Positions 1 through 64,000 of a stretch of DNA of 64,000 bases are shown here, one piece after another. The notes under the pieces were generated by a model. That model ran no database searches and had not been told where the DNA came from. It saw only the letters and a list, made by a program, of their open reading frames with translations. The number at the start of each line of letters is the position of its first letter. Within the stretch, counting starts at the first letter, position 1. Position numbers and translations under genes: made by a program. This stretch comes from a virus, in IMG/VR virus record IMGVR_UViG_3300020045_009368, positions 35,780-99,779 of that record. One strand, 5' to 3'.

Positions 1-159
1 ATTTATACGATCTTTATTTAATTCTCTATATATTCTTTCTCGTTCTAAAATTTTAATTTTATTTTTTTGATAATAAATTTTAGATTTTTCACTTATTTCT
101 TCTTTCTTTTCTAACTTTCGCTTTTTATCATATTCAGCTTTCTTTTCTTTTGCTGTCAT
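1..159 (-). CDS. Partial ORF running off the window; basic N-terminus, possibly an HNH-type endonuclease
   Basis: ATG at 159 reads MTAKEKKAEYDKKRKLEKKEEISEKSKIYYQKNKIKILERERIYRELIKDRI with no stop; Lys/Tyr/Glu repeats are typical of the N-termini of phage HNH proteins. Confidence 0.4.
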   Translation of the reverse strand, partial: MTAKEKKAEYDKKRKLEKKEEISEKSKIYYQKNKIKILERERIYRELNKDRIN

Positions 160-168
160 AATAAAACT

Positions 169-1239
169 TTATAAATTTAATACGTGACCGTTTGTATTAT
201 CATAACTCTGACTATCTTGCATCCATAATGGAGTACCGTTATCTGCAGTTCTAGTTTGTTTAGCTATTTTTTCTAAATCTTTAATTGCATTAGATTTTGC
301 AGGAGTAGTAAGTTTTGAATAATCTTTAAATCCATTTGTTAACTCATAAAACATATGCATACGTGCTTCAAATTCTAAAGGATTTTCTCTACGATCTCTC
401 ATGAATTTATTTTCAAATTCTCCATCTGGAGATTTTCCAACAATTTCAGTGATATTTTTATAAACTTTATCTTGAATAACTTTAGTTAGTTTTAAACCTT
501 TTACTAATTCTTTAGATTCATAAATAGTTTGTTTAAGTTCTTTATCTAGATTTTCTTGAGCAATTCTATCTTGTTCAATTTTTTGTTTATAATTTTCTTG
601 TTCTTGTATAATTTGTCTTTTTTGAAATTCTTTAAGACTTTCTAAAGATTCAACAGCATCTTCTAAAATTGCATCATCACCCAAATCAATTAATCTTTTT
701 AACATACGAGATGTTTTAGCTTGATCTAATCCTTGATTTTGTAAATCTTGTTGAATTATTTGTTTAGCTAAAGATAAATCTTCTTTTAAAGTATCTTCAG
801 TAATTACAGATAGGTCTTGTATAGCTTTTTTACTTTGTGCTATTTTATTAACATCAATATTATTAATAAAATCTTCATTAAGTTTTAAAGCTTGAATTTC
901 TTGTTCTTTTTTAAATGCAGATACTAAATCATCAACAGATTTAATAGGTGTATTTTCGATGTCCAATGAAGGTAGTAATCCTTGTTCGTAAACAACGGTA
1001 GCTAAAGAAGAATATAAGTTGGAAGAAGGTTCACTACCCTCATCACTACCTTCATCTTGTCCATCTTCCTCATCTACTTCCTCTGGACTTTCATCCTCGA
1101 CTTGGTTATCAATATTTTCTATTACAGATTCATCTGTAATTATTTCATCATCTTCTGAGTTTTCTTCAAAATTAGGAATTAAACCAAAGTTTAATTCGGT
1201 ATTATCAAAGAAACCCATATTTAAATTCTCTTCTTCCAT
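169..1239 (-). CDS. Acidic coiled-coil protein downstream of portal; putative capsid scaffolding protein (crAss capsid-module gene)
   Basis: 356 aa, very acidic N-terminus, helical; directly after portal as in the crAss-like TerL-portal-X-MCP order; has its own promoter. Confidence 0.55.
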   Translation of the reverse strand: MEEENLNMGFFDNTELNFGLIPNFEENSEDDEIITDESVIENIDNQVEDESPEEVDEEDGQDEGSDEGSEPSSNLYSSLATVVYEQGLLPSLDIENTPIKSVDDLVSAFKKEQEIQALKLNEDFINNIDVNKIAQSKKAIQDLSVITEDTLKEDLSLAKQIIQQDLQNQGLDQAKTSRMLKRLIDLGDDAILEDAVESLESLKEFQKRQIIQEQENYKQKIEQDRIAQENLDKELKQTIYESKELVKGLKLTKVIQDKVYKNITEIVGKSPDGEFENKFMRDRRENPLEFEARMHMFYELTNGFKDYSKLTTPAKSNAIKDLEKIAKQTRTADNGTPLWMQDSQSYDNTNGHVLNL

Positions 1240-1272
1240 AAGTAAATTTATTATGTTTTTTCTTTAAGTTTA

Positions 1273-1350
1273 CAAATATAATATAAAACTAAAAAAATTC
1301 CAAATATTAATTAATATATTTTCAATATTTGGAAGATTTTTAATAGCTTT
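1273..1350 (-). promoter_or_regulatory. Bacteroidota sigma70-type promoter (-7 TATATTTG, -33 TTTG) with upstream AAAGCTATTA box
   Basis: caaatata at 1273-1280 (rc TATATTTG); taatagcttt at 1341-1350; an 11-bp inverted repeat ttccaaatatt/aatatttggaa overlaps the -33 element. Confidence 0.7.
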
Positions 1351-3765
1351 TTATGTATTTGTTTTCTTCTTAATTCTTGCAATTTGTTGATCAACTTTTT
1401 TAGCTTCCATTGAATCTTTATGTTTTAACATATCGTTATCTAAAGCTTTTAATTTTAAAGTATAATCTTTTCTAGCTTTTTCTACATCTAATTCAAATTT
1501 ATTAATATCTAAAGGATCTGCAATACCATCATCATTTGTATCATTAGCTTCTAAGTTTCCACCTTTATCACTAATTTCTGCAATGTAACGTCTAGTATCA
1601 TTATCTCTAATATTTTTAGTATCTTCTAATTGAAGTTTTCTTTCTTCTAAATCTTTACGATATTGTAGATCTTCTTGAGCTATTTTATTTTGTTGTTCAC
1701 CTTGTTGAGATTGACGTTGTGCCATTTCATCTTCAGCATTTTCAAGTTTTCTTCTCATATCTTGTAATGATGGACTAAAATAAATATCCATAATTGTTGA
1801 CATAGAACCACCATTTTGAATAAACGCTTGAGCATATTGTTTAATAGCTTGTTCAAGCTCCATTGTTTTAGCCGTAGAAGTAACTAATATACCATAATCA
1901 GATTCAGCAAGAGTTTCACCTTCCATATTTAAAACTTCTATAGTTTGATCATCTAAGATATATTGAACTTTTTTGTTTTCAACATCTCTTAATGCAACTT
2001 TAGCTGTTTCTAAAAAAGCTTCTAAAACTCTAATTTTAACTGATTCATGTAACATAAACCAATATTCTGTAATATGACTAGATTGATTAACAGAACGTTC
2101 TACACCACCAACAGTTTCTCTATTAGCAACTTGACCTTCACGTTGTCTAGATACACCACACAATTCACCCATTTCCATTTTAATGAATTCAAGTAATTGT
2201 ATATGTTGTTGTATATAAGCACCAGTTTCCATATCAATAACAGACTGACCTTGATTTTGCATATTACCTGATAACTTACCAGTTGATGCTCCGTGATTAC
2301 CTTCTTTAAAACTATCTACAACAGCAATCTTATTTACTACAGCAAAGTGCATCCATTTCTCTATTTCCCAATTTGCAGGAACTTGAGCTAAATCTAAACG
2401 CATTATTTTACCATAGTTAGATGCAATAGCTTTATTAAGTCTATCAAATATAGCATCATACATATACTGAAAGTTTTTAGCTCTATCTATAAGAGATACT
2501 GCTTTACCTTGATTAGTATTATATATTTGACCAATAACTCCAAGATGTCCTTTAGATGGGTTATTTGCTTTTACATATTGTATTTGTCTAGGACGCATTT
2601 TTAAATAAATATCTTTACCTAATTTAACACCTTCCCAAGCTTCATTAATCCAAAATATAGTTTCTTCTTCACCTCTAGCTTTATCAGTTATGTATTCTTC
2701 TGATTCAAATCTAAATTGAGTTTCACCATATTCATCATAATATTGAATTTTTTTTACTTTACGTAATGATTTCCATCTAACTATAAATTCTCTAATGTTT
2801 CCATTTTCATCTGTATAATTAGAATTAAAAACATGTCCATTTAATTCAGCTAATCCAAATAAAGTATTATATGTATCTTTTCTACCATAAATACTTTCTT
2901 GTCCATCTCTTAATAAAGTATGATTATTTTGATCATCAGAATATCCACCTTTTGAAGTAGTGCTATATTCTGTAAGATAATCTATTTCTTCAGGTTTTAA
3001 TTCGTCGTAATATTTATCAATTAAATAATTAGGTGATTTATGATCTTCAATAATAATTAAAGACGAATCTTCGATTTTATCAGAATTACCATTTCTTACA
3101 GCTCTAACTTTTAATGGATTTAATTTATCAAAAGTAGGTTCACCATGTTCTATATCTAAGATATATATTTCTTCAGCCATAATTAAAGCATCCTTAAAAC
3201 CTTTACTAAATTTTTCTTGAAAATTAAGTTCTTGCCAATAATGTTTAAGAATTTGATTAGCCATTTTCTCACGCATGTCTTGCCAAGAATATTTCATATA
3301 CTTACCAAGCTCTTCCATTTTAGCTTTTAATTCATCATCTTGATAATTAGCTTCTAAAATAGCAGTTAATTTTTCAGTTAAAAATTTCTTTTTATCTTCT
3401 TCTTTTTTAGTAATTGCATCAGAGTTAATAACTACTGCGGACCAATCAAATCTACGTTTAATTTCTTCACCAACTAATAAATCAACTTTAGGTACAACAA
3501 TTGGATGATGAGGTATTTCATCAGAAATATATGTTGCATCTAAATGACTTGGATTAGTTACTTTAAGTAAATCTTCTTGATCTAAAATACCATTATAAAG
3601 ATTTAAATTAATTATTTTATTCTTTAAATCTTTACGAACACCTTCATTATGATAATAAGAATGTGTATCTGAATAATCTACATTATCTTTTCTCCATTCT
3701 TTATTTTTTTTACTATAAGGTAATCTCTGTAAAGGTAACGGAATTGTGTTTATTCTTGCATCCAT
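1351..3765 (-). CDS. Portal protein (crAss-like)
   Basis: 804 aa; next to TerL; IVVPKVDLLVGEE, GVSRQREGQV..RETVGGVERSV segments and a C-terminal coiled coil match crAss-type portals. Confidence 0.85.
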   Translation of the reverse strand: MDARINTIPLPLQRLPYSKKNKEWRKDNVDYSDTHSYYHNEGVRKDLKNKIINLNLYNGILDQEDLLKVTNPSHLDATYISDEIPHHPIVVPKVDLLVGEEIKRRFDWSAVVINSDAITKKEEDKKKFLTEKLTAILEANYQDDELKAKMEELGKYMKYSWQDMREKMANQILKHYWQELNFQEKFSKGFKDALIMAEEIYILDIEHGEPTFDKLNPLKVRAVRNGNSDKIEDSSLIIIEDHKSPNYLIDKYYDELKPEEIDYLTEYSTTSKGGYSDDQNNHTLLRDGQESIYGRKDTYNTLFGLAELNGHVFNSNYTDENGNIREFIVRWKSLRKVKKIQYYDEYGETQFRFESEEYITDKARGEEETIFWINEAWEGVKLGKDIYLKMRPRQIQYVKANNPSKGHLGVIGQIYNTNQGKAVSLIDRAKNFQYMYDAIFDRLNKAIASNYGKIMRLDLAQVPANWEIEKWMHFAVVNKIAVVDSFKEGNHGASTGKLSGNMQNQGQSVIDMETGAYIQQHIQLLEFIKMEMGELCGVSRQREGQVANRETVGGVERSVNQSSHITEYWFMLHESVKIRVLEAFLETAKVALRDVENKKVQYILDDQTIEVLNMEGETLAESDYGILVTSTAKTMELEQAIKQYAQAFIQNGGSMSTIMDIYFSPSLQDMRRKLENAEDEMAQRQSQQGEQQNKIAQEDLQYRKDLEERKLQLEDTKNIRDNDTRRYIAEISDKGGNLEANDTNDDGIADPLDINKFELDVEKARKDYTLKLKALDNDMLKHKDSMEAKKVDQQIARIKKKTNT

Positions 3766-4427
3766 TATACTATTCTTAAATTAGTTTTATATTGTAAATG
3801 TTTCTTTGTTAATTGAGAATGTAAAGTTTGACAAGGAATATTTAATAATTGAGAAGCTTCTTTTATTGAATTATAAAAAATACCAGTTTCCATATCTAGT
3901 AAAATTTTAGAAGTATTATTTGCTAATTTCATTTTTTCTTTAGTTTCAGAACTTAATGATTTACCTAATCTTACTAAACTCATTTTATTTTTAGTTTTAT
4001 TAGATATAATTTTACCTTTTTGTTTTTCAGATATTTTTCTTTTAACTTCTTCGGTCCTTGGAATTTTATACAATTTACTATTTTCACCAGATAAAGAAAC
4101 TATCATTTTTTGTTTTGTTTCTTCTGACATTATATATCCATGAACACCATCTCCACCATCAGTATGATTTACAAGAATTCCTGTTTTTTTGTCTATTCTA
4201 CCATAATAAGATATTAAATTTATTTCTAAATTTTTAGCTTCTTCTTTAGTTAAATTTGTATATAAAATTTCAATTGTGTATCCATATTTATTTACAAAAT
4301 TTTTCCATAAATTAGATCTACCTGATTTACTTTTTGATCTTTTTAAAGAACCAATACCAATATAAAATATTTCTCCATTAGGTTTTAAATGTTGATATAC
4401 TATTTTGTTTCTTTTTTCACCTTCCAT
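3765..4427 (-). CDS. Free-standing GIY-YIG-like homing endonuclease with NUMOD3 repeats
   Basis: VYQHLKPNGEIFYIGIG, LVNHTDGGDG, repeated (S)EETKxK(I/M)S; inserted between terL and portal with its own promoter. Confidence 0.85.
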   Translation of the reverse strand: MEGEKRNKIVYQHLKPNGEIFYIGIGSLKRSKSKSGRSNLWKNFVNKYGYTIEILYTNLTKEEAKNLEINLISYYGRIDKKTGILVNHTDGGDGVHGYIMSEETKQKMIVSLSGENSKLYKIPRTEEVKRKISEKQKGKIISNKTKNKMSLVRLGKSLSSETKEKMKLANNTSKILLDMETGIFYNSIKEASQLLNIPCQTLHSQLTKKHLQYKTNLRIV

Positions 4428-4461
4428 TTATATAAGTTTATTAAATTTTCTATTAACTTTA

Positions 4462-4538
4462 CAATATACGAAATTTTTATTCATTTTCAAAGTAATTATA
4501 AAATTATTTTATATGATTGGTTGATTTCTAATAGCTTT
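4462..4538 (-). promoter_or_regulatory. Promoter for the endonuclease/portal (-7 variant GTATATTG) with AAAGCTATTA box
   Basis: caatatac 4462-4469, ttcaaa about 4486-4491, taatagcttt 4529-4538. Confidence 0.6.
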
Positions 4539-6776
4539 CTTTTGATTATAGTTTTTATTAAAATATACATCATTACTTAAACTTTCAATTTGTTTGCCAT
4601 CATTCTCAATAGCAGCTTTACTTATTTTATATTTATCTTCTCTAAGTATAAATAACATACCTGCCGCAGATATTCTATCAAAGTTACCATCGCTATTCCA
4701 TTTCATTGCTTCTTCTATATGTGCAAGTCCTCTCATAGTATGTAAATACATCATTCCTTCTTCATTACCTAATACTGGAGTATTCATCCAATCAGCATGA
4801 AGTTTTCTACCCCATTTATTAACTTCAGCATTTGCTAATGTACCTTTAGATAAATTACCATAACCAGTACCTTTAGCTAATTGCATATCTTTAAGAATTT
4901 GAGGTGTATCACATAGTCTATGTAATTGATTCTTTTTATCAAAATAACTAAATAGACCTTTTAAGTTTTTCTCATAGTTTGCAATACCATTATAAAATTC
5001 AATTGTGCGTAAAGCTATTTCATAAGCTTCTTCAGCTAACTTAGGTCTACCTGTGTATTCACAAACTATTCTATCTGTAAAAGTATCCATTCCAATTATA
5101 CTAAATAAAGATGTACCTGCATCAGCATCAATAGGGTCAATACCAAATATATATCTACCAAAAGCAATTTCACCATTAGCATTTTCTTTAGGCATCTCAA
5201 ATATTTCTAAACAACCTTCTCTATTAGCATTATCTTTATCATAACTTCTAAGAGGAAATTTATCTGTAGTAGGTTTCCATTTAAGTTTGCCATTTTCACC
5301 TCTAATTAAATTACCTACATAATGTTCAGCTAAGAAAGAATCTTTTTTAACCATAATAGATTCAAGATGTTCTTTTAAATCAGATACAGGAAACACTGTT
5401 CCTTCAGTACGCATAATTGCTTCTTGAGGTGTAATAGGTTCTTCTGCTTTCTTTTGTGTGATTGCATTTGGATCTGTAGAACTATATTTTACAATATGTC
5501 TATCAGATAATATTTCAACTAATGCTTTAATTATGTCAGGTTCACCAACAGTTTCATCATAACACATATTACGATTCATATACGCACCCCAAAAGAAACC
5601 ACACATATTATCCCCAGTTGCATTTTTATCAAATACATTTGGTATTCCATATATATTATAACCACCAGGACTATAAAATAACTTTTCAGATCCTTCAAAA
5701 CTACCACCTTCAACTCCACCTGTACCCATTGCAATCATGAATCCAAATGTCATATTACCATCTTCTACTGCTTTTCTATTAACGTTCCAAGCTTTTTCAA
5801 GATTTGGAAATAAACCATCTTCTTCATAATGAATTAACGGTCCTCTAATACCCCTAGCTTTATCAGGATTATCTTTTAATGATATGCCATGTACAGAAGA
5901 TAATAATCCTTTACGTGAACCATATTCATCTTTAAATCCTAATTGTATTTCTAAAGTACTTCCCGCTCTATCTACAGTTCTCATTCTAGGTAATGGTGTA
6001 TGTTCTGCAATCCAATCAAGATTATCTACAACTTTACCCCAAATACCTTTATCTCCAGATAAAAAACCTTTTTCAGAAGCTAGATGAAAGTTTGGATTCC
6101 CAGATCCAGGAAACACATACATATTTCTAGGACTCCAAGATGCCGCTTTAAAAGATGCACCAATACCACGAGTCTTTAACATTTTACCATGTTTACCTCT
6201 ACGTTTAGCTTGTTCTACATAGTGGTGAAATAAATAATCACCTAACCATGGTTTACCAAACTCTTGTAATCTTTCTCCTTGTGATTTACTTCCTTCAGAT
6301 TGAGTTCCTGCTTTTTCAACAATCCAAATAGGACTATAGTTCCAATAGTAATATAACTCTCCAGGAATCCATTCACCATCACTAGGTCTTACTAATCCAT
6401 GTTTCCATCTACGCTGTTCTTCTTTCCAGAATTCAGCATATAAAGATTTAGGATTTGGATTTGGTGTTATATTAGTATATTTACCATTCTTTTTAAAAAA
6501 TAAAGCTCTTTCTCTAAAGAAATCCATATCTTCCAATATGTGAGGATTTGTTAAATCTACTTCAATTCTACCATCACCATAATCAGATGAAAGAGGTCTG
6601 TCTTTAGCATAACCTCTTATATTTTCTAGAGCAATTAATCTTTTAATAAATTCAACTGAAGATAAAGTATCTAATAATTCTAACCAAACTTCACGAGGTA
6701 AACTATTTTTAAGTTCCTCAGTAAGTTGAGTTTGATAAGAATTCATTTTATATATTATTTCTAATTCATTTTCCAT
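4509..6776 (-). CDS. terL: Terminase large subunit
   Basis: 755 aa; Walker A-like KTRGIGASFK, Walker B IHYEEDG, coupling motif GTGG, RNase H-like nuclease YIFGIDPID and NFDRISA. Confidence 0.92.
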   Translation of the reverse strand: MENELEIIYKMNSYQTQLTEELKNSLPREVWLELLDTLSSVEFIKRLIALENIRGYAKDRPLSSDYGDGRIEVDLTNPHILEDMDFFRERALFFKKNGKYTNITPNPNPKSLYAEFWKEEQRRWKHGLVRPSDGEWIPGELYYYWNYSPIWIVEKAGTQSEGSKSQGERLQEFGKPWLGDYLFHHYVEQAKRRGKHGKMLKTRGIGASFKAASWSPRNMYVFPGSGNPNFHLASEKGFLSGDKGIWGKVVDNLDWIAEHTPLPRMRTVDRAGSTLEIQLGFKDEYGSRKGLLSSVHGISLKDNPDKARGIRGPLIHYEEDGLFPNLEKAWNVNRKAVEDGNMTFGFMIAMGTGGVEGGSFEGSEKLFYSPGGYNIYGIPNVFDKNATGDNMCGFFWGAYMNRNMCYDETVGEPDIIKALVEILSDRHIVKYSSTDPNAITQKKAEEPITPQEAIMRTEGTVFPVSDLKEHLESIMVKKDSFLAEHYVGNLIRGENGKLKWKPTTDKFPLRSYDKDNANREGCLEIFEMPKENANGEIAFGRYIFGIDPIDADAGTSLFSIIGMDTFTDRIVCEYTGRPKLAEEAYEIALRTIEFYNGIANYEKNLKGLFSYFDKKNQLHRLCDTPQILKDMQLAKGTGYGNLSKGTLANAEVNKWGRKLHADWMNTPVLGNEEGMMYLHTMRGLAHIEEAMKWNSDGNFDRISAAGMLFILREDKYKISKAAIENDGKQIESLSNDVYFNKNYNQKKAIRNQPII

Positions 6777-8257
6777 TCGTTTTCTTGTAATACAATAGCT
6801 TTAGTGCTAAGTATGACTTTTGCTGTAGCAACAGCATTTAATAATGCACATCTTGTAACTTTAAGTGGATCTATAATATTTTTTTCAAAATAAGTTATTC
6901 TTGGAATATCATGCCCTTTAATATATTTTTCATCTAAATCACATCCATTTTTAGAAATTGTCCAATTTGGTTCACATAATGAATCACATATTGATAATAT
7001 AATTGGGTCTGTTGTTATAGATGAATATCTGGCTTCTAATAAAGCATAACCTGCACCTTCTACAATACCTTCTTCTAATGCGCAAGCAACTGCTTTAATA
7101 GAATCATCATATCTATCAAAACGTTCTAACATTTCATTTTTAGTTTTACCACCTACTTTAATAATAGATACTTTACCTTCTAATTTTTCAATTCTTTGAG
7201 TAAGTAACTCTTTATCGTAGTCAGTTAAATCAGAACTAGTTAATTGTTCTTTTAAAGATAATATTTTAGAATCTATATTTATATCTTCGTGTTTAACTAA
7301 TACACTATTATTTTTACTAATTTTACATGACTTCAATCTACCAAGTATTCCATTAGTATATTGTTTAGTAAAATCTTTAATTACAGTTGCTCCTGTAAAA
7401 TTAGCTAAATCATCTAACAAATCTTTTCTATGTTTAGAATAACCTGGAGTTTTAATAACTACAATCTTAACACCTGTACTTAAAACAAATGATTCTAATT
7501 TACGTAATACTTGTTCATGAATATCTTCACACATAATTACTAAAGAACAATCTTGTACTTCAGCTTGTTGTAATTGTAATTTAAATGTTTCTAATTTTTC
7601 TAATTTACCATCAAGTAATAAAATAAATACATTTTCATTATCAAACTCTACAGTACCTTTAGATTCATTAGTAACAAAATGTTTACTAAAATAAGATACT
7701 GGTAATGACATACCATCTACTAATTCTAATACATCTTCTATATTATCACTTTCTTCTATTTTAACTATGGAAGTATGGTTGTAAGCCTGTTGAATAAGTT
7801 CACCAATTTGTATATCATTATTAGCAGATATACTAGCAACATATTTAATATCTTCATGTTTTAATTCTCTTGAATTAAGTTTTAATTGTTCAATAACTTT
7901 AGGAATGATTTCATCAAAAGCTTTGTTAATATCTTTAGATTCAAAATCTTTTAAGTTGTTTACAAATGCAGTAGTAAGTACTGTTGCAGTAGTTGTACCA
8001 TCACCAGCTTCTTCTACAGTTTTATTTGCAGCTTCTCTTAATAGTTCTACACCAATATTTTCAATTGGATCTTTTAATTTAATACTATTAATAACACTGA
8101 CACCATCTTTAGTAACTACATATTTATTTAATCTAATATTTGGTATAATAACAGTAGCACCATTTGGACCCATAGTAGAAGCAACTGCATCATTAGCTTT
8201 ATTCATTCCAATGATTAATTTATCTTTTCCTTCTTTATTGTAATATATTTCTTCCAT
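6761..8257 (-). CDS. groEL: Chaperonin GroEL (phage-encoded)
   Basis: STMGPNG, VTKDGVSV, AGDGTTTATVL, AALEEGIV-like, IIDPLKVTRCAL; lacks the GGM tail; overlaps terL start by 16 nt. Confidence 0.95.
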   Translation of the reverse strand: MEEIYYNKEGKDKLIIGMNKANDAVASTMGPNGATVIIPNIRLNKYVVTKDGVSVINSIKLKDPIENIGVELLREAANKTVEEAGDGTTTATVLTTAFVNNLKDFESKDINKAFDEIIPKVIEQLKLNSRELKHEDIKYVASISANNDIQIGELIQQAYNHTSIVKIEESDNIEDVLELVDGMSLPVSYFSKHFVTNESKGTVEFDNENVFILLLDGKLEKLETFKLQLQQAEVQDCSLVIMCEDIHEQVLRKLESFVLSTGVKIVVIKTPGYSKHRKDLLDDLANFTGATVIKDFTKQYTNGILGRLKSCKISKNNSVLVKHEDINIDSKILSLKEQLTSSDLTDYDKELLTQRIEKLEGKVSIIKVGGKTKNEMLERFDRYDDSIKAVACALEEGIVEGAGYALLEARYSSITTDPIILSICDSLCEPNWTISKNGCDLDEKYIKGHDIPRITYFEKNIIDPLKVTRCALLNAVATAKVILSTKAIVLQENEWKMN

Positions 8258-8258
8258 A

Positions 8259-8522
8259 TTAATCTACTAATGTTGTTAAATTTAAATATTCTAAATTATT
8301 GTATTTTAATAATTTTTTATATTTAGTATAAATATTTTTATCAAAATCTAATATAAAAACAAATGATTTTACTTTTACATTTTTAATAGTTTTATCATAC
8401 CATATAATTTGATATGTATCTTTATTATCACTTTTTAAACAACCTGTAAAATATATTCTTTTTTTATTTTTCATATTATTCAAAATTAAGACCTCCTTCA
8501 AACATACCCATTTCACGAGCAC
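8259..8522 (-). CDS. Hypothetical protein (start probably the internal MKNKK ATG)
   Basis: ORF track; packed between neighbouring genes. Confidence 0.45.
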   Translation of the reverse strand: MLVKWVCLKEVLILNNMKNKKRIYFTGCLKSDNKDTYQIIWYDKTIKNVKVKSFVFILDFDKNIYTKYKKLLKYNNLEYLNLTTLVD

Positions 8523-9039
8523 CTTTCATACGTCCTTCTGTTTCTACTTTTTCTTTAATTAATTCTTTTTCTGCAGCTTTTAAATCTTGCATTACCGTTT
8601 TAATTTTACTAATACCTGTTACAATTCCAGCTAAAGGATTTACAGGTTTACCATTATTATCTCTTTCAGCTAATAATGCGTCTGTATGTGTTAAATATTC
8701 AGATATATCATTAGCCGCTTTTAAAGCGTTTTTATATAGTTTACCTATTACAGTTAAACTTCTTTTTTCATAGAACTCAATTGCTTCTTGTATAACTGAA
8801 TCTATTTTCCAACTATCATCTAAACCAATATCTCTTTTAATTTCAATAACTCTTTCTTTATTTTCCATAATTAAATAATCAGATTTAATATCTGCATAAT
8901 AATATATGAATAACATTTCTTTAAATGCTTGTTCTTTAGTTCTAGATTTATCTCTTTTAAGAATTGCTCGAAAAGGTAATAATCCCCAAAGATTATCTTC
9001 AACACTTAAATTACCTTCATGTAATATAAATCCATTCAT
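8476..9039 (-). CDS. Conserved crAss-like protein upstream of TerL; candidate terminase small subunit
   Basis: 187 aa helical, RDKSRTKEQAFKEMLFIYYYAD and a C-terminal coiled coil; function inferred from position. Confidence 0.45.
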   Translation of the reverse strand: MNGFILHEGNLSVEDNLWGLLPFRAILKRDKSRTKEQAFKEMLFIYYYADIKSDYLIMENKERVIEIKRDIGLDDSWKIDSVIQEAIEFYEKRSLTVIGKLYKNALKAANDISEYLTHTDALLAERDNNGKPVNPLAGIVTGISKIKTVMQDLKAAEKELIKEKVETEGRMKGAREMGMFEGGLNFE

Positions 9040-9740
9040 AATATATAATATTTAAAAGTTGTTTTATTTTTAATTTTATCAGTTAAAACTTTTTTAAACC
9101 AATCATATTTAAAATTATTATCTTCTGCACATTTTTTTATTGAATCCCAAATTTCTTTAGTTTCTGTATTTATTACAAATCTTCCTTTTTTATTTAAACC
9201 TGTTCTAATTAAACTAAATTTTATTTTTTGTTCTTCTGTTCTTTTTTTACCTTTATTAGCTAATCCAATTTTTATTTTAGTTTCTTCTGAAATTTCAATA
9301 TTAAGTAAGGATTTTTTAATATTTTCACAATGTTTTTTACTTCGTTTCATACCTGTGTGAGATTTGGACATTTTTTTCTTAGTTTCTTCAGTATGTTTGT
9401 TTCCTGTATTTATAATTCTTAATTTTTCTTTAGTTTGTTCTGAAAGTATTTTTGGAGTATGTTCAGTTTCTGTTAAAACACAATTTAAACCTATTTCAAT
9501 AACATTATAAAATTCCTGATAATATCTCTCTCTATTATTGAGTTCTTTAAACTCACATTCTTCTATAATTTCAAAAATATGATTTTCTGGTAAATATTTA
9601 TTTAAAGATCTAAATAATTTTGTTTGTTGTTTACAAGCTAATCTTTTATATTTTTGCCAACGTTTATGTATATTACAACTTTGCCCAACATAGATTTTTC
9701 CAGTTGGGCTAGTTATTTTATAAATTCCTACAATCTTCAT
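9036..9740 (-). CDS. GIY-YIG homing endonuclease with NUMOD3 repeats
   Basis: GIYKITSPTGKIYVGQS..I.KRW, ERYY, GLN, HTEETKKKMS repeats. Confidence 0.92.
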   Translation of the reverse strand: MKIVGIYKITSPTGKIYVGQSCNIHKRWQKYKRLACKQQTKLFRSLNKYLPENHIFEIIEECEFKELNNRERYYQEFYNVIEIGLNCVLTETEHTPKILSEQTKEKLRIINTGNKHTEETKKKMSKSHTGMKRSKKHCENIKKSLLNIEISEETKIKIGLANKGKKRTEEQKIKFSLIRTGLNKKGRFVINTETKEIWDSIKKCAEDNNFKYDWFKKVLTDKIKNKTTFKYYIL

Positions 9741-10123
9741 TACGATTTTTTAGCTTTATAATATTTTCTTTTAGGTTTTTCAATAACTTCTTGAACAGTT
9801 TCAACAACTATTTCATTTTTAGAAATTGAGTTTTTTAAATCTAAATGATCTTGTTTTTCTTTATTTAATTTATTAACTAAAATATTATGAATTTTCATTG
9901 TTTCTGAAGAAAATTTCTTTTCTTTATTTAATTCATCTTCTAATTTTAAACTTTTAGTTTCTACAACACCTTTTTCATATTTTTGATATAATCCATAGAT
10001 TAATCCTAATAGAGCTGTTGCTCCTGTTCCTAATTGTTCAAAAGTAAGTAACTTAAAAGCCCATGCTGTTCCTAATCCTACTACCACTAAAAGTGATGCT
10101 ATTTGTGAGTATAATTTATTCAT
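9740..10123 (-). CDS. Two-TM membrane protein with basic tail (holin-like candidate)
   Basis: Hydrophobic segments at residues ~7-25 and ~32-46, then a charged coiled coil. Confidence 0.45.
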   Translation of the reverse strand: MNKLYSQIASLLVVVGLGTAWAFKLLTFEQLGTGATALLGLIYGLYQKYEKGVVETKSLKLEDELNKEKKFSSETMKIHNILVNKLNKEKQDHLDLKNSISKNEIVVETVQEVIEKPKRKYYKAKKS

Positions 10124-10502
10124 TTGTTTGTAAAGGTTGATTGTTAATAAATACTGTTTTAACTAAACTATCATTAATGATAGCATATGTAACACCATCA
10201 TAATGAATTGGTGATAATTTAACTGTTGAAATAGTTTCATGTGTATTGTTTGGATTTGGAATATATTCCATCATCTTTTCAATATCAATTCTAACTTTAG
10301 TTCCAGGATTGATTCCTTTTACATAAGGACCTACTGCAACTACATATTGAGTTTCTGACATTACATTATCTGAATATACAAACTCTCCATCTTCTTGTTC
10401 TGTATTAAGAGTAATAATTAATTTACTCGTTGTTGGTTGTTCTGGGAATGTCAATGCTATCTCCATTACTTCCGCTTGACTCAAATTCTTCTTTTCTTCC
10501 AT
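10116..10502 (-). CDS. groES: GroES-like co-chaperonin
   Basis: PTTSKLII, YVVAVGP..KGINPGTKV, YDGVTYAIINDS match the Cpn10 pattern; 1.9 kb from groEL. Confidence 0.65.
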   Translation of the reverse strand: MEEKKNLSQAEVMEIALTFPEQPTTSKLIITLNTEQEDGEFVYSDNVMSETQYVVAVGPYVKGINPGTKVRIDIEKMMEYIPNPNNTHETISTVKLSPIHYDGVTYAIINDSLVKTVFINNQPLQTNE

Positions 10503-10785
10503 GTTTACTTTCTTTTAAAGCTTTTAAATAATTTATTCTACTTTCATGTCCTCTTACTATTTGACTATTAGTATATATTTTACCAATATATTTTAAATAA
10601 AAGGTTGTTTTTAATTTATCTATTTCTTCATCAGATAAATTGTCTAATTGTAATTTTCTTATTTCCTGATATATAAATCTAAATTGTGATTCAACAATAT
10701 CTTTAACTTGATTATCTGTTAAATTATTATTTAAACCTACTGTATGTATAATATCTTTAATTTTCTTTTCATCTATTTTATTCAT
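10423..10785 (-). CDS. HU/IHF-like DNA-binding protein
   Basis: IKDIIHTVG..LTDNQVKDIVESQF..I and TFYLKYIGKIY resemble HU/IHF helices and the first strands. Confidence 0.55.
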   Translation of the reverse strand: MNKIDEKKIKDIIHTVGLNNNLTDNQVKDIVESQFRFIYQEIRKLQLDNLSDEEIDKLKTTFYLKYIGKIYTNSQIVRGHESRINYLKALKESKHGRKEEFESSGSNGDSIDIPRTTNNE

Positions 10786-11167
10786 TATAAATTAAATTAA
10801 AATTAAATGTTAATACAAAGTTTTTAGGATTGTCTACTATATCAGGAATATAATTTTTAGATATTTGTTTATCTATAATAACTTTCTTTTTTCTTAATGA
10901 AGTTAATATATTTTGTAAACCACTATCTACTATCTCTAATTCATCAAGAATTAATTGTTTAGTATCATAATCAAATACTTCTTTCCATAGAACTTTATTA
11001 TTAGTTATTTCTTTTGATAATTTATAATGATAATATAAAAATAAAGCTAATACTTTTTGTTCTTGATTTGTTAGATTATGAAAAGGTTTTAGAAATTCAA
11101 TATATCTAAAAAAGAAATTCTTGATTTTAACATTTAGATTAGCTTGTTTTATATTACTCACTTTCAT
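10778..11167 (-). CDS. Winged-helix DNA-binding protein (RepL-like)
   Basis: LTNQEQKVL..., LEIVDSGLQNILTSLRKKKVI HTH pattern. Confidence 0.55.
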   Translation of the reverse strand: MKVSNIKQANLNVKIKNFFFRYIEFLKPFHNLTNQEQKVLALFLYYHYKLSKEITNNKVLWKEVFDYDTKQLILDELEIVDSGLQNILTSLRKKKVIIDKQISKNYIPDIVDNPKNFVLTFNFNLIYNE

Positions 11168-11322
11168 TTTGTTTTATAGTTCCTTCTCTTACTATTTTAA
11201 CTTTAGAATTTAATACATGTTGTATTTCTCCTAATTTTAATTTATATGAATTACATTCATTTATTTTTTCTTGCATCTCTATCATTAAAGCTTCAAGTAA
11301 AAGTTTATATTGTTCTAATTCA

Positions 11323-11985
11323 TTATTCATTTTCTAAATAGTTTATAATATCTGTTAATATAGGATTTCTATGATTAGCTGTTAAAGTTTTAAATCCTAC
11401 TAAATTACTTTGCTCTAATTTTATTATAGAATGAATACAACTGTTTTTACCAATTGCTTTATCTATCTGTTGTAATGATCCGCAAAAGATCATTTTACTA
11501 TCTTTACCTAATCTAGTTAATATAGTTCTAAAATCAATATAATCCATATCTTGAAATTCATCTACAATAACAACTGATTTCATAAAAGACACACCTTTTG
11601 CAACTTCAATTGGCATAATCTTAATTAAACCTTCTTTAAGCATTTTATCAGTTTGTTCTTTACCTTGACATACTTCTAAGTTTTGAACTAAAGGAAATGT
11701 ATAAGGTGCCATCTTCTCTTCTAATGTTCCAGGTAAAGCTGCTAAACTATTTTTTAGCATTGGTCTAGTAATCCAAATATTATCTACTTGTTTCTTTCTA
11801 AATGCTTTTAAAGCAGTATGAACTGCAGCAAGTGATTTACCTGAACCAAAATCTCCTAATAGAAAATTTACATCATATTGATAAAACAATTCTACAAATT
11901 CTTTTTGTTCTTCATTTAAATCAACTAATAACTTAGGTTCTGTTTTAAGTTGTCTTTTTTCTGTATTAGGAATCTTTTCTCTCAT
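11323..11985 (-). CDS. phoH: PhoH family ATPase
   Basis: GDFGSGKS, LPGTLEEKM.PY, VIVDEFQD, LTRLGKDSKMIFCGS..QID, HRNP. Confidence 0.93.
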   Translation of the reverse strand: MREKIPNTEKRQLKTEPKLLVDLNEEQKEFVELFYQYDVNFLLGDFGSGKSLAAVHTALKAFRKKQVDNIWITRPMLKNSLAALPGTLEEKMAPYTFPLVQNLEVCQGKEQTDKMLKEGLIKIMPIEVAKGVSFMKSVVIVDEFQDMDYIDFRTILTRLGKDSKMIFCGSLQQIDKAIGKNSCIHSIIKLEQSNLVGFKTLTANHRNPILTDIINYLENE

Positions 11986-12283
11986 TTACGAAATCATTGT
12001 ATTTATAAATATTTTCAAATTCTGCAATCTCATTAACGCTACCACATCTCATACATATATTGTTTACATCTTCATCTGTAACAATATGTAAACTTTTACA
12101 ATACTTACAAGCTACAACTGGTTCTTTGTCATAATCTGTTTTGTTATCTTCTTCCATTTCTTTAATTAATTTTTTAATATCTTCCACCCATGAACTATCA
12201 TATGCTGGGAAAGGTCCTAGTTTATTATAATAACTCACATGCTTATATAATACTTTAAGATGTTTGAGTCTTTCTTTTTTCAT
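11966..12283 (-). CDS. Zn-ribbon protein
   Basis: CKYC...CMRC. Confidence 0.65.
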   Translation of the reverse strand: MKKERLKHLKVLYKHVSYYNKLGPFPAYDSSWVEDIKKLIKEMEEDNKTDYDKEPVVACKYCKSLHIVTDEDVNNICMRCGSVNEIAEFENIYKYNDFVNERKDS

Positions 12284-12461
12284 TATTATTTATTGTTAAT
12301 TCTATAATCCATCCTTCTACTTCATCTAAAGCATTAATTAATACTTTATAATTATAATTAGGATACTTATCTTGAAATGTTTGCATTTTATCTCTAAATT
12401 GATCCATTTGATCTAATGCTGTTTTTAGATCTTTTTCTTTTATTAAATATGTGTTATTCAA
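12255..12461 (-). CDS. Hypothetical protein
   Basis: Overlapping start/stop with neighbours. Confidence 0.6.
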   Translation of the reverse strand: MNNTYLIKEKDLKTALDQMDQFRDKMQTFQDKYPNYNYKVLINALDEVEGWIIELTINNNEKRKTQTS

Positions 12462-12924
12462 TTTGTAATTGTTTTAATAGTTTTTTAAATTCTGATTTAT
12501 TTTTAATTATTCCCTTAAATAAATCATATTCTCTACCTGAATTAGTTTTTTGATAAATCCACATTTCTTTATTATCTAATCCATATAATATAATTATTTT
12601 ATAATCATCACCTACTGAAGGTCCTCCTATATAAGTTTTACTTTCTAAACTTAACTCTATATCTTCATTATCTTTAGTAATTTTAAATCCTAAACTTTCA
12701 ATATCTTCTCGATCTAAGTATTTAACTTTAATTGAATCACCATGATTTTTGAAAGAAGGAATTAAATCTACACAATCATAATGGTAAATTTCATCTTTAT
12801 CATAAAATTCAAAAGTTTCTTTAATCCATTTTTCTTCTGTATAAGCAGAACTATACCAAACTTCATATTCAAATCCTTGATGGAATTCTTCTATTTCTGG
12901 TGTATAATATTTATTTAATTCCAT
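12454..12924 (-). CDS. Hypothetical phage protein
   Basis: 156 aa, coupled to neighbours. Confidence 0.7.
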   Translation of the reverse strand: MELNKYYTPEIEEFHQGFEYEVWYSSAYTEEKWIKETFEFYDKDEIYHYDCVDLIPSFKNHGDSIKVKYLDREDIESLGFKITKDNEDIELSLESKTYIGGPSVGDDYKIIILYGLDNKEMWIYQKTNSGREYDLFKGIIKNKSEFKKLLKQLQIE

Positions 12925-13195
12925 TATTTTCTTTATATTTATTCCAATCTACTTTACTCATTAAATCAGGAAATCTTTCAGGATTACATGATTGTTGTAC
13001 TGAAGTTTTACCTTTAAAATCACATCCGCATTTAATACATTTGTTTTGAACTGCACAATCATTTTTACATAGTAATCTACGATATGCTATTTGTTCTCTT
13101 ATATGTTCTGGTTGTAACTTTAATTCTTCTAATATTCTTTGACCATTACCTTCTAAATAAGAACTAATATTATGTAATGTTATCTTTTGTTTCAT
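12911..13195 (-). CDS. Cys-rich metal-binding protein
   Basis: CKNDC..NKCIKCGC...C. Confidence 0.65.
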   Translation of the reverse strand: MKQKITLHNISSYLEGNGQRILEELKLQPEHIREQIAYRRLLCKNDCAVQNKCIKCGCDFKGKTSVQQSCNPERFPDLMSKVDWNKYKENNGIK

Positions 13196-13409
13196 TTAAT
13201 TGTCTTTCTAATTTACCTAATTCAAAAATTAAATCTTGTTCTGTATATTCAGTTAATGCTGTATAATTATCATTAGATTCATTTTCATCTACAAACCAAT
13301 AAGGAATATTGTAATATTTTTTACCATTATGTATTGAAACAACATTATAATTTTTAATAAAATCTAATATTTCTTTTGTAACAGCTATTTTATGTGGAAC
13401 TATTTTCAT
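13170..13409 (-). CDS. Hypothetical protein
   Basis: ORF track, operonic packing. Confidence 0.6.
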   Translation of the reverse strand: MKIVPHKIAVTKEILDFIKNYNVVSIHNGKKYYNIPYWFVDENESNDNYTALTEYTEQDLIFELGKLERQLNETKDNIT

Positions 13410-13644
13410 TATGTAACTTACTTAATATTAATGTTTTTTCTAAACTATCTAATTCTCTACCTATTAATTCAGGTACAATAGAATCTATATTATCAGCTGT
13501 AACTTTATCTTCTAATGTATTTAGATATTCTGCTATTTTATCTATTTGTCTAACTCTAGTATAAAATTCTTTAACTTGTTTTTTAACTTTTAATTTGTCT
13601 TGAACTTTAACTTTTCTTAAACCGTTTTTAGTATATGTTGCCAT
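13390..13644 (-). CDS. Hypothetical protein
   Basis: ORF track, operonic packing. Confidence 0.6.
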   Translation of the reverse strand: MATYTKNGLRKVKVQDKLKVKKQVKEFYTRVRQIDKIAEYLNTLEDKVTADNIDSIVPELIGRELDSLEKTLILSKLHNENSST

Positions 13645-13925
13645 TTTTATAACTTTGTTACTTTATATTTCTTTTCTAATTCTTTTATAAAATCTTCTAC
13701 TGATAATGGCTGACCATATCTTTTAGTCATATTAAAAGTTAACCAATCCATATTCCAAACTCTAAATTCTTGTAATAATTCTTTCATTATAATCTTTCAA
13801 ATTTTAAATACTGAGGATTTTCTTTTCCCCATTTAACTCTATATTGTTCTAATTCTTCATCTGACTTGTCAGGCATTACTTTTTTCCAATATTCTATATT
13901 AATTGGATTGTTTTCTTTATTCATA

Positions 13926-14138
13926 TTAATAATATTTTTTATTGTTTGAATCTTTTACAAAATAACTTTCATAACACCATGAACTTTTTCTAACTTCTTT
14001 AGGTACATTTTGAATAAATAATTCATGAGATTTAGTTTTAGCTTCTTCTAAAGAATTAAATTCAATACCTGTTTCTTCTTCTACATAAGGTGCTTCCATA
14101 ACACCAAGTCCTGTTAATTTAATTATTTTATACTTCAT
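13926..14138 (-). CDS. Hypothetical protein
   Basis: ORF track. Confidence 0.55.
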   Translation of the reverse strand: MKYKIIKLTGLGVMEAPYVEEETGIEFNSLEEAKTKSHELFIQNVPKEVRKSSWCYESYFVKDSNNKKYY

Positions 14139-14415
14139 GTATTTTATAATTTAATGTTCTAATCTCTTTAACTTTAGTTCCTTCAAAGTTAAATACTAAA
14201 TGTGTTTTAATATAACCTGTTTTGTTTCTAACAAATATTTGAGCTACTGGATTATATCTATCATCTAAAAACAAACCAACATTTACATCATTAATTCTAT
14301 TAGAATCTTTAGCATACTTTTTAGTATAATAATTTCTCAGTTTAAATACATATTCTGCATTAGTTACTAAATCATTTTCTATTTCTTTATATTTACTTTT
14401 TATATCTACGACCAT
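14128..14415 (-). CDS. Hypothetical protein
   Basis: ORF track. Confidence 0.6.
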   Translation of the reverse strand: MVVDIKSKYKEIENDLVTNAEYVFKLRNYYTKKYAKDSNRINDVNVGLFLDDRYNPVAQIFVRNKTGYIKTHLVFNFEGTKVKEIRTLNYKIHEV

Positions 14416-14587
14416 CTGGTTTATTATTTTTACTGTTAAATTCTTTTTCTGCTAATTTTTTATATTCTTCTAAAGTGTATATTTTATTATTAGACATATC
14501 TAATATTTCTATTTTATAAGATTCACTTCCAGGTTTACTTGGTTGATTCCATTCATCATTAAAGTATTGTGTATTATCTTCTTTCAT
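14393..14587 (-). CDS. Hypothetical protein
   Basis: Start overlaps upstream stop (TAATG). Confidence 0.6.
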   Translation of the reverse strand: MKEDNTQYFNDEWNQPSKPGSESYKIEILDMSNNKIYTLEEYKKLAEKEFNSKNNKPDGRRYKK

Positions 14588-15123
14588 TAGTTTAATTTTA
14601 AACGTTCAAAATCTTTTCTATATAAGATAACATCATCACCTTCAATTATTCTTTTAATCTCTTTAGAATTAAGTCCTAATTCTTTATATTTAGCAACATA
14701 TTTATTATTTTCTTCTTGTAGTTGTTCATATAATATTTGTGTATTAAATGTAGTTTTTCTAAACTGTCCTTCAACTGCTCTATCACCTAAATGAAATAAT
14801 ATTGCTTCTAAACATTCATCTAAAAATAAATTACCTTTATAATCAGTTAAAAGAAATGTTCCAGCAGAAGCAATCATATCAGTTAAATATACATTAATAT
14901 CAGGATGATTATTTAGAAATTTAATTAGTATTTTCATTGCTGTCATTTCACCACCATGTGTAGAAAAATATAAATCTATTTGAGGACATCCGTGTAAATG
15001 ATCAATTAAAGTTTGAACTGATTCTTTACTAATATCACTTTCAAAATAATGAATATATCTTTGTGTTGGTACTGATGATTCTAATTCATCTAATAACGCA
15101 TTTATTAAATCTTCTTTTTGCAT
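14587..15123 (-). CDS. ClpP/crotonase-fold protease-like protein
   Basis: IDLYFSTHGGE (cf. LYINSPGG), IASAGTFLL (nucleophile Ser), ILFH (catalytic His). Confidence 0.7.
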   Translation of the reverse strand: MQKEDLINALLDELESSVPTQRYIHYFESDISKESVQTLIDHLHGCPQIDLYFSTHGGEMTAMKILIKFLNNHPDINVYLTDMIASAGTFLLTDYKGNLFLDECLEAILFHLGDRAVEGQFRKTTFNTQILYEQLQEENNKYVAKYKELGLNSKEIKRIIEGDDVILYRKDFERLKLN

Positions 15124-15151
15124 ATATTTATCTTATATTTTAATTATAGTA

Positions 15152-15185
15152 CAAAGATAATACTTTTTTTTGACATATGCAAGTT
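15152..15185 (-). promoter_or_regulatory. Bacteroidota sigma70-type promoter (TATCTTTG / TTG)
   Basis: caaagata 15152-15159, about 30 nt upstream of the ClpP-like start. Confidence 0.7.
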
Positions 15186-15354
15186 TTTTAGCAATTATTT
15201 TTAAAAAATATGTAAAATAAATTTTAAAGCATAAAAAAACCCACTAAATCCTAAGACTTAATGGGTTGTGTCGTATAATTCTCATATACGAGAATATTTT
15301 ATATAAGTTTCCTATAACTAATAAAGTTATAATTTAGTTATTTAACTAATAGAT

Positions 15355-15512
15355 ATAGCGAGGTTTCCACGATTTCTAACTGAAATGTGTTACCCTTGGC
15401 TAGCCAGTGTTACAGAAGTTGTCATACCTCGCAAAACCCATCCTCTTAAAACTATACGTTGGTGCCGTGTCCACCATTAATTAAGACAACTGTATCCTAA
15501 ACTAGTTGCTAT
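15355..15512 (-). ncRNA. Candidate structured ncRNA with its own promoter
   Basis: GC-enriched, ORF-free; nested helices atagc/gctat, gcgaggt/acctcgc, tggtg/cacca, caact/agttg; promoter at 15528. Confidence 0.45.
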
Positions 15513-15527
15513 TTTATTTTAATACTA

Positions 15528-15605
15528 CAAAGATACAACATTTATTTGTAAAATCCTAATTTTTTAGTAATTATTTTCAATTATTTGGAGTTTACTAATA
15601 GCTTT
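15528..15605 (-). promoter_or_regulatory. Promoter (TATCTTTG) with AAAGCTATTA box
   Basis: caaagata 15528-15535; taatagcttt 15596-15605. Confidence 0.7.
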
Positions 15606-15608
15606 TTG

Positions 15609-15800
15609 TTAATATTCTAATCTCATATTAGATTCTTTATCATACACAACCATTGTTTTTTTAGTTCCATTAACAAATCCAAACATTAAATCTTTAAATT
15701 TTGGTAATATAAGTTCTTGTTCACATTCTTTTGCAATAAAAGATTTTGAAAAATATATATCTTTAATATATTTAACATATTTTAATTTTTCTTTATTCAT
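15609..15800 (-). CDS. Hypothetical protein, first gene of the minus-strand block
   Basis: Promoter directly upstream. Confidence 0.6.
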   Translation of the reverse strand: MNKEKLKYVKYIKDIYFSKSFIAKECEQELILPKFKDLMFGFVNGTKKTMVVYDKESNMRLEY

Positions 15801-15815
15801 AATATTTAATTTTTA

Positions 15816-15848
15816 CAAATATACAACAAATAATTGACATTTCCAAAT
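15816..15848 (-). promoter_or_regulatory. Promoter (TTTG-N19-TATATTTG)
   Basis: rc reads tttggaaatgtcaattatttgttgtatatttg. Confidence 0.72.
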
Positions 15849-16024
15849 TTTTTTTAATTTTTTTTTAAAATTTTTATTTGTGAGTGAATATGCTAAAATT
15901 TTATTTTTTTTAGAAAAAATTATTATTCTCAAATGTGCTAACTAACCTAAACTTCACCCCACTCTTTTCAAGTTTTGGTAATATACCCCTATACATTATC
16001 TTATTAATCCTTAAATGTCTTATT

Positions 16025-16395
16025 ATGACTAAATTCAAAGCTGTTCAAAATGAACAAACTGGCAAAACTGATTACAACTTTCCTGCGGAATTAAAATCTG
16101 TAGGAACTAAAGAGTTTGAAAACTCTAATGGTACAAAGTATGTACTTGGTACTGTTGACTTCACGTACCCTAATGGTACACCTGCAAAAGCTGTCACAAC
16201 TCAAATCTTTGCTAAATCATTAGCTCACGGTATGAAAGTTGGAGATTCTTTGTTATCAACTCTGTCTCGTGATGATAACAACACTATGTGGATTAGAACT
16301 TCACACTTACTGCTGGTAACACTATTGACATTGATGCCTTTGGTAGCTTGTTTGATGAAGTTGCTGTTGAAGAAGAAGTTGAAGCAAATGCTTAA
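16025..16395 (+). CDS. Beta-rich protein with acidic tail (SSB-like); apparent -1 frameshift at about 16309
   Basis: ATG 16025 (MTKFKAVQ...RTSHL), then the -1 frame gives TAGNTIDIDAFGSLFDEVAVEEEVEANA* ending just before a terminator. Confidence 0.6.
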
Positions 16396-16399
16396 TTAT

Positions 16400-16428
16400 A
16401 GGGAACCTTCGGGTTCCTTATTTTTTTT
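16400..16428 (+). terminator. Intrinsic terminator
   Basis: agggaacc-ttcg-ggttcctt followed by a T8 tract. Confidence 0.85.
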
Positions 16429-16782
16429 ATCCATAACTAACCTCACACTATAAGAGTCTTAACTCTCAATGTGTTCTAAATATAATTCTCTTAAATAACA
16501 TCTAACTTCATAAATGGTGTTTTAACTCAGATAGCTACGACTTGGCTACAGTTTGTTAAGGATTTTAAGAGAATTTAAATATAAATTTATACCTTATTAT
16601 ATATAGGTGTAAATAAAGTCATAAATATTAAGAGTTTAAGTTGATTTTTTCCCTTAATACTTTAAAATTACATTATGAGTTTAAATTTAACTATATTCGT
16701 GATATTAATCCTGTCTATATTAAATTTAATGAATCTTTGAACACTTTCGAGTTAGTAAATCTTATAATGTAATTTAAATTAT

Positions 16783-16845
16783 TAAACTCTATTTAATAGG
16801 TCATAAGCAACTATTAACTTGTAAGGTGCAACCTTGTAGAGTTTA
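16783..16845 (+). ncRNA. IR-closed structured element 1 (stem + hairpin + T-loop-like hairpin)
   Basis: taaactcta/tagagttta; taatag/ctatta; aagg-tgcaa-cctt. Confidence 0.5.
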
Positions 16846-16853
16846 TTTTTTAT

Positions 16854-16974
16854 TAAATTGATGATGTGAGAGAGTTATACTATTTTTCATTGATTACGTT
16901 TCTAGTGTAAATGTGGCTTTATACCTAAACATTTGTTTACATCACTGTCACAAATCTCTCACATCATCAATTTA
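16854..16974 (+). ncRNA. IR-closed structured element 2 (20-bp perfect stem)
   Basis: taaattgatgatgtgagaga 16854-16873 / tctctcacatcatcaattta 16955-16974. Confidence 0.6.
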
Positions 16975-17028
16975 TTTAATACTTATAGCTTTCTTAACAC
17001 TAATTAACTAACATCTAACTATTAAATT

Positions 17029-17274
17029 ATGGAAATATTATACTCATTAATTTGCATTGTATTATTCTTATTAATACTAATTTGTGTAAATAATACAAAT
17101 AAATCATCCAAAATTACAAATAAACCAAGACCAACAATAAATAAATCACAATCTTTACCACCTAAAGGGCCTAAATCTAAACGTCAATGTTTATGTGGTT
17201 ATACTGAAATATGTCCATCTCAAGAAGGTATTTGTACTAATTTATGTGTTGGTGGAGATGATTGGAATGATTAA
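17029..17274 (+). CDS. Small membrane-anchored Cys-rich protein
   Basis: N-terminal TM; CLCG..C....C...C. Confidence 0.6.
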   Translation: MEILYSLICIVLFLLILICVNNTNKSSKITNKPRPTINKSQSLPPKGPKSKRQCLCGYTEICPSQEGICTNLCVGGDDWND

Positions 17275-17282
17275 AACAATTT

Positions 17283-17469
17283 AATAGTTAAATAAGGCAC
17301 TGTACGTGGAGTACAGCTTAAATAAAATATTACTTTCCCTAATAAGTCTAAATTATTATATTGTAATAAATACAACAGTATCTATAAATGTATAAAATAT
17401 GTGCAACCTTTAGAAAGTTAACAACATAATCAATTTATAATAGTATGTGAGATATACTAATTAACTATT
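17283..17469 (+). ncRNA. IR-closed structured element 3
   Basis: aatagttaa/ttaactatt; inner ctgtac-gtgga-gtacag and tagtat/atacta hairpins. Confidence 0.4.
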
Positions 17470-17506
17470 TATTTAAAACAATTAACTAACAACTAAAACT
17501 AATATT

Positions 17507-17731
17507 ATGAAAGTATTTCTAGTTTACAGTATTATAACAAATACATCAAAACCATCACATTATGCTTCTTATAAAACAGAAACATTAGAAGGTATGTTTG
17601 ATACTAATGAACAAGCATTAATAAAAGTAGATGAATTACATTCTAAATTTAGAGAGCTTGAAGAAGAATATCCTGAATATTATTTCACTAATGTTGAAAT
17701 TAGAGAAAATATAGTACATATATCTAATTAA
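17507..17731 (+). CDS. Hypothetical protein
   Basis: A-rich leader ending attATG. Confidence 0.65.
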   Translation: MKVFLVYSIITNTSKPSHYASYKTETLEGMFDTNEQALIKVDELHSKFRELEEEYPEYYFTNVEIRENIVHISN

Positions 17732-17763
17732 AACAAATTATTAACTGACTAAATAACAAAACA

Positions 17764-18126
17764 ATGAAAGCTTATTTTCAAAACAAACTAGTATCTATTA
17801 AAGACAAAATTAATAGTACATCAAAACAAATCATTAAAGGTGTTGATGAATACAAATTAAATGAAATAGTGTCATTATCACAATCATTAAAAGTATTAAA
17901 ACAACAGCATGAAGAGTTAACTAAAGATGCTGTAAAGTATTTATCAGTTGATGACATCATAGGACTTGCAAATCATAAAGCATCAAGCTATTCTCCAGAA
18001 GTAGTTAATCTTCTTGATAAATACCCTCTTGAATCTGCCTTTAAACATGATAGAACTGTAACTATTCTTGAAAGAGAAAAACTTGTTCTTACATTTGGCT
18101 ATTCATTAAGAGATGCAAAAGTATAA
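17764..18126 (+). CDS. Hypothetical protein
   Basis: ORF track, A-rich leader. Confidence 0.7.
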   Translation: MKAYFQNKLVSIKDKINSTSKQIIKGVDEYKLNEIVSLSQSLKVLKQQHEELTKDAVKYLSVDDIIGLANHKASSYSPEVVNLLDKYPLESAFKHDRTVTILEREKLVLTFGYSLRDAKV

Positions 18127-18134
18127 CAACACTT

Positions 18135-18173
18135 TAGTCAGTCAATTACAGGTAATGCTGGGTTGACTGATTA
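18135..18173 (+). ncRNA. IR-closed element 4 (hairpin capped by cag-gtaatg-ctg)
   Basis: tagtcagtcaa/ttgactgatta, 11 bp including one G-U that favours the + strand. Confidence 0.5.
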
Positions 18174-18182
18174 TATTAAATT

Positions 18183-18244
18183 AAACTCTTGTCTTATCAT
18201 ATGTGTAAGCTAAGTGGTGGATTTCGTATTACCAACAAGAGTTT
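18183..18244 (+). ncRNA. IR-closed element 5
   Basis: aaactcttgt/acaagagttt; inner ctta/taag and tggt...ttcg...acca hairpins. Confidence 0.5.
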
Positions 18245-18253
18245 TATTAAACT

Positions 18254-18381
18254 AATAATAGTTATAATGTATGGAATTATTATATATGATTTAATCACAT
18301 ATATAGTGACACATAGGTTGAATAAGTTTAATGTGATTAATTAAATACAACTGCTGGAAACGTAACATTATAACTATTATT
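18254..18381 (+). ncRNA. IR-closed element 6 (17-bp perfect stem)
   Basis: aataatagttataatgt/acattataactattatt; inner ttaatcacat/atgtgattaa. Confidence 0.6.
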
Positions 18382-18653
18382 TTTATTAACTAACTAAACA
18401 ATAACATTATGAAAACAAAAGTATTTACAGAGTATGGTTCACACTTAGAATCAAAAGTAAATGAATGGTTATTAAAAAATAATAAAATTAACATTAGTTT
18501 TATAACTCAGTCATCAACTGAATGTATAACTGTTTTAACAATATTTTATGTTGATTTAAATTAATTAATTATGAAAACAATAAAACATTTATTCAAACTA
18601 ATATATTGTATGTGTGATAGAAGTCATTCAGACAATAATTTACCTAATCCTAA

Positions 18654-18962
18654 ATGTACCAATTGTGGTCATTTATTACCTTAATTATTATGACAAATAA
18701 AAAAATAATAATAATTGGTGCAATGTTAGGTCATGAATTACATACTAATGCATTACATTATCATAGATTAGAAAAAATTGAACCTATTATTATAACTGGT
18801 TTAACACAAACTAAACATGATGTATCATTACCTAATGTTTTAGATAACAATATTGTAATGAAAATGAACCACAGTTATAATACTAATTTAATAGTTAAAG
18901 ACTGTATTAACAAACGTAATAAATTTGTTAATAAACCTAAATTCTTACGTAAAAAGAAATAA
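18654..18962 (+). CDS. Hypothetical protein (start probably the MTNKK ATG)
   Basis: ORF track. Confidence 0.55.
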   Translation: MYQLWSFITLIIMTNKKIIIIGAMLGHELHTNALHYHRLEKIEPIIITGLTQTKHDVSLPNVLDNNIVMKMNHSYNTNLIVKDCINKRNKFVNKPKFLRKKK

Positions 18963-19127
18963 TATTAATCCCAAATCTATATTATGTCAACAATAACTAA
19001 CTTACAAATTGAACAGTTTTATAACAAAGATAATAAAACTGAAGGTTCTAATTTTACACCATTTAATAATATATCACCAACCTTGGTTAAAATTATTAAA
19101 GAGGTATTAACTAACAAATAACAAATT

Positions 19128-19673
19128 ATGAAAAAATTATTATTAATTGTATTACTGATAACTAGTTTATCTAATGCACAACAAACAGAAAGAGATTTTA
19201 AATTTCTTTTAAGTTTAGGAGTTGATCCAAGAATGGCAACAGTAGGACCTCATGATGGGCAAGAAAATAATAAACCAACTTTAGATATTGAAGGATCTAT
19301 TGGTTTTGAATGGGAAAACAATCGTATTATGATGCAATATAAAAGTCATAAAGCAATTAATTTTGCAAAATGGACATATATTCAATATGATTTAAAAACA
19401 AATCTTTTTAAAAATGTTTATGGTTATGGTGGTTTAGAAGTTAGTCAAATAATTAAAAAACATCCAGATGCGTTATATGATCAACCAGATAATTATAGAG
19501 ATACAACTATAAATCCTATTATTTTTGGTGCAAATTTAGAAGTTCAATGGAAGTTTAATGATGATAAATTTGGAATTGGTTCACAATTCTCAATGTATCA
19601 AGCAGAAGATGAACTAAAAGAATATAAGAAATTTCGTAAAGAAGTTACAATTACATTATTTATGTATTTTTAA
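19128..19673 (+). CDS. Secreted, probable outer-membrane beta-barrel protein
   Basis: Sec signal MKKLLLIVLLITSLSNA-Q, alternating amphipathic strands, C-terminal VTITLFMYF. Confidence 0.65.
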   Translation: MKKLLLIVLLITSLSNAQQTERDFKFLLSLGVDPRMATVGPHDGQENNKPTLDIEGSIGFEWENNRIMMQYKSHKAINFAKWTYIQYDLKTNLFKNVYGYGGLEVSQIIKKHPDALYDQPDNYRDTTINPIIFGANLEVQWKFNDDKFGIGSQFSMYQAEDELKEYKKFRKEVTITLFMYF

Positions 19674-19685
19674 TAACTATTAATT

Positions 19686-19907
19686 ATGAAACATTTATTA
19701 AAAAAACTATTTTTTGCTTTAGTAGTATTACTAAGTATATTTATATTAGGTATATTTGTACCTATGATTATATCAATTTTTATTAGTATTATAACAGATG
19801 CTACATTAACAGATTGTGTTCAATCAGCAGGATTTAGAGGACTTACTATTTGTTGTATTATATTTTCATCAATTTATATTATTCATCAAGTAAAAGATTT
19901 ACCTTAA
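19686..19907 (+). CDS. Two-TM small membrane protein
   Basis: Hydrophobic profile. Confidence 0.65.
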   Translation: MKHLLKKLFFALVVLLSIFILGIFVPMIISIFISIITDATLTDCVQSAGFRGLTICCIIFSSIYIIHQVKDLP

Positions 19908-19914
19908 ATAAAAT

Positions 19915-19988
19915 AAACCAAGACAACTGATTAGTATTAGGTGGTTGACCGATACCTATGTACGTGGTCCAGAGCTCTGTCTTGGTTT
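19915..19988 (+). ncRNA. IR-closed element 7
   Basis: aaaccaagaca/tgtcttggttt; inner taggt/accta; GC-rich interior. Confidence 0.55.
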
Positions 19989-19996
19989 TAAAACAT

Positions 19997-20085
19997 AAAC
20001 ACATTAGCAGATTAAATATATGAAGTACATGCGTGAAGACACCGTAGTGAAATATATTTAGATCACGTTCAAAACTAATGTGTTT
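19997..20085 (+). ncRNA. IR-closed element 8
   Basis: aaacacattag/ctaatgtgttt; inner taaatatat/atatattta. Confidence 0.55.
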
Positions 20086-20200
20086 TAATAATGTATCATT
20101 TCAGTTTATATTATAATATTAAAATAAAATGAAAATTGCAATATATATTGCTAAAAAATTAACAAAATAACAACAAATATTAATCTTAAAAGCAAATGTC

Positions 20201-20926
20201 ATGGAACAGTTTAAAAGAGCACAGGTAATAATATTACCTACAAAAGAAAAAACAGGTATTATATTAGGATTAGAAAGCAATCATTTATATAATAGAATAG
20301 GAAGATATAATGATAATCTTGGAAAAGATGGTAGTATTGAATTTCAACATTTATATATTACATCAGATGATGAAATAAAAGAAGGAGATAAAATTTATAA
20401 TATTGAATTTAACAAAATATTTACAGTAAAATCAATTTATGAAACAGTATTACATGAACAAGCTATATCCTTTTTAGAAGGAGGTATTGGAAATAAAAAA
20501 GATTGTAAAAAAATCATAGCTACAACAGATACTTCATTAAGTGAAACACATAAACAATTAGTTAAAGTAAGTGAAACAACAACTAAAGTTATAGATAATT
20601 TACCTCAACCATCACAACAGTTTGTTACTAAATATATTGAAGAATATAATAAAGGCAATGTAATTAAAGATGTATTAGTTGAATATGAAAATATTTGTCA
20701 ATGTAGTAATTATATTGAACATAGTTATAGAGTTGACAATAAAGAATGTTCAGATGATAAGGGTTATAAACTAAAAATCAATTCTAAAGACAATACTATT
20801 ACAATTAAAAAACTAAAAGATAGTTGGAATAGAGAAGAAGTAATTAAATTATTAAATAAATTTTTAGAAACTGCTTATGATGGTAAAACTAAAAATTATA
20901 ATAAATGGATTGAAGAAAACTTATAA
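20201..20926 (+). CDS. Hypothetical phage protein
   Basis: 241 aa; QHLYITSDDEIKEGD, KKIIATTD, LPQPSQQF. Confidence 0.75.
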   Translation: MEQFKRAQVIILPTKEKTGIILGLESNHLYNRIGRYNDNLGKDGSIEFQHLYITSDDEIKEGDKIYNIEFNKIFTVKSIYETVLHEQAISFLEGGIGNKKDCKKIIATTDTSLSETHKQLVKVSETTTKVIDNLPQPSQQFVTKYIEEYNKGNVIKDVLVEYENICQCSNYIEHSYRVDNKECSDDKGYKLKINSKDNTITIKKLKDSWNREEVIKLLNKFLETAYDGKTKNYNKWIEENL

Positions 20927-20954
20927 ATAACTAAAATAAATAAATATTAAAATT

Positions 20955-21158
20955 ATGGCAACATTACAAAAAGATCCAAACTCAAAAAGAAGTTTAAAAC
21001 GTTTAAAAACAGGTATTACAAATTCAAGACCTGTTCGTAGAGCTTTAAAAAGACTAGCTAGAGCAAAACAAGGATATTTAAATATTAATGAATGGAGAAG
21101 AATTCATTATGTTAGTGATTCAAAACCTTGTGAACCAGGAGCAATGAATTATAATTAA
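20955..21158 (+). CDS. Small basic protein
   Basis: Arg/Lys rich; A-rich leader. Confidence 0.6.
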   Translation: MATLQKDPNSKRSLKRLKTGITNSRPVRRALKRLARAKQGYLNINEWRRIHYVSDSKPCEPGAMNYN

Positions 21159-21165
21159 AGTAAAT

Positions 21166-21194
21166 AGGGTTGTGTTAATAATAATCACAACCCT
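21166..21194 (+). other. 9-bp intergenic hairpin (processing site or weak terminator)
   Basis: agggttgtg/cacaaccct, no long U-tract. Confidence 0.5.
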
Positions 21195-21225
21195 TAAAAT
21201 TAAATAACTAAATTAAACATAAATT

Positions 21226-21615
21226 ATGAAAAATCAAAAAGAATTAACAACAGTAACTTACAACTTTGCAGACAATACTAAAGTTGTACAACCAATTAAC
21301 AAACAAGCTTATTTTGATGAAAAAGGACGTAAACGTTCTATTCAACAATTACATCATGTATTTGAAACTACAGCTTTTGATAAAAAAGCTATTGGTTATA
21401 CACTTGAAGGTAAAGAATCTATTGCAGTAGCTGTTGAAGAACCTCAATTTACTAAAGTTGAGCGTTACAATGCTAAAAAAGATCACAAAGACTTTATTAA
21501 ATCTAATTTAAAAGAGTTTAACAATCAAAAAAAACAATTTCAAGCTTTAGTTGTAGATAAATTCATGAATAACAAAATGCGTGTTAGAATGAATGCTACA
21601 ATTATTACTAACTAA
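21226..21615 (+). CDS. Hypothetical protein
   Basis: ORF track. Confidence 0.7.
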   Translation: MKNQKELTTVTYNFADNTKVVQPINKQAYFDEKGRKRSIQQLHHVFETTAFDKKAIGYTLEGKESIAVAVEEPQFTKVERYNAKKDHKDFIKSNLKEFNNQKKQFQALVVDKFMNNKMRVRMNATIITN

Positions 21616-21621
21616 CAATTT

Positions 21622-21680
21622 ATAAAATGTTGCTATTGCACGTACATACTATCTGTTTGAAAGTCAGATCAACATTTTAT
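21622..21680 (+). ncRNA. IR-closed element 9
   Basis: ataaaatgttg/caacattttat; atctg-tttgaaagt-cagat hairpin stacked on the stem. Confidence 0.5.
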
Positions 21681-21699
21681 TTTAACTAAATAATAAATT

Positions 21700-21975
21700 A
21701 TGGAAAAATATATAATTGAAACAATATTTGTTTTTGCATTTGTTTTATCTTGTTTATTAATTAAATCAAGTAAAAAACAAAAACATACCAATATTCAAGG
21801 TGAAATTGGTAATAAATTAGCTTTAATTCATAAAATGAGTAAAACTAATAAAGAAAGTGATGGATTCTGTATTGAAAACACAGAAAGACCAATTATTCCT
21901 TATGAAAAAGAACCTGGTTCTTTCTATTTATCAGAACATATTAGTTCAGTAATTGATAAAAAACTTGTATTATGA
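21700..21975 (+). CDS. Membrane-anchored hypothetical protein
   Basis: N-terminal TM. Confidence 0.6.
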   Translation: MEKYIIETIFVFAFVLSCLLIKSSKKQKHTNIQGEIGNKLALIHKMSKTNKESDGFCIENTERPIIPYEKEPGSFYLSEHISSVIDKKLVL

Positions 21976-22157
21976 TAACAGTATCTATATTTGGAATTGT
22001 AATACTTATATTTGTATTACACACAATTTTAACACATTTACTTAATTGGTTTATTAGATCTTGTGGTAATTCAGAATCTTTAGCTGTTTTAGTTGTAATA
22101 ATTAATATTATAGAAATTGGTACTTGTATTGGATTATTAAATTATTATATATCATGA
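21972..22157 (+). CDS. Small two-TM protein
   Basis: Hydrophobic; ATGA overlap. Confidence 0.6.
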   Translation: MITVSIFGIVILIFVLHTILTHLLNWFIRSCGNSESLAVLVVIINIIEIGTCIGLLNYYIS

Positions 22158-22678
22158 GTAATAAAAAACAAGTATTTCTTTCATTAGAAACAGCTAGACA
22201 AATGTGGAACGGATTAATTCACGATTATCCACATATAAATAAACTAGTTGAATTATTCTTATTAGATAATTTTACTAAAGAAGAATTAGAAGCTAAAGAA
22301 TTACCTAAAACTTGGGAAGAATTAAAAAAAGTAAGTGGTTATTATATTAATCAATATTCTGAAATAGGTAGTGGTAAAGATTATTCTACATCTGTTACAT
22401 CAAAAAATACATTCCCAACTAAAGAATTAGCTGAAGCATCATTAGCATTATCTCAATTATTACAATTAAGAGATGTTTATAATGGTGATTGGAAAGTTGA
22501 TTTAAATAATAGACCTAATGAAACTTTATTTCTTATTTTAAATAAACATAATAATATATTTAAATCAGATACTCAAGGTGGATTAAATAGAATTTTATCA
22601 TTTAAAAAAGAATCTATTAGAGATCAATTTGTTGAAAACTTTAAAGATTTAATAACTCAAGCATTACCACTATTATGA
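22124..22678 (+). CDS. Hypothetical protein (start probably the MSNKK ATG)
   Basis: LPKTWEEL, ALSQLLQLRDVYN. Confidence 0.7.
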   Translation: MYWIIKLLYIMSNKKQVFLSLETARQMWNGLIHDYPHINKLVELFLLDNFTKEELEAKELPKTWEELKKVSGYYINQYSEIGSGKDYSTSVTSKNTFPTKELAEASLALSQLLQLRDVYNGDWKVDLNNRPNETLFLILNKHNNIFKSDTQGGLNRILSFKKESIRDQFVENFKDLITQALPLL

Positions 22679-22875
22679 TACAACTAGGAAATTTTATAGC
22701 AATTTGTATTGGTATTATTATTTATATTATATGGGGTTATTATTCTATTAAAGATATGAGTAATAATATTGAAATATCAAATAAAACAGGAATTTGGTTT
22801 TGTTTAACATTTATTATAATTTTTATATTGTTTATAATATTATTAATTTATTTAAATAAATACACAATACCATAA
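22675..22875 (+). CDS. Small two-TM protein
   Basis: Hydrophobic; ATGA overlap. Confidence 0.6.
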   Translation: MIQLGNFIAICIGIIIYIIWGYYSIKDMSNNIEISNKTGIWFCLTFIIIFILFIILLIYLNKYTIP

Positions 22876-23040
22876 ATAGTTATTACTGATTGAAAAAGGG
22901 TTTAGAATAGACAGTAATACTCAAAATCTCACCCAGTAACCCTGCAAAATAGTCATGCAATTGAGATTTTAAGACCCGAACTATATTTGTCTTAATCGAC
23001 TTCAATATAGAAGTTAAAACTGTAGGTGAGATTAACTATT
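22875..23040 (+). ncRNA. IR-closed multi-hairpin element 10
   Basis: aatagtta/taactatt enclosing ttactg/cagtaa, aaaatctca/tgagatttt and ctatatt/aatatag. Confidence 0.5.
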
Positions 23041-23160
23041 AATTAACAATTTAACAAATAAAATTATGAAACATTCAGTACAACAATTAAAAGAATGGTT
23101 AGCTACTAACAAAAAAGACGATTACAAAACAATTGTAGTTTATTAAATAATATATAAAAT

Positions 23161-23382
23161 AAAACCATCTAATCCTTAAACTGGCTAGGAGTGAAACATT
23201 TAGATACAGATTCTGTTAAGCATAATATGGAACTTATGAGAGTTAATCTTTAAATAACTTATAATAAATATTAGAACGTAAGAAATATACAAAGCAATTT
23301 ATTGTGGTAGATATTATAAACTCGGTAAATATAAAAATATTTTATTTAAACTTATATTAACGCCACTCATTTAGATGGTTTT
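23161..23382 (+). ncRNA. IR-closed element 11 (~220 nt)
   Basis: aaaaccatctaa/ttagatggtttt; inner tcct/agga, gagtg/cactc. Confidence 0.5.
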
Positions 23383-23397
23383 TTAACAACTAAAATT

Positions 23398-23580
23398 ATG
23401 AAATACAGAGAAAATGATTATTTTAATAATATAGATGATTATTTAATACAAGATGTAAGTATAAAATCAAACCTTGTTTCTAAATTACATTTTTATAATG
23501 GTAATTGGTATTCAAATAAAAGTTTAAACTATAAAATGACATCTGTAATTTGTATTAATATTAATGAACTATTAAACTAA
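23398..23580 (+). CDS. Hypothetical protein
   Basis: ORF track. Confidence 0.5.
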   Translation: MKYRENDYFNNIDDYLIQDVSIKSNLVSKLHFYNGNWYSNKSLNYKMTSVICININELLN

Positions 23581-23673
23581 AATTATGAAAAAACACAGAA
23601 CAACAATAGTAGCTTTAGTGGTTACTATTTGGATTATTACAGAAATAATTATTAATATTAAACAAATAATATT

Positions 23674-23961
23674 ATGATAAAAGATCCTATTTTAGAAAAA
23701 GCTAATCAAATTCTTATCGAAAAAAGATTAGAACAAAGAAAACAATTTCATAAATCTAAAAGAAATAAAAGAATCATTGAAGCTGGTTTATGTCCTGAAT
23801 GTGGTGAAAAATTACAAACTATATTCAAGAAAAAAGAATATATAGGAAATCCTGAATTACCATATTCTTTTAAGAATTTAATTTCAATTACAACTTGTAA
23901 TAAAAATTATACACATTATCACAAATTAGAACATGATTATGATGATGAATATTATAATTAA
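23674..23961 (+). CDS. Zn-finger protein
   Basis: CPECG...C....H. Confidence 0.6.
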   Translation: MIKDPILEKANQILIEKRLEQRKQFHKSKRNKRIIEAGLCPECGEKLQTIFKKKEYIGNPELPYSFKNLISITTCNKNYTHYHKLEHDYDDEYYN

Positions 23962-24118
23962 TCATGTCTGAATATAAACTTCATTTAATAGGTAAAAAAT
24001 CTATTAAAATTATTGAAAGGTTTGATAACTCAGTTTTAGTAAAATATGTTAAAACAGGTATTGAAGCTTCAGTAGATCCAAAACTAATTAAAACAATAAC
24101 AATTAAAAACAAAAAATT

Positions 24119-24676
24119 ATGCAAAATTTAAACTTTACAAAAATCGCTTTATGGGGAGTATTAGGAATATTCTTAATCTTTATTGCGTCAACATTGATTT
24201 CATTCTCAAATAATGAAATTGAATTAAGAAACACTTTTGAACAAAAATTTGAAGAAAGAACTGCTTTCTATGATAAAATGTCAAAAGTATTTAATCAAAA
24301 ATCTCAAATCGCTGTTAAAAATGATTCTTCATTTAGAAAAAACATCGATATTATTATGTCACAACGTAAAGATTCTGAACAAGTAATGATGAAATGGATT
24401 ACTGAATCAAATCCTAATGCTAATTATTCAGAAGTTGCTGTATTATATAAAGATTTAAGTAGAGCTATTGAAGCTCAAAGAGAAGGATTTTTTAATCAAG
24501 AAAAAGTATTACAAGATGTTGTTAGACAACATAAAAATTTAATACAACGATTTCCAAATAGTTTTTATAATTTATTCTTTGGTAGAAAACAATTAGTTTA
24601 TAAAGTAATACAATCTACTTTAACTGAAGAAGTTATAAAAACTGGTACAGACAATAATACTAAACTTGATCTATAA
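24119..24676 (+). CDS. LemA-like membrane-anchored coiled-coil protein
   Basis: N-terminal TM, helical bundle, NLIQRFPNSFYNLFFG resembles the LemA C-terminal N..I..FP...A..FG motif. Confidence 0.55.
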   Translation: MQNLNFTKIALWGVLGIFLIFIASTLISFSNNEIELRNTFEQKFEERTAFYDKMSKVFNQKSQIAVKNDSSFRKNIDIIMSQRKDSEQVMMKWITESNPNANYSEVAVLYKDLSRAIEAQREGFFNQEKVLQDVVRQHKNLIQRFPNSFYNLFFGRKQLVYKVIQSTLTEEVIKTGTDNNTKLDL

Positions 24677-25833
24677 TGATTTGGTATGCAATACTTATCC
24701 CACTAGTAATATCATTAGTGGGATATTTTCTATACAAGCATAAATTTGCTTGGTGGGAATTATTTTTACCTGTAATCATTTCATTAATCACAATTATAAC
24801 ATCTTTTTATAGTATGAAATCTTATACTTTAAGTGATGTTGAATATAATGGTTATTTAATTACTGAAGCTAGATATTATGAATCTTATGAAACATGGGTT
24901 AAAAAAACATGTTCATATACTACATGTAGTGGTTCAGGTAAAACTAGAACTTGTACAACACATTATTATGATTGTTCATATTGTGATTATAATTCTGAAT
25001 ATTGGGTTATGGTTGATACTAAAGGTAATGAAATTGGTATTAGTGAGCAAAAGTATAATCAATTAATTAAAAAATGGTCAGCTACACCTAAATTTGTAGA
25101 ATTAAATAGAAATATTAATTATCATGGTAGTTGTGGAAAAGATGGAGATATGTATTCTATTAAATGGAATAAACATATTCAAACATCTGAAACATCTACA
25201 TATGAAAAAGAATTTACTAATATTTTAAAATGTAATCATTCTGCATTTAATTTCCCAATTATAGAAAAAAAAGATGCTATTAAATTAGGTTTGTATGAAT
25301 ATCCTATAATAGGAGAATATAATAAACAAAATTCTGTAATAGGTCTTAGTCAATTAAATATTAAAGGTAAAAAACAATTACAAACAACAATGAATTATCT
25401 TAATGGTAATTTAGGTGTTTCTAATAAAGTTAGAGTTTATACTTTGTTTTTTGTAGATAAAGAAATTGATATTGCTTTTAAACAAGAAGCCTATTGGGAT
25501 GGTGGTAATCAGAATGAATTAGTTGTATGTATTGGTGTTGATAAAATAGGTAATATTAAATGGTGTAAACCTTTTACTTGGTGTGATAATAAAAGAATGA
25601 TTGTAGATACTAGAGAAGATATTATGAATATGAAATCTATTAATAGTACTAAAATGTATAATATCTATAAAAATAATATTATGTTATTTTGGAAATATAA
25701 ATCATTTAAAGATTTTAATTATTTATCATTTGAACCTTCAACAGGACAATTAATATTTGTTTATGTATTAACTACAATTATATCATTATTGTTAACAATA
25801 TGGTGTATATATAATGATATAGATAACGAATAA
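24676..25833 (+). CDS. Membrane protein with Cys-rich loop and TPM-like domain
   Basis: Two N-terminal TMs, CSYTTCSGSGKTRTCTT, AYWDGGNQNELVVCIGV (TPM-like W..G..N.vll), C-terminal TM; TAATG-coupled to the LemA-like gene. Confidence 0.55.
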   Translation: MIWYAILIPLVISLVGYFLYKHKFAWWELFLPVIISLITIITSFYSMKSYTLSDVEYNGYLITEARYYESYETWVKKTCSYTTCSGSGKTRTCTTHYYDCSYCDYNSEYWVMVDTKGNEIGISEQKYNQLIKKWSATPKFVELNRNINYHGSCGKDGDMYSIKWNKHIQTSETSTYEKEFTNILKCNHSAFNFPIIEKKDAIKLGLYEYPIIGEYNKQNSVIGLSQLNIKGKKQLQTTMNYLNGNLGVSNKVRVYTLFFVDKEIDIAFKQEAYWDGGNQNELVVCIGVDKIGNIKWCKPFTWCDNKRMIVDTREDIMNMKSINSTKMYNIYKNNIMLFWKYKSFKDFNYLSFEPSTGQLIFVYVLTTIISLLLTIWCIYNDIDNE

Positions 25834-25977
25834 AACAATAACAAACCATTAATTAATAAATATGAAAATAAACATTATGAAGTGGTTAAATGATAGTATT
25901 CTATCAAATAAAATATTGGGAATTGAGCAAAAGCTCTCTAAGAAAAGTAGATAACAAGTCTTCCACTACTATATTTT

Positions 25978-26059
25978 AAAATGTGATCGTCTAGTGCCAC
26001 TTAAGACAGCAGTACATCCAGTATTGAAAACGTAGGTTGAAATCCTACAATATCATTTT
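25978..26059 (+). pseudogene. Degenerate tRNA-like cloverleaf (TCC/Gly-like loop)
   Basis: D-arm gtct...agac, stem cagta-catccag-tattg, T-arm gtagg-ttgaaat-cctac; poor acceptor stem. Confidence 0.5.
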
Positions 26060-26108
26060 GTCGCTCAGCTATATATCCAGGCTTAATCAAATAATGGATT
26101 GTAAAGAA

Positions 26109-26143
26109 ATATAGAGTTCTATAATTGATTTAGAACTCTATAT
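26109..26143 (+). other. 13-bp intergenic hairpin
   Basis: atatagagttcta/tagaactctatat. Confidence 0.55.
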
Positions 26144-26175
26144 ATTTCTATTAACTAACTAAACAATAATAAATT

Positions 26176-26454
26176 ATGAATATATTAGCACAATACAATA
26201 ATCTTTTTAAAAAAGATGAATTAGTATATATTGAAGATCCAATTTTAAATATTAAAGGTTTAGCTAAAGTAGTAAATACTTGTTATTTATCAGAATTACC
26301 TAAATCAGAATTACCTTATGGTTGGAGATATGGATTAAATTTTCCTCAAATAATTGTACATTTTGAAAATGAAAAAGATCCTAAAGCACATGTTTTATAT
26401 CCTTGTGATGAATTTAAATATATTAAAAAACTAATTTGTCCTGTAAAAGAATAA
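26176..26454 (+). CDS. Hypothetical protein (SH3-like pattern)
   Basis: FKKDELVYI..GLAKVV. Confidence 0.6.
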   Translation: MNILAQYNNLFKKDELVYIEDPILNIKGLAKVVNTCYLSELPKSELPYGWRYGLNFPQIIVHFENEKDPKAHVLYPCDEFKYIKKLICPVKE

Positions 26455-26569
26455 ATTATGGATTTATATCAAAAACTACTATTCTCTAATGGAGAAATTG
26501 TATATCAATATATATTTAATACTGTTGATTTAAATAATGGATTAAAAAATAACTAAATTTAATTAAATT

Positions 26570-26800
26570 ATGGAAACATTAATAATAATTTTATATGTAA
26601 TAATAACACAAATTATATGTTATTATATTAATAAATCAATTCTTAAAAAAACTCTTAAACACGATAGTGTTTACAATTGGGGATTAGTTAATACTAATTT
26701 ACTAATGAGTTTTTTTATAGCACCGTCTGTAATCTATTGGATATTAGTATTTATACTAAATTTACCAAGATTACCAGAAGAACCACCTAAATGGTTGTAA
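26570..26800 (+). CDS. Small membrane protein
   Basis: Two hydrophobic segments. Confidence 0.6.
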   Translation: METLIIILYVIITQIICYYINKSILKKTLKHDSVYNWGLVNTNLLMSFFIAPSVIYWILVFILNLPRLPEEPPKWL

Positions 26801-26801
26801 A

Positions 26802-27017
26802 ATGACTAAAGAAGAAAAAGTTAAGTTAAAACAAGAACGTGCTCATAGAAGAAAACATAAAAGATATTTAAAAGATCAAGAATATTATAATCTTGCTCGT
26901 AATAAAGATATTAATAGAATATCTATTGGAAGAAAAATAGCAAAAGGTAGATATTTTCAATGTGAAATGGGTTATGGTGATTGTGAAGATAGAGGTTACT
27001 GTAATGGTGATTGTTAA
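26802..27017 (+). CDS. Small basic Cys-rich protein
   Basis: CEMGYGDCEDRGYCNGDC. Confidence 0.6.
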   Translation: MTKEEKVKLKQERAHRRKHKRYLKDQEYYNLARNKDINRISIGRKIAKGRYFQCEMGYGDCEDRGYCNGDC

Positions 27018-27030
27018 AATATTTAAAATT

Positions 27031-27088
27031 TGGGATATAGCTCAATTGGAAGAGCAGTGTTTTTCTAGGTTCAATTCCTAGTATCCCA
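27031..27088 (+). ncRNA. tRNA-like RNA lacking the anticodon arm
   Basis: Acceptor tgggata/tatccca, D-arm gctc-aattggaa-gagc, 9-nt linker agtgttttt, T-arm ctagg-ttcaatt-cctag. Confidence 0.75.
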
Positions 27089-27156
27089 ACTAACAAATTT
27101 TCATAATTTTTGTTAGTAAAATGTTAGTAAAATAACATTTTGTTTTAGTTAGTTGG

Positions 27157-27215
27157 ATAAATTGAGTGAAATTGGGTAACTGCGAAATCAGATATGTAAT
27201 AGTAGCTCAATTTAT
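27157..27215 (+). ncRNA. IR-closed element 12
   Basis: ataaattgag/ctcaatttat; capped by ctg-cgaaat-cag. Confidence 0.5.
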
Positions 27216-27270
27216 TTTTAAATAACTACAAAATTATGAATAATAAAATAAACTAAAAATAATAAAAATT

Positions 27271-29136
27271 ATGAATAAAAATGAATTAAAAAAAGGAGAA
27301 ATTTATGCATATATACCTGATAGTAATACTTTTGGATTAACAGGAGATAATCCTTTTATTTTTGTAGCTGATCCTATTAAAAATACATCACAAACAACAG
27401 GTACTAAATATTGTGTAGTAAATACACAAGAATATTTTAGATCAAATCTTAGATGTTATTGGACAAAAGGTCTAAGACATGCAACTCCAGAAGAAAAACA
27501 TTGGCTCAACACTTGTATAGAACAAAATAAATTTGTATCTTATGAAGAAGCTATGAAAACATTTATTCCTGAATATGTTGAATGTATTAATAATAAAGAT
27601 ATTCCTTATGGAATAATTGGAAGAATTTATAAATTTAATAACTTATCTGGAAAACATTGGGGACTTAAATGTAATTTAAAATGTGCAAATTACGATCCAG
27701 ATACTACTTTATATTTTGAAATATATCAAGTTAAACCATCAACTAAAGAAGCTTACGATGCTCAATTTGTAGTTAAAGAACCTGAGTTTGTATTACCTGA
27801 AAAATGGTATATTAAAATAAAATCAACAGAAGAAGCTAATATTTATAAAGATTTTTTTAAAAAAGTAAAACCTAATCAAAATTGGGTTTTTTGGATTGAT
27901 TTTATATATGGTTTTAATGGTATTAACTATACAAATAGTGAATCACAAGGAACATTGATAACTTTTGAACAATTTGAAAAATATGTTTTGAAAGAAACTG
28001 AAGAATTAAGTCCTTTAAAATTAGCAGCTATTGAACATCCTCATTTAGCTAAAGTTGAATCTAAACCATTTGAAATATTATCAATTATTAATAATATTAC
28101 TAAAGAACAATTAGATCTTAAAAAAGATGGTTACTTTAGAAGTAAATTTTCTAGTATTCATTTAAACAATGTTAATGATAAATATTCAATTGTTTCAGTT
28201 GCTAATAAAGAAGGTAATATATTTGAAATTGGTGATACTATTATTTCAACAAGATCTAAAAAAAGATTTACTAATAATGTATCTAAAATTGTTTCATTTA
28301 AAATGAATGTTGCAAAAGATAATATTTTAATTGTTGGAGATCATTATTATAAAACAGGTGTTCTTATTAGTAATATTGAACATCATCTTCAAGATCAAAT
28401 TAAAGTTGAACCAGAATTTATTTTACCAGAAAGATGGTTTTTAAGATTTAAAACATTAGAAATATTTAATGATTTATGTAAAAAATATAAACCACATTTT
28501 ACTTTTTATCCAGAATCAGGTATTTGTAATGATATTGAAAGAAATGTTAAATTAGATAATTTTTATTATTTATCAAATAATGGTATTTTTGGTGAAGAAA
28601 TTACATTTGAACAGTTTAAGAAATATGTTCTTAAAGAAACTGAACCTGTAATTATAGCACAATCTCATAAAGATATGTTAGATCTTAAAACTAAAGGTAT
28701 TGATTCAATTGTATTACCTCAAGAAACTTTACTTGAAAAAGCTAAAAGATTATATCCTATTGGAACTAGATTTAAAAATACTTATAATTTTAACGAAGCT
28801 ATTGTTAAATGTAATAATTTTATTGATGAAATTTCTAGAATTAAACTTGATAATGGAATGCAGACAATATCTGCTGGAAATTGGACAATATATAATAAAG
28901 ATAGAGATGAATGGGCTGAAATAATTGGTTATGAACCTCAAATTGGTGATAAATTTAATAAAAAAGATTTTTCATATCCTGCATATGGTGGGAAATTTGG
29001 TAATTCTATTTATACAATTGTTAAATTTCAAGGTTCTTATGATAATCCTAATTCTGTTATTACTTTTAGAGGAGATGATTGGATAGGTGATCATACATCA
29101 ACAGTATTATTACGTAATATTAAAATCATTAAATAA
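27271..29136 (+). CDS. Mosaic multi-domain protein with internal repeat
   Basis: EPEF.LPE.W ... ITFEQF.KYVLKETE occurs twice. Confidence 0.75.
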   Translation: MNKNELKKGEIYAYIPDSNTFGLTGDNPFIFVADPIKNTSQTTGTKYCVVNTQEYFRSNLRCYWTKGLRHATPEEKHWLNTCIEQNKFVSYEEAMKTFIPEYVECINNKDIPYGIIGRIYKFNNLSGKHWGLKCNLKCANYDPDTTLYFEIYQVKPSTKEAYDAQFVVKEPEFVLPEKWYIKIKSTEEANIYKDFFKKVKPNQNWVFWIDFIYGFNGINYTNSESQGTLITFEQFEKYVLKETEELSPLKLAAIEHPHLAKVESKPFEILSIINNITKEQLDLKKDGYFRSKFSSIHLNNVNDKYSIVSVANKEGNIFEIGDTIISTRSKKRFTNNVSKIVSFKMNVAKDNILIVGDHYYKTGVLISNIEHHLQDQIKVEPEFILPERWFLRFKTLEIFNDLCKKYKPHFTFYPESGICNDIERNVKLDNFYYLSNNGIFGEEITFEQFKKYVLKETEPVIIAQSHKDMLDLKTKGIDSIVLPQETLLEKAKRLYPIGTRFKNTYNFNEAIVKCNNFIDEISRIKLDNGMQTISAGNWTIYNKDRDEWAEIIGYEPQIGDKFNKKDFSYPAYGGKFGNSIYTIVKFQGSYDNPNSVITFRGDDWIGDHTSTVLLRNIKIIK

Positions 29137-29627
29137 TGAAAGAGCTACATCCTGATCAATGTACTACAATATATTTAGAAAAATTTAAAGATAAAAACCC
29201 TAAAGATGTTAAGGAGATTATAATTGCGTTATATAATAATAATTATTGTGCTTCTTTAAAAACATATCAAGATTCTTTATGTACTAAATTACAATGTGAA
29301 TCAAGTAAGTCAAGAAGTTTTAATGATATTTATTATTTATGTAAGTCTTATTTACCTGCAACAGCTCCTAAAGATGTTATTGAAGTATTATTAAATTTAA
29401 AAATTAATAATAAAGTTATTTATGGTGGTGCTTGTGGTAATATTAAAAAAATTGTAATAAATTTTTATTCAATGAGTGAGATTAAAGCAGCTTTTATTGA
29501 TGGAACTTATGATAAGTATATTGATAAGTCTCAATATAACTCTCAATGGAACTGGAAAGAACTTTTAGAAATGATTGGGATTACTAATAATCAACAATAT
29601 AATAAATACGTAAAACACTTAGAATAA
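29136..29627 (+). CDS. Paralog family A member 1
   Basis: TY....CT..QC.....RSFNDI...C..Y.P ... C.NI.K. Confidence 0.7.
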   Translation: MKELHPDQCTTIYLEKFKDKNPKDVKEIIIALYNNNYCASLKTYQDSLCTKLQCESSKSRSFNDIYYLCKSYLPATAPKDVIEVLLNLKINNKVIYGGACGNIKKIVINFYSMSEIKAAFIDGTYDKYIDKSQYNSQWNWKELLEMIGITNNQQYNKYVKHLE

Positions 29628-29694
29628 TGGAAAGAGAAGATTATTTAGACCAAATGGAAATGCAAGGTTGGTTTAACAATGAAACAGTTGCATC

Positions 29695-30105
29695 ATGAGT
29701 ATATATGTAAAACATGGTAGAAAAAAAAGTATTAAAGAGTTTTTAATAGAATTTTTTAAATCTGAGAAAAGAAATAGTTATTTAATAGGTGTTACAACAT
29801 ATCGAAATCCTGAATGTACAATTCAGCAATGTGATGATAATAGATATAGATCTTTTGATGATATATTAGAATTAGTAAATAATTATTATAAAAATGTATC
29901 TGCTAAAAAATTAATAAATATATTAAATGATTTAAAACCTATTGATTCTAAAAATATATTAAAAAAATTTCATATTTTTTATTGTGATGATATTCACAAG
30001 TCAATTATATTATATACTAATTATGGTAATTTAACTAAATCAGATGAAAAAAGAAAATGTAAATATTCTTGCAATGAATTAATAGAAATGATTAAAAACA
30101 AATAA
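29695..30105 (+). CDS. Paralog family A member 2
   Basis: TYRNPECTIQQCDDNRYRSFDDI ... YCDDIHK. Confidence 0.7.
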   Translation: MSIYVKHGRKKSIKEFLIEFFKSEKRNSYLIGVTTYRNPECTIQQCDDNRYRSFDDILELVNNYYKNVSAKKLINILNDLKPIDSKNILKKFHIFYCDDIHKSIILYTNYGNLTKSDEKRKCKYSCNELIEMIKNK

Positions 30106-30135
30106 AATTAATAAAAATAATAAAACAATTAAATT

Positions 30136-30522
30136 ATGAAAAGTCAAAACACAAAAGTATTTTTTAGATACGAAACTGAAGAAATTGATGAACAAATTCC
30201 AGTAATGGAAGGAAATAAAGTTAAAAGAGAAAAAGGTAAAAAAGTTTTTATTTTAACAGGAAATAAAAAATCAATTACTAAATTAGATGGTAAAATTGAA
30301 GCTATTATGATTGATTCAAATTCAGGTGAAGAAATTGCTCGTAGAGAAGTATTACCTCGTCATGGTGATAAACCAAACAAAGTTATTGGAAGAAAATATG
30401 TATTCAAAAAGCTTATGACTAAAGCATTGGATGAAAATTTAATTCCAAGACAAGAAGTTGGTGAATTATGGAAATCATTTGGTGCTACTTGTAAACAACC
30501 AAGTCAAAAATTAGTTTACTAA
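30136..30522 (+). CDS. Hypothetical protein
   Basis: GDKPNKVIGRKY. Confidence 0.7.
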   Translation: MKSQNTKVFFRYETEEIDEQIPVMEGNKVKREKGKKVFILTGNKKSITKLDGKIEAIMIDSNSGEEIARREVLPRHGDKPNKVIGRKYVFKKLMTKALDENLIPRQEVGELWKSFGATCKQPSQKLVY

Positions 30523-30590
30523 TGAAAAATAGTATTTTAGGATTTGGCGGTGGCGGATTTTCTGGCGGTGGTTCTGGCGGAAGTTGGTAA
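30522..30590 (+). CDS. 22-aa Gly-rich micropeptide MKNSILGFGGGGFSGGGSGGSW
   Basis: ATG overlaps the upstream stop (TAATG); GGC-rich; resembles C-terminal tails of TPM/YgcG proteins. Confidence 0.6.
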   Translation: MKNSILGFGGGGFSGGGSGGSW

Positions 30591-30598
30591 AATAAATT

Positions 30599-30659
30599 AA
30601 TAATGGTAATGATAACATAAGAGCCTGAAATAGTGCTAGATAGGTAAATTACCATTATT
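30599..30659 (+). ncRNA. IR-closed element 13
   Basis: aataatggtaat/attaccattatt; inner gcct/aggt. Confidence 0.5.
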
Positions 30660-30704
30660 TCTTATATTGTATTAAAAGTTATGACTCAACTTTAATACTA
30701 ATAT

Positions 30705-32642
30705 ATGAAAAAAGAATTATTTGACCTTGAATGCTACACAAATTATTTTTGTTGTGGTATAAAAAAACTAAATAGTACAGAAAGAAGTTTTTTTGAAATT
30801 TCAGAAGAACACAATGATTTAGATTTAATTTATGAATGGTTTACTAACTATGATGGTTTTTTAATTAGTTTTAATGGTATTAATTATGATGAACCATTAA
30901 TTAAATATCTAATACAAAATTATAAAAACTATAAAAATCTAAATTGGGCTAATATATGTTCTGATTTAAAATGGTTTTCAGATAAAATTATTAAAGATAG
31001 TTTTGATGAAGATGTTAAAAAAGTTAGATATATTAAAACTAAATGGATTAGTTTAGATTTATATTTGTATTGGAGTAAAGGTTTAAGAATATCTAAGCAA
31101 TTATCTTTAAAAGCTTTAGGTATTCAATTGAATTATCCAGTAATACAAGAATTACCTTATAAACCAGAATCTATTCTTAAAGTTGAAGATTTACCTAAAC
31201 TTAGAGAATACAATCAAATTCATGATTTAGGTATTTTAGAACTTTTATGTAATAAAATGGAAGAAGATATTAAACTTCGTGCATATATTAAATCTGAATA
31301 TGGTTTAGATAGTTGGAGTATGGATGCACCTAAAATAGCTTCTGAATACTTATTAGAATACTATTGTAAAAATACATTTAATGGTGAAATGCCATATTGG
31401 GAATATAAAAAAAATGTTAGAAATAATAAATATGTTCCTGAACCTTGGATAATAGGTGATTATTTACCAAAAGTAAATTTTAAAACAGATTTTTTTAAAA
31501 ATATTTATACAAAAGTATCTAATACTAGAAGTGATCAAGCTTTTTTAGAAAAAATACCATTTTATCAAGGTAATCATGCTGTAATGTTATCAATAAGTCA
31601 AGGTGGTATTCATTCAGTTAATAATAATCAAATTTATGAAGAAAATGATAATTATTATATAATTGATGCGGATGTTGCTGGACTTTATCCAACATTATTT
31701 AGAAAATATAAGTTTCTTAGAAAAGATTTACAAATCATTTTAGAAAAATATGTTCAAATGATTGATGATAGAACTGTAGCTAAAAGAGCAGGTGATAAAA
31801 AGAAAGATACTTTCTTAAAATTATGTAATAATGCTTTTTCAGGTTTAGTTGATTCCGATGTAACATGGTTATATAGTCCTGAGCATATTCTTGCATTAAG
31901 AGTATTTGGTCAAATGATACAATTAAGATTTATGGAAGAATTAAATTTTTATGGAATTGAAATATTATTTACAAATACAGATGGTACTTTAGTTAAATGT
32001 CCAAAAAATAAAATTGATATTTATCATCAAGTTGCGATTAATATTGCTAAAGAATTTGAAATTGAATGGGAATTTTGTTTATTAAAAGGTATTTATTTTC
32101 AAAATACTAATTTTTATTTATCTAATATTTATGAAGAATATATGTTAGATGATAATTTAAATAAAATTAATGTTAAATCAGGAGGAAAAATCAAAAGAAA
32201 AGGTAAATCATTTAGATATGATAAAGATATACCATTAGGAGATTCTGTTGATGAATTAGTAATTGCTAAAGCATTAGAACAATATTTTATAAATAATATA
32301 GAACCTAAAGAATTTATTACTAATCCTGATAAATATAATTTACATATTTTTGATTATTGTAAATCTAATAAAGTATCTAAACAATATACTGTAATACATA
32401 ACAATGAAATTCAACAAAATTTAAATCGTTATTATTTTAGTAAACAAGCTCCATATTTATATAAGAAAAAAGATACTAAACAAACTTTAGATAATATGAA
32501 TGTTGGAGAAGGTGTTATTTTATATAACAATCATCAAGAGAAATCTTGGAAAGAATATAATATTAATTATAATTATTATATTAGAAAAACACAAGAAATA
32601 ATAGATAAAATGAAAAATCTTAATCAATTAACATTATTTTAA
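30705..32642 (+). CDS. polB: Family B DNA polymerase
   Basis: Exonuclease FDLECY, FNGINYD, YNQIHD; polymerase DADVAGLYP, KLCNNAFSG, NTDG. Confidence 0.92.
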   Translation: MKKELFDLECYTNYFCCGIKKLNSTERSFFEISEEHNDLDLIYEWFTNYDGFLISFNGINYDEPLIKYLIQNYKNYKNLNWANICSDLKWFSDKIIKDSFDEDVKKVRYIKTKWISLDLYLYWSKGLRISKQLSLKALGIQLNYPVIQELPYKPESILKVEDLPKLREYNQIHDLGILELLCNKMEEDIKLRAYIKSEYGLDSWSMDAPKIASEYLLEYYCKNTFNGEMPYWEYKKNVRNNKYVPEPWIIGDYLPKVNFKTDFFKNIYTKVSNTRSDQAFLEKIPFYQGNHAVMLSISQGGIHSVNNNQIYEENDNYYIIDADVAGLYPTLFRKYKFLRKDLQIILEKYVQMIDDRTVAKRAGDKKKDTFLKLCNNAFSGLVDSDVTWLYSPEHILALRVFGQMIQLRFMEELNFYGIEILFTNTDGTLVKCPKNKIDIYHQVAINIAKEFEIEWEFCLLKGIYFQNTNFYLSNIYEEYMLDDNLNKINVKSGGKIKRKGKSFRYDKDIPLGDSVDELVIAKALEQYFINNIEPKEFITNPDKYNLHIFDYCKSNKVSKQYTVIHNNEIQQNLNRYYFSKQAPYLYKKKDTKQTLDNMNVGEGVILYNNHQEKSWKEYNINYNYYIRKTQEIIDKMKNLNQLTLF

Positions 32643-32643
32643 T

Positions 32644-33228
32644 ATGATAAACAATATAGAAAAAATATTACCTTTTTTAAACTTTGAATCTGAAGATGAT
32701 TTTTATTATTTACAAATTCTTCAAAGAAAAAAAGAAAATCCTCAATTAGGTAGTAATAGTAGAGTAATTAAAAATTATTATATTAATTCGCAAGAATATT
32801 TATTAAATCATTATGATGAAATAATTAAACTATGTGAACAATTTAACGCAAGAGCTTCTATTAGATTAAATGTTAGAAGTTATGAATCTGTAGCGTTTAA
32901 AGCATTAGAAAATATAGCTAATTCTATGCGAAATCGAGAATATAAATTTATTAAAGCTAGTTATGATAGAGCTTGTGGTTTAGGTCATAATGATAAGCAA
33001 AAAAAATGGATTTTAGATATTGATTTTGAATTAACACCTAATACTTTTAATAGTATAAAAGAATATCTTAATAATTTAGAACCTATAGGTAATAAAATTA
33101 TAGAAACTATTCCAAGTAAAAGTGGTAGTCATATTATAACAAAACCTTTTAATACAGTTAAATTTATAAAAGACTATTCTAATATTGAAATTCATAAAGA
33201 TAATCCAACTAATTTATATATATCATAA
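32644..33228 (+). CDS. AEP/primase-polymerase-like domain protein
   Basis: WILDID and PSKSGSHII motifs (DxD, sG.H). Confidence 0.5.
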   Translation: MINNIEKILPFLNFESEDDFYYLQILQRKKENPQLGSNSRVIKNYYINSQEYLLNHYDEIIKLCEQFNARASIRLNVRSYESVAFKALENIANSMRNREYKFIKASYDRACGLGHNDKQKKWILDIDFELTPNTFNSIKEYLNNLEPIGNKIIETIPSKSGSHIITKPFNTVKFIKDYSNIEIHKDNPTNLYIS

Positions 33229-33434
33229 TGAGAAAACCTTATTCAGAATTATCATTTGCTGTAGATTTAATACAAGAAGAATTTGGATTAAAAAATCCAA
33301 TTGAAATTGTAGATAAAATAGAACAAGAATTAAATATTTATTTAACTATACATCAAGTAGCTGATTATTTAGATATTAATAGACAAGATTATGAAAAAGA
33401 ATCACAAAAACAATATTATAATACAAATTACTAA
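33228..33434 (+). CDS. Small helical hypothetical protein
   Basis: TAATG coupling. Confidence 0.6.
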   Translation: MRKPYSELSFAVDLIQEEFGLKNPIEIVDKIEQELNIYLTIHQVADYLDINRQDYEKESQKQYYNTNY

Positions 33435-33436
33435 TT

Positions 33437-33775
33437 ATGAAAAAATTTTATAGAGTTTGTAATACAAATACTCAACAAGGTTTATGGTATAGATTTGATG
33501 GTGTTTTTTTAGGATTAATACATGCAGAATTTAGTTTTTGTAAACATAAAAATTTAATGATGGATTTTGATAAAGAATTAATTGGTTGGTTATCAGCTAC
33601 AGATACTTTAGAATCGTTATATGAATGGTTTCCAAAAAAAGATATTAAAAAATTACAAAAACATGGTTGGTTTATTCATGTATATGAAACAGATGATTAT
33701 AAATTTTATGAAAAATTTCAACATTTAATTATAAATCAAAATAAATCTAAATTATTAGAAAAAATAATATTATGA
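33437..33775 (+). CDS. Hypothetical phage protein
   Basis: FYRV...QGLWY. Confidence 0.7.
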   Translation: MKKFYRVCNTNTQQGLWYRFDGVFLGLIHAEFSFCKHKNLMMDFDKELIGWLSATDTLESLYEWFPKKDIKKLQKHGWFIHVYETDDYKFYEKFQHLIINQNKSKLLEKIIL

Positions 33776-33951
33776 AAAATAAAACAGAATGTCCAAAATG
33801 TCTTGGTGTAACTGAAACAATGGAAGCTAAACCAACTCGTGGTTTTGAATATCGTAAATGTAATCTTTGTCAAGGAGAAGGTACAGTAACTCAAGAATTA
33901 GCTGATGATTTTATTTTCAGTATTAACGAAGAAAATTTTGAAGAAGAATGA
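33772..33951 (+). CDS. DnaJ-type zinc-finger miniprotein (59 aa; not in ORF track)
   Basis: MKNKTECPKCLG...KCNLCQGEGTV. Confidence 0.65.
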   Translation: MKNKTECPKCLGVTETMEAKPTRGFEYRKCNLCQGEGTVTQELADDFIFSINEENFEEE

Positions 33952-34139
33952 AACAATGTAATCATGAATGGTCAACTGGTATAACAATATATGATCCACC
34001 AAAATGTGATAAATGTGGTAAAATATATGAATCAGAAATACCTGAATAAATAATGGAAACATATTACGGAATGTTATTAGTATTAGGTTACTTAATAATA
34101 GTGGGAATAATTGGTATAGTTTTAAGAAAAAGAAAATAA

Positions 34140-34748
34140 ATGAATAAAGAATTAGCGTTAATTTTAGATTTTAAATTTCTAAATGACTCTAATATCTTAT
34201 TACAAGAGTTCTTGACTTTGTTAACAATAAAATTTCCAGATATTGGTTATAATATTGTTGATGAAGTTAAAAATGAATTACAAAACAAAAATTTTATAAA
34301 AATAATACAAGAACAAGATGAAGAAGTATTAGTCATTAGAGAAAAAGGTAATTTATTAATAGATTACTTATTAATTGAGGGTTTAAACCCTAAAGATACA
34401 GAAAAACAAATTGTTAAAAAATCCAAAAGAGAAATTCATGATGGATTAGATGAATTTGTTAAAGAATATCGTAATTTATGGAAAGGTTTAAAAATAGGTA
34501 GTATGGGAAGTCATAATACTTGTTTTGATAAACTATCTAGATGGTTTAGTGAAAACCCTTCTTATACAAAAGATGATGTCTTAAATGCCGCTAAATTGTA
34601 TATTAAGTCATTAGATAACTATCAATATCTTCAACAAGCAGATTACTTTATTTATAAAAAAGATGGTAAAGAAGAATCTAGTAGATTATCTAGTTTTATA
34701 GATGAATCACCTACTGCACATTCTGATTGGACATCATTATTACAGTAA
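34140..34748 (+). CDS. Putative replication initiator / helicase loader
   Basis: wHTH-like N-terminus; C-terminal YTKDDVLNAAKLYI..YLQQADYFI; upstream of dnaB. Confidence 0.45.
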   Translation: MNKELALILDFKFLNDSNILLQEFLTLLTIKFPDIGYNIVDEVKNELQNKNFIKIIQEQDEEVLVIREKGNLLIDYLLIEGLNPKDTEKQIVKKSKREIHDGLDEFVKEYRNLWKGLKIGSMGSHNTCFDKLSRWFSENPSYTKDDVLNAAKLYIKSLDNYQYLQQADYFIYKKDGKEESSRLSSFIDESPTAHSDWTSLLQ

Positions 34749-34763
34749 TTTAAATAAAATAAT

Positions 34764-35036
34764 ATGAATAAAGAAACACTTGAAGAAGCTGCTGAAAAAG
34801 CTTATCCTATATTTAATAGAAGCACACCATTTGGAAGTAAATATCCTTGGATTCCTCAAAAAGAAATAGAAGCTTTTAAAAAAGGTGCAAATTGGCAAAA
34901 AGGAAAAAGTTATACTGAAGAGGATATGATAAGAATTTATAAAGCAGGTCACTTACTAGGTTCAAGTGGAAAACCCATTCAAGATATCATAGAAACCCCT
35001 TCCCAAGAATGGTTTGAACAATTTAAAAAGAAATAG
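34764..35036 (+). CDS. Hypothetical phage protein
   Basis: ETLEEAAE, AFKKGANWQ, YTEED. Confidence 0.65.
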   Translation: MNKETLEEAAEKAYPIFNRSTPFGSKYPWIPQKEIEAFKKGANWQKGKSYTEEDMIRIYKAGHLLGSSGKPIQDIIETPSQEWFEQFKKK

Positions 35037-35230
35037 TTATGACATTTGAAGAATTTTTAAAAACAATTTATTATACAGAAAAACATATTCACATACCTTT
35101 ATTAAATAGAATGAAAATTGAAAAAACTGATTATTTTACAAAAGGTAAATTTGATAATAGTAAATTAAATTCAAAACTTTATGAAATATATGAAAAAAAT
35201 AAACAAAAATTATGAAAAAATAAATAAAAT

Positions 35231-35650
35231 ATGGAATTAATATATATCAAAGAAAGTGATATTCCATTAGGAAAAACACGACAAGATTTAATTAGAAAAT
35301 TTCTAAGAGGTGTATCATATACATCTTATTCTAATCCAGAATGTACTATTGTTCAATGTGAAAATGGTAAATATAGAAGTTTAACAGAATTACACGCTAT
35401 TGTATGTGCTAGATTTCCTAAAACAAGTTTTGAAGCAATTATAAGAATTGTATTTGAAATGATTGAAAGAGAAAATAGTATTGTATTAGTATATTGCACT
35501 ACTGTAAATAAAGTTGTAGTTAAATACGAACCTAATAAAGCAGCAAGATGGATTTCTGCTTATAGTGAAAAAAATTATTCTGATAATATTGGAGTAGATG
35601 GTTATTCACTTAACAGTATTAAAAAAATTAAAGATAATTTAAAAAATTAA
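35231..35650 (+). CDS. Paralog family A member 3
   Basis: SYSNPECTIVQCENGKYRSLTEL ... YCTTVNK. Confidence 0.7.
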   Translation: MELIYIKESDIPLGKTRQDLIRKFLRGVSYTSYSNPECTIVQCENGKYRSLTELHAIVCARFPKTSFEAIIRIVFEMIERENSIVLVYCTTVNKVVVKYEPNKAARWISAYSEKNYSDNIGVDGYSLNSIKKIKDNLKN

Positions 35651-35653
35651 AAA

Positions 35654-36259
35654 ATGAAAAAAAAGTGTATATTAACTAAAGGTTATGCATTAACAGAAGG
35701 TTCAGAATATGATGTAATTAAAGAAGAAAAAGGTTATATCTTTATTGTAAATGACAATGGTAAAACTGCAAGATATGTTTCAGAATTATTTGAAAATCAA
35801 GTTGCTGCACCATTACCACCACCTGTACCAGAACCTATTGTATTAACTGAAGCACAGTGTATTAATAGTATTAATGCTGGAGTTACACAATTTAGAAATA
35901 CAGATAATGAAATAATTCAATTAAATTTACCAGATTTAAGTTCTAATGAATCATCTATTTCTTGTGGTATTTTTGAATTTCAAGGAATTAATAGTCTAAT
36001 TGAAGCAATTGAAGAATCAATGCCAGAAAGTGATGATGATAGAATTTCTCTTAAAAAAGCAATTTTAAAAAAGAAAATTCTTAGACAATTATCTCAACAA
36101 GGTGGATATGCAATCGCTTTATTATCTACAAATTTAGATATAGAAGAAGATGTAATTGAAGTTATGGATGAAATTGCACATTTTAAATCTAATGGAGTTG
36201 TAAATCCAAATTCTCAAAATACAATTAAATTGTGGGGTTTCTATAAAAATCAATTATAA
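35654..36259 (+). CDS. SH3-like N-terminus plus family B (GNAT-like?) domain
   Basis: LTEGSEYDV; Pro linker; ISCGIFEFQG ... NPNSQNTIKLW. Confidence 0.55.
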   Translation: MKKKCILTKGYALTEGSEYDVIKEEKGYIFIVNDNGKTARYVSELFENQVAAPLPPPVPEPIVLTEAQCINSINAGVTQFRNTDNEIIQLNLPDLSSNESSISCGIFEFQGINSLIEAIEESMPESDDDRISLKKAILKKKILRQLSQQGGYAIALLSTNLDIEEDVIEVMDEIAHFKSNGVVNPNSQNTIKLWGFYKNQL

Positions 36260-36344
36260 TAAGATAATCTTATTAAAAAATAAGAATAAACTTTAAAAAT
36301 AATAAAAAAATTCATAAGATTATTAGTAATAACTAATAAATTAA

Positions 36345-37472
36345 ATGAGTGAAATAAAACAAAGTTTGTTTTCAAGAGTCTATGATAATATTGTAGAAAA
36401 AAGAAATAGAATTTTAGAAGGTAAAATAAACTGTATTCCTTGGGGATTACCTAGATTTGAATTAGAATCTCCAGGTATTGAACAAGGTAAATACTATTTA
36501 ATTACTGCACAAAGTAAAGGAGCTAAAACACAGCTAACAGATTGGCTTTTTGTTTATAATACAATTCAACAAGTAATAGATAAAGGTCTTAATATTAGAT
36601 TAAAAATCTTTTATATTACTTTAGAAATGTCTAAAGAAGAAAAAATGTTAGCTTGTTTCTCTAATATTTTATATATCAAAGAAGGTATTAGAATATCACC
36701 TAAAGATCTAAAATCTACAAGTGCTCAAAAACCATTAGATGAAAAAACTTTAGAAGTTATTTCTAAATATCAACCTTATTTTGATAAAATTGAAGAAATT
36801 GTTGAATTTGTAGATTCAATACGAAATCCTACAGGTATTTACAATTTAATGAGAGATTATGCTGTTGCTAATGGTAAAATACATTACAGAGATATTGAGA
36901 TTAAAGATAAAAAAACTGGAGAAATTAATATTACTCAAGTTGAAGATTTTTATGAACCAAATGATCCTGATGAATATGTAATGTGTATTATTGACCACGT
37001 AAGTTTAATAAGTCCAGAAAAAAGACATGCGCAACAATTGACTTTACATGAAAGCATATCTTTATTATCTTCAGAATATTTAATTAAACTTAGAAATAGA
37101 TTTAATTATATACCTGTTTTAGTTCAACAACAAGCATTAGCTGGTGAAAATATGGAACATAGAAAGATGAATAGTTTAAAACCTTCTGCTACAAATTTAG
37201 CAGATAATAAATTGACTATTCGTGATTGTAATATTGCATTAGGTGTGTTTAGTCCTTTTAAAAATGAATTACCTGAATACTATGGTTATGATATAACTAA
37301 ATTAAAAGATAATTGTAGATTTATGGAAATTATGGTTTCTAGAGATGGTGGTGGTGGAACAATTTGTCCATTATATTTTGATGGTGCAACAAATTTTTTT
37401 AGTGAATTGCCACACAGTAATAATAAAGAAGGAATGATTAAAGTTTATGATTTTTTAAAAAATCGTAAATAA
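36345..37472 (+). CDS. dnaB: DnaB-like replicative helicase
   Basis: TAQSKGAKT Walker A-like, YITLEMS, IIDHVSL, VQQQ, RDGG. Confidence 0.85.
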   Translation: MSEIKQSLFSRVYDNIVEKRNRILEGKINCIPWGLPRFELESPGIEQGKYYLITAQSKGAKTQLTDWLFVYNTIQQVIDKGLNIRLKIFYITLEMSKEEKMLACFSNILYIKEGIRISPKDLKSTSAQKPLDEKTLEVISKYQPYFDKIEEIVEFVDSIRNPTGIYNLMRDYAVANGKIHYRDIEIKDKKTGEINITQVEDFYEPNDPDEYVMCIIDHVSLISPEKRHAQQLTLHESISLLSSEYLIKLRNRFNYIPVLVQQQALAGENMEHRKMNSLKPSATNLADNKLTIRDCNIALGVFSPFKNELPEYYGYDITKLKDNCRFMEIMVSRDGGGGTICPLYFDGATNFFSELPHSNNKEGMIKVYDFLKNRK

Positions 37473-37506
37473 AATTAGGATTTGTCATAAATTTTTCGTA
37501 TATTGC
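37473..37506 (+). promoter_or_regulatory. Promoter of the homing endonuclease (TTAG...GTATATTG)
   Basis: aaattaggatttgtcataaatttttcgtatattg; similar to the promoter at 53351. Confidence 0.6.
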
Positions 37507-37526
37507 ATAAATTAAAAAACGCAAAT

Positions 37527-38249
37527 ATGTTATTATATAGACACATTAAGCCTTGTGGTGAAACTTTTTATATTGGAGTTGGAAATGATATTAGACCTTA
37601 TACTAAATCAGATAGATCTGAATTTTGGTGGAAAGTTGTTAATAAATATGGATATGAAATTCAAATATTAAAAAGAGATTTAACTAAAGAAGAAGCTTAT
37701 AAGTTAGAAATTATATTGATAGCTTGGTATGGACGTAAAAATCTAAATAAAGGTCCGTTAGTTAATCTTACAGATGGTGGTGATGGTTCAAATAATGTTA
37801 TTGTATCAGAAGAAACTAAAGAAAAACTTAGAATTGCTAGAATTGGATATACTCATTCTGATGAAACTAAATTTAAAATTAGTAATTCACATAAAGGTAA
37901 AATTATTTCTGAAGAAACTAAACACAAAATGTCTAAATCTGCAAAGAAAAAAATAGTTACAAAAGAACATTATAATAAATTACACGGTAATCAAAAAGGA
38001 GAAAATAATGGAATGTTTGGTAAAATTCATTCAGAAAAAACTAAACAAAAAATTAGAGAAAAAGCAACAGGTAGAAAAATGTCAGATGAAGCTAAAAGTA
38101 AAATTAGTAAAATGGTTTTACATTTAGAAACAGGTGTATTTTTTTATAGTATTGTAGAAGCTTATTTAGCTTTAGGTTTTACCAGTACTGATTTTAGAAG
38201 ACAACTTTATGGTGAAAAATTAAATACAACAAATTGTATTTTAATTTAA
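37527..38249 (+). CDS. GIY-YIG-like homing endonuclease with NUMOD3 repeats (paralog of 3765-4427)
   Basis: LYRHIKPCGETFYIGVG, LVNLTDGGDG, HSDETK repeats; ATG at 37527 preferred over TTG at 37503. Confidence 0.85.
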   Translation: MLLYRHIKPCGETFYIGVGNDIRPYTKSDRSEFWWKVVNKYGYEIQILKRDLTKEEAYKLEIILIAWYGRKNLNKGPLVNLTDGGDGSNNVIVSEETKEKLRIARIGYTHSDETKFKISNSHKGKIISEETKHKMSKSAKKKIVTKEHYNKLHGNQKGENNGMFGKIHSEKTKQKIREKATGRKMSDEAKSKISKMVLHLETGVFFYSIVEAYLALGFTSTDFRRQLYGEKLNTTNCILI

Positions 38250-38297
38250 TCTAAAATAAAAAAAGTATATGAATTTATTGAAAAAATTAAAAAATGA
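38250..38297 (+). pseudogene. Relic duplicate of the helicase C-terminus
   Basis: Reads SKIKKVYEFIEKIKK* versus the DnaB end GMIKVYDFLKNRK*. Confidence 0.5.
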
Positions 38298-38306
38298 TAA
38301 AAAATA

Positions 38307-38876
38307 ATGAGAAAAGAGAATTGGAGTACAAATAAAGTTTATTTTCAATATTTAAATAATAATAGAACTATTGTTATTGATAAAAAAGATGGTTATGCTT
38401 GTTATGCTTCATTTAAACAAGAATATTTTAAAAATGATGGAATATTTGTATTAATGAATTTTCATAAACCTGAAACAATTATTTATATTAAAGATTATTT
38501 AACTCAATTATCTAAAATATTTAAATGTAACATTATTTATATTAATGATGATAAAATCGAAGTTACTAATTTTAAAAATTTTTATCATTTAAAAATATTT
38601 GCAACAATGTTTAGATATTTATTTGAAAATGCAAATAATAGACCTGAAAAAAATGTTGAATTTATAAAATCATTTGTAGAAGATAAAAGAGCTGAAGATG
38701 TTCTTTGGAAATTTATTGATAATTTTAATAATGTTAAATTTAATAACGGTAATTGGAATCATTGTATTTCTAAAAATCAAGGAGCAACACCTTTAAATTT
38801 AAGAACAACTAAAGATTTAAATGATAATAAGTGGACAGGTTATCAACCAATACATGATTTCTTTAATAAAAAATAA
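38307..38876 (+). CDS. Hypothetical protein
   Basis: ACYASF ... FATMFRYLFE. Confidence 0.7.
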   Translation: MRKENWSTNKVYFQYLNNNRTIVIDKKDGYACYASFKQEYFKNDGIFVLMNFHKPETIIYIKDYLTQLSKIFKCNIIYINDDKIEVTNFKNFYHLKIFATMFRYLFENANNRPEKNVEFIKSFVEDKRAEDVLWKFIDNFNNVKFNNGNWNHCISKNQGATPLNLRTTKDLNDNKWTGYQPIHDFFNKK

Positions 38877-39368
38877 ATGAATAAAAGTAATGTAGAGAAC
38901 ATTGAAGATATGGAAACATATTTCAATAAATGTAGAAAGATTAAATTTGAAAACACTGTAGAAATTAATTCTTTAGATGATGTATTTACAAATTTCTTTG
39001 GTTGGATGGGTACAAATAATAAAGATGATAAATCTAAAGATACTTTTTATAACACCAATAGAATTCATTGTAAAACTAGCAATAACTGGGGTGGTAGTAA
39101 ATATAGAAGTATAAATGATTTTATTATTATTTGTAAAAAATATTATCCTGATATGTCAGTTAAAGATATTTTAAAATATTTAAGATCTAGAGAAGATATT
39201 CATCATAAAAATGGATATAATTTTAGTATTGCTTATTGTGGTAATATTAGAAAACATAATATTCGTGGTGTTACTAAAGGAAGTTATTATATTAAATTAA
39301 AAGATTATAATTTAAAAGATTTGTTTCCTAAAATGGATAAAAGTGTAGAAGAAATAACAAGTTTATAA
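38877..39368 (+). CDS. Paralog family A member 4
   Basis: HC......SKYRSINDFIIICKKYYP ... YCGNIRK. Confidence 0.65.
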   Translation: MNKSNVENIEDMETYFNKCRKIKFENTVEINSLDDVFTNFFGWMGTNNKDDKSKDTFYNTNRIHCKTSNNWGGSKYRSINDFIIICKKYYPDMSVKDILKYLRSREDIHHKNGYNFSIAYCGNIRKHNIRGVTKGSYYIKLKDYNLKDLFPKMDKSVEEITSL

Positions 39369-39457
39369 TTCAAAAATAATAAAAAAAGACTAAAAATATA
39401 AAAATACAATTTATAAACGCTAACAATTAAATAGCGGAAGGATGGTCGGATTTATAT

Positions 39458-40225
39458 ATGATTGAATTACCAAACCAAAAAAGTAAAGTTGATAGAGTAA
39501 ATCCTAAAAAACTTATACTTTTCAGTAAACCTAAAGTAGGTAAAACTGAAGCATTGAGTAAATTAGAAAATTGTTTACTAATAGATTTAGAAGGAGGTGC
39601 TAATTTTGTAAAAGCTATGAAAATAGATGTATTAAAATTATCTAAAGAAGCAAATAAAGCACCAATTGCAATTCTAAAAGAAGTAATTAATAAAATACTT
39701 GAAGCAAACAAAGCAAAAGGAGATTTTGTTTACAAATATGGTGCAATAGACACTGTAACAGCTTTAGAAGATATGGTATTAGTATTAGCCAATAAGTTAT
39801 ATCAACAAACTCCACAAGGTCGTAATTGGACTGGAGATGATGTAACACAGCTTCCTAATGGAGCAGGTTATCAATACACTAGAAAAGCGTTATGGATGGT
39901 TTTAGAAGAGTTAGAAGAATGTTTTGATACATTAATCATACTTGGACATCTTAAAGATAAATTAGTTGAAAAAGAAGGTAAAGAAATGACTGAAAGAGGT
40001 CTTGATTTAATTGGTAAATCAGCATCAATACTATGTTCTCAAGTTGATGCGATTGGATATGTATATCGAGATGAAAATAAAACAATTGTTAACTTTGCAC
40101 CATCAGATTCATTAATTTGTGGTTCTAGATCAGAACATCTTAAAAATAAAAAAATTACTTTAATTGAACAATTACCAGATGAAAGTTTAAAAGTTGATTG
40201 GTCAGAAATCTTTATAAACGAATAA
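39458..40225 (+). CDS. AAA ATPase (Sak4/AAA_24-like)
   Basis: SKPKVGKT, LLIDLEGG, IDTVTALED, ILGH, VDAIGY. Confidence 0.85.
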   Translation: MIELPNQKSKVDRVNPKKLILFSKPKVGKTEALSKLENCLLIDLEGGANFVKAMKIDVLKLSKEANKAPIAILKEVINKILEANKAKGDFVYKYGAIDTVTALEDMVLVLANKLYQQTPQGRNWTGDDVTQLPNGAGYQYTRKALWMVLEELEECFDTLIILGHLKDKLVEKEGKEMTERGLDLIGKSASILCSQVDAIGYVYRDENKTIVNFAPSDSLICGSRSEHLKNKKITLIEQLPDESLKVDWSEIFINE

Positions 40226-40488
40226 TGAGCTTTTATAAAGAAGAAGCTTTTAATCTTTTTATTTCTGAATTAGAAGAAATAATTCAAAAAGGAGAAGGTT
40301 CAATAAGTAATGATTGTTTGTGTATAGGAGATATAGAATCTCATCTTTTAGAAATTGCAGAATCTAATGATGATTTTGAATCTAATGGATGGGAATTTGA
40401 TTATTGGTGCACATATAAAATAAAAGATAAAACACTTAATATAAGTGGATCTGGTTATTATGGTGGTTTACATATCATTATAGATTAA
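40198..40488 (+). CDS. Acidic hypothetical protein (start probably 40225)
   Basis: TAATG coupling at 40223-40227. Confidence 0.6.
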   Translation: MVRNLYKRIMSFYKEEAFNLFISELEEIIQKGEGSISNDCLCIGDIESHLLEIAESNDDFESNGWEFDYWCTYKIKDKTLNISGSGYYGGLHIIID

Positions 40489-40552
40489 ATAGTTATACTT
40501 CTACAAAAAGTAAAATATAAAAGCCAAAATTAATTAAATTAAAAAGAAGAAT

Positions 40553-41125
40553 ATGAGTTTTAACTTGAATGAATATGATAATACTGCAGTGTCAGTATTT
40601 AACAATGGAGTAGCTGGAAGAGTAGAGAATGTTTCAATTGATATTGAAAAAAGACGTGCAGATGAACCTGATTCTTATCCACCATATAAATTGGTAGTAA
40701 CAGATGGTTCTGGTGCAACACCATTAAATCAAGGATTTTACTTTGATGAGTCAGACGATGAAAAACGTCAAACTATGACAATTCAAAGAATTAAATCAAT
40801 TGCAAAAGCAGTAGTTCCTGCAGATTTTGTTTATCCAACAGTAAATAGTTATACTGAAGCAGTTAATAGTTTATTTAAAATTATTAAAGATAATGCTCCA
40901 GGTAAAAAAGTAAACGTATTTACTACTTATGGTTATGTAGGACAACAAAAAGCTGCAAAATATTTAGGATTAAGAATGTTTAATTTTATTGAAAGTCCAG
41001 ATGAAGCTTACAGTAGATTAAAACCTTCTGCAACTGATATTATGGAACGTCCAATTGCAGATGAACCTAAAGCAGATAGCTCAGGTGAAATAACATCTGC
41101 ACCTGCTACAGCTGGTTTGTGGTAA
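40553..41125 (+). CDS. Putative single-stranded DNA-binding protein
   Basis: Follows the Sak4-like ATPase; beta-rich with a flexible tail ending in W. Confidence 0.55.
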   Translation: MSFNLNEYDNTAVSVFNNGVAGRVENVSIDIEKRRADEPDSYPPYKLVVTDGSGATPLNQGFYFDESDDEKRQTMTIQRIKSIAKAVVPADFVYPTVNSYTEAVNSLFKIIKDNAPGKKVNVFTTYGYVGQQKAAKYLGLRMFNFIESPDEAYSRLKPSATDIMERPIADEPKADSSGEITSAPATAGLW

Positions 41126-41134
41126 TATAATAAA

Positions 41135-41210
41135 TGTGTTGTTCTCTTGAGAAAGGAATTGAGTCAGTAAGAGTATATGGAATCTTAACAACACAAATGA
41201 GTTCTCAGCA
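41135..41210 (+). ncRNA. Pseudoknotted structured RNA
   Basis: tgtgttgtt/aacaacaca stem; loop tgagaa complementary to downstream ttctca; taaga/tctta hairpin. Confidence 0.55.
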
Positions 41211-41218
41211 TTAAAATT

Positions 41219-41248
41219 AAAGGCTACTGTAACAGGTAGCCTTTTTTA
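41219..41248 (+). terminator. Intrinsic terminator
   Basis: aaaggctac...gtagcctttttt. Confidence 0.85.
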
Positions 41249-41344
41249 TTAACTAAAAACAAAATTATGAAAAAAATAGAAATTGGTGATAATGTATTTT
41301 GGGCAATTGTCTGGATATGTATTACTTTAATAATTATATTTTAA

Positions 41345-42376
41345 ATGATTGATTTAAATTATGAAAAACCTTTAATATCTAAACAAGGTATATTAGAACA
41401 TTATCAAGATATTGATATTTATAGAAAATATCTTCCTTATGATGTTAATATTGGAGGTAGACCTAATTTATCTCCATTTAGAGAAGAAAATAGACCTTCC
41501 TTTGGATTTTTTATTGGTGAAGGTAGAGAAGTATGTTTTAATGACTTTAAGCTTGGAAAAGGTAATTTTGTTAAATTCGTACAATTAAAATTTGGTTTAA
41601 CTTGGTGGGAAGCATTAAGTAAAATTGGAGTTGATTTTGATTTAGGTGATTATTTCATATTTAAAAATATGGAAAAAACTAAAGATTTAAATCAAATTAC
41701 ATATAAAACTAAAAGAGAAGATTTAATTTCTAAATCTGTTAACTATATTATAGGTAAAAGAAGTAGAAAATGGCAAACACATGATATATTATATTGGCAA
41801 CAATTTGGTATAACTAAAGAAACATTAATTAAATTTAGAGTTGAACCAATTGATTATATGTTTATTAATAATATTCCTTATATGGCTGATAAATATGCTT
41901 ATGCTTTCATTGAAAAAAAAGATGGAAAAGAAACATATAAAATTTATCAACCTTATAATGATACATATAAATGGATTAATAATCATGATGATTCAGTATG
42001 GCAAGGTTGGGAACAACTACCTAATACAGGAATAGATTTAATTATAACTAAATCATTAAAAGATGTAATGTCTTTATATGAAGTAGTAGGATTACCTGCA
42101 ATTTCTTTACAATGTGAAAACATATTACCAAAAAGACATGTTTTTGATCAATTAAAAGATAGATTTCAAGATATAACATTATTATATGATAATGATTTTG
42201 ATTCTGAAACTAATTGGGGAAGAAAATTTGCAGATAAATTAGCAAAGGAATTTGGTTTAACAGATTGTTTTATTGCAGATGAATACAAATCAAAAGATTT
42301 TTCAGATTTAGTTAAAAATTATGGAAAAGAAAAAGCTAAAGAAATATTATTAAAACAAACATTAGTACCTTTTTAA
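41345..42376 (+). CDS. dnaG: DNA primase (TOPRIM, crAss-type)
   Basis: SPFREENRPSF, LIITKSLKDVM, LYDNDFD, KDFSD. Confidence 0.85.
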   Translation: MIDLNYEKPLISKQGILEHYQDIDIYRKYLPYDVNIGGRPNLSPFREENRPSFGFFIGEGREVCFNDFKLGKGNFVKFVQLKFGLTWWEALSKIGVDFDLGDYFIFKNMEKTKDLNQITYKTKREDLISKSVNYIIGKRSRKWQTHDILYWQQFGITKETLIKFRVEPIDYMFINNIPYMADKYAYAFIEKKDGKETYKIYQPYNDTYKWINNHDDSVWQGWEQLPNTGIDLIITKSLKDVMSLYEVVGLPAISLQCENILPKRHVFDQLKDRFQDITLLYDNDFDSETNWGRKFADKLAKEFGLTDCFIADEYKSKDFSDLVKNYGKEKAKEILLKQTLVPF

Positions 42377-42378
42377 AA

Positions 42379-43002
42379 ATGGGACGAAGCAAAAGAAATA
42401 AAAATAAAAGAGCTGATAATTATTCTGCAATGGCAGCTGCTAAAGTAGAACAAAGAGCTAAAAAAAAACAAGAAAGAAATGAAAAACGTAGAATTGCTAA
42501 AAAACAAATTATGGAAAAAAGATATTTAGTAGGTTTTTATGGAGATTATAGACAAGGTACTAAAGAACATGCTGAAATTAGTAAAGTAGGAATGCATACA
42601 GTATTTAAAGGTATTTATGCTACAGAACCCGAATATGCTTTATATCAAATTAAAGGTGCTTCAGAATCTGCTTTACTAAAAGGAAATAATTCTGTAGTGA
42701 TAGAAGTTTATGAAATTAGTGAAAGTACGTTAGAAAAATTAGATATTTATCATGGTTTTGATAAAGATTCAAGTAGATATGAAGAACAATATTATTTAAG
42801 AAGAGAAATTGAATCTCCATTTACAAAAATTTATATTTATTTTTGGAATGAAGAAATTCAAGATAAAGATATTTTAATTAAAGATGGAGATTGGGTTGAT
42901 TATATTAAAAATATTAAAAAAAATAAAAGTGTAAATGAATCTTTAACAAATGCTTATGGTACAGCTTGTATTGAAATAGCAGATAAAGAATTTATGGATT
43001 AA
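42379..43002 (+). CDS. Gamma-glutamylcyclotransferase-like protein with basic N-terminal extension
   Basis: VGFYGDYRQG, IEVYEI...LEKLDIYHG, YLRREI, GDW; His where the catalytic Glu is expected. Confidence 0.7.
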   Translation: MGRSKRNKNKRADNYSAMAAAKVEQRAKKKQERNEKRRIAKKQIMEKRYLVGFYGDYRQGTKEHAEISKVGMHTVFKGIYATEPEYALYQIKGASESALLKGNNSVVIEVYEISESTLEKLDIYHGFDKDSSRYEEQYYLRREIESPFTKIYIYFWNEEIQDKDILIKDGDWVDYIKNIKKNKSVNESLTNAYGTACIEIADKEFMD

Positions 43003-43004
43003 TT

Positions 43005-43412
43005 ATGGATAAAAAAATATTAGTAGCTGTATACGGCTCATTACGCCAAGGATTACATAATCATAGATTATTAGAAAGTTCTAATTATTTAGGTGATTTT
43101 AATACAGAACCAATTTATTCTTTATATAGTTTAGGTTCATTTCCTGGATTAAAAGAAAATGGTAATACTTCTGTTGTAATGGAAGTTTATGAAGTAACAG
43201 AAGCTGTTGCAAGAAATGTAGATAGTCTTGAAGGTTATACACCAGGTGGAAATAATACATTTTATGATAAAATATCAATTGAAACACCTTGGGGTACTGC
43301 ATCTGTTTATACATATGTAAATGAATTACCTCAATCATCTCTTGTAGAAAGTGGTGATTGGAAAGAATTTAAAGAAAACGCATTAAGTTTTTATTCAATT
43401 AGAAACAATTAA
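43005..43412 (+). CDS. Gamma-glutamylcyclotransferase (AIG2/YtfP-like)
   Basis: VAVYGSLRQG..NH, FPGL, EVYEV, VDSLEGY, SGDW. Confidence 0.9.
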   Translation: MDKKILVAVYGSLRQGLHNHRLLESSNYLGDFNTEPIYSLYSLGSFPGLKENGNTSVVMEVYEVTEAVARNVDSLEGYTPGGNNTFYDKISIETPWGTASVYTYVNELPQSSLVESGDWKEFKENALSFYSIRNN

Positions 43413-43443
43413 AAAATTATAAAAAATAACAAAAATTATAAAA

Positions 43444-45054
43444 ATGAAAAATAAAAAAATAGGTATTGTTGGGCATTTTACAGGTCCTAATAGTTTTGGA
43501 ATCACTAAACCATATATGGAATTTTTTCAACATTTTGGTGAAATTATTATGTTATCTCCTTGGGATGAATCTCCAAGAGAATTAGATTTATTAGTGTTAC
43601 CTGGTGGTCCAGATGTCAATCCTTTTAGATATTTAACTGTTGAAGACAAATTAGATATAAATGTTGGTGTTCCTTGTATTGTTCGTGAAAAATTCGATAG
43701 AGAATTATTACCTCAATATATTGAAAAACAAACTCCAATTTTCGGGATAAATTAAGCATGTCCCACTATATAGTGATATATAGTTAAAAACGCGGTGAAC
43801 TCATGGAACGCTGAAATGCCAATCATGAGCTAAGCTTAGAGAGAAATCTCTTTGAAAGTGCAACGACTAGGAATCGAGATTAAGTTCTTCATTGTTGAAG
43901 AATATGTCAGTAATATTCCCAAGAGCGCCGTGGTTCTTATAAAAATTAATTAACTTAATAATGTTAATAGAAAAAGTTTCTAATTGTTCAAAATTAGCTT
44001 CATTTTTCATTGCATTTGCAAGTCTTGACAAAACAATAATATTACCTTTAATATACCCTTTAGAGTTATCTATTCTATCAATAGTAGCTCTTGAAATATC
44101 ATTAAAATTTAATTTATCATAATCATTACCTAAGTTTAAAATCTTATGGTTTTTATTATTATTATAATTTAATTTAATGTTTAATAAAGGACAATATTCA
44201 GGTAATTTAATATCTTCATAATGTAAATCAAAATCTAAATTTCTTCTTTTTGAAGAATATTTTACATTACGAATCATATAACCTTTAATTCTATCTTCTT
44301 TAGATAAATAATTATTATGAGTAAATGCTGGTTTTAAACCAAAACATTCTCTTATATAACCTATTCTTCTACGTGGGATATTAATTAATTCAGATATTTC
44401 TTTATCTGTATAATTTTGATTAATTAAAATTTCGATTTTATCAGCAGTTTGTTGATATTTTTCTTTATTCATTGTGATTTGTATTTAAAGTTACAAATCA
44501 CAATATACAACAATTTAATCAAAAAGTCAAGTAAATTAACAATTATTTTATATCTTTTTTAGATATAAAAATTATAAGAATATGATATAGTCTGAGCTTA
44601 CACAAATAGAAAGTGTAAGAAGTATAGGATAAAGAGCCTATACGATAACAGTCCTTGATGCAGAGGACATCAAACTTTAGCTGTACATTTTGGTGCTAAA
44701 TTAGTTCAAGATATGTATCATGAAACTAATCCAGATCATGACAGAAGAAAAAGAGTTCATACAATTAGAACTACAGAAGCTGTAAACTTAATTCCAGGTC
44801 TTGAAATGATTGATTTTGAATCAAACAGCTTACATCATCAAACTGTAGCTTTTGCTCCTGCAAATGCCGCTGTAATAGGTTATTATAAACCTACAGATCT
44901 TAAAGTTAAAGATTATGATGAAGAAATTGAAGCTTTAACATATTTTCCTAACTATCCAGCACATACAGTGCAATGGCATCCTGAAGAAATTTATGATAAC
45001 TTGTCAATTGCATGTATTAGACACCTTTTAAGTTTAAGTGATGAAGAAGTATAA
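43444..45054 (+). CDS. PuuD-like gamma-glutamyl hydrolase (class I GATase), spliced: join(43444..43748,44658..45054), 233 aa
   Basis: Exon 1 LVLPGGPDV...PIFG; splice restores FGICRGHQ; exon 2 NSLHHQ, VQWHPE. Confidence 0.9.
43867..44472 (-). CDS. Intron-encoded HNH-family homing endonuclease (antisense)
   Basis: N-terminal HTH; PEYCPLL, ATIDRIDNSKGYIKGNIIVLSRLANAMK. Confidence 0.82.
   Translation of the reverse strand: MNKEKYQQTADKIEILINQNYTDKEISELINIPRRRIGYIRECFGLKPAFTHNNYLSKEDRIKGYMIRNVKYSSKRRNLDFDLHYEDIKLPEYCPLLNIKLNYNNNKNHKILNLGNDYDKLNFNDISRATIDRIDNSKGYIKGNIIVLSRLANAMKNEANFEQLETFSINIIKLINFYKNHGALGNITDIFFNNEELNLDS
44471..44532 (-). promoter_or_regulatory. Internal promoter plus 13-bp hairpin overlapping the HNH start codon
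   Basis: caatatac 44501-44508; attgtgatttgta/tacaaatcacaat 44471-44504. Confidence 0.6.
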
Positions 45055-45844
45055 ATTAATTAAAGAATATCCTGGTAGTCCTAGTTTAAATACTAATGTT
45101 ACAATAGATGAAACAGGTTATAATTGTTTAAATTGTTCAAATGATTTAAAACCAGAAAAATATCCAGAATTTTGGCAACTTGTTGTTGAAAAAGATTATG
45201 AAATATTATCTTTAATTGTTAATAAAGATTATAATACTTTATATAAAGGAGATATTGTAACTAAGAAAAAGAATGATTGGATTGGTATTTCTAAAGATAA
45301 TAAAACAATTTGTTTTTCTCAAAATAATAATACTTTGGAAGAATATGATCATTGGTCTATAAATAGTATTAAAAGATTATCTGATGGTGAAATATTTACT
45401 ATTGGTGATAAAATTGGAACTCCAGGTAGAATTTTTCCTATTGTTGAATTTAAAATATATAATAATGAAAATACTATATTGATTAGTTCTTATTTTAATA
45501 AACATGGAAGTGGTCGTTATAATCAAAGATTAAAAGATTTAAAAAAAATTAAACAACCATTATTCACAACTGAAGATGGTGTTGAAATTTATGAAGGTAA
45601 TATTTATTATAAAGTAGTTAATGATACTTTTCAATTACTTATAATGGAAAATGCATCTAAAGGAGAAAGTTTAAAAAGTAAAGTATTTTCAACAAAAGAA
45701 AAAGCTGAAGAATATATTATTATGAATAAACCTTGTTTAAGTATTAATGAAATTTTAAATTTATATAAAGGACAAATAATCGATTTCACTCTTAAACCGA
45801 TTAGAATAAAAAATCTAGTTAAAACAAAATTAAAAAATGATTAA
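45038..45844 (+). CDS. Mosaic hypothetical protein
   Basis: YEILS...SIKRLSDGEIFTIGD module resembles one in 27271-29136. Confidence 0.7.
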   Translation: MMKKYKLIKEYPGSPSLNTNVTIDETGYNCLNCSNDLKPEKYPEFWQLVVEKDYEILSLIVNKDYNTLYKGDIVTKKKNDWIGISKDNKTICFSQNNNTLEEYDHWSINSIKRLSDGEIFTIGDKIGTPGRIFPIVEFKIYNNENTILISSYFNKHGSGRYNQRLKDLKKIKQPLFTTEDGVEIYEGNIYYKVVNDTFQLLIMENASKGESLKSKVFSTKEKAEEYIIMNKPCLSINEILNLYKGQIIDFTLKPIRIKNLVKTKLKND

Positions 45845-46697
45845 AAAGAAAAAATATAGTTTATTTAGACCTATGATTCTTAGTCGCCATCCTTCTCACT
45901 CAGTGTTAAGGTTGGCAGATAAGAACATTCAAGCACTTCCTTATAGAAGTGTTGTTAGATTAGGGTCTACTACAGAATGTAATGATACTATTGCTAGAGG
46001 TGGTGATAGAATTGAAATTAATTCTATTCAATCAATTAAAAACTCAGCGAATAAACTTTTAATGAAACAAAAGTTTTTAGAAGCTAATGTTAAAACAGCT
46101 AATTGGACTTCTTATGTAAGTGATGTTGCAATGAAACAATTTACAGAAGAAAATGGATTTCCAATTGTAGCTAAAGCTCATTTTGGTTCTAAAGGTAAAG
46201 GTAACACTTTAATTAAATCTCAAGAAGAATTAAATACTTGGATGCAAGGTAAAACACTTAGTAATTATATATTTGAAAAATTTATGAACTATGGTCATGA
46301 ATTTAGATTACATATAACAGAAGATGGTTGTTTTTATGTCTGTAGAAAAGCATTACGTAAAGATACTCCACCTGAAGAAAAATGGCATTTTCACGATACA
46401 ACTTGTGTTTGGTTATTAGAAGAAAATGAAAGTTTCTTTAAACCAAATAGTTTTAATGATATTGTCTCTGATTGTATTAAAGCTTTAAAATCTGTTGGTG
46501 CTGATTTGTTAAGTTTTGATGTTAAAGTACAATCACCAACTGATAAAGATGGTAATAAAAGACCTTATCAAGATTATATATTACTTGAATGTAATAGCGC
46601 TAGTTCTATGGACAATGGTACTGGTGAATTGTCAGTATGCGCTAAAAAATATATTAATGAAATTCCAAAAATTATAATAAGAAAAGCAAATGTATAA
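45837..46697 (+). CDS. ATP-grasp ligase (RimK/YheCD-like)
   Basis: NSANKLLMK, FPIVAK..FGSKGKG, EFRLH, FDVK, LECNSA. Confidence 0.85.
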   Translation: MIKKKKYSLFRPMILSRHPSHSVLRLADKNIQALPYRSVVRLGSTTECNDTIARGGDRIEINSIQSIKNSANKLLMKQKFLEANVKTANWTSYVSDVAMKQFTEENGFPIVAKAHFGSKGKGNTLIKSQEELNTWMQGKTLSNYIFEKFMNYGHEFRLHITEDGCFYVCRKALRKDTPPEEKWHFHDTTCVWLLEENESFFKPNSFNDIVSDCIKALKSVGADLLSFDVKVQSPTDKDGNKRPYQDYILLECNSASSMDNGTGELSVCAKKYINEIPKIIIRKANV

Positions 46698-47058
46698 AAC
46701 TGAAGAATTTACATTAATAAATAGTATTTTTCCTAGAGTTTGGCAAACTAAATATCAAAATCTTAATGTTATAGAATCTCCTGTAATGAATTGTCAACAT
46801 TGTTCAATTGGTGGATTTGAAAATATTTTAAGAAGAAAAAGTATTATAGATATTGGAAGACAATTAAAAGAAATTCAAAAACTAGCTAATTTTGATCGTA
46901 GAAATTTTATAGTAGATATAAATAATGACTTTTTAGAAAAATTAAATAAAGTATTTAAAAATAGAATTCTTTTACAATCAGAATACATAAGTAGCAATGG
47001 TAATGATCGTGTATTGTGTATAATTAGTTTTAATAAAATAAAAAAGAAAAATGAATAA
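46690..47058 (+). CDS. Family B (GNAT-like?) small protein
   Basis: NCQHCSIGG ... FIVDI ... YISSNGNDRVLCII. Confidence 0.55.
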   Translation: MYKTEEFTLINSIFPRVWQTKYQNLNVIESPVMNCQHCSIGGFENILRRKSIIDIGRQLKEIQKLANFDRRNFIVDINNDFLEKLNKVFKNRILLQSEYISSNGNDRVLCIISFNKIKKKNE

Positions 47059-48046
47059 AAATCAAGACTATTGGATAAGTGCAGTTCAAGATGCATTTAA
47101 AAATAATAAAAATAGTAAAGAACAAATTAGAATATATATTGAAACATGTGATCCTGTTAAATATAGAGATACACCTGGTAAAGATATAGATGAAAAAGCA
47201 GATTTTATATTTAATTATAAAAAAGAACCAGAAAAACCTAAAGAAAAAATTAAAATTATTTTATTAGTTGCTAATGATACAGAACCAAATGAAGATATTA
47301 AATATCTAAGTACAGATTTTGATATTACATTAATGAAACATTCTGAAATTGGAACTAAAACTCCTGATTTAATTTTATTTACAGGTGGTGAAGATGTTAA
47401 TCCTGATATATATGGTGAAAAAGAAGGTAAATATACATCTGTAAATAAAAAAAGAGATGAAATAGAAAGTAATATTTATTGGAATTTTCCAAAAGTACCT
47501 AAACTTGGTATTTGTAGAGGAGCTCAGTTTTTAACAGTAATGTCAGGTGGTAAACTTGTACAACATCTTGAAAATCATGGTAGAGATCACACTATTCAAG
47601 TTGAAAATAGAGGTAAATATCATATGACTTCTACACATCATCAAATGATGTATCCTTTTAATATGAATAAAAATGAATATGAATTAATTGGTTATTCTGA
47701 ATTCTTTAGAAGTAAAACTTATCTTAATGGTAATAATGAAGAAATTGAAACAACTAAAGATTTTTTAGAAGCTGAAATAGTTTATTATCCTAATACAAAA
47801 TCATTATGTATTCAAGGGCATCCTGAATATAATCATTGTGAACAAAGAACTAAAGATATGTGTTTAAATCTAATTCATAATTATTTATTTTCTAAAAAAG
47901 AAATTAAAAATACTAAATCATCATATTCTTGGGATGATGAAAATGGAGATTTTGAAGAATATGATGAAGCACCTATTCAAATATTTAAAGAAAAAGATTC
48001 AATACCTAGTTATTATGGAAAATTTACACAAACTATTAAAAGATAA
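47051..48046 (+). CDS. Second class I glutamine amidotransferase / PuuD-like hydrolase
   Basis: LFTGGEDV, LGICRGAQ, STHHQ, IQGHPE. Confidence 0.9.
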   Translation: MNKNQDYWISAVQDAFKNNKNSKEQIRIYIETCDPVKYRDTPGKDIDEKADFIFNYKKEPEKPKEKIKIILLVANDTEPNEDIKYLSTDFDITLMKHSEIGTKTPDLILFTGGEDVNPDIYGEKEGKYTSVNKKRDEIESNIYWNFPKVPKLGICRGAQFLTVMSGGKLVQHLENHGRDHTIQVENRGKYHMTSTHHQMMYPFNMNKNEYELIGYSEFFRSKTYLNGNNEEIETTKDFLEAEIVYYPNTKSLCIQGHPEYNHCEQRTKDMCLNLIHNYLFSKKEIKNTKSSYSWDDENGDFEEYDEAPIQIFKEKDSIPSYYGKFTQTIKR

Positions 48047-48059
48047 AAAAAATAAAAAT

Positions 48060-48857
48060 ATGAAAATAACAAATGTAACATTAGGTTCTGATCCAGAATT
48101 ATTTTTAGAAAAAAATGGAGAAATTATTTCTTCAGTTGGTTTAATTGGAGGTACTAAACATGAACCAAGAGCAATTACTGATAATGGACATGCTGTTCAA
48201 GAAGATAATGTCGCTATTGAATATAATATTCCACCATGTAAAACTGTTGGTGAATGGATTAAAGAACATAATTTTGTAAAAGATTATTTAGATACATTTA
48301 CTGCAGGATTAGGTTGTAATTTAAATTTTTCAGCATCTGCTGAATTGTCTGATGAACAATTAAATTCTGAACAAGCACAACAATTTGGATGTGAACCTGA
48401 TTTTAATGTTTGGGAGCAATGTGTAAATACTCCACCTGAAATTGGTGGTAATTTACGAGTTTGTGGTGGACATATTGCAATTGGTTGGAATAATCCAACA
48501 GAAGAAGTTCAAGAACAAATGATTAAAGCTATGGATATGACTGTAGGTTTAAAATCATTATTTTTAGATAATGATACAAGACGTAAAGAAATGTATGGTA
48601 AAGCAGGTTGCTTTAGATTTACTAACTTTGGTGTTGAATATCGTGTTTTAAGCAACTTTTGGATTGCTACAGATGAATTACTTGCTTGGGCATTTAATAC
48701 TACCTTAGAAGCAATTGAATTAGTTAATTCAGGTAGAATAGAAGAACTTTCTGCAAAATATAAAGATAGAATTGTAGACGCAATTAATACTAATAATAAA
48801 GAATTAGCAAATGAATTATTAGAAATTATTAATGAAAAAGAATTACAACTAGTATAA
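48060..48857 (+). CDS. phiEco32-like COOH-NH2 ligase type 2
   Basis: TLGSDPELFL, QEDNVAIEYN, FGCEPDFN, GGHIAIG, YGKAGCFR, GVEYRVLSNFW; ATG at 48060 preferred over 47934. Confidence 0.88.
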   Translation: MKITNVTLGSDPELFLEKNGEIISSVGLIGGTKHEPRAITDNGHAVQEDNVAIEYNIPPCKTVGEWIKEHNFVKDYLDTFTAGLGCNLNFSASAELSDEQLNSEQAQQFGCEPDFNVWEQCVNTPPEIGGNLRVCGGHIAIGWNNPTEEVQEQMIKAMDMTVGLKSLFLDNDTRRKEMYGKAGCFRFTNFGVEYRVLSNFWIATDELLAWAFNTTLEAIELVNSGRIEELSAKYKDRIVDAINTNNKELANELLEIINEKELQLV

Positions 48858-48877
48858 AAATAAAAAAAAACAATTAA

Positions 48878-50914
48878 ATGATAATACTAATTATAGGAAT
48901 ATTAGCTATTTTACAATATTTAAATCATATAATCTTTAAACCTAAATATAACACATTAAATTGTGGTATTTTTGGTAACTTTACAAAACGTCCAGAAAAT
49001 ATAAATGTTTCAGATTTTAATATCTTAGGTATTTATAATATTGAAAGAGGTAAAAATTCTTGTGGTATTACTTATGATGGAGAAACACATCATGGTATAA
49101 ATGCAGATAAATTATACATTGATTTTATTAAAGGTAGGTCAATAAAACCAAAATTATACCCTTCTATTATTGGACATACAAGACAAGCTTCACCTGGTAA
49201 CGTTATAAGTTTAGATAATTCACATCCTTTTGGATTTGGAGATTTAAATGATGGATATGCTTTTGTTGGAGTTCATAATGGAACTTTAAAAAATCATGAA
49301 GATTTAGCAAAAAAATATGATATTGAATTAAAAGTTGCATCTGGTGATACATTAAGAACTAAAATTGATAGTGAAATTATATTAGAAATTTTATATAAAG
49401 AAAAAAATTTTAGAGTTTTAAGTGAATATATTGGCGCTGCAGCATTAGTTTGGCAATGGTTAGCTGAACCAAATAAAGTATATTTATGGTCAGGTGCTTC
49501 TAGAGAATATGATTATTCATATTCTAAAGTAGAAGAAGAAAGACCTTTATGTGTTTATTTAAAATCTAAAAACAATATGTTTGTTTCATCTTTACTTGAT
49601 AGTTTAAGTGCTATTGGTGGTAATAAAGATAATTCATTTCAAATTGAATACAATACAGTTTATTGTGTTACTGATGGTGATTTTAAAAATGCTCAAAGTT
49701 GGAAAATAAGTAGAGAAAATGCTACACAAAATGAATCTAGTAAAAGTTGGACTAGTAGTAAAAATTATAATTTAAATGGTAGACATAGTGATTATGATGA
49801 TTCTGTAGAAGAATATTATGGTCATATGGCAAGAAAAAGTAGACATGATTATACACAAACTTTTCCAAAAGATGAAAGAAATAATACAATTACTTTAAAT
49901 ATTCATGAAGAAAAATTAAGATATGATCAAAATTCATATGGTAAAAAAATCTATTTTAATAAACTTAGATATTACCAAAATGGACATACTATTAACGGTG
50001 TTTATTGTTATGTTAAAGATTATGGTTTTGTATATCTTGCTACTTCTGTAAAAGATGCTGAAACAAATTTACAAAATAAAAAAGGACTTGCTTTTAGTAA
50101 TGGAGAATTTTCAAAAAGTACTAATGCAAATGACATTATACCTTTTAAAATAGATACTAAAAATATATCTTTATTTTATTTTGTTGAAGGTGTTCAAATG
50201 AAAACAGCTTTAGATTATTTTGCAATGTCTAGAGTTAAAAAAGAATTAAAAGCAGGTACATATTTACCATATAGAGATTTATCTTATGTTTCAAAACATC
50301 CTGTTATTAATATTAGTACAAGTGGTAACATTTCTAAAGAAAAACAAGAAATTTTATATGGAGGTGTTCTTTGTAATACTATTAATGGTGGTATTTGTCC
50401 TTTAGGTAGTGAAAAAGTTTATTATATTTCTAATGGAAATTTAACAAAACTAATGTTAAGACAAGACCTAAATAAAGATGAAGTTCAACTTCCTATTGTT
50501 TTTGATAAAACTGAAAAAAAAGATTATTCACTTTTAAATTCAGCAATGAATAATATTATTTTAATTGAAGAAAAAATAGTAACAAAAGAAAAAAATGATA
50601 AAACTTTTGAAGTAAGTTTACAAAGTGATGATAAATTTATAGAAAAATTAGAAAAAGAAAAAACTAATTTTCTTGATAGTTTAGAACCTCATGAAAAAGA
50701 AGCATTTGATAAAATTGTAGCTGAGGAAGAAGAAAATGAATTAATTGAAGGTATTGTTAATGAATGTTTAACAGATCCTATTCAAGAAATCATAGATTTA
50801 AAAAATAAATTACAAGCATATTTACCTAATAAAAGAGCTCAAGAGCATATTGAATTATTAGATCAAATGTTAGATGTAATTAATATGTTTATGGTTAAAG
50901 ATAATAAAAAATAA
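48878..50914 (+). CDS. Class II (Ntn) glutamine amidotransferase with a 28-aa hydrophobic leader and long C-terminal extension
   Basis: CGIFG at residue 29, RG.NSCG, GHTRQAS, NSHPF, HNGTL, IDSE. Confidence 0.88.
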   Translation: MIILIIGILAILQYLNHIIFKPKYNTLNCGIFGNFTKRPENINVSDFNILGIYNIERGKNSCGITYDGETHHGINADKLYIDFIKGRSIKPKLYPSIIGHTRQASPGNVISLDNSHPFGFGDLNDGYAFVGVHNGTLKNHEDLAKKYDIELKVASGDTLRTKIDSEIILEILYKEKNFRVLSEYIGAAALVWQWLAEPNKVYLWSGASREYDYSYSKVEEERPLCVYLKSKNNMFVSSLLDSLSAIGGNKDNSFQIEYNTVYCVTDGDFKNAQSWKISRENATQNESSKSWTSSKNYNLNGRHSDYDDSVEEYYGHMARKSRHDYTQTFPKDERNNTITLNIHEEKLRYDQNSYGKKIYFNKLRYYQNGHTINGVYCYVKDYGFVYLATSVKDAETNLQNKKGLAFSNGEFSKSTNANDIIPFKIDTKNISLFYFVEGVQMKTALDYFAMSRVKKELKAGTYLPYRDLSYVSKHPVINISTSGNISKEKQEILYGGVLCNTINGGICPLGSEKVYYISNGNLTKLMLRQDLNKDEVQLPIVFDKTEKKDYSLLNSAMNNIILIEEKIVTKEKNDKTFEVSLQSDDKFIEKLEKEKTNFLDSLEPHEKEAFDKIVAEEEENELIEGIVNECLTDPIQEIIDLKNKLQAYLPNKRAQEHIELLDQMLDVINMFMVKDNKK

Positions 50915-50916
50915 CA

Positions 50917-52665
50917 ATGAGTAGCGAAAAAATAGTAATTACAGTACAAAATGAAAAATTACCTATTTCAAAATGTAAAAATTTTAACAAACTTTGGTAT
51001 AAAATAGGTGATACTAAAATAAAAGACTCTGGTGATTGTTATTTAATAAGTGATAAATATTATAGACAAGAAACAGGTTTAATAGTTTTTAACTATTCAA
51101 TAAATGAATATATGATTAAAAATAATAATTTAATAGAAGGTATCGTAGAATTTGCAAATAACGAACCTCTTTTTGGTAATTTTGAAAAAGATACTTCTTT
51201 ACCTTCAGTAACTTTAGAAAATGGAATGTCTTATTATATTCTAAATTATAATTCTATTGAAAATAATAAAGAATATCGAGAACATTTAGGAAGTGGTAAT
51301 TTTTATCATATTTCTAAAATGGCAGCAAATAAATTTAACACTTTAAATATTCCAAGACAAGAATATAAACATAGTTTACCTTATGACTCAAAGGGAATTA
51401 CAGATAAATTTATAAACATTTATAAAGAAAATTATAAAGGTGAAATATCTCCTAATATTAAAAAATATGCAGGAATGTTAGGAGATTTATCTTTTGGTCT
51501 TGAATTTGAAACGACTAAAGGTTTTATACCTGATAGAATTTTAGAACAAACAGGTTTAATTCCATTGAGAGATGGTTCTATTTCAGGTATTGAATATGTA
51601 ACAATTCCTTTAGAAGGAGCAAAAGGTTTACAAACAGTTGTAGACCTTTTAAAACCTTTAAAAGAAAGAACTACATTTAATGATACTTGTTCTTTACATT
51701 TACATTTAGGAAATATTCCAAGAACTAAAGAATTTATTTTAGCATTCTTTAAATTAACTTGTATGGTACAAGATGAAATATTTGCGATGTTTCCAATATA
51801 TAAAAAGTATAATTTTAGAATTAAAAATAAAAATTATTCAGCACCGTATCCAACTTTTGATTTAATGTCTAGAATGGATCCTGTAATTAATACTAATAAT
51901 ATTAATGAAAATTTTAATATTTTATATACTTTTTTATCTGAAGGACAAGATTTTTCTGAAGTTAATTATGATTTAAAAAATGTAAATTTCCATCCAAGAG
52001 ATCCTGAAGGAACTCAAAAATGGAATATTCACACACGTTATTTTATTCATAATTTAATTCCATTAATTTTTGGTAATAAAACAACTGTTGAATTTAGAAT
52101 TCATACTCCTACATATGATGTAAATAAAATTATTCCTTTTATATTAATTAATTCAATATTAGTTAATTATGTTATTGAAAATCAAAAACACATATTAGGT
52201 AATAAAAGTTTCTTTTATAAAAAAACATTGTATTCTATTATTTCAGAACATTTAAGAAGTAAAGTTTCTGATAATGGTTCATTAGAAGATTCTATTATGG
52301 ATTATTTAAGTATTAGAAAAAGTATTACTGAAAGTCAAAATGGTAATGGTATAATTAAAGGTGATGAAGAAAACATTAGAAGTTCTAAGTATTTAAATTG
52401 GAATCAAACTAATAAAGAACCATCTTTATTAGATATTGGTGAAATTCAATATAAAAATAGAGGTATTCGTAAAGCTAGTCCTTTTGGTATTAAAGCTAAA
52501 TCTTGGATGGGAACACATCAGTATCAAAGTTTTGATTCTTTACAACAAGAAACGCAAGACTTTAATTTGAGAAAAAAAATGCAAGAGACATTGATGCCGC
52601 CTGGTTATGTTGATGATTTTTCAGTAACAAGTAAACAAATTTTAGAAAATGCAGATAATTCATAG
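50917..52665 (+). CDS. Amidoligase (glutamine synthetase/GCS-like fold)
   Basis: FGLEFET, RDGSISGIEYVT, CSLHLHLG, RYF, TVEFR. Confidence 0.85.
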   Translation: MSSEKIVITVQNEKLPISKCKNFNKLWYKIGDTKIKDSGDCYLISDKYYRQETGLIVFNYSINEYMIKNNNLIEGIVEFANNEPLFGNFEKDTSLPSVTLENGMSYYILNYNSIENNKEYREHLGSGNFYHISKMAANKFNTLNIPRQEYKHSLPYDSKGITDKFINIYKENYKGEISPNIKKYAGMLGDLSFGLEFETTKGFIPDRILEQTGLIPLRDGSISGIEYVTIPLEGAKGLQTVVDLLKPLKERTTFNDTCSLHLHLGNIPRTKEFILAFFKLTCMVQDEIFAMFPIYKKYNFRIKNKNYSAPYPTFDLMSRMDPVINTNNINENFNILYTFLSEGQDFSEVNYDLKNVNFHPRDPEGTQKWNIHTRYFIHNLIPLIFGNKTTVEFRIHTPTYDVNKIIPFILINSILVNYVIENQKHILGNKSFFYKKTLYSIISEHLRSKVSDNGSLEDSIMDYLSIRKSITESQNGNGIIKGDEENIRSSKYLNWNQTNKEPSLLDIGEIQYKNRGIRKASPFGIKAKSWMGTHQYQSFDSLQQETQDFNLRKKMQETLMPPGYVDDFSVTSKQILENADNS

Positions 52666-53338
52666 AAATAAAGGAGTAGAAATTAAAAATGATTATACTG
52701 AATTATTAGGTGATTGGTGTAAACCTTTAGTAGGATTGCTTGTTAATGATTATATGAAAAATTTAATATTTTTCATTGATGAAATATATAAGCAATTTCA
52801 ATCAGTATATCCTGTAAAAGAAGATTTATTCTATGCTTTTAAATTGTGTGAATATAAAAAATTAAAAGTTGTAATTCTTGGAAATCAACCATGGCAAAAT
52901 CCTAAATCAAACGGTTTAGCTTTTGGTGCACATTCTAAAGCAGGAGATTTACCAGCCTTTACTGAAAGTATTAAAGATTGTGTTAATGAAACAGTTTACC
53001 CTCATAATCCTCAATGGTTTGATAGAACAATGAAACATTGGGCTGAAGGAGGTATTTTAATGTTAAATACAACATTAACTACATTATATGGTCAAGATCA
53101 TGAAAAATACTGGAGAAATTTTACAAGAGAAGTGATAAAAACAATTAATAGAGAAAAAGAAAATATTGTTTTTATATTTCTTCAATCTGGTAATGAACAT
53201 TTTAAAAAGTATATTGATCCAAAAAAACATCTTATTTTAGAAAACCCAAATTTAGGTTTTGTAGATCCAAGTTTAGATATTTTTAACGAAACTAATGACT
53301 TTTTAAGAGATAATGGAATAAAAGATATTATTTGGTAA
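52649..53338 (+). CDS. Uracil-DNA glycosylase-fold protein with altered active site
   Basis: YP..ED.F.AF, KVVILGNQPW (cf. GQDPY), NGLAF, WAEGGILMLNTTLT; no HPSP. Confidence 0.8.
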   Translation: MQIIHRNKGVEIKNDYTELLGDWCKPLVGLLVNDYMKNLIFFIDEIYKQFQSVYPVKEDLFYAFKLCEYKKLKVVILGNQPWQNPKSNGLAFGAHSKAGDLPAFTESIKDCVNETVYPHNPQWFDRTMKHWAEGGILMLNTTLTTLYGQDHEKYWRNFTREVIKTINREKENIVFIFLQSGNEHFKKYIDPKKHLILENPNLGFVDPSLDIFNETNDFLRDNGIKDIIW

Positions 53339-53350
53339 AATAATTTAAGT

Positions 53351-53388
53351 AAAATTAGGAATTGTCATTTATTTTTGTTATATTTGTA
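53351..53388 (+). promoter_or_regulatory. Bacteroidota-type promoter (TTAG...TATATTTG)
   Basis: aaaattaggaattgtcatttatttttgttatatttgta. Confidence 0.7.
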
Positions 53389-53408
53389 TTTCACAAATAT
53401 ATATAATT

Positions 53409-53852
53409 ATGAATGACAATCTTATTTTTATAAATGGTAATGTTCCATCCTTAAAAAATTCAAAAGTAAAAACCAGTAGAGGTATCTTTAGTTCAAAATC
53501 TGTTAAAAAATATTTAGCAAATTTAGGAATACAAAGGTATTCATCTAGTAGAAAAGAAGTAATTGGTTATAAAACAAAATCTAATACATTTCAAGATGAA
53601 ATTGTACCACAAATAATCAAATTATTAGAAAATAAAGAAGCACCTTATGAAATAGGATTTCATTTTGTAAGAGGCTCAAAACATTCTTTTGATTTTAATA
53701 ATGCAAATCAATTAATTGCAGATTTAATTGTGGCACACAATGTTATTGAAGATGATAATATGGATTATTTTATACCATATGCTTTTAAGATAGAAAATAA
53801 TTTCTATTCTTATAACAAAGAAAATCCAGGTGTTTGGCTTGAGATAAAATAA
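53409..53852 (+). CDS. RusA-like Holliday junction resolvase
   Basis: VPSLKNS, FDFNNA.Q.IAD, IEDDN. Confidence 0.7.
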   Translation: MNDNLIFINGNVPSLKNSKVKTSRGIFSSKSVKKYLANLGIQRYSSSRKEVIGYKTKSNTFQDEIVPQIIKLLENKEAPYEIGFHFVRGSKHSFDFNNANQLIADLIVAHNVIEDDNMDYFIPYAFKIENNFYSYNKENPGVWLEIK

Positions 53853-53859
53853 AATAAAA

Positions 53860-54159
53860 ATGAAAAGAAAACAATTACAAAAAATTAAAGAATTAGCAAT
53901 GTTTATATTTAATGAAAATGAATATAAACGATTTATTACTAGTATGATTAATCAAAAATATAATGATGCTAGATTATTTTTAGATTACATAAATGAAAAA
54001 TTTGAATATAATTTAGAACAATTAGAATTTATTGATGATAATGAATTATTACTACGACAATATAAAAAAATTGATTCTTTAATGGATATTGTGATTGAAC
54101 TAATAATAGTGAATGAAGATAGAAAATGCGAAGGGAAACAAATTAGAGCAATTGCTTAG
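53860..54159 (+). CDS. Hypothetical protein
   Basis: ORF track. Confidence 0.6.
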   Translation: MKRKQLQKIKELAMFIFNENEYKRFITSMINQKYNDARLFLDYINEKFEYNLEQLEFIDDNELLLRQYKKIDSLMDIVIELIIVNEDRKCEGKQIRAIA

Positions 54160-55150
54160 TGATGATGAAAATATAGATTTAAAACTTAGTTATTCACGAA
54201 TTAGTGATTTTGATAGAAATGGACCGAAAGCTTTAATTAGACCGTCAAATCCTGATGGTAATGGATTAAGATTTGGTTCTTTAACAGATGATTTACTATT
54301 AGACACATTAACAAATAATAAATCTTTTAATGAGAAATATTATTTATTTGATGGAAATAAACCAACAGCAACATTAGGTACTTTATGTGATATTGTTATA
54401 GATAATTATGATAAATTACCTGATGTTGAAACGGTTTTAAAAATAGTAAAACATAATGCTTTTTGGAGTAATATAAAAGTAGATGAGAACTTAACTAAAA
54501 AATTTAATATTGACGAGTTTTGGGATTATTTAAAAATTATATATGAAACTAAAAATAGATTAATTGTTACAAGTAATGATTATGATGATGCGAAAGAATG
54601 TGTTAATTTATTAATTAATCACAAACACACACATTCATTATTTAACAATGATTTTGACAACTATTATCAATTTGATTTTAGTTATGATTATAAAGGTTTT
54701 ACTTTAAGAGGTATTATTGATAAATTATCAATAGATCACAAAAATAAAATTGTTTATATTGAAGATATAAAAACAGGTTCTAGTAAAGCTGATGAATTTT
54801 TAAAAAGTTTTATTAAATACTGTTATTATTTTCAAGAAGCAGTTTATTGTAAAGCATTTAATACAATATGTGAAAAACTTAATTTAGAGAATTATACTCT
54901 AGCACCATTTAAATTTATATTTATTGGTAGATTTGAAAAAGTTCCACATGTATTTACAATGTCTGAGAAATGGCATAATGCAGCCTTAAATGGCTTTAAA
55001 ACAACGTCTGGTTATAAATATAAAGGTTTAGATGAAAATCTAGATTTAATATATTATCATTGGAAAAACAAAGTTTATGACTTCAATAAAGAAGTGTATG
55101 AACAAAATGGAAGTTTAATTTTAAACGACGAGTTTATAGAAGTAAATTAA
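54113..55150 (+). CDS. PD-(D/E)XK exonuclease (RecB/Cas4-like)
   Basis: LSYSRI, LRGIIDKL, EDIKT, YYFQEAVY. Confidence 0.8.
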   Translation: MKIENAKGNKLEQLLSDDENIDLKLSYSRISDFDRNGPKALIRPSNPDGNGLRFGSLTDDLLLDTLTNNKSFNEKYYLFDGNKPTATLGTLCDIVIDNYDKLPDVETVLKIVKHNAFWSNIKVDENLTKKFNIDEFWDYLKIIYETKNRLIVTSNDYDDAKECVNLLINHKHTHSLFNNDFDNYYQFDFSYDYKGFTLRGIIDKLSIDHKNKIVYIEDIKTGSSKADEFLKSFIKYCYYFQEAVYCKAFNTICEKLNLENYTLAPFKFIFIGRFEKVPHVFTMSEKWHNAALNGFKTTSGYKYKGLDENLDLIYYHWKNKVYDFNKEVYEQNGSLILNDEFIEVN

Positions 55151-55716
55151 TGAATAAAAGAAAATACTCAAAATGTAAAACTTATTTACTACCACTTATT
55201 GCAGAAGTTCTAGATTTAGATATTAAATTTATACCTTACTTAATCAATACATTTATGTTTGATAGTGAGAATCAATATGTAGATTGTTTTTACATATTAC
55301 ATGAATTTAATTTTAAAAATCCAGAATTTACTCATTATGAACACAAATTAACTAATAATAAGTTATTTGTAAAAAATATTGATTTAGACAATAAAGTAGT
55401 TTATGTATTTAAGTTTCCAGAAGAATACTTACCAGAATATTATTTTTTAATGAATAGTGAATACTCTAAATTTGGAGATGATGCTAAAAAATTAATATTG
55501 AGATTTTGGGGACAAGTATATTCTGGCAATCCATTAGGTGTTAACTTTTTAATCAAAGTAAAAAACATACTTTACAAAGAAGAAAAACTCAGAAAAAAAT
55601 TAGAATTAGATTTAGGAGTTAAACTTGATGAAGATCAAGAATTAGGAGATTTTGTAAATCTCGAAAATGAAACATTTAAAATAGAAGATTTTAAACAAAG
55701 TAAAATTATAAAATAA
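55150..55716 (+). CDS. Hypothetical protein
   Basis: YLLPL, YSKF; TAATG coupling on both sides. Confidence 0.7.
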   Translation: MNKRKYSKCKTYLLPLIAEVLDLDIKFIPYLINTFMFDSENQYVDCFYILHEFNFKNPEFTHYEHKLTNNKLFVKNIDLDNKVVYVFKFPEEYLPEYYFLMNSEYSKFGDDAKKLILRFWGQVYSGNPLGVNFLIKVKNILYKEEKLRKKLELDLGVKLDEDQELGDFVNLENETFKIEDFKQSKIIK

Positions 55717-56690
55717 TGAGCATATTTGATAAAAGAGTAAATATACTTCCATATGAATATCCTCAACTTATTTCATATAAAGACGCAATTCGACATAGTT
55801 ATTGGATAGATACTGAATTTAATTTCACATCAGACATTAGTGATTTTAAAACTAATATTAATGATATTGAAAGAGATATTATTAAAAAAAGTATGTTATC
55901 TATTGCTCAAATAGAAGTTAATGTAAAAACTTTTTGGGCAGATATGTATAAAAGAATGCCTATTTCTGAAATAGGAGATGTTGGAATGACATTTGCAGAA
56001 TCAGAAGTTAGACATAAAGACGCATATGCTAAATTATTAACTATATTAGGATTACAAAATGAATTTGAACATGTTATAGAAGTTCCAGCAATACAAGGAA
56101 GAATTAATTATTTAAATAAATATTTAGATGGAACTAGAAGTAAGAATGATAAAATGTACACTAAAAGTGTATTATTATTTTCTTTATTTATCGAACACGT
56201 TTCTCTCTTTAGTCAATTTTTAATTATGATGTCTTTTAATAAGGAAAAAAACTTATTTAAAGGAATTAGTAATGTAGTTGAAGCAACAAGTAAAGAAGAA
56301 GATATTCATGGTAATTTTGGTGTTGAAATAATTAATATTATTAAACAGGAATTTCCTGAATGGTTTGATGAAGAATTTGAAGATTTAATATATTCTGCGT
56401 GTTTTAAAGCTTATGAAGCAGAATGTGGTATATTAGATTGGATATTTGAAAAAGGTGAATTAGAATTTTTACCTAAAGATGTAATTAAAGAATTTATTAA
56501 AAATAGATTTAATAATTCATTAAATAAAATAGGAATGAAATCTGTATTTGATATAAATATAGAGTTATTAGAACCAACAATATGGTTTGATGTAGAAATT
56601 AAATCTACTAAAGAAGGAGATTTCTTTTATAAAAAATCTATTGATTACAACAAAAAATCACAATCCATAACGGAAGATGATTTATTTTAA
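55716..56690 (+). CDS. nrdB: Ribonucleotide reductase class Ia beta subunit
   Basis: ESEVRHKDAY, EHVSLFSQF, KEEDIH, DFF, C-terminal EDDLF. Confidence 0.95.
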   Translation: MSIFDKRVNILPYEYPQLISYKDAIRHSYWIDTEFNFTSDISDFKTNINDIERDIIKKSMLSIAQIEVNVKTFWADMYKRMPISEIGDVGMTFAESEVRHKDAYAKLLTILGLQNEFEHVIEVPAIQGRINYLNKYLDGTRSKNDKMYTKSVLLFSLFIEHVSLFSQFLIMMSFNKEKNLFKGISNVVEATSKEEDIHGNFGVEIINIIKQEFPEWFDEEFEDLIYSACFKAYEAECGILDWIFEKGELEFLPKDVIKEFIKNRFNNSLNKIGMKSVFDINIELLEPTIWFDVEIKSTKEGDFFYKKSIDYNKKSQSITEDDLF

Positions 56691-56698
56691 ATAACTTA

Positions 56699-56766
56699 GA
56701 AAGATTTATTAAATCAAAAATAAGTAAAAATAAAATAAATTGTAAAAAAATATTAATAAATCTTTC
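56699..56766 (+). other. 14-bp inverted repeat between nrdB and nrdA
   Basis: gaaagatttattaa/ttaataaatctttc around an A-rich loop. Confidence 0.55.
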
Positions 56767-56780
56767 ATTAAACAAAATTA

Positions 56781-58415
56781 ATGAAAGAATACAATAAATA
56801 TTATTGGTTAAATGATGAAAGTAGAACTTTTTTATCAAGAGGTTATTTACAAAAAGGTGTAACAGCAGAACAGCGTATTAAAGATATTGCTAATCACGCT
56901 GAAAACATTTTAGGTATTAAACATTTTGCTGAAAAGTTTGAAAATTATATGAGTAAAGGATATTACTCATTATCTACTCCTGTGTGGACTAATTTTGGTA
57001 AAGAAAAAGCTTTACCTATTAGTTGTTATGGTTCTAATGTAGATGATACAATGGATAGTATTTTAAATGCAGGTAGAGAGATTGGTATGATGTCTAAATA
57101 TGGCGGAGGTACTTCTATATATTTAGGAAATATTAGACCAAGAGGAACTTCTATTTCAGGTGGTGGTATGGCTGATGGACCAATTCACTATAGTAAAATT
57201 TATGATGCAATTATAGATACATGTAAACAAGCTGATGCAAGACGTGGTGCTTGTGCAATTTGGTTACCTGTCGAACATGAAGATATTGATGAATTTTTAG
57301 ATATTGGTACAGAAGGTAATCCAATTCAAAATTTACAATATGGAATTACTGTTACAGATGAATGGATGAATTCTATGAAATCTGGAGATAAATCTAAACG
57401 TAAAATATGGGCTAAAATAATTCAACGTAGAAGTGAATTTGGATTTCCATATATTATGTTTAAAGATAATTCTAATAACAATAGTCCATATAAAGAATTA
57501 GGATTAGAAATTACAGCAAGTAATCTTTGTTCTGAAATACAATTACCTACAGATAGTTATAATTCATTTGTGTGTTGTTTAGGTTCTATTAATTTACTTC
57601 ATTGGAATGAAATTAAGAATACTGATGCAGTTGAAATTTATACTATATTCTTAAATGCAGTTATTGAAGATTTTATTAAAAAATCTGAAAATCTTCCAGG
57701 AATGAAACGTGCTTGGAAATTTGCAAAAGAACACAGAGCTATCGGATTAGGTGTTTTAGGTTATCATAGTTATTTACAATCTGAACTAATTGCTTTTGAT
57801 GATTTAAAATCTAAACAATTAAATTATGAAATATTTAAAATTTTAGATGAAAAATCACAACAAGCTTCTAAATGGTGTCATGATTCATTAGGTTATAAAT
57901 GTTTAAGAGATGGTTATGCAAATACAACGTTAGTTGCAATTGCTCCAACTAAATCAAGTTCATTTATATTAGGTCAAGTATCTATGGGTATCGAACCTAT
58001 TAAATCTAATTATTTTATTAAAGATTTAGCTAAATCTAAATCTATTTATAAAAATCCATTTTTAGAAGAAGAATTAAATAAGTATGATTTAAATAATTTA
58101 GAAACTTGGAAATCAATACTTGATAACGATGGTTCAGTTCAACATTTAGATTTTCCAACAAAAGAAGTATTTAAATCTTTTATTGAAATTAGTCCTAAAG
58201 AGTTGATATTACAAGCAGCACAAAGACAAAAGTTTATAGATCAAAGTCAATCTTTGAATTTAATGATACATCCATCTATTCCAGCTAAAGATATAAATTC
58301 ACTTTATATGTATGCTTGGGAAGAAGGAATTAAAACATTATATTATCAATTTAGTCAAAATGCAGCTCAGTCGTTTTCACGTAATATTTTAGAATGTACC
58401 GCTTGTGAATCTTAA
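56781..58415 (+). CDS. nrdA: Ribonucleotide reductase class Ia alpha subunit (no ATP-cone)
   Basis: ISCY, SNLCSEI, CCLGS, APTKSSS, KTLYY, C-terminal CTAC. Confidence 0.95.
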   Translation: MKEYNKYYWLNDESRTFLSRGYLQKGVTAEQRIKDIANHAENILGIKHFAEKFENYMSKGYYSLSTPVWTNFGKEKALPISCYGSNVDDTMDSILNAGREIGMMSKYGGGTSIYLGNIRPRGTSISGGGMADGPIHYSKIYDAIIDTCKQADARRGACAIWLPVEHEDIDEFLDIGTEGNPIQNLQYGITVTDEWMNSMKSGDKSKRKIWAKIIQRRSEFGFPYIMFKDNSNNNSPYKELGLEITASNLCSEIQLPTDSYNSFVCCLGSINLLHWNEIKNTDAVEIYTIFLNAVIEDFIKKSENLPGMKRAWKFAKEHRAIGLGVLGYHSYLQSELIAFDDLKSKQLNYEIFKILDEKSQQASKWCHDSLGYKCLRDGYANTTLVAIAPTKSSSFILGQVSMGIEPIKSNYFIKDLAKSKSIYKNPFLEEELNKYDLNNLETWKSILDNDGSVQHLDFPTKEVFKSFIEISPKELILQAAQRQKFIDQSQSLNLMIHPSIPAKDINSLYMYAWEEGIKTLYYQFSQNAAQSFSRNILECTACES

Positions 58416-58429
58416 TAATATAAAAAAAT

Positions 58430-58642
58430 ATGGAATTTAAAGAAAGAATTAGAATTTTTAGAGCAGTGATGTTAATTTTAACTGGTATTTTTATAGTAGC
58501 TAAATTAACAAATCATATTGATTGGAATTGGTTTTGGGTGTTATCACCTAGTATTTTATCTTTAGTATTTACTACAGAAGCTGTAATAAGTATTAAAATT
58601 AAATCAGTTAGAAAAGCTAAGAAAATCAAAACTGAAGAATAA
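58430..58642 (+). CDS. Small membrane protein
   Basis: KLTNHIDWNWFWVLSP. Confidence 0.7.
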   Translation: MEFKERIRIFRAVMLILTGIFIVAKLTNHIDWNWFWVLSPSILSLVFTTEAVISIKIKSVRKAKKIKTEE

Positions 58643-58653
58643 ATAATTAATAT

Positions 58654-58767
58654 AGAGAGAAGTGAGCAGAATTGGTATTGCGCTCGACCTAGTAATCGAG
58701 TAATTTATTTCGACATAAATTAAACAAGTGGGTGGCACTATGTAGGTTCGAGTCCTATCTTCTCTCT
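58654..58767 (+). tRNA. Atypical Leu/Ser-type tRNA-like RNA with 8-nt anticodon loop and double-hairpin variable region
   Basis: Acceptor agagagaag/cttctctct; D-arm gca-gaattggtat-tgc; ctcga-cctagtaa-tcgag; T-arm gtagg-ttcgagt-cctat. Confidence 0.65.
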
Positions 58768-58786
58768 TTATTTTAAAATATATAAT

Positions 58787-59275
58787 ATGTTAAAAATTAT
58801 ATCAGGTGGTCAAACTGGAATTGATAGAATGGCTTTAGAATTAGCTAAGAAGTTATATGTTAAAACTGGTGGATATGCGCCTAAAGATTATATGACAGAA
58901 TATGGTCCTGATTCATCATTAAAAGAATTTGGTTTAATTGAAACAGAAACTTCAAATTATAGTTACAGAACTAAATGTAATATTAAATTAGCAAGTGGTA
59001 CTATATTATTTGGAAATACAGAAAGTAATGGTAGTAAATTATTAATTAGATATTGTAAAAGTCATTTTTATCCATTTATTATAAATCCAACTGTTGAAGA
59101 AATTGTTAACTATATTAAAGATTTATCACAATTAACATTAGATGGTTCTGTAATATTAAATATTGCAGGAAATAGACATAGTAAAATATCTTATGAAGAT
59201 TTAGATAAATACGAAGAAACTCTTAAATGGGGTTTAATTAAATCTGGTAAAAAAATTTCAACAGCAGATGAATAA
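58787..59275 (+). CDS. SLOG-superfamily (molybdenum-carrier-like) nucleotide-binding protein
   Basis: IISGGQTGIDRMAL, GGYAPK, RT..N, LNIAGNR. Confidence 0.8.
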   Translation: MLKIISGGQTGIDRMALELAKKLYVKTGGYAPKDYMTEYGPDSSLKEFGLIETETSNYSYRTKCNIKLASGTILFGNTESNGSKLLIRYCKSHFYPFIINPTVEEIVNYIKDLSQLTLDGSVILNIAGNRHSKISYEDLDKYEETLKWGLIKSGKKISTADE

Positions 59276-60485
59276 TGAATTAAAAAATAAAGTTCAACAA
59301 GAAGCATTACAATTATGGGTTAAAAATGGTAAAAAAGGAACTTGTAATATTATTACAGGTCTTGGTAAAACATTTTTAGGACTACATGCTTTATATACAA
59401 TGCCAAAAAATGATGGTAAATTACATTTATTTTTAGCGGAACAAGTTGATAGACAAACTGATTTAATTAAAGATATTATAAAATATAATGAAATATTTAA
59501 AGTAAATGTTTTAAATGATTATAATTTACAATTTCAATGTTATCAAACAGTTTGTAAATGGAAAGATAAAGAAATAGGTTTAACTATTGCTGATGAAATA
59601 CCTGATTCTTTAACTCCTGTTTATTCACAATTTTATTTTAATAATAAATCTGAAGCCATAATTGGTTTATCTGCTACTATTAATAAAAATATTCAATATG
59701 TAGATAAAGATGATAAAATGTATACTAAAGGTGATTTATTAGATAAAATAGCACCTATATGTTTTAAATACACAGTAAATCAAGGTCAATTAGAAGGTAC
59801 AAGTAGAAAACTTAATATTTATATTATTGACCATGAATTAGATTCAATTAATAAAACAGTTAAAGCTGGTAGTTTAAAAACTTCATTTTTTCAAACAGAA
59901 TTAAATGCTTATAAATATTGGGATACTCAATTTAAAAAATCATTATTTCTTGATGAAGATGAACCACATAGAGATTTAAAAATATTAATCGCTTCAAATA
60001 AAAGAAGAGATTTATTATATAAATTACCTTCTAAAATTGATGTAGTTAAAAAATTATTAGATAATATAAAAGGTAAATCTATTGTATTTGGTAATAGTAT
60101 TGATTCATTATTACAAATAACTAGAAATACTGTTTCATCTAGAAACACTCAAGAACAAAATAACGTTATTAGAGAGCACTTTGATAATAATAAGATAAAA
60201 GTTATAGGAAGTTTTAAAAAACTTCAACAAGGAGCTAATTTAGGCTTATTAGACAATGTTATATTACATTCTTATTATGGAGTTGAAGGAAAGTTTATTC
60301 AAATGTTTGGACGAGCTAGAATTAATGAAGATAAAATTGGAAATGTATTTATATTAGCTACTAAAGATACACAAGAATTAGTTTGGTTAAACAAAGCAAT
60401 TGAAAATTTTACAGAATATAATATTATATATTGTGATAATTTAGAAAATTGTTTAAATAAATATAAAGAAAATGAAAAAAATTAA
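59268..60485 (+). CDS. Superfamily 2 helicase
   Basis: TGLGKT, IADEIP, GLSAT, QMFGRAR. Confidence 0.85.
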   Translation: MNNELKNKVQQEALQLWVKNGKKGTCNIITGLGKTFLGLHALYTMPKNDGKLHLFLAEQVDRQTDLIKDIIKYNEIFKVNVLNDYNLQFQCYQTVCKWKDKEIGLTIADEIPDSLTPVYSQFYFNNKSEAIIGLSATINKNIQYVDKDDKMYTKGDLLDKIAPICFKYTVNQGQLEGTSRKLNIYIIDHELDSINKTVKAGSLKTSFFQTELNAYKYWDTQFKKSLFLDEDEPHRDLKILIASNKRRDLLYKLPSKIDVVKKLLDNIKGKSIVFGNSIDSLLQITRNTVSSRNTQEQNNVIREHFDNNKIKVIGSFKKLQQGANLGLLDNVILHSYYGVEGKFIQMFGRARINEDKIGNVFILATKDTQELVWLNKAIENFTEYNIIYCDNLENCLNKYKENEKN

Positions 60486-60622
60486 AGATGTAAAAAATAG
60501 TAAATTGTTTTGGATAATAAGTGGTTTTACTAATATTTTAGATGGTTTAACAAAAATATTATCATTAGGTTTTTATCATAGTGATTTTTCATTAAAATAT
60601 TTAATAAAATACCGTAATAAAA

Positions 60623-60874
60623 ATGAGTAAAATACCAACAGCAGAAGAATTTTTAAAACAAGTAAGTCCTAATGATGAATTTGGTTTAAGAATAGATTTA
60701 GGAAATAGTAAAAAACATATTTATGAAATTATGTGTAGATTTGCTAAACTTCATGTAGAAGCAGCTTTGAAAGAAGCTAGTAATGTTTTGAGTGTTGATA
60801 ATGACGGTGATTATATAAATCATCCAACAAAAGAATTAATTATAAAATCTTATCCTTTAGAAAATATTAAATAA
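60623..60874 (+). CDS. Hypothetical phage protein
   Basis: PTAEEFL, FAKLHVEAALKEAS, YPLENIK. Confidence 0.7.
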   Translation: MSKIPTAEEFLKQVSPNDEFGLRIDLGNSKKHIYEIMCRFAKLHVEAALKEASNVLSVDNDGDYINHPTKELIIKSYPLENIK

Positions 60875-60875
60875 A

Positions 60876-61607
60876 ATGAATAGAATAAATTTTAAAGTTG
60901 AAAATTTTAAACCATTTAATCAATCAAAACCTAAAGTTAAGAAAATTAAAACAGTAGTTCAACAAGATTGTAATTATGATTGGCCTATAATGGAAACAAA
61001 AACAGTTGAACAACCAGGAATTAAACATGAAACTATTGAACTTAAAGTAGATAAAAAATGGAATGATTTTGGTTATGATGAATTTTATGATAGATTATTA
61101 ATGTATGGAACTGGTATTAGAGAACAAATTAAAGAACATAAAGAATATAAAACAATAGATTTACCTATTGAAAAAAAAATTGTTGAAAAACCTAAAATTG
61201 AAATAAAAGAAGAAGATATTATTGTTAGAGATATTAGTAATGATTCACGTAAATATACTGAATTTGGACATTCTTATTGGCATAATCATAGTGAATTTTC
61301 TTTATTAACAGATCAAGGAACAGCGTCAATAAAAATATCAGATAATGTTGGTGGTTGTGGTGTTCAACAATTATATAATTGGGTGAATAGTGCAAATAAT
61401 AACAATATTGAATTCTTATTAAAAAAGATTATAAATAGTTTAAAATATGGAGTTGGTTTAGTAATGTGTCAAGTTGGTCAAGATTATTTTAATACTTTAT
61501 TTGTAAAAGGATTAACTAATTGTGGTTTTACTTATATTTCATATATTAATTATGAACATGGAAAAAGTTACGAAGCTAGAATGTATATGTTAAAAATAGA
61601 AAAATAA
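60876..61607 (+). CDS. Protein with C-terminal family B (GNAT-like?) domain
   Basis: GGCGVQQLYNW ... GLVMCQV ... LTNCGF..YINYEHG. Confidence 0.55.
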   Translation: MNRINFKVENFKPFNQSKPKVKKIKTVVQQDCNYDWPIMETKTVEQPGIKHETIELKVDKKWNDFGYDEFYDRLLMYGTGIREQIKEHKEYKTIDLPIEKKIVEKPKIEIKEEDIIVRDISNDSRKYTEFGHSYWHNHSEFSLLTDQGTASIKISDNVGGCGVQQLYNWVNSANNNNIEFLLKKIINSLKYGVGLVMCQVGQDYFNTLFVKGLTNCGFTYISYINYEHGKSYEARMYMLKIEK

Positions 61608-62351
61608 ATGAAAAAAATTACAGAAATACAAAATAGAAAAAAATTAGGTGAAGGAAGAGATTATGGAATTGGATTTTCTATTTTGAAAAAAATTAAAAAA
61701 GATACATTTGAAACATACAATGCTTTTACAGCATGTAGAGATTATTTAAATGATTTTGCTTATGTTGAAAAAACTAAAAAAGAAATTGGTTTCATATATG
61801 GTTATAATCATAAATTATTAAATTGTTTTGATAAAAAACAAATTTTTTATATCGGTATAAAAACTTTAGATTATAATAAAGGTAAAAATAATCCTTGGAA
61901 TAAATTAGAAGAATGTAAAACAACTTTAATTACAAATTATAAAAACTTAGAAAAGTTTTTAAATGATTTAGAAGTTAAAATTGGATTATCTAAATTAACA
62001 CAAATTACTTTAGATGAAGATACTTTAATAATTAAAGCACCTATTTATTGGACTAAATCAACAGCGTTAATGAGTGTTTATACTTTATTAATCAGGTGTT
62101 ATTTTAATATTACAGATGAACAAACAGTTAATTTTAGTTTTGAAGAAATATTAAATAAAAATGAAACATTTATAGTTGATGATAAATATATGATTACATA
62201 TTGTAAAGAATTTTATCAACAAATAATGAAAAATAAAAAATTATTTAATAGTATGGGTAAAACATTTAATAAAGAAATAAAGAAAGAATCATTATCTGGA
62301 ATAGTTCATAACTACGGTATTTCTGCATTTTTGACTGATTTAAAAACATAA
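61608..62351 (+). CDS. Hypothetical protein
   Basis: ACRDYLND, W.....MSVYTLLIR, HNYG. Confidence 0.7.
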   Translation: MKKITEIQNRKKLGEGRDYGIGFSILKKIKKDTFETYNAFTACRDYLNDFAYVEKTKKEIGFIYGYNHKLLNCFDKKQIFYIGIKTLDYNKGKNNPWNKLEECKTTLITNYKNLEKFLNDLEVKIGLSKLTQITLDEDTLIIKAPIYWTKSTALMSVYTLLIRCYFNITDEQTVNFSFEEILNKNETFIVDDKYMITYCKEFYQQIMKNKKLFNSMGKTFNKEIKKESLSGIVHNYGISAFLTDLKT

Positions 62352-62352
62352 T

Positions 62353-62637
62353 ATGAAAAAAACAATACAAATATTAGCTGATACTAATAGTTATGGTTAT
62401 AACATAACTAAAGCAGCAGAAGAATTAAATGAACTTGCTACTATTTTATTACAATATCATAATAAACCTGATAAAGTTAAAATAAAAGATATTACAGATG
62501 AAATAGGTGATGTTAAAATCAGACTCAAAATACTTAATAAACTTTTTGACTCAAAAGAAATTCAAGATAGAGTTGATTATAAAATTGATAAATTTAAAGG
62601 ATACCTTGAAAAAGGTGAATACATAGGTAAAATATAA
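62353..62637 (+). CDS. MazG-like NTP pyrophosphohydrolase
   Basis: EELNEL...DEIGDV. Confidence 0.75.
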   Translation: MKKTIQILADTNSYGYNITKAAEELNELATILLQYHNKPDKVKIKDITDEIGDVKIRLKILNKLFDSKEIQDRVDYKIDKFKGYLEKGEYIGKI

Positions 62638-63125
62638 TGAGTGTGATTAGATATTATAGTGATCCTCACTTTCATCATAGAAATATGGCAATTAGACGTG
62701 GTTTTAAAGATGAATTTGAAATGAATGAACATATTATATCAGAATGGAATAAAATTGTATCTAAAAGAGATGTAACTTATATTCTTGGAGATATAACAAT
62801 GGAAAAGGCTAATTATGAAATACTTAATAAACTTAACGGAATTAAAAAAGTTATATTAGGTAATCATGATGAACCTCAACATGTACTTCAATTATTACAA
62901 TATGTAAATAATGTAGCTTCTTGTAAGTATATTAAAGATAAACAATTTGGTAATATTATATTAAGTCACATCCCAGTACATAACCAAGAATTAGAATATA
63001 GATGGAAAATAAACATTCATGCTCATGTACATGAAAATACTTTACCAGATAAACGTTATATTAATGTATCTGCTGAAGTTATAGATTATAAACCTAAATT
63101 ATTAAGTGAATTAATAAATGTTTAA
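62637..63125 (+). CDS. Calcineurin-like metallophosphoesterase
   Basis: SDPHFHH, LGD, GNHD, SHIP, HAHVH. Confidence 0.9.
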   Translation: MSVIRYYSDPHFHHRNMAIRRGFKDEFEMNEHIISEWNKIVSKRDVTYILGDITMEKANYEILNKLNGIKKVILGNHDEPQHVLQLLQYVNNVASCKYIKDKQFGNIILSHIPVHNQELEYRWKINIHAHVHENTLPDKRYINVSAEVIDYKPKLLSELINV

Positions 63126-63230
63126 TAAAATATTAACAAAAACAGAATTTTACTTGTATTATAATGGTAAACTTATTTATAAAAAATGGTTAAATACTAA
63201 TACAAGTAAAATTTTTCAAGATTATAAAAT

Positions 63231-63566
63231 TTGGAAATGACAGAAAAAAGATTTGATGAAGTAGTAGATGTATTTCTAAATAGTATTAGAGAAACTTTAA
63301 TAGTTAAAGGTAAAGAATATAGAAGAAATAATAATCCATTTCATAATTTTGATATTGGTTCGCAACGTAGTGGATTAATACGTGAGAAAGTATTAGATGG
63401 ATTTTTATTAAAACATGAAATATCTATTGCAGATATTACTAATGATTTAGAAAAAGGTATATTACCTAAAATATCTACATTAGATGAGAAGTTTGGAGAT
63501 AATGTTATTTATCTTATTCTTAAAATGGCTTCTATAATTGATAAAATAGAAAGTAAAGATGAGTAG
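63231..63566 (+). CDS. All-alpha nucleotide-modification-associated / NTP-PPase-like protein
   Basis: KGKEY..FHNF...KH...EKFGDNVIY. Confidence 0.55.
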   Translation: MEMTEKRFDEVVDVFLNSIRETLIVKGKEYRRNNNPFHNFDIGSQRSGLIREKVLDGFLLKHEISIADITNDLEKGILPKISTLDEKFGDNVIYLILKMASIIDKIESKDE

Positions 63567-63774
63567 ATATATTTACGATGATAAAGAAATAAAATCAGGA
63601 AGAAGTACTAAATGGTGTGCTTGTTGTGATAAAACAATTAAACCTGGTGAATCAAGTATTACTATAACTTATTATGATTCTGAATTTTTTAATGATTCAG
63701 TTTGCTCTAAAAAGTGTAAAGATAAGTATTACGAAGATTTTGATAGTGACAAAGAGGAGGAAGAAAATGAGTAA
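63559..63774 (+). CDS. Small Zn-binding protein
   Basis: CACC...CSKKC. Confidence 0.6.
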   Translation: MSRYIYDDKEIKSGRSTKWCACCDKTIKPGESSITITYYDSEFFNDSVCSKKCKDKYYEDFDSDKEEEENE

Positions 63775-64000
63775 AAATACAGTAGAATTATTAGGATTTT
63801 ATGGAAGTGATGAAGTTGTAGCACAATCTGCTTGGACTAGTACTTCAAGAGATATTACTGATGCTAAAAGAGAAAGAATTCCTAATTTATTAGAAATGCT
63901 TTGGTCTAATAGACATGAAACACCTTTTGAAAAAGTTTCAGTACACTTTTTAGTTGATACTGATATAGCTAGTCATATTCATTTATTAAAGCATAGAATG
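63767..64000 (+). CDS. thyX: FAD-dependent thymidylate synthase (partial; runs off window)
   Basis: MSKNTVELLGFYGSDEVVAQSAWTS...HETPFEK...IASHIHLLKHR. Confidence 0.85.
   Translation, partial: MSKNTVELLGFYGSDEVVAQSAWTSTSRDITDAKRERIPNLLEMLWSNRHETPFEKVSVHFLVDTDIASHIHLLKHRM

Follow-up and report, generated by a model that had tools for sequence, protein, structure and literature searches.

What are the paired segments that fill so many of the gaps between the small early genes of this phage? The source genome is that of a crAss-like phage of 99.8 kb and about 24% GC, and the window analysed here is a stretch of 64,000 nucleotides taken from it (positions 35,780 to 99,779 of IMG/VR record IMGVR_UViG_3300020045_009368). 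A sequence-only reading had marked out thirteen segments in the early region, here numbered e1 to e13, each closed by a long inverted repeat around a sub-structured interior, and had proposed that they form a library of decoy or sponge RNAs excised from an early transcript, or alternatively DNA hairpins read by a virion RNA polymerase. The present analysis leads elsewhere: most likely, the elements shape the ends of transcripts. The particular form of this idea that we tentatively prefer, at a probability of about 0.4, is that they are RNA-level gene-end modules of a rightward transcription unit, which also serve as cassette boundaries.

All thirteen closing duplexes were located at the coordinates given earlier, and all elements are described here on the plus strand. 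The first of them, e1 (16783–16845), is a shortened member of a widespread family: it retains the closing helix P1 (AAACUCU/AGAGUUU), the U-rich tail and the 3' hairpin AAGGU-GCA-ACCUU, and is without the 5' core of the family, CAUCCAAUUGCAGG. Next to it, e2 (16854–16974) has a perfect 20-bp closing stem around an 81-nt interior (z −7.45). The 9-bp closure of e3 (17283–17469) is at chance level and its minus strand folds better; e3 is doubtful as an element. Three elements then stand in tandem: e4 (18135–18173), a 39-nt hairpin with three G.U pairs between the conserved flanks UAACAACACUU, which contains the stop codon, and UAUUAA; e5 (18183–18244), with a 10-bp closure and a 42-nt interior; and e6 (18254–18381), with a perfect 17-bp closing stem and a 94-nt interior (z −4.46). 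On the 3' side of e6 lies UUUUUAUUAACUAACUAAAC, with the next ATG at 18409; the segment 18382–18408, UUUAUUAACUAACUAAAC...AUG, exemplifies the leaders that follow the elements. Further along are e7 (19915–19988; 11-bp closure, 52-nt interior of 46% GC), e8 (19997–20085; 11-bp closure, 67-nt interior), e9 (21622–21680; 11-bp closure, 37-nt interior), e10 (22875–23040), which is non-coding and has an 8-bp closure no better than chance, e11 (23161–23382), a member of a 225–250 nt family with a 12–15-bp closing stem, e12 (27157–27215), an irregular 22-bp hairpin followed by a U tract, and, ahead of the DNA polymerase gene, e13 (30599–30659; 12-bp closure, 37-nt interior). The tandem layout described earlier was borne out, with spacers of 8–9 nt, and self-comparison agreed that the elements share no common sequence within the genome, the full 99.8 kb of which holds no paralogue of any of them. 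Two additional closed elements lie just upstream of the range first described, at 16484–16575 (12-bp stem, 68-nt interior; per-gap p 0.022, z −2.6) and 16665–16775 (12-bp stem, 87-nt interior; p 0.048, z −3.5), and the same closed architecture recurs at gene ends outside the early region, for example at 36264–36323, 56699–56766 and 58654–58767.

The closing stems were compared with chance expectation in 15 intergenic gaps (3.7 kb) between 15.9 and 31 kb of the window, each gap being shuffled with its dinucleotides preserved and perfect Watson–Crick stems of 9 bp or more that include two or more G–C pairs being counted according to loop length. Nine stems were observed against 0.51 expected for loops of 26–60 nt, five against 0.72 for loops of 61–120 nt, and three against 0.86 for loops of 121–230 nt; over the whole range of 26–230 nt this amounts to 17 stems against about 2.1 in shuffles, an approximately 8-fold enrichment in the early-region gaps. 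By the per-gap family-wise p of the best stem, seven of the thirteen elements are individually significant (e2 and e6, p < 0.0025; e9 and e13, 0.003; e7, 0.010; e8 and e11, 0.013), while e5 (0.065), e12 (0.095), e3 (0.42) and e1 (0.63) are not, and the closure of e10 is absent from the top stems of its gap. The closing duplexes accordingly exceed chance for the set overall and for these seven, whereas those of e3 and e10 do not; e1, e4 and e12 are upheld as elements because relatives conserve them and show covariation in them. One size class comprises stems of 10 bp or longer around interiors of 35–40 nt, and an element size of about 57–68 nt is recurrent, although a common fold for the class of about 60 nt (e1, e5, e9, e12 and e13), sought by eye and by MFE, yielded only loose GAAA-type loops.

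Sequence comparison identifies e1, e4, e11 and e12 as members of conserved RNA families in related IMG/VR phages, none of which matches Rfam. The exact 3' motif of e1 is present in at least 44 IMG/VR viral contigs; across the family P1 is paired in 100% of 246 cells, with double changes at five pairs and every one-sided change leading to G.U, and in most members a U-rich tail follows. In family members of full length, P1 can reach 11 bp and be followed by a 4x4 internal loop and a 5-bp UUGCA/UGCAA helix, which would give an irregular helix of about 20 bp that the shortened e1 of the window cannot form. The e4 sequence is nearly invariant in 28 IMG/VR contigs with unrelated genes upstream; its pairing is kept in all stem variants, and its flanks, stop codon included, are conserved after these unrelated genes. 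Ten of 13 relatives contain e11, in which an invariant 5' block CUAAUCCUUAAAnUGGCUAGGA and an invariant 3' block CGCCAC...UUAGGUGAUUU enclose a variable middle. Either e12 or its positional equivalent is kept in all ten relatives that have the anchor motif; no isolate phage was found with e12 or the early region. In the e12 structure the lower stem has 11 bp and the upper stem, beyond an internal loop, has 8 bp with conserved G.U pairs; a CUG/CAG stem and a GNRA-like cap complete it. Across relatives 97% of its cells are paired and six pairs are compensatory, and none of 500 shuffles was as good. Phages in which e4 and the cores of e1 and e11 are almost unchanged have shared proteins that are only about 45–50% identical. 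In all four families the compensatory and G.U changes fit pairing of the plus-strand RNA, and this covariation is clear enough to seed covariance models. The other elements are less widely shared: e2 and e5 to e9 have no clear sequence homologue in relatives; e13 is matched in position only, by a 58-nt element of similar build and different sequence in two relatives (L007 and L039); and e10 is kept, at about 97% sequence identity, only in near relatives (metagenome contigs) that are without the upstream gene.

The pattern of variation also indicates on which molecule the structures act. In e4, e1 and e12 the variable stem positions, read in the plus sense, switch only between Watson–Crick and G.U pairs and never to A.C, and because of this the structures are considered to act in plus-strand RNA and not in DNA. 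In nine of the 13 elements, the plus strand gives a more stable fold than the minus strand. A T.T mismatch bounds 12 of 16 closures, since the T run extends only on the 3' side, an orientation that fits plus-strand transcripts. Two further comparisons showed no bias: the interrupted stems contain one G.T and one A.C mismatch, too few cases to count, and the bases adjoining the inner side of the stem ends show no asymmetry (4 versus 3).

The elements are closely tied to gene ends. Those numbered e3, e4, e7, e9 and e10 start 0–8 nt past stop codons (e7 lies 7 nt past the stop at 19907, and e9 6 nt past that at 21615), and eight elements end 15–55 nt before the next ATG, while for e8 this distance is 115 nt. 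At least six T are found in the 9 nt after the last G or C of e1, e2, e5, e6, e9, e11, e12 and e13, against a background that is itself T-rich; the tract is weak after e4, e7, e8 and e10, and neither e4 nor e11 in relatives has a clean one. In the leader, TAACTAACTAA provides a stop in all three frames, and the exact sequence TTAACTAAC, the only recurring leader motif, occurs at 17004, 17482, 18386, 19107 and 26151. No sigma-70-type promoter is recognisable in the elements (promoter-like sites numbered 137, versus 152 in shuffles), and a scan of 15500–31500 gave five canonical terminator-like sites, none of them at e1–e13. At the e12 site, each of the 11 genomes examined has a stem of 10 bp or more with TTTATTTT after it. 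Two of these genomes have ordinary terminator hairpins there (in L044 a 12-bp stem with a GAAA loop, in L034 an 11-bp stem with a 10-nt loop), and in the others the interior is 26–96 nt long, so that the overall range is 4 to 96 nt.

Gene content changes at the same junctions. Together, e5 and e6 form an insertion that separates e4 from the gene leader and that L033 and L044 lack; e9 occupies the site held by e11 in most relatives; L036 has an e1-type element in place of e11, after the homologue of p21226; and in metagenome near relatives genes are skipped between conserved junctions. The sites of e11 and e12 are syntenic in relatives, and the positions of e1 and e4 vary between phages. On these comparisons the elements mark points of gene-cassette swapping between related phages, and it is because the modules are located exactly at gene boundaries that they would act as exchange points. 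An origin as a MITE or other repeated mobile element was considered and rejected, each element being single-copy in its genome and e11 and e12 being syntenic in relatives.

These observations are best accommodated if the elements are gene-end modules. An A-rich 5' arm and a U-rich 3' arm would pair into a terminal helix of 9–20 bp a few bases past the stop codon, and the helix would lead into a U-rich tail and then into the A/U-rich leader of the next gene. We infer that helix and tail together make or protect an RNA 3' end, whether through release or pausing of the intrinsic-terminator type, protection from exonucleases or, possibly, endonuclease cutting, and that the helix insulates neighbouring cistrons; its loop would tolerate inserts of 4 to about 200 nt. 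Several features sit less easily with the gene-end modules. Known intrinsic terminators have loops far shorter than the 37–198 nt found here, and the stems may form too slowly to terminate; e4, and e11 in relatives, are short of the clean U tract already mentioned, and at 24% GC U-richness is weak evidence in any case; the tandem sets e1–e2, e4–e5–e6 and e7–e8 would be redundant as terminators; termination does not explain the class with 35–40-nt interiors and stems of at least 10 bp; and a plain terminator would not need e4, or the cores of e1 and e11, to be so nearly invariant.

The invariant cores suggest that e1 and e11 probably do something more specific, perhaps binding a factor or lasting as stable small RNAs. 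It is tempting to go further and to regard e1 and e11, possibly with e4 and e12, as novel classes of functional RNA in crAss-like phages, which would serve as gated terminators or punctuation RNAs for transcripts of the virion RNA polymerase; this we put forward as a possibility with the odds against it. Each such domain would be closed by a P1 helix abutting a U tract, and whether the helix forms would depend on a factor from the phage or the host, or on the ribosome terminating 6–8 nt upstream, the outcome being an end or cut in the early transcript or the release of a stable small RNA.

Among the rival explanations, the one that survives best, though we judge it somewhat unlikely, is that the elements are processing sites: a polycistronic early RNA would be cut at irregular helices of about 20 bp by host RNase III or a similar enzyme, and 3' hairpins would stabilise the resulting mRNAs. 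The 22-bp helix with an internal loop formed by the 59 nt of e12, the comparable irregular helix available to the full-length e1 family and the perfect stems of e2 and e6 would all suit such an enzyme; the size class of about 57–68 nt suggests one of the ruler type, and tandem elements would not be redundant. Against this, the helix is not continued into the interiors of e5, e9 and e13, and the hairpins in L034 and L044, of only 11–12 bp with U tracts, would suffice for a terminator but fall short of a classic RNase III substrate.

Less probable is that the elements are excised as stable small RNAs acting in trans, be it as decoys, as sponges or otherwise. Stable RNAs typically have their 5' and 3' ends paired, e1 and e11 combine invariant cores with a variable middle, and the claim that interiors are GC-richer proved correct (0.24–0.46, versus about 0.24 for the genome). 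The claimed sub-structure did not hold up: with the closing arms removed, the mean interior z against dinucleotide shuffles is −0.7, a value driven by the trivial 13-nt interior of e4; z is positive in e5, e9, e11 and e13, and −2.4 in e8. The interiors are thus no more folded than shuffles, and at the e12 site they are freely replaced or absent, with plain terminator hairpins instead in two relatives. Moreover, most elements are without a clear sequence homologue in relatives, and no target, partner protein, host defence system or likeness to a known decoy RNA could be linked to any element; the proposed decoy library is unsupported. Pfam and PHROGs profiles run on 30 proteins revealed no RNase, RNA ligase, Ro or RtcB-like protein.

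Likeness to tRNA had entered that proposal in two ways. The tRNA mimics said to lie close by are real: 27031–27089, the only segment to score, reaches 46.5 bits against the Rfam tRNA model and lacks an anticodon arm, and 25975–26065 has tRNA-like D and T arms. The T-loop-like caps attributed to the elements themselves found no counterpart, since neither tRNA nor any other Rfam 15 model (ribozymes, riboswitches and sRNAs among them) matched e1–e13 at E up to 5, and the e11 homologue and six loci with full-length e1-family members were likewise without a match. A tRNA origin of e1–e13 was rejected on the lack of any score against RF00005 at that threshold and an ARAGORN count of zero. True tRNAs and tmRNA do occur in the corresponding region of relatives, and the tRNA arrays of relatives have a similar unit size and spacing, which counts in favour of trans-acting RNAs; no tmRNA is present in this genome.

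The related crAss-like phage phi14:2 accumulates abundant, stable, rightward early RNAs from intergenic regions (bioRxiv 10.1101/2020.03.07.982082), and such persistence would also support RNAs acting in trans. These RNAs come from the same phage order and the same neighbourhood, downstream of the homologue of g004 (window 20201–20926), but they are not homologous to e1–e13. One of the two abundant-RNA regions of phi14:2 is largely a tmRNA, absent here, and the other shares a conserved motif with window 41126–41262. Closed elements are present in phi14:2 (L045) as well, at 4269–4389, 7903–7953 and 8093–8200.

Signals at the DNA level, whether hairpin promoters for an N4-like virion RNA polymerase or inverted repeats involved in protein binding or recombination, are more improbable again. 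In phi14:2, denatured DNA is transcribed by gp66 and the early promoters lack a sequence motif (bioRxiv 10.1101/2020.03.07.982082); most closures are perfectly Watson–Crick and could be formed by both strands, the elements lie just upstream of gene starts, and the A-rich interiors at 36264–36323 and 56699–56766 look unstructured as RNA. Nevertheless, the G.U positions of e4, e1 and e12 would be A.C mismatches on the template strand, cruciform extrusion is unlikely with loops of 37–200 nt, every element sequence is single in its genome, and the hairpins at the e12 site of two relatives are plain RNA terminators, so that the DNA-hairpin alternative offered earlier is disfavoured. Functionless chance palindromes in AT-rich non-coding DNA would suit the closures of e3 and e10 and a whole-genome long-stem count only slightly above a Markov model, but as the origin of most elements chance is refuted by the 8-fold excess in gaps, by individual p values down to < 0.0025 and by conservation and covariation in four families, and it retains next to no credibility.

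The elements provide concrete, conserved candidates for RNA signals in crAss-like early transcription by a virion RNA polymerase, and e1, e4, e11 and e12 add four RNA families absent from Rfam. If they proved to be ordinary terminators with oversized loops, the gain would be mainly an aid to annotation.

An intrinsic (Rho-independent) terminator has a G+C-rich hairpin with a usual loop of 3–8 nt. The elements resemble it in having a stem just past the stop codon, in many of them with a U-rich tail on a T-rich background, and in the ordinary terminators that stand at the e12 site in two relatives, but their stems are AT-rich and their loops of 13–198 nt are 10–50 times longer than usual. The RNase III sites R0.3–R1.3 of the T7 early region are irregular hairpins of about 60 nt between early genes; the succession of lower stem, internal loop and upper stem is present in e12 and could form in the full-length e1 family, whereas the elements as a set have no consensus and many are without an upper stem. 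Phage tRNA arrays offer a likeness in their units of 59–89 nt, 8–9-nt spacers and paired ends, but the closing stems here are of 9–20 bp instead of 7, there is no T loop, and no element scores as a tRNA. An N4-type virion-RNAP promoter is a template-strand DNA hairpin of 5–7 bp with a 3-nt loop, present in several similar copies; the stems here are of 9–20 bp with loops of 13–198 nt, they are unrepeated, and the G.U pattern favours the non-template sense. A parallel in genome organisation is with the promoter-early stem-loop cassettes (PeSLs) of T4-type phages (PMC2839356, PMC4122927). Like PeSLs, the elements are small non-coding stem-loop modules that follow small early genes within a hyperplastic region, conserved while the flanking genes differ and coincident with the boundaries of insertions, deletions and replacements. 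Unlike PeSLs, they have no recognisable sigma-70-type promoter, they occur as one copy of each per genome and not as many similar copies, their stems enclose 37–200 nt in place of a short loop, and some (e1 and e11) have invariant cores. Cassette exchange at modules of this kind extends the PeSL idea from T4-type phages to the Crassvirales.

The source is a 99.8-kb IMG/VR virus record, 99% complete and with a G+C content of about 24%, of which the window comprises bases 35780-99779. The window carries large leftward genes as far as about 15.8 kb, and from about 16.0 kb onward the genes point rightward. The DNA polymerase gene (30705-32642) shows its best likeness to crAss-like phage polymerases, at about 29% identity, and the product of 20201-20926 has a homologue in g004 of the crAss-like Cellulophaga phage phi14:2. 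From gene orientation and these two likenesses, the phage is a distant one of Crassvirales type, and the element array falls within the first 15 kb of its rightward, presumably early, unit. The closest IMG/VR genomes show only about 45-50% identity in a conserved 129-aa protein (21226-21615), and their early-gene content diverges widely from that of the window genome. Further rightward, the protein encoded by 37527-38249 has NUMOD3 motifs of the kind usual in homing endonucleases; a promoter-like TATATTGC/TTTG region of Bacteroidetes type lies ahead of it.

Thirteen intergenic elements on the plus strand, e1 to e13, had been proposed in the sequence-only reading to consist of terminal duplexes closing substructured, often G+C-richer interiors, without shared sequence. 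All 13 closing duplexes are present. Because their coordinates had been picked around stems, the gaps were tested as a whole: perfect stems of 9 bp or more were counted in the 15 gaps between 15.9 and 31 kb, and likewise in dinucleotide shuffles of those gaps. Nine stems with loops of 26-60 nt were observed (0.51 in shuffles), five with loops of 61-120 nt (0.72) and three with loops of 121-230 nt (0.86); a weaker form of the excess is found in 11 related phages and in the remainder of the window. Taken gap by gap, individual significance was reached by e2 (16854-16974), e6 (18254-18381), e9 (21622-21680), e13 (30599-30659), e7 (19915-19988), e8 (19997-20085) and e11 (23161-23382); e5 (18183-18244) and e12 (27157-27215) were marginal, and e1 (16783-16845), e3 (17283-17469) and e10 (22875-23040) were not significant on stem strength alone. 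For e2, e5-e10 and e13 the evidence is confined to these stem statistics. Once the arms were removed, interior stability did not exceed that of shuffles, so the proposed substructure is not confirmed and the statistical signal is that of the closure, not of a folded interior. The interiors are indeed somewhat above genome G+C, as had been claimed, and none of e1-e13 has a second copy in the genome; Rfam and tRNA searches of the thirteen gave no match to tRNA or any other Rfam family. The plus-strand fold is the more stable in 9 of the 13.

Four elements have clear homologues in related phages: e11, e4, e1 and e12. The e11 homologue lies directly 3' of the gene for the 129-aa protein in 10 of 13 relatives, where its 15-bp closing stem is identical and invariant blocks at the 5' and 3' ends flank a middle that varies; the window copy of the stem is three compensatory pairs apart from all others, and one relative has a G.U pair. 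Element e4 (18135-18173), a 39-nt hairpin with a 5' flank holding a stop codon and a 3' UAUUAA, is near-invariant in 28 viral contigs, where it lies downstream of unrelated genes, usually 17-27 nt before an ATG, and where all stem variants are U.G to U-A or G.U to G-C. Element e1 belongs, in shortened form, to a family with a 3' motif that is present as an exact match in 44 viral contigs. Most of these contigs have the full form: the closing stem P1, invariant CAUCCAAUUGCAGG, 30-150 variable nt, CAAGGUGCAACCUUG and, after the 3' strand of P1, a U-rich tail. Across 24 members, 246 of 246 P1 cells are paired, with double changes at five pairs and one-sided changes all to G.U, given that the 5' arms were found by requiring pairing and the 3' arm was partly fixed by the search pattern. 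An Rfam search of six loci with full-length members gave no match.

Element e12 folds into an irregular hairpin of 22 bp in which G.U pairs are conserved and six pairs are compensatory when set against one relative, L036; this structure is approached by none of 500 shuffles and by no slid register. Its site is bounded by a tRNA or tRNA-like gene and by a conserved mini-ORF upstream of the 27271-29136 homologue, and in every genome examined it holds a stem of at least 10 bp, covarying between genomes, followed by TTTATTTT. The enclosed length is 4 nt in the related genome L044 (a GAAA tetraloop), 10 nt in another, L034, and otherwise 26-37 nt or up to 96 nt; these two shortest loops make ordinary terminator hairpins, exactly at the window's e12 position. 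The function conserved at this site must therefore be within reach of a plain hairpin and U tract. The five-codon mini-ORF itself (27236-27253; ATG AAT AAT AAA ATA TAA) precedes the 621-aa gene in 11 genomes, near-invariant together with the next 40 nt, and may encode a leader peptide or serve as a promoter region.

The tRNA mimics claimed among the elements are borne out at 27031-27089, which has intact acceptor, D and T arms (Rfam, 46.5 bits). It carries 4 nt in place of a 17-nt anticodon arm and is not called by ARAGORN; at this site relatives carry genuine tRNAs, tRNA-Glu and tRNA-Asn among them, and on this comparison it is a tRNA gene that has lost its anticodon arm. Immediately after it, hairpins at 27086-27156 present a loop (UUUCAUAAU) that complements a common start context, AAUUAUGAAA; relatives keep the loop while the stems covary (AAACUAUG/UGUAGUUU, CUAACAAA/UUUGUUAG, AAACAAAG/UUUUGUUU), and the hairpins may regulate translation starts by an antisense mechanism. 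A conserved non-coding stretch at 25877-26065, about 77% identical to 14695-14866 of the related genome L030, is tRNA-like in its 3' half, where a D arm and a perfect T arm (GTAGGTTGAAATCCTAC) are present and the anticodon arm is degenerate. The 26-codon ORF that seems to open the stretch is interrupted in L030, so that the whole has the look of an RNA some 190 nt long. The 114-nt element 58654-58767 is also tRNA-like: it is closed by a 9-bp stem (AGAGAGAAG/CUUCUCUCU), whose 3' strand directly adjoins a good T arm (GUAGGUUCGAGUCCUAU), and it has a U tail, yet it is called by neither ARAGORN nor Rfam. Directly upstream of the DNA polymerase start codon, a hairpin of GTATTA-AAAGTKWTGACTCAM-TAATAC type (30665-30704), conserved in the window, G1, G3, G4 and L030, is reminiscent of a translational operator.

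The elements are closely fitted to gene ends. A stop codon lies 0-8 nt upstream of e3, e4, e7, e9 and e10, and in most cases 15-55 nt separate the element end from the next ATG, the leader often being of TTAACTAAC type with stops in all three frames. A T.T mismatch ends 12 of 16 closures, because the T run extends on the downstream side only. Near-relative contigs, in pieces that are 90-98% identical, pass from 22677 straight to 22872, skipping a 66-aa gene and resuming at e10, and from 24116 to 25910; they also replace the middle of e11 and keep its ends. The window has an insertion relative to L033 and L044, namely e5 and e6 between e4 and the leader, and in L036 an e1-type element occupies the site of e11 in other relatives. 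A 47-codon ATG ORF across e5 and e6 (18201-18344), which would encode a hydrophobic stretch, is probably spurious, its start context being atypical and the whole segment absent in relatives. The region's one textbook intrinsic terminator (AGGGAACC-TTCG-GGTTCCTT, then T8; 16398-16421) lies inside the 3' end of ORF 16025-16453. At gene ends outside the early region, 36264-36323 and 56699-56766 have 10- and 14-bp stems around unstructured 40-nt A-rich interiors with almost no G+C, the same architecture without plausible folded cargo.

The most economical reading is that the elements are RNA gene-end modules which create or protect 3' ends and insulate cistrons, and whose loops would be expandable. 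On this reading they double as recombination boundaries, and in this they would resemble the promoter-early stem-loop cassettes (PeSLs) of T4-type phages (PMC2839356, PMC4122927). T7-like RNase III processing is a serious rival, since e12 and full-length e1 can each fold into an internally looped helix of about 20 bp.

Stable small RNAs from e1 and e11 are plausible; early intergenic RNAs of phi14:2 are abundant and persistent (bioRxiv 10.1101/2020.03.07.982082). One of the two phi14:2 regions concerned encodes a tmRNA (ARAGORN and Rfam). Early-region tmRNA genes occur in phi14:2 (L045, 4031-4500) and in relatives L027 (6741-7103), L028 (9952-10361), L029 (9507-9899) and L013 (13776-14150), with the g004 homologue on one side and the 129-aa gene on the other; the window genome lacks a tmRNA gene and has a 67-aa ORF at the corresponding place. 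The other phi14:2 region contains a copy (about 3130-3225) of the motif AUGUGUUGU..CUUGAGAAAG..CAACACAAAUGAGUUCUCAGCA, shared with L011 and with intergenic 41126-41262 of the window, where a canonical terminator (41219-41244) follows it; its two pairings cross, which suggests a pseudoknot.

Against the elements being purely terminators stand their very long loops, their tandem sets, the lack of a U tract in e4, sequence conservation that is strong in e4 and in the cores of e1 and e11, and the recurrence across the clade of stems of 10 bp or more around 35-40-nt interiors. The decoy library suggested earlier has no positive evidence and is weakened by unfolded, freely replaceable interiors, and both the G.U-only variation and the loop lengths speak against a function at the DNA level.

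Follow-up and report, generated by a model that had tools for sequence, protein, structure and literature searches.

An enlarged crAss-lineage version of the phiEco32-type amidoligase cassette and its possible gamma-glutamyl chemistry

Gene content of the locus

The window analysed here is a stretch of 64,000 nucleotides from a viral genome of 99,779 bp. On its + strand, between positions 42379 and 52665, it carries eight enzyme genes: two GGACT cyclotransferases (G1 and G2), two Peptidase_C26/PuuD-like hydrolases (Ca and Cb), an ATP-grasp protein (AG), a PF14395 COOH-NH2 ligase (CN), a class II Ntn amidotransferase or class II GATase (Ntn) and a PF12224 amidoligase (Amidoligase_2; AL). They form a GGACT-AG-C26-CN-Ntn-AL core to which an extra GGACT and an extra C26 are added. 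The original prediction of eight enzyme genes within 10 kb was borne out gene by gene, all of them with Pfam matches above the curated cut-offs (22.8 bits for GGACT, 20.5 for Peptidase_C26, 27 for ATP-grasp, 25 for COOH-NH2_lig, 27 for GATase_6 and 22 for Amidoligase_2) and the PHROG E-values of the cassette genes ranging from 1e-13 to 1e-74. The catalytic residues, on whose conservation that prediction had been made to depend, are kept in all eight enzymes and do not vary in alignments that contain 28-35 homologues per enzyme.

The first gene of the transcription unit is a DNA primase (41345-42376, + strand; phrog_12622, E 3.7e-67) which is 43% identical to phi14:2 g036. The sole strong terminator-like hairpin of the 41000-53600 region is found at 41219-41244, just 5' of the primase, and there are no terminator-like sites between 41245 and 53600. 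On the other side, and outside the cassette, lies a family-1 UDG homologue (52649-53338, + strand) that matches NCBIfam ung with an E-value of 1.7e-35 and 122.8 bits, below the cut-off of 162. Both of its catalytic residues are missing (GQDPY is changed to GNQPW and HPSP to ENPN), and among 35 UDG homologues both motifs are retained only by that of cr108_1. The placement of the enzymes between a primase and a degenerate UDG had therefore been described correctly.

G1 (42379-43002, + strand; PF06094, 48.6 bits) is a GGACT paralogue with a polybasic N-terminal tail of 48 amino acids, whose pocket motif reads YGDY instead of YGSL. The catalytic Glu is invariant in 16/16 G1-type sequences, in which YG[ST]L becomes YD[DSH]x or YGDY, and every G1 homologue has 17-21 K/R within its first 60 residues. 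G2 (43005-43412, + strand; PF06094, 63 bits; phrog_2520, E 3.6e-26) is the canonical GGACT of the core cassette; it retains the YGSL motif and the catalytic Glu and shows 44% identity to phi14:2 g037. The core C26 hydrolase, Cb (47051-48046, + strand; PF07722, 59.3 bits; phrog_7218, E 1.2e-33), has an N-terminal extension of about 100 amino acids and invariant C-R-G-x-Q and H-P-E motifs. Two GGACT and two C26 genes are thus present, as had been noted, but the view of them as duplicates has to be qualified: the copies of both pairs (G1/G2 and Ca/Cb) share about 28-30% identity and, judged by sequence, they are old paralogous subfamilies able to replace each other, not recent duplicates.

The ATP-grasp gene of the core (AG, 45837-46697, + strand; PF02222, 29.9 bits) encodes a RimK-like protein, 45% identical to phi14:2 g038, with 40 invariant columns in 31 homologues, among them K113, E147, E155, R157, D223, D228 and E251. 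The phiEco32-type COOH-NH2 ligase type 2 (CN, 48060-48857, + strand) matches PF14395 with 29.1 bits and phrog_3815 with an E-value of 9.7e-74; it has 2761 homologues at E<=1e-5, and 62 columns are invariant in an alignment of 30 homologues. Its long open reading frame covers 47934-48857, and the phrog_3815 match begins at residue 43 of this frame; with the true start placed at 48060, CN does not overlap the preceding gene, Cb.

The class II Ntn amidotransferase-type protein (48878-50914, + strand; PF13522, GATase_6, 39.2 bits) begins with a hydrophobic leader of 28 amino acids (48878-48961) preceding the nucleophile Cys. Such a leader is found in about half of the homologues, the others beginning with M-C. 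Counted from the Cys, the invariant residues are C1, R74, H105-N106-G107 and D136-S137, and the glutamine-binding residues are retained. The C-terminal region, of about 400 amino acids, ends in long helices. The last cassette gene, AL (50917-52665, + strand; PF12224, 24.4 bits; phrog_2443, E 5.8e-34), encodes a protein whose model (pLDDT 84.8) has a glutamine-synthetase-fold catalytic domain at about residues 170-480, with G194, E196, E198, D219, G220, S221, E226, H261 and H263 invariant, preceded by an all-beta, lineage-specific domain (residues 1-150) for which structure and profile comparison gave no recognisable fold.

Two further genes complete the region. The product of 45038-45844 (+ strand), with 268 amino acids, matches phrog_11079 (E 2.7e-54) and gave no Pfam or NCBIfam match and no Atlas lead; its homologues occur in 4 of 82 loci, in three of them located elsewhere, and it is probably a hitch-hiker. 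The open reading frame at 46690-47058 (+ strand, 122 amino acids) had no match in family searches; it also recurs in 4/82 loci, with homologues at that position only in the closest relatives (L003, L004 and L005).

The interrupted hydrolase gene Ca

The first C26 gene is split into two open reading frames, 43444-43755 (26.1 bits) and 44713-45054 (24.8 bits), both matching Peptidase_C26 and belonging to one gene. Exon 1 (43444-43748, + strand) covers PF07722 profile positions 57-111 and ends in TPIFG-I(AT), whereas exon 2 (44658-45054, + strand) covers positions 146-219, starts with (A)TGC, the Cys of CRGHQ, and carries the His and Glu of WHPEE. The CRGHQ motif aligns with CRGAQ of Cb and of cr108_1, and the triad is kept across 14 aligned Ca homologues.

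Between the exons there is an insertion of 909 nt (43749-44657, + strand), located one base 5' of the catalytic Cys codon. Judged from its pairings, its omega-G and its junction, this is a group I intron: i) P1 is formed by GGGAU (43744-48) with GUCCC (43760-64) and includes the U43748-G43760 pair, ii) P7 is formed by GACUA (43865-69) with UAGUC (44588-92), and omega-G is 44657, iii) the predicted splice junction restores the frame as FGICRGHQ, and intact Ca homologues read TPIFGICRGHQ over the same junction. In run X4, a relative has a 13-kb DNA contig with the intron-less allele (TPIFGICRG); a contig from an RNA library (X18) represents an intron-less relative and may itself be DNA. The same intron at the same site, with 85% identity, is present in one related locus, L009.

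The match to Rfam Intron_gpI (RF00028) reached 27.9 bits (E 7.9e-5 in a 1.2-kb search, from 43739), below the gathering score of 50, and the intron was absent from the results of a whole-window Rfam search at that score. The antisense open reading frame of 600 nt inside the intron core may lower the Rfam score. It is an HNH homing-endonuclease frame (43867-44472, - strand; phrog_3322, E 7.5e-21; phrog_3118 HNH, E 8.8e-10), and a matching antisense frame exists in L009, L024 and L060. Phage group I introns with homing endonucleases are known from T4 (td, nrdB and sunY) and SPO1 (I-HmuI). Like them, the Ca intron interrupts a conserved enzyme gene at a codon of the catalytic site, has the P1 U-G pair and omega-G, and is present or absent among close relatives; unlike them, its HNH frame lies on the opposite strand and overlaps the core pairings, and its Rfam score stays under the gathering score. 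Related intron copies are found in the C26 paralogue, at a site 7 nt downstream of that of the Ca intron.

Relatives of the cassette and the link to DNA

The phiEco32-type phage amidoligase cassette was reportedly described by Iyer, Abhiman, Burroughs and Aravind in 2009 and by Hardies in 2013. Under the alias "peptidoglycan modification cassette" it is recorded from phiEco32, 7-11, LUZ24, PaP3, tf, PA11, RIO-1, HP1 and CW02 (PMC5498523). The assignment of the present genes to this known cluster holds: PF14395, PF12224, ATP-grasp, class II GATase and GGCT/GGACT genes, usually with a class I GATase/C26, are placed among early and replication genes in both, and the Ntn-AL and C26-CN neighbours are kept. 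On the other hand, the podovirus-type order is C26-CN...AG-GGACT-Ntn-AL-Ntn2, with a short second Ntn-like protein that the present lineage lacks, whereas the latter has the GGACT-AG-C26-CN-Ntn-AL order, a second GGACT, a second C26, the beta domain of AL and an Ntn of 678 amino acids instead of about 430-520.

Among 42 related viral loci, each 18 kb or longer, Ntn was found in 42, AG and AL in 41 each, C26 in 40 and GGACT in 36, and all six families occur together in 35. The co-occurrence in relatives expected by the original prediction was therefore observed, and partners adjoin across 16 gene orders (Ntn-AL in 41/41, C26-CN in 37/40 and AG-GGACT in 21/36). The ligase is present in 314 GenBank phage records. 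On the cellular side, 28 loci were detected among 185,579 species genomes (pattern-matching relatives only), nearly all of them located on contigs of MAGs, of which several have the size of a phage; the cassette thus appears to be a phage unit, essentially absent from cellular chromosomes.

The present version had been considered unusually elaborate, but the same 2xGGACT + 2xC26 order was seen in 12 of the 42 loci, and it is consequently a lineage trait. Nor is its occurrence in a crAss-like phage special: the core is already annotated, in the same order and in the same slot between primase and UDG, in Cellulophaga phage phi14:2 (g037-g041) and crAss cr108_1 (gp028-gp034; Steigviridae, Asinivirinae), with protein identities of 30-45% and 28-43%, respectively. 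The Ntn of phi14:2 likewise has a hydrophobic leader, but this phage has one GGCT, no C26 and no intron, while in cr108_1 there is a single C26, a GGCT is not recognisable, two other hypothetical genes are present, Ntn starts with M-C and the intron is missing.

The position of the cassette in the replication module, the overlap of the AL stop with the start of a UDG homologue devoid of its catalytic Asp and His, and the polybasic tail of G1 would be in agreement with DNA hypermodification, in which the cassette decorates an amine-bearing base and the dead UDG-fold protein reads or protects the modified base. We regard this as highly improbable. A thymidylate-synthase-type hydroxymethylase is absent from the whole 99,779-bp genome according to a tblastn search with phi14:2 g032 (best E 8.1), and such a gene lies within 10 kb of the cassette in only 6 viral loci. 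The UDG gene accompanies 25 of the 42 cassette loci, precedes the cassette in L070 and L079, is missing from podovirus-size loci, and belongs to the usual replication genes of crAss phages that were annotated irrespective of the cassette. Besides, phiEco32, LUZ24 and PaP3, which carry the cassette and have been cultured, are not known to us to contain modified bases. Attachment of the product to DNA, one of the options proposed at the outset, is weakened accordingly, because the genome is without hydroxymethylase and the UDG adjacency is one of synteny only.

Possible chemistry of the cassette

Gamma-glutamyl groups are added and later removed in several known pathways: BtrJ/BtrG in butirosin biosynthesis (where the protection set is BtrI/J/K/O/H/G), PuuA/PuuD in putrescine degradation, EgtA/EgtC in the ergothioneine pathway, and also PauA/PauD-SpuA. 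In all of them a GS-fold or ATP-grasp ligase is paired with a gamma-glutamyl remover of the C26, Ntn or GGACT type, and by analogy with them an add-then-remove logic may be proposed for the phage cassette. The reading that we favour, with a probability of roughly 0.55 and jointly with co-transcription of the cassette and the replication genes from the primase onward, is one of three ligase-plus-cleaver pairs (ATP-grasp with GGACT, COOH-NH2 ligase with PuuD-like C26, and Amidoligase_2 with the Ntn enzyme of the class II amidotransferase type) acting on a small molecule or peptide with an amine, to which gamma-glutamyl-type amides are added and from which they are removed. Three ATP-dependent carboxylate-amine ligases would then make up the core, and each would have a gamma-glutamyl amide cleaver as its genetic partner.

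The two GS-fold ligases and the ATP-grasp would first join gamma-glutamyl-type or other amides, through acyl-phosphate intermediates, to a small molecule or short peptide at one or several of its primary amines. Glutamate would later be stripped off, as Glu or 5-oxoproline, by the cyclotransferase and the hydrolases of the pairs. Gamma-glutamyl would thus serve as a transient carrier or protecting group during the assembly of the final amide-linked product, either in the cytoplasm or on the inner side of the membrane. The glutamylated polyamine or peptide suggested originally is a candidate for this product. It is from the gene set that we infer the sequence of these steps, their substrate and their biological role. 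The statement that the product is not established agrees with our search, since no measured product, substrate or phenotype of any cassette member was found in the searchable literature.

The gamma-glutamyl label given originally fits four observations. The AL model matched 18 chains at Z of at least 8, and all 18 are GS, GCL, YbdK, Dop, PafA or GmaS-type ligases (top Z 10.5); to our knowledge, all characterised members of the GS/GCL/PafA fold activate a glutamate-type carboxylate. The C26 profile is nearest to 3fij (Lin1909; 3.6e-22), 7d4r (1.9e-14) and PuuD (6vtv; 7.9e-11), so that a PF07722 hydrolase of the PuuD/SpuA type of the Puu/Pau pathway is present, its NCBIfam PuuD equivalog match (7e-4) being far under the cut-off. 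The other two are the glutamine-binding residues of Ntn and the GGACT of 36/42 loci. On the other hand, the phage cassette differs from the Puu/Pau, Egt and Btr pathways in having no oxidase, dehydrogenase, carrier protein, PLP enzymes or sulfoxide synthase. Family searches of the cluster detected no carrier protein, oxidase, decarboxylase or transferase for a protected intermediate; of the butirosin set, only ATP-grasp and GGACT were found, and the carrier-protein, PLP-enzyme and acyltransferase families gave no match. In any frame of 39458-55716 there was no match to a GlnA-family ligase, PuuB oxidase or PuuC dehydrogenase. In profile searches of PDB sequences no cassette ligase matched the PuuA/EgtA sequence family, the fold alone being shared.

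With a rather low probability, the C26 and Ntn proteins may instead be read as true amidotransferase subunits that feed ammonia from glutamine to the adjoining ligases, carboxylates of a peptide or metabolite being converted to carboxamides as in MurT/GatD or asparagine synthetase B. Residues 1-252 of the Ntn model are as near to the glutaminase domains of PurF (Z 24.1), GlmS (24.0) and AsnB (21.0) as to EgtC (21.6), every glutamine-binding residue is retained, the extra region of about 400 amino acids recalls the synthase domain of true amidotransferases, and the Ntn-AL (41/41) and C26-CN (37/40) neighbourhoods agree with this reading. Nevertheless, no synthase fold, and no recognisable fold at all, was matched by that extra region in structure and profile comparison, and the C26 profile is far stronger on the PuuD-type structures than on CarA and GuaA (7.8e-8 and weaker). 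Moreover, GGACT, a member of 36/42 loci, is no ammonia donor and cleaves gamma-glutamyl-amines only, and the short M-C Ntn-like protein after AL in podovirus-type loci is hydrolase-like.

A role in the cell envelope has been proposed for this cassette (PMC5498523, citing Hardies 2013 and Iyer; PMC10580990). At the inner membrane face, a peptide would be built or altered on a lipid-linked precursor (the lipid II stem peptide, or a unit of capsule or O-antigen), the surface would be changed and superinfecting phages would be excluded. The transmembrane-like Ntn leader of 26-48 amino acids (KD 2.31, with basic residues following the hydrophobic stretch) and the polybasic N-terminal tails of G1 and some C26 proteins, which could bind acidic membranes, point in this direction. 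We consider it unlikely, however: the leader is restricted to about half of the Ntn homologues and must be lost from the active enzyme, which would thus be freed from the membrane; hydrophobic segments are absent from the remaining cassette proteins; the cassette is not linked to any Mur-ligase, glycosyltransferase or flippase gene; and an amidoligase/GATase pair has been reported in viruses whose predicted hosts are Poseidoniales archaea, which are without peptidoglycan. A related and still rather improbable reading retains the gamma-glutamyl chemistry: the cleavable Ntn leader and the G1/C26 tails would target the cassette to the inner face, where a lipid-linked or polyamine amine would be gamma-glutamylated, superinfection would be blocked or a polyamine-based host response neutralised, and the crAss paralogues would widen the range of targets.

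It seems very doubtful that a protein of the host or the phage receives Glu or a short peptide, as ribosomal protein S6 does from RimK and as in the PafA-Pup system, and that the hydrolases trim or reverse this tag. The best NCBIfam match of AG is indeed the RimK family (rimK_fam, 1.8e-12), but its 47 bits are far under the cut-off of 143; Dop and PafA are tied with small-molecule ligases at the top of the AL structural matches (Z 10.2-10.5) and are no better than GS and GCL. GGACT is known to act on gamma-glutamyl-epsilon-lysine, and the polybasic tails might attach to ribosomes or to proteins bound to nucleic acid. Against this, no conserved small tag-like protein is encoded, the small reading frames of the span occurring in 4 loci each.

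Under the favoured ligase-plus-cleaver reading, the extra G1 and Ca, as diverged old paralogues, would widen the substrate range as a trait of the lineage. The cassette type is already known and common to hundreds of phages. From the sequence evidence assembled here, the genes are real and look active, and they make up an enlarged crAss-lineage (Steigviridae-like) version of the known phiEco32/LUZ24/RIO-1-type cassette.

The enzyme array and its genomic setting

The window covers bases 35780-99779 of a source genome of 99,779 bp (24.7% G+C). This genome encodes a portal protein that shares 57% identity with its counterpart in Cellulophaga phage phi14:2 (Crassvirales, Steigviridae) and 43-47% with those of human-gut crAss-like phages, and its replication module is collinear with that of phi14:2 from DnaB through the SNF2 helicase. 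All the enzymes named in the original prediction are encoded in this module at the positions given there; their Pfam scores exceed the curated cut-offs, and their PHROG E-values run from 1e-13 to 1e-74. They are two GGACT-type cyclotransferases, G1 (42379-43002) and G2 (43005-43412); a first Peptidase_C26 (PuuD-like) hydrolase, Ca, which is split (43444...45054); an ATP-grasp enzyme (45837-46697); a second Peptidase_C26 hydrolase, Cb (47051-48046); a COOH-NH2 ligase (PF14395; 48060-48857, start corrected); a class II glutamine-amidotransferase-type protein, Ntn (48878-50914); and an Amidoligase_2 protein (50917-52665). The array is probably co-transcribed with the primase and the downstream gene of a uracil-DNA glycosylase (UDG) homologue, because neighbouring genes touch or share a few bases at their ends and the sole strong terminator-like hairpin between 41000 and 53600 lies upstream of the primase, at 41219-41244. 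Megablast with the full span as query matched no GenBank phage.

Two further ORFs, 45038-45844 (phrog_11079) and 46690-47058 (122 aa), lie within the array. They have no recognisable Pfam family (only noise at E<=5), an Atlas search gave no lead, and homologues of each occur in four of 82 related loci; they were consequently discarded as pathway members and, from this distribution, are treated here as probable hitch-hikers.

Other features of the window were recorded separately. A GroEL-type chaperonin gene (6761-8257, minus strand; phrog_5725, E 1.3e-106) adjoins the large terminase gene, and a free-standing homing-endonuclease-like gene with two NUMOD3 motifs (37503-38249, plus strand; E 1.4e-18), missing at the corresponding position of phi14:2, directly follows the DnaB-like helicase gene. 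Besides, a 59-nt tRNA-like Rfam match (27031-27089, plus strand; 46.5 bits) is present, and ARAGORN reports zero tRNAs across the window.

Conserved pairs and the proposed chemistry

Loss of catalytic residues, which would speak against a working pathway, was looked for in alignments of 28-35 homologues per enzyme drawn from related loci, and the residues proved to be invariant in the cassette enzymes. In Ntn, numbered from the N-terminal nucleophile, Cys1, Arg74, His-Asn-Gly 105-107 and Asp-Ser 136-137 do not vary; the corresponding residues in PurF-type enzymes are the nucleophile, the Arg binding the glutamine carboxylate, the oxyanion hole and the Asp that binds the amino group. The amidoligase conserves G194-x-E196-x-E198, D219-G-S, E226, H261 and H263, the COOH-NH2 ligase has 62 invariant columns and the ATP-grasp enzyme 40, and the Cys (CRGxQ) and H-P/V-E are kept in both C26 subfamilies. 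In G2 both the canonical YGSL motif and the catalytic Glu are present. G1 and its 15 homologues all keep the Glu and replace the pocket motif by YGDY or YD[DSH]x, which suggests an altered substrate and not decay. At about 28% identity between Ca and Cb, and about 30% between G1 and G2, both pairs are old paralogues; in certain loci a Ca-type enzyme is found alone, standing in for Cb.

The neighbourhood was surveyed with profile HMMs built from 80 IMG/VR loci, all ORFs being scored and the counts being taken from 42 loci of at least 18 kb. Ntn is present in all 42, the ATP-grasp enzyme and the amidoligase in 41 each, C26 in 40 and GGACT in 36, and 35 loci hold all six core families together. 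In the 16 different gene orders encountered, Ntn lies next to the amidoligase in 41 of 41 cases, C26 next to the COOH-NH2 ligase in 37 of 40 and the ATP-grasp enzyme next to GGACT in 21 of 36 (a higher proportion if the Ca gene inserted between the last two in the window's lineage is ignored). The core thus consists of three conserved ligase-plus-cleaver pairs that survive all these rearrangements. A minimal module of C26 and COOH-NH2 ligase only, seen by phmmer in about 15 loci, was dropped after profile HMMs showed the other genes to be present but diverged. The original prediction had called the window's version unusually elaborate and its occurrence in a crAss-like phage special, and neither point is supported: 12 of the 42 loci share the order with two GGACT and two C26 genes, against 10 with the plain six-gene order, so that it is the norm of a sublineage, and the core was already annotated, between primase and UDG, in phi14:2 (g037-g041) and cr108_1.

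In the amidoligase model (pLDDT 84.8), residues 170-480 match only glutamine-synthetase-fold (GS-fold) carboxylate-amine ligases at Z>=8; these 18 chains include Dop, a YbdK-like protein, plant glutamate-cysteine ligase, naphthylamine GS, GS and PafA, tied at Z of about 10, and the predicted fold is accordingly of the GS/GCL/PafA type. Foldseek with the same model returned zero matches at E<=0.001, and profile searches of PDB sequences with the amidoligase and the COOH-NH2 ligase gave nothing meaningful. An all-beta domain (amidoligase residues 1-150), confined to the crAss lineage, has no structural match. Residues 1-252 of the Ntn model match PurF (Z 24.1), GlmS (24.0), EgtC (21.6) and AsnB (21.0); its next 200 residues or so and the long helices at its end had no meaningful counterpart by structure comparison or in the Atlas, where neither search produced a lead of at least 0.9. 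Pfam at E<=5 returned only noise for the Ntn C-terminal region, the N- and C-terminal regions of the amidoligase and the extensions of Cb and G1.

Each of the three pairings has a precedent in which Glu is put on an amine via its gamma-carboxyl and taken off later: for butirosin the ATP-grasp BtrJ and the GGACT-like BtrG, for putrescine the GS-type PuuA and the C26 hydrolase PuuD, and for ergothioneine EgtA and the Ntn enzyme EgtC. To our knowledge, GGACT can only cleave gamma-glutamyl-amines. Because of these precedents, the exclusively GS-fold matches of the amidoligase and the near-universal GGACT, the best reading is that the cassette forms amides of the gamma-glutamyl type on a small molecule or short peptide and trims them, the stable unit being a ligase beside a cleaver of the gamma-glutamyl bond, three times over. 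At the level of enzyme chemistry, the gamma-glutamyl/amide-ligase pathway originally proposed is supported. However, the precedent pathways have intervening enzymes of which Pfam detects none encoded here, so the cassette belongs to none of them. The main mechanistic rival holds that both GATase-type proteins are true ammonia donors. In the C26 profile search the nearest proteins are Lin1909 (3.6e-22), 7d4r (1.9e-14) and PuuD (7.9e-11), with the amidotransferase subunits of carbamoyl-phosphate and GMP synthases scoring behind them; the data leave room for ammonia donation in the Ntn-amidoligase pair. A glutathione-like product serving a phage glutaredoxin was also considered and set aside, as the window ORFs contain no CxxC redoxin motif.

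Podovirus-size loci carry, directly after the amidoligase, a short second Ntn-like protein of 215-490 aa that starts MC[LI]I (L032:5826-7109, L040:11183-11854, L051:15963-16634 and about 20 further loci). It has no Pfam match, BLAST groups it with divergent Ntn amidotransferases, and it looks like a stand-alone Ntn hydrolase; the window has no such gene. The additional conserved families of podovirus-type loci have no Pfam match either.

A predicted group I intron in the first C26 gene

Ca is interrupted between U43748 and A44658. An Rfam group I model matches from 43739 at 27.9 bits (E 7.9e-5), short of the gathering score, and a P1 helix GGGAU/GUCCC with a U-G pair, a P7 helix GACUA/UAGUC and omega-G at 44657 can be read directly from the sequence. 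Predicted splicing restores FGICRGHQ, exactly as in 12 uninterrupted homologues. Sequencing runs contain at most 0.19 of the sampled words, and two of them (X1 and X3) cover short pieces only. Over 43300-45200, a 13,172-nt contig of a close relative from a freshwater-labelled DNA run (X4) bridges the site with no intron and encodes TPIFGICRG, and a 2,247-nt contig of a relative from a wastewater RNA-library run (X18) covers both exons and skips the intron. Both contigs differ from the window at many synonymous positions, including the P1-pairing bases (TTTGGTATT against TTCGGGATA).

The intron (43749-44657) bears an antisense ORF for an HNH endonuclease (phrog_3322, E 7.5e-21). A perfect 12-13 bp hairpin at 44470-44505 lies over the start codon of this ORF, where Rfam gives spurious miRNA-model matches. 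One related locus (L009) has the same intron, 85% identical, at the same Ca site. In two others (L060:8492-9466 and L024:8711-9511) an intron with its antisense HNH gene, 69-75% identical, occupies the paralogous Cb, 7 nt further downstream, after CRG (exon ending GGGU), whereas in Ca it precedes the Cys codon. This suggests that the intron moved between the C26 paralogues, with a short GGG(A)U match of the exon to the internal guide directing the insertion. The COOH-NH2 ligase, amidoligase and ATP-grasp genes are also split in relatives (L081:8603-10480, L058:9602-12222 and L042:4183-6019, respectively), and an Rfam search of these at the gathering score found no intron. The cassette seems to be a frequent insertion target, and the repeated presence of introns at catalytic-site codons argues that its enzymes are under selection and used.

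Place of action and distribution

The UDG homologue (52649-53338) has lost the catalytic Asp and His, and among 35 homologues only that of cr108_1 keeps both motifs (GQDPY/HP). The motifs decay stepwise across the clade, many relatives having G[KRS]EPY with or without HPS and the window's sublineage GNQPW/ENPN or DNRPV/INPF, and this decay suggests a shift to a non-catalytic role. The gene is found in only 25 of the 42 loci and lies upstream of the cassette in two (L070 and L079), so functional coupling was rejected and the adjacency is read as crAss synteny only. DNA modification is unlikely given the patchy and variable placement of the gene and a genome in which no thymidylate-synthase-type hydroxymethylase was found.

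Ntn is the sole cassette protein with a hydrophobic segment, a 28-aa leader (48878-48961) before the nucleophile Cys, beside which there is no start codon. About half of 58 Ntn homologues from the related loci have a comparable leader, 26-48 aa long and with basic residues after it (M..IILILALLQY..F..K...L[NSG] before CG), and the rest start with M-C; phi14:2 has the leader whereas cr108_1 does not. Forms with and without this propeptide-like leader each occur among crAss-like as well as podovirus-size loci, so its gain or loss has happened more than once; by analogy with Bacillus subtilis PurF, the leader would need to be taken off before the enzyme is active. Within their first 60 residues, G1 and every homologue of it carry 17-21 K/R (the G1 tail is encoded at 42379-42525). 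Similar polybasic N-terminal tails (such as MGRSKRNKNK..., MSRKSKRNKNKK...) are found on the C26 enzymes of certain podovirus-type loci (L040:4420, L051:9159, L055:5348), so that one kind of tail is borne by different cleaving enzymes, a cyclotransferase and a hydrolase. The leader and the tails are weak hints of association with a membrane or a polyanion, and they keep alive, at low probability, the hypothesis that the cassette acts on the envelope.

In the literature this set is named the amidoligase or 'peptidoglycan modification' cassette (PMC5498523, PMC10580990), with superinfection exclusion or secondary-metabolite synthesis as the proposed roles; our literature search found no experiment on its function. 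A search of the protein collection finds 2761 relatives of the COOH-NH2 ligase at E<=1e-5, many of them encoded on contigs about 100 kb long, and 314 GenBank phage records contain the ligase, mostly from phages of Pseudomonas (LUZ24/PaP3 group), Escherichia (phiEco32-like), Vibrio, Aeromonas, Proteus and Salmonella. A pattern-based scan of 185,579 prokaryote species, one genome each, yielded 28 loci; almost every one lies on a MAG contig, and several of the contigs are phage-sized. A viral-contig scan with a single amidoligase protein found nothing, whereas the alignment-based scan did find loci.

The window neither solves the product of the cassette nor makes the question newly testable, as phages that carry the cassette are already in culture, namely LUZ24/PaP3 with Pseudomonas, phiEco32-like phages with E. 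coli and phi14:2 with Cellulophaga. Its cassette is one more member of a known and still unexplained phage cassette, which has awaited explanation since 2009 and is among the most widespread phage-only enzyme sets without a known product.

Follow-up and report, generated by a model that had tools for sequence, protein, structure and literature searches.

The window, a 64,000-nucleotide stretch of virus record IMGVR_UViG_3300020045_009368, holds a gene whose product is, judged by its sequence, a PuuD-like hydrolase of the Peptidase_C26/class-I GATase fold, interrupted by an insert that carries an open reading frame (ORF) on the opposite strand (Table 1). The ORF track cuts the gene in two (43444–43755 and 44713–45054), as the first-pass annotation had remarked. 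That annotation also placed the exon ends, and its placement held: exon 1 stops two bases into the Ile codon preceding the catalytic Cys codon (TTC GGG AT, 43748), exon 2 opens at 44658 with A TGC AGA GGA CAT CAA, and joining 43444–43748 to 44658–45054 gives a 702-nt ORF of 233 aa that reads ...TPIFGICRGHQT... and restores the nucleophile elbow FGICRGHQ (G-x-C-x-G-x-Q type) alongside the QWHPEE His–Glu pair. The predicted junction in the spliced mRNA is ...TTCGGGAT followed by ATGCAGAGG... Eleven intronless homologues, up to 65% identical, aligned with the joined protein without gaps over the junction (PIFGI/CRG). In the Peptidase_C26 profile the two halves are adjacent (110/112), and PF07722 and PF00117 exceeded their cut-offs when the exons were scored separately. 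Both exon frames are open, free of lesions and in phase when joined. A start codon is lacking at the junction: the first in-frame ATG of exon 2 lies 18 codons downstream, beyond the Cys. An unspliced mRNA carries an in-frame stop at 43753–43755, two codons inside the intron. The surrounding genes form an amidoligase/ATP-grasp cluster (phage gamma-glutamyl/amidoligase). Three other readings, a group II intron, an intein and a gene split into two parts that each function, were rejected: the junction offers no start codon, and the Cys would be residue 1.

Table 1 Features of the interrupted GATase-fold gene and its intron (window coordinates).
Feature	Coordinates	Strand	Basis
Exon 1, Peptidase_C26/class-I GATase gene	43444–43748	+	PF07722 profile positions 57–110; aligns to residues 1–102 of intronless homologues
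P1, exon GGGAU 43744–48 with GUCCC 43760–64; P10, guide GCAU 43756–59 with exon 2 AUGC 44658–61	43744–43764	+	Guide covaries with exons, 17 introns
Group I intron, IA-like, 909 nt, last base G	43749–44657	+	Exon continuity, helices, guide pairing
P2 hairpin	43766–43783	+	6 of 7 pairs compensatory
P3 5′ strand, partner 43926–43932	43791–43797	+	RNAalifold: 7 pairs, one with a C-G/G-C swap
P4 and short P5	43800–43829	+	P4 of 7 bp with a U-A/G-C swap; fits Rfam P4–P5 columns
P6/P6a hairpin, GAAA loop	43835–43858	+	P6a compensatory at 3 of 5 pairs
P7 5′ strand GACUA, partner UAGUC 44588–44592; pseudoknot with P3	43865–43869	+	Identical in 9 of 9 aligned introns
Antisense ORF, 201 aa, N-terminal HTH and PacI-like beta-beta-alpha nuclease domain, read as homing endonuclease	43867–44472	-	PHROG 3322 endonuclease, E = 7.5e-21
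P7.1/P7.1a/P7.2, between P7 and P3′	43870–43919	+	RNAalifold pairs with compensatory changes
P3 3′ strand	43926–43932	+	RNAalifold and own pair count
P8 5′ strand UUCUUAUAA, partner 44572–44580; encloses endonuclease ORF	43934–43942	+	7 of 9 pairs compensatory
Promoter-like region: TTGACT (44530–44525), 17 nt, TATATTGTG, then palindrome with 13-bp arms (44471–44504) containing ATG	44471–44530	-	Sigma-70 scan listing and conservation
P8 3′ strand	44572–44580	+	Own pair count
P7 3′ strand UAGUC	44588–44592	+	J8/7–P7′ consensus aligns to Rfam Intron_gpI
P9 (44597–44619) and P9.1 (44622–44643)	44597–44643	+	P9 compensatory at 5 of 7 pairs, P9.1 at 4 of 7
Hairpin over 3′ splice site, intron GUCCU with exon 2 AGGAC; omega G at 44657	44651–44668	+	By eye from sequences
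Exon 2	44658–45054	+	A/TGC (Cys nucleophile) at start, WHPEE His/Glu motif; PF07722 112–219, PF00117; PHROG 7218 glutamine amidotransferase

The internal guide GCAU-GUCCC (43756–43764), which the first-pass annotation had paired with both exons, forms P1 and P10, with U43748·G43760 as the P1 pair at the 5′ splice site, and both helices covary with the exons in 16 related introns. The U·G pair is found in all 17 family introns (16 by script, with L019 judged by eye), as are an adjacent P10 and a terminal G. Compensatory variants of P10 read AUGC/GCAU in the window, ACAU/AUGU in L017 and UACAU/AUGUA in L001. The hairpin over the 3′ splice site, compared by eye, also covaries (GCGAC/GUCGC in L017, GGCC/GGCC in L035).

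Covariation of the helices was compared over 9–17 related introns. RNAalifold predicted P1, P2, P3, P4, P6a, P7.1 and P7.2 in the 5′ half, with compensatory changes at 21 of 51 pairs, and likewise predicted P9. Our own pair count, which includes the helices closing across the ORF, found double changes in P3, P4, P6a, P7.1, P8, P9 and P9.1, and 533 of 585 cells were canonical in the nine aligned introns. The first pair of P8, for example, is U-A, A-U or G-C among them; P7 is invariant and thus uninformative for covariation. P5 comprises 2 bp only in the window intron, and some site-B relatives are without P2. In the window's own copy every core helix is intact and canonical, and the P3, P7, P8 and omega-G of the first-pass annotation were all located.

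A search with Rfam Intron_gpI (RF00028), a check which that annotation had proposed, gave a significant match to the 5′ part of the intron (27.9 bits, E = 8e-5, local) but stayed under the gathering threshold of 50 bits. The orthologue L030, which shares the junction and has no endonuclease, aligned to the model end to end (37.4 bits, E = 4e-8), also short of the threshold. Scanned at the gathering threshold, the whole window yielded a tRNA-like match only and no Intron_gpI, and an RF00028 scan of the phage's own genome returned nothing at E ≤ 1, which we judge to be a limit of sensitivity, not absence. The Rfam model has no room for the 630-nt insert in P8, and AT-rich helices score poorly under it. 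The J6/7–P7 and J8/7–P7′ consensus sequences do align to Intron_gpI, and the intron core has BLAST similarity to Vibrio phage terL introns that themselves score 72–94 bits, in agreement with the group I reading. P7.1 and P7.2 between P7 and P3′ are a hallmark of subgroup IA; here a 50-nt two-helix insert occupies 43870–43919, with an insert at the equivalent place in the Rfam-scoring Vibrio phage introns. Together, the exact coordinates, exon continuity, splice-site rules, covarying helices and intron-plus and intron-minus alleles confirm, at the level of sequence and well beyond chance, the group I intron placed by the first-pass annotation one base before the catalytic Cys codon; it is of IA type and is predicted to self-splice.

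The antisense ORF sits in the P8 loop with its stop codon inside the P7 5′ strand, and its last ~25 codons (43867–43942, ~76 nt) are the complement of P7, P7.1, P7.2, P3′ and P8. Its protein has 451 homologues. The closest endonuclease relatives (P0002–P0008) are 76–79% identical and encoded on ~100-kb contigs; more distant ones lie sense-oriented within other group I introns. Sequence searches of the PDB and Pfam returned nothing for the nuclease domain. An AF2 model (pLDDT 84) places strands at 128–133 and 145–149 and a helix at 150–156 with the invariant N153, a candidate for the metal-binding Asn/His of the His-Me finger core, and both Foldseek and VIA-align ranked PacI as the top structural match, at a moderate level (Z 7.0, rmsd 2.7 over 88 residues, 17% identity; Foldseek probability 0.87, E = 0.27). 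Over 115 sequences (alignments A1 and A2), Tyr140, Asn153 and further residues of the core never vary. Tyr140 lies in the inter-strand loop, the place of PacI's catalytic omega-loop Tyr, and is its putative residue-level equivalent. No invariant His was found in the family alignment, the usual catalytic-His position reading DRID, and the family has not kept the cysteines with which PacI binds zinc. From the model and these residues we infer a PacI-like, tyrosine-type His-Me-finger homing endonuclease, with a putative activity and cut site. The first-pass annotation mentions neither this ORF nor the intron family.

The antisense ORF also appears to have its own Bacteroidetes-type promoter, which it would use for expression from within the intron. 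The TTG...TAnnTTTG arrangement and the dyad upstream of the ORF are kept in eight of eight family members. Cross-family conservation is the sole basis of the promoter call, a sigma-70 scan of this AT-rich region having listed 16 sites against 15 expected by chance in shuffled sequence.

The intron falls into a family not described before, whose members are known only from phage GATase genes. They are inserted at the Cys motif (GICRG; site A, that of the window, and a second cluster 10–12 nt downstream) or at the His motif (QWHPE), a distribution consistent with the homing to a conserved, selected site that the first-pass annotation had suggested. That annotation also raised the idea that splicing might gate the pathway. 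The insertion points shift by 1–2 nt, always behind a GGG(N)U that can pair with the guide. Orthologous introns occupy the same site in L001, L017, L030 and L035. Between L017 and the window the host proteins share just 32–36% identity, yet the intron cores share 91%; these are protein and BLAST identities, because AT-rich sequences align at 70–80% by chance and global nucleotide identity of exons versus intron is therefore uninformative. Intronless alleles, which the first-pass annotation had proposed to look for, were found, among them that of a phage ~98% identical to ours on a 13-kb freshwater metagenome contig, where the intron is precisely absent and six synonymous differences fall inside 19 nt at the insertion site. 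Intronless target sequences are of L005 type (GGGATATGT) and X4 type (GGTATTTGT). A search of RNA libraries for the spliced junction found a single contig bridging the site; it is not a spliced product, because it carries the synonymous variants of the intronless allele. At most 19% of the sampled words occurred in any one of the sequencing runs searched. The exact J6/7–P7–P7.1 motif had zero matches in 185,579 bacterial and archaeal genomes, which therefore give no prophage clue to the host.

An intron that splices while its antisense protein is not, or is no longer, a DNA endonuclease would leave that protein as a DNA-binding regulator or maturase-like factor, with the intron immobile or moved otherwise, for example by reverse splicing. 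An N-terminal HTH and a dyad over its own promoter would suit a repressor, the DRID at the catalytic-His position and the moderate PacI match also favour this reading over a nuclease, and insertion points so close together behind guide-complementary GGG(N)U would fit reverse splicing. We nevertheless regard this as unlikely: the invariant Tyr140, Asn153 and core residues resemble PacI's Tyr-for-His solution, the distant protein relatives sit sense-oriented in other group I introns, and presence or absence between ~98% identical genomes, spread to host genes of just 32–36% identity and the loss of the endonuclease gene in one member (L030) together give the picture of a classical homing cycle.

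Still less probable is an insert that has decayed and no longer splices, or that is nothing more than an inserted endonuclease gene, leaving the hydrolase a pseudogene or two separate fragments. Such a reading would account for the Rfam score under threshold and for the one RNA-library contig over the site being of the intronless type and not spliced RNA, but it is at odds with the intact and canonical core of the window copy, with lesion-free exon frames that join in phase, with an exon 2 whose first ATG comes after the Cys, and with family-wide compensatory substitutions, which indicate selection on the RNA fold. That mis-assembly placed the insert in the gene, conceivable for a metagenome-derived virus contig, has a next to negligible probability given the equal architecture and junction in independent assemblies (L001/L029, L017, L030 and L035) and the contigs in another run (X3) that match part of the insert identically.

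Computed exon continuity, splice-site rules, covarying helices, presence/absence polymorphism and family distribution thus stand beside predicted self-splicing, nuclease cleavage and promoter use in the reading we prefer: very probably, this is a functional mobile IA intron that splices within a phage GATase gene and homes by means of the antisense PacI-like nuclease. After transcription the ribozyme would fold and an exogenous G would attack just 3′ of U43748, the last base of GGGAU; exon 1, now free and aligned by P10, would then attack after the terminal G (44657), restoring the Ile–Cys codons and the nucleophile motif GICRGHQ. Any mRNA left unspliced would be read no further than two codons of intron sequence. 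The protein in the P8 loop, made from its own promoter, would cut intronless alleles of co-infecting phages near the sequence coding for GICRG, and repair would copy the intron with a few flanking exon bases, spreading it by homing.

Phage IA2 introns (T4 td/nrdB/sunY, Bacillus phage SPO1/Bastille DNA polymerase, cyanophage Pf-WMP3 I-PfoP3I (PMC3428280) and the multi-intron terL of Vibrio phages) resemble the window intron in a self-splicing architecture, here predicted, with P7.1/P7.2 between P7 and P3′, in the J6/7–P7 GACUA and J8/7 GAUAUAGUC consensus, in lying where a phage protein gene is highly conserved and codes for an active site, in a stop codon just inside the intron, in an endonuclease ORF looped from a peripheral helix, and in being optional among close relatives. 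The window intron differs in that its host gene encodes an auxiliary-metabolism enzyme and not a DNA-metabolism, packaging or structural protein, its endonuclease ORF runs antisense and shares bases with the ribozyme core, and its family occupies several sites in paralogous genes. The only precedents for the antisense endonuclease arrangement that we found in the literature are nuclear rDNA group I introns. In one of them, Didymium iridis Dir.S956-2 (PMC3679873), the antisense gene likewise lies in a peripheral loop and needs its own expression signals. Introns of that type are, however, nucleolar IC1/IE introns of eukaryotes, and their His-Cys box enzymes are expressed in Pol II fashion, whereas ours is in a phage protein-coding gene, with a putative bacterial (Bacteroidetes-type) promoter, another nuclease family and ~25 codons complementing P7–P8.

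[quoted passage not shown] I-TevI of the T4 td intron (reviewed in PMC2988022) is likewise expressed from a promoter of its own, with a dyad or hairpin located at that promoter and at the start of translation, but is a sense-oriented GIY-YIG enzyme, and the control elements in the window are predicted from conservation. By analogy, the promoter dyad suggests autorepression or transcript-specific translation.

The gene is thus whole and not two fragments, and pipelines that split it miscount a cluster enzyme, likewise at no fewer than 16 related loci. Most known phage group I introns interrupt genes for replication, nucleotide metabolism, packaging or the capsid. A family devoted to active-site motifs of an auxiliary-metabolism enzyme broadens this host-gene range and marks the GATase genes as conserved and often exchanged among co-infecting phages. 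We give about even chances to a broader proposal, namely an undescribed clade specialised on the motifs around the catalytic Cys and His encoded by phage genes of the GATase fold, with an antisense tyrosine-type PacI-like homing endonuclease gene transcribed from an internal Bacteroidetes-type promoter through the complement of the catalytic core, so that the protein tail and the ribozyme share bases. Endonuclease expression and splicing could then work against each other, either through antisense pairing or because the two transcriptions collide. The intron may thus offer a compact system for asking how a ribozyme and a protein tail share complementary strands and whether antisense transcription disturbs splicing, and its endonuclease may represent a further, putative homing-endonuclease class in which Tyr replaces His.

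The PuuD-like hydrolase gene appears in the ORF list as two pieces (43444–43755 and 44713–45054), as the first-pass annotation had said, and the exon ends and insert borders that it gave match the sequence (see table). Pfam aligned exon 1 to positions 57–110 and exon 2 to positions 112–219 of the Peptidase_C26 profile, and therefore the two pieces abut exactly with a split Ile codon between them; exon 2 additionally matched class-I GATase. Joining the exons by script yielded a 233-aa protein (...TPIFGICRGHQT...QWHPEE...). This junction was then compared at 13 loci, comprising 12 from an exon 2 scan of IMG/VR and the cultured Leptolyngbya phage Lbo-JY46. In 11 of these, including the Leptolyngbya phage, the joined protein gave a single unbroken alignment over residue 102/103, and the uninterrupted loci read P-I-F-G-I-C-R/L-G at the junction; the nearest homologues were 62–65% identical. 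One further locus, L001, carries a 1032-nt insert at exactly the position seen in the window. Together, the abutting Pfam halves and the continuous homologues agree with an intron one base before the catalytic Cys codon of the hydrolase. The next ORF after exon 2 (45038–45844) matches PHROG 11079, a family of unknown function (E 3e-54), and shares 17 nt with the end of the hydrolase gene; no protein of this family was seen beside the intronless Leptolyngbya phage homologue.

Features of the split gene and its intron, and target sites within the intron family (L numbers are loci from other phage contigs)
Feature	Position	Strand	Detail	Basis or members
Exon 1 end	43748 (last base)	+	TTC GGG AT	
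Insert	43749–44657	+	909 nt, last base G	
Exon 2 start	from 44658	+	A TGC AGA GGA CAT CAA	
P1		+	GGGAU/GUCCC, U.G at splice site	hand reading + script
P10		+	AUGC/GCAU	hand reading + script
P2, P3, P4, P5		+	P2 present; P3 7 bp; P4 7 bp; P5 minimal	hand reading + script
P6/P6a		+	GAAA loop	hand reading + script
P7		+	GACUA/UAGUC, pseudoknot with P3	hand reading + script
P7.1/P7.1a/P7.2		+	between P7 and P3', IA hallmark	hand reading + script
P8		+	9-bp stem around 629-nt loop	hand reading + script
P9, P9.1		+	present	hand reading + script
Hairpin over 3' splice site	44651–44668	+	GUCCU/AGGAC	
Antisense ORF	43867–44472	-	201 aa, inside insert	ORF list
Site A			G-I^C, as in window	window, L001, L017, L030, L035
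Site B			10–12 nt downstream of site A, after C-R/L-G	L018, L019, L022, L025–L028, L034, L038–L040, L042, L043
Site C			directly before QWHPE catalytic-His motif	L044

The helices of the insert were identified by hand, after which a script counted them, and P1 with its U.G pair, P10, P3, P7, P8 and the terminal G of the first reading were all found. Among nine full-length related introns, double compensatory changes affected 6/7 pairs of P2, 3/5 of P6a, 7/9 of P8, 5/7 of P9 and 4/7 of P9.1, and also occurred in P3, P4, P7.1 and P7.1a, with P7 showing no variation. Independently, RNAalifold recovered the same helices, with compensatory changes at 21 of 51 pairs in the 5' half, and P9 as well. 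Across 17 family members the guide follows the local exon (GGGU/GCCC, AGAGGAU/GUCCUCU, CGUGGGU/GCUCACG, GCUGU/GCAGC), and all 17 introns end in G. The proposed Intron_gpI check gave a divided answer: no Intron_gpI match in the window reached the Rfam gathering threshold, but a local scan aligned 43739–43997 (27.9 bits, E 8e-5), spanning P1 to the P7 5' strand and P3'. The L030 intron, which has the junction and guide of the window, has lost its ORF almost wholly and, at 369 nt, aligned to Intron_gpI end to end (37.4 bits, E 4e-8). Last, unannotated stretches of many phage genomes resembled the intron core by BLAST, including Vibrio phage vB_VpaM_R16F (OP793884.1; L015:600–3100), whose annotation breaks the terminase large subunit into five CDS, with four ORF-less group I introns between them that score 72–94 bits with Intron_gpI, above the Rfam threshold. 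Both the original observation and its group I interpretation are supported, and we regard the intron and its splice junction as established as far as sequence analysis goes.

Two other RNA features were observed. In the hairpin over the 3' splice site, the last intron bases pair with exon 2 positions +7 to +11; it covaries in L017 and L035, and its exon strand is the P1 exon strand of site-B introns. Elsewhere in the window, 27031–27089 gave an Rfam tRNA match (46.5 bits) with 17 anticodon-arm model positions replaced by 4 nt.

The endonuclease protein and a 20-nt J6/7-P7-P7.1 motif, used as queries, found relatives on phage contigs only; a scan for the motif in 185,579 prokaryote genomes found none. 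Every member whose flanks were read lies in a class-I GATase/C26-type gene, and the surrounding phage gene cluster is of one kind throughout. The third target site within this enzyme family, in L044 (IMGVR_UViG_3300020047_014395), has the P1 GCUGU/GCAGC.

Intronless relatives, proposed as a check by the first-pass annotation, include a very close one. Among aligned public contigs, a 13-kb freshwater metagenome contig (run X4), ~98% identical to the window on either side of the intron, skips 43734–44661 and has 19 different letters in place; by alignment it is an intronless allele. It carries 6 synonymous differences within 19 nt (43734–43748 and 44658–44661), compared with ~2% elsewhere; this cluster may mark a co-conversion tract in the allele with the intron, or else a variant resistant to cleavage. 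All intron-bearing alleles have the junction GGG AT|A, as P1 needs, and intronless alleles vary there (GGA ATT, GGT ATT, GGG ATA); this pattern fits selection for P1 pairing, short exon-flank co-conversion in homing, or the two combined. The second GATase paralogue of the window (47051–48046) is intronless, and in L019 the roles of the two paralogues are reversed. The host protein of L017 is only 32–36% identical to that of the window, whereas the intron core is 91% identical. L036 (IMGVR_UViG_3300020577_006027) is a 5'-truncated intron relic that lacks P1–P5 and GATase exon 1 and retains the antisense ORF, 3' core and GATase exon 2, with a zinc-ribbon-like ORF adjoining the remnant. Presence or absence in near-identical genomes, spread between divergent genes, the ORF-depleted L030 and the L036 relic together make up the picture of a classical homing cycle.

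The antisense ORF matched PHROG 3322 'endonuclease' (E 7.5e-21) and, more weakly, HNH/EndoVII families; its N-terminus gave HTH_23/GerE-type matches and its nuclease part no Pfam match. Homologues numbered 451 in a large protein collection and 413 in IMG/VR. The AlphaFold model (pLDDT 84) shows a three-helix HTH at the N-terminus as well as a beta-beta-alpha unit, with PacI as the best structural match (Foldseek probability 0.87, E 0.27; VIA-align Z 7.0, rmsd 2.7 Å over 88 residues). PacI is a documented case of an omega-loop Tyr in place of the catalytic His (PMC5714182); the family alignment contains no invariant His, and its invariant residues include D132, R133, Y140, N144 and N153. Because of this match, precedent and residue pattern, a putative tyrosine-type His-Me-finger nuclease is the best reading of the product, although not a proven one.

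This ORF runs into the ribozyme core: its stop codon lies opposite CUA within the 5' strand of P7, and the final ~25 codons are complementary to P7, P7.1, P7.2, P3' and the 5' strand of P8. Within the close subfamily the tail motif GALGNITD...LSLDS is kept; the tail has low model confidence and varies exactly at the P7.2-variable positions, and we therefore attribute its conservation to constraint from the RNA. The tail is absent from more distant ORF relatives, several of which are sense-oriented with the P7' motif directly after the ORF. Upstream of the antisense ORF, on its strand, TTG...N~19...TA-n-n-TTTG is kept in 8/8 members, a match to the Bacteroidetes promoter consensus. A dyad, TTTGTAA...TTACAAA, lies downstream of it and in the window (44471–44504) includes the ORF's ATG. 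A generic sigma-70 scan lists this site, but its matches are not above chance in this genome of 25% GC.

In the full-text literature, antisense endonuclease genes were found only for nuclear rDNA group I introns (PMC3679873), and no phage GATase gene was found described as carrying a group I intron; crAss-like and Fpv-related phages have many introns in core genes (PMC7886860). In Flavobacterium phage FpV21 (KT876726.1, ~66270–67330; L014:2440–3520), a JAB/MPN-type gene (exon 2, IHSHNTMQVFFSGTD) seems to contain a group I intron that is missing from the annotation, and the record gives separate 'hypothetical proteins' around it. The 5' core of this intron is 72% identical to that of the window, and downstream of its P7' motif lies an antisense LAGLIDADG ORF of 249 aa, so antisense endonuclease genes may recur in Flavobacterium-type phages.

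We suggest that, most likely, the hydrolase gene is transcribed and the ribozyme would then self-splice by the standard two-step guanosine-initiated pathway, restoring the Ile-Cys codons. During mixed infections the endonuclease, presumably made from its own antisense promoter, would cut alleles that lack the intron; their repair would then copy the intron along with short exon flanks. Antisense transcription through the ribozyme core could interfere with splicing, an idea that gives a specific form to the earlier thought that splicing might gate the pathway. The intron is an ordinary kind of element and the kind of host gene is new; the novelty lies in the specialisation of the family on GATase active-site motifs, together with its antisense, core-overlapping, PacI-like endonuclease gene.
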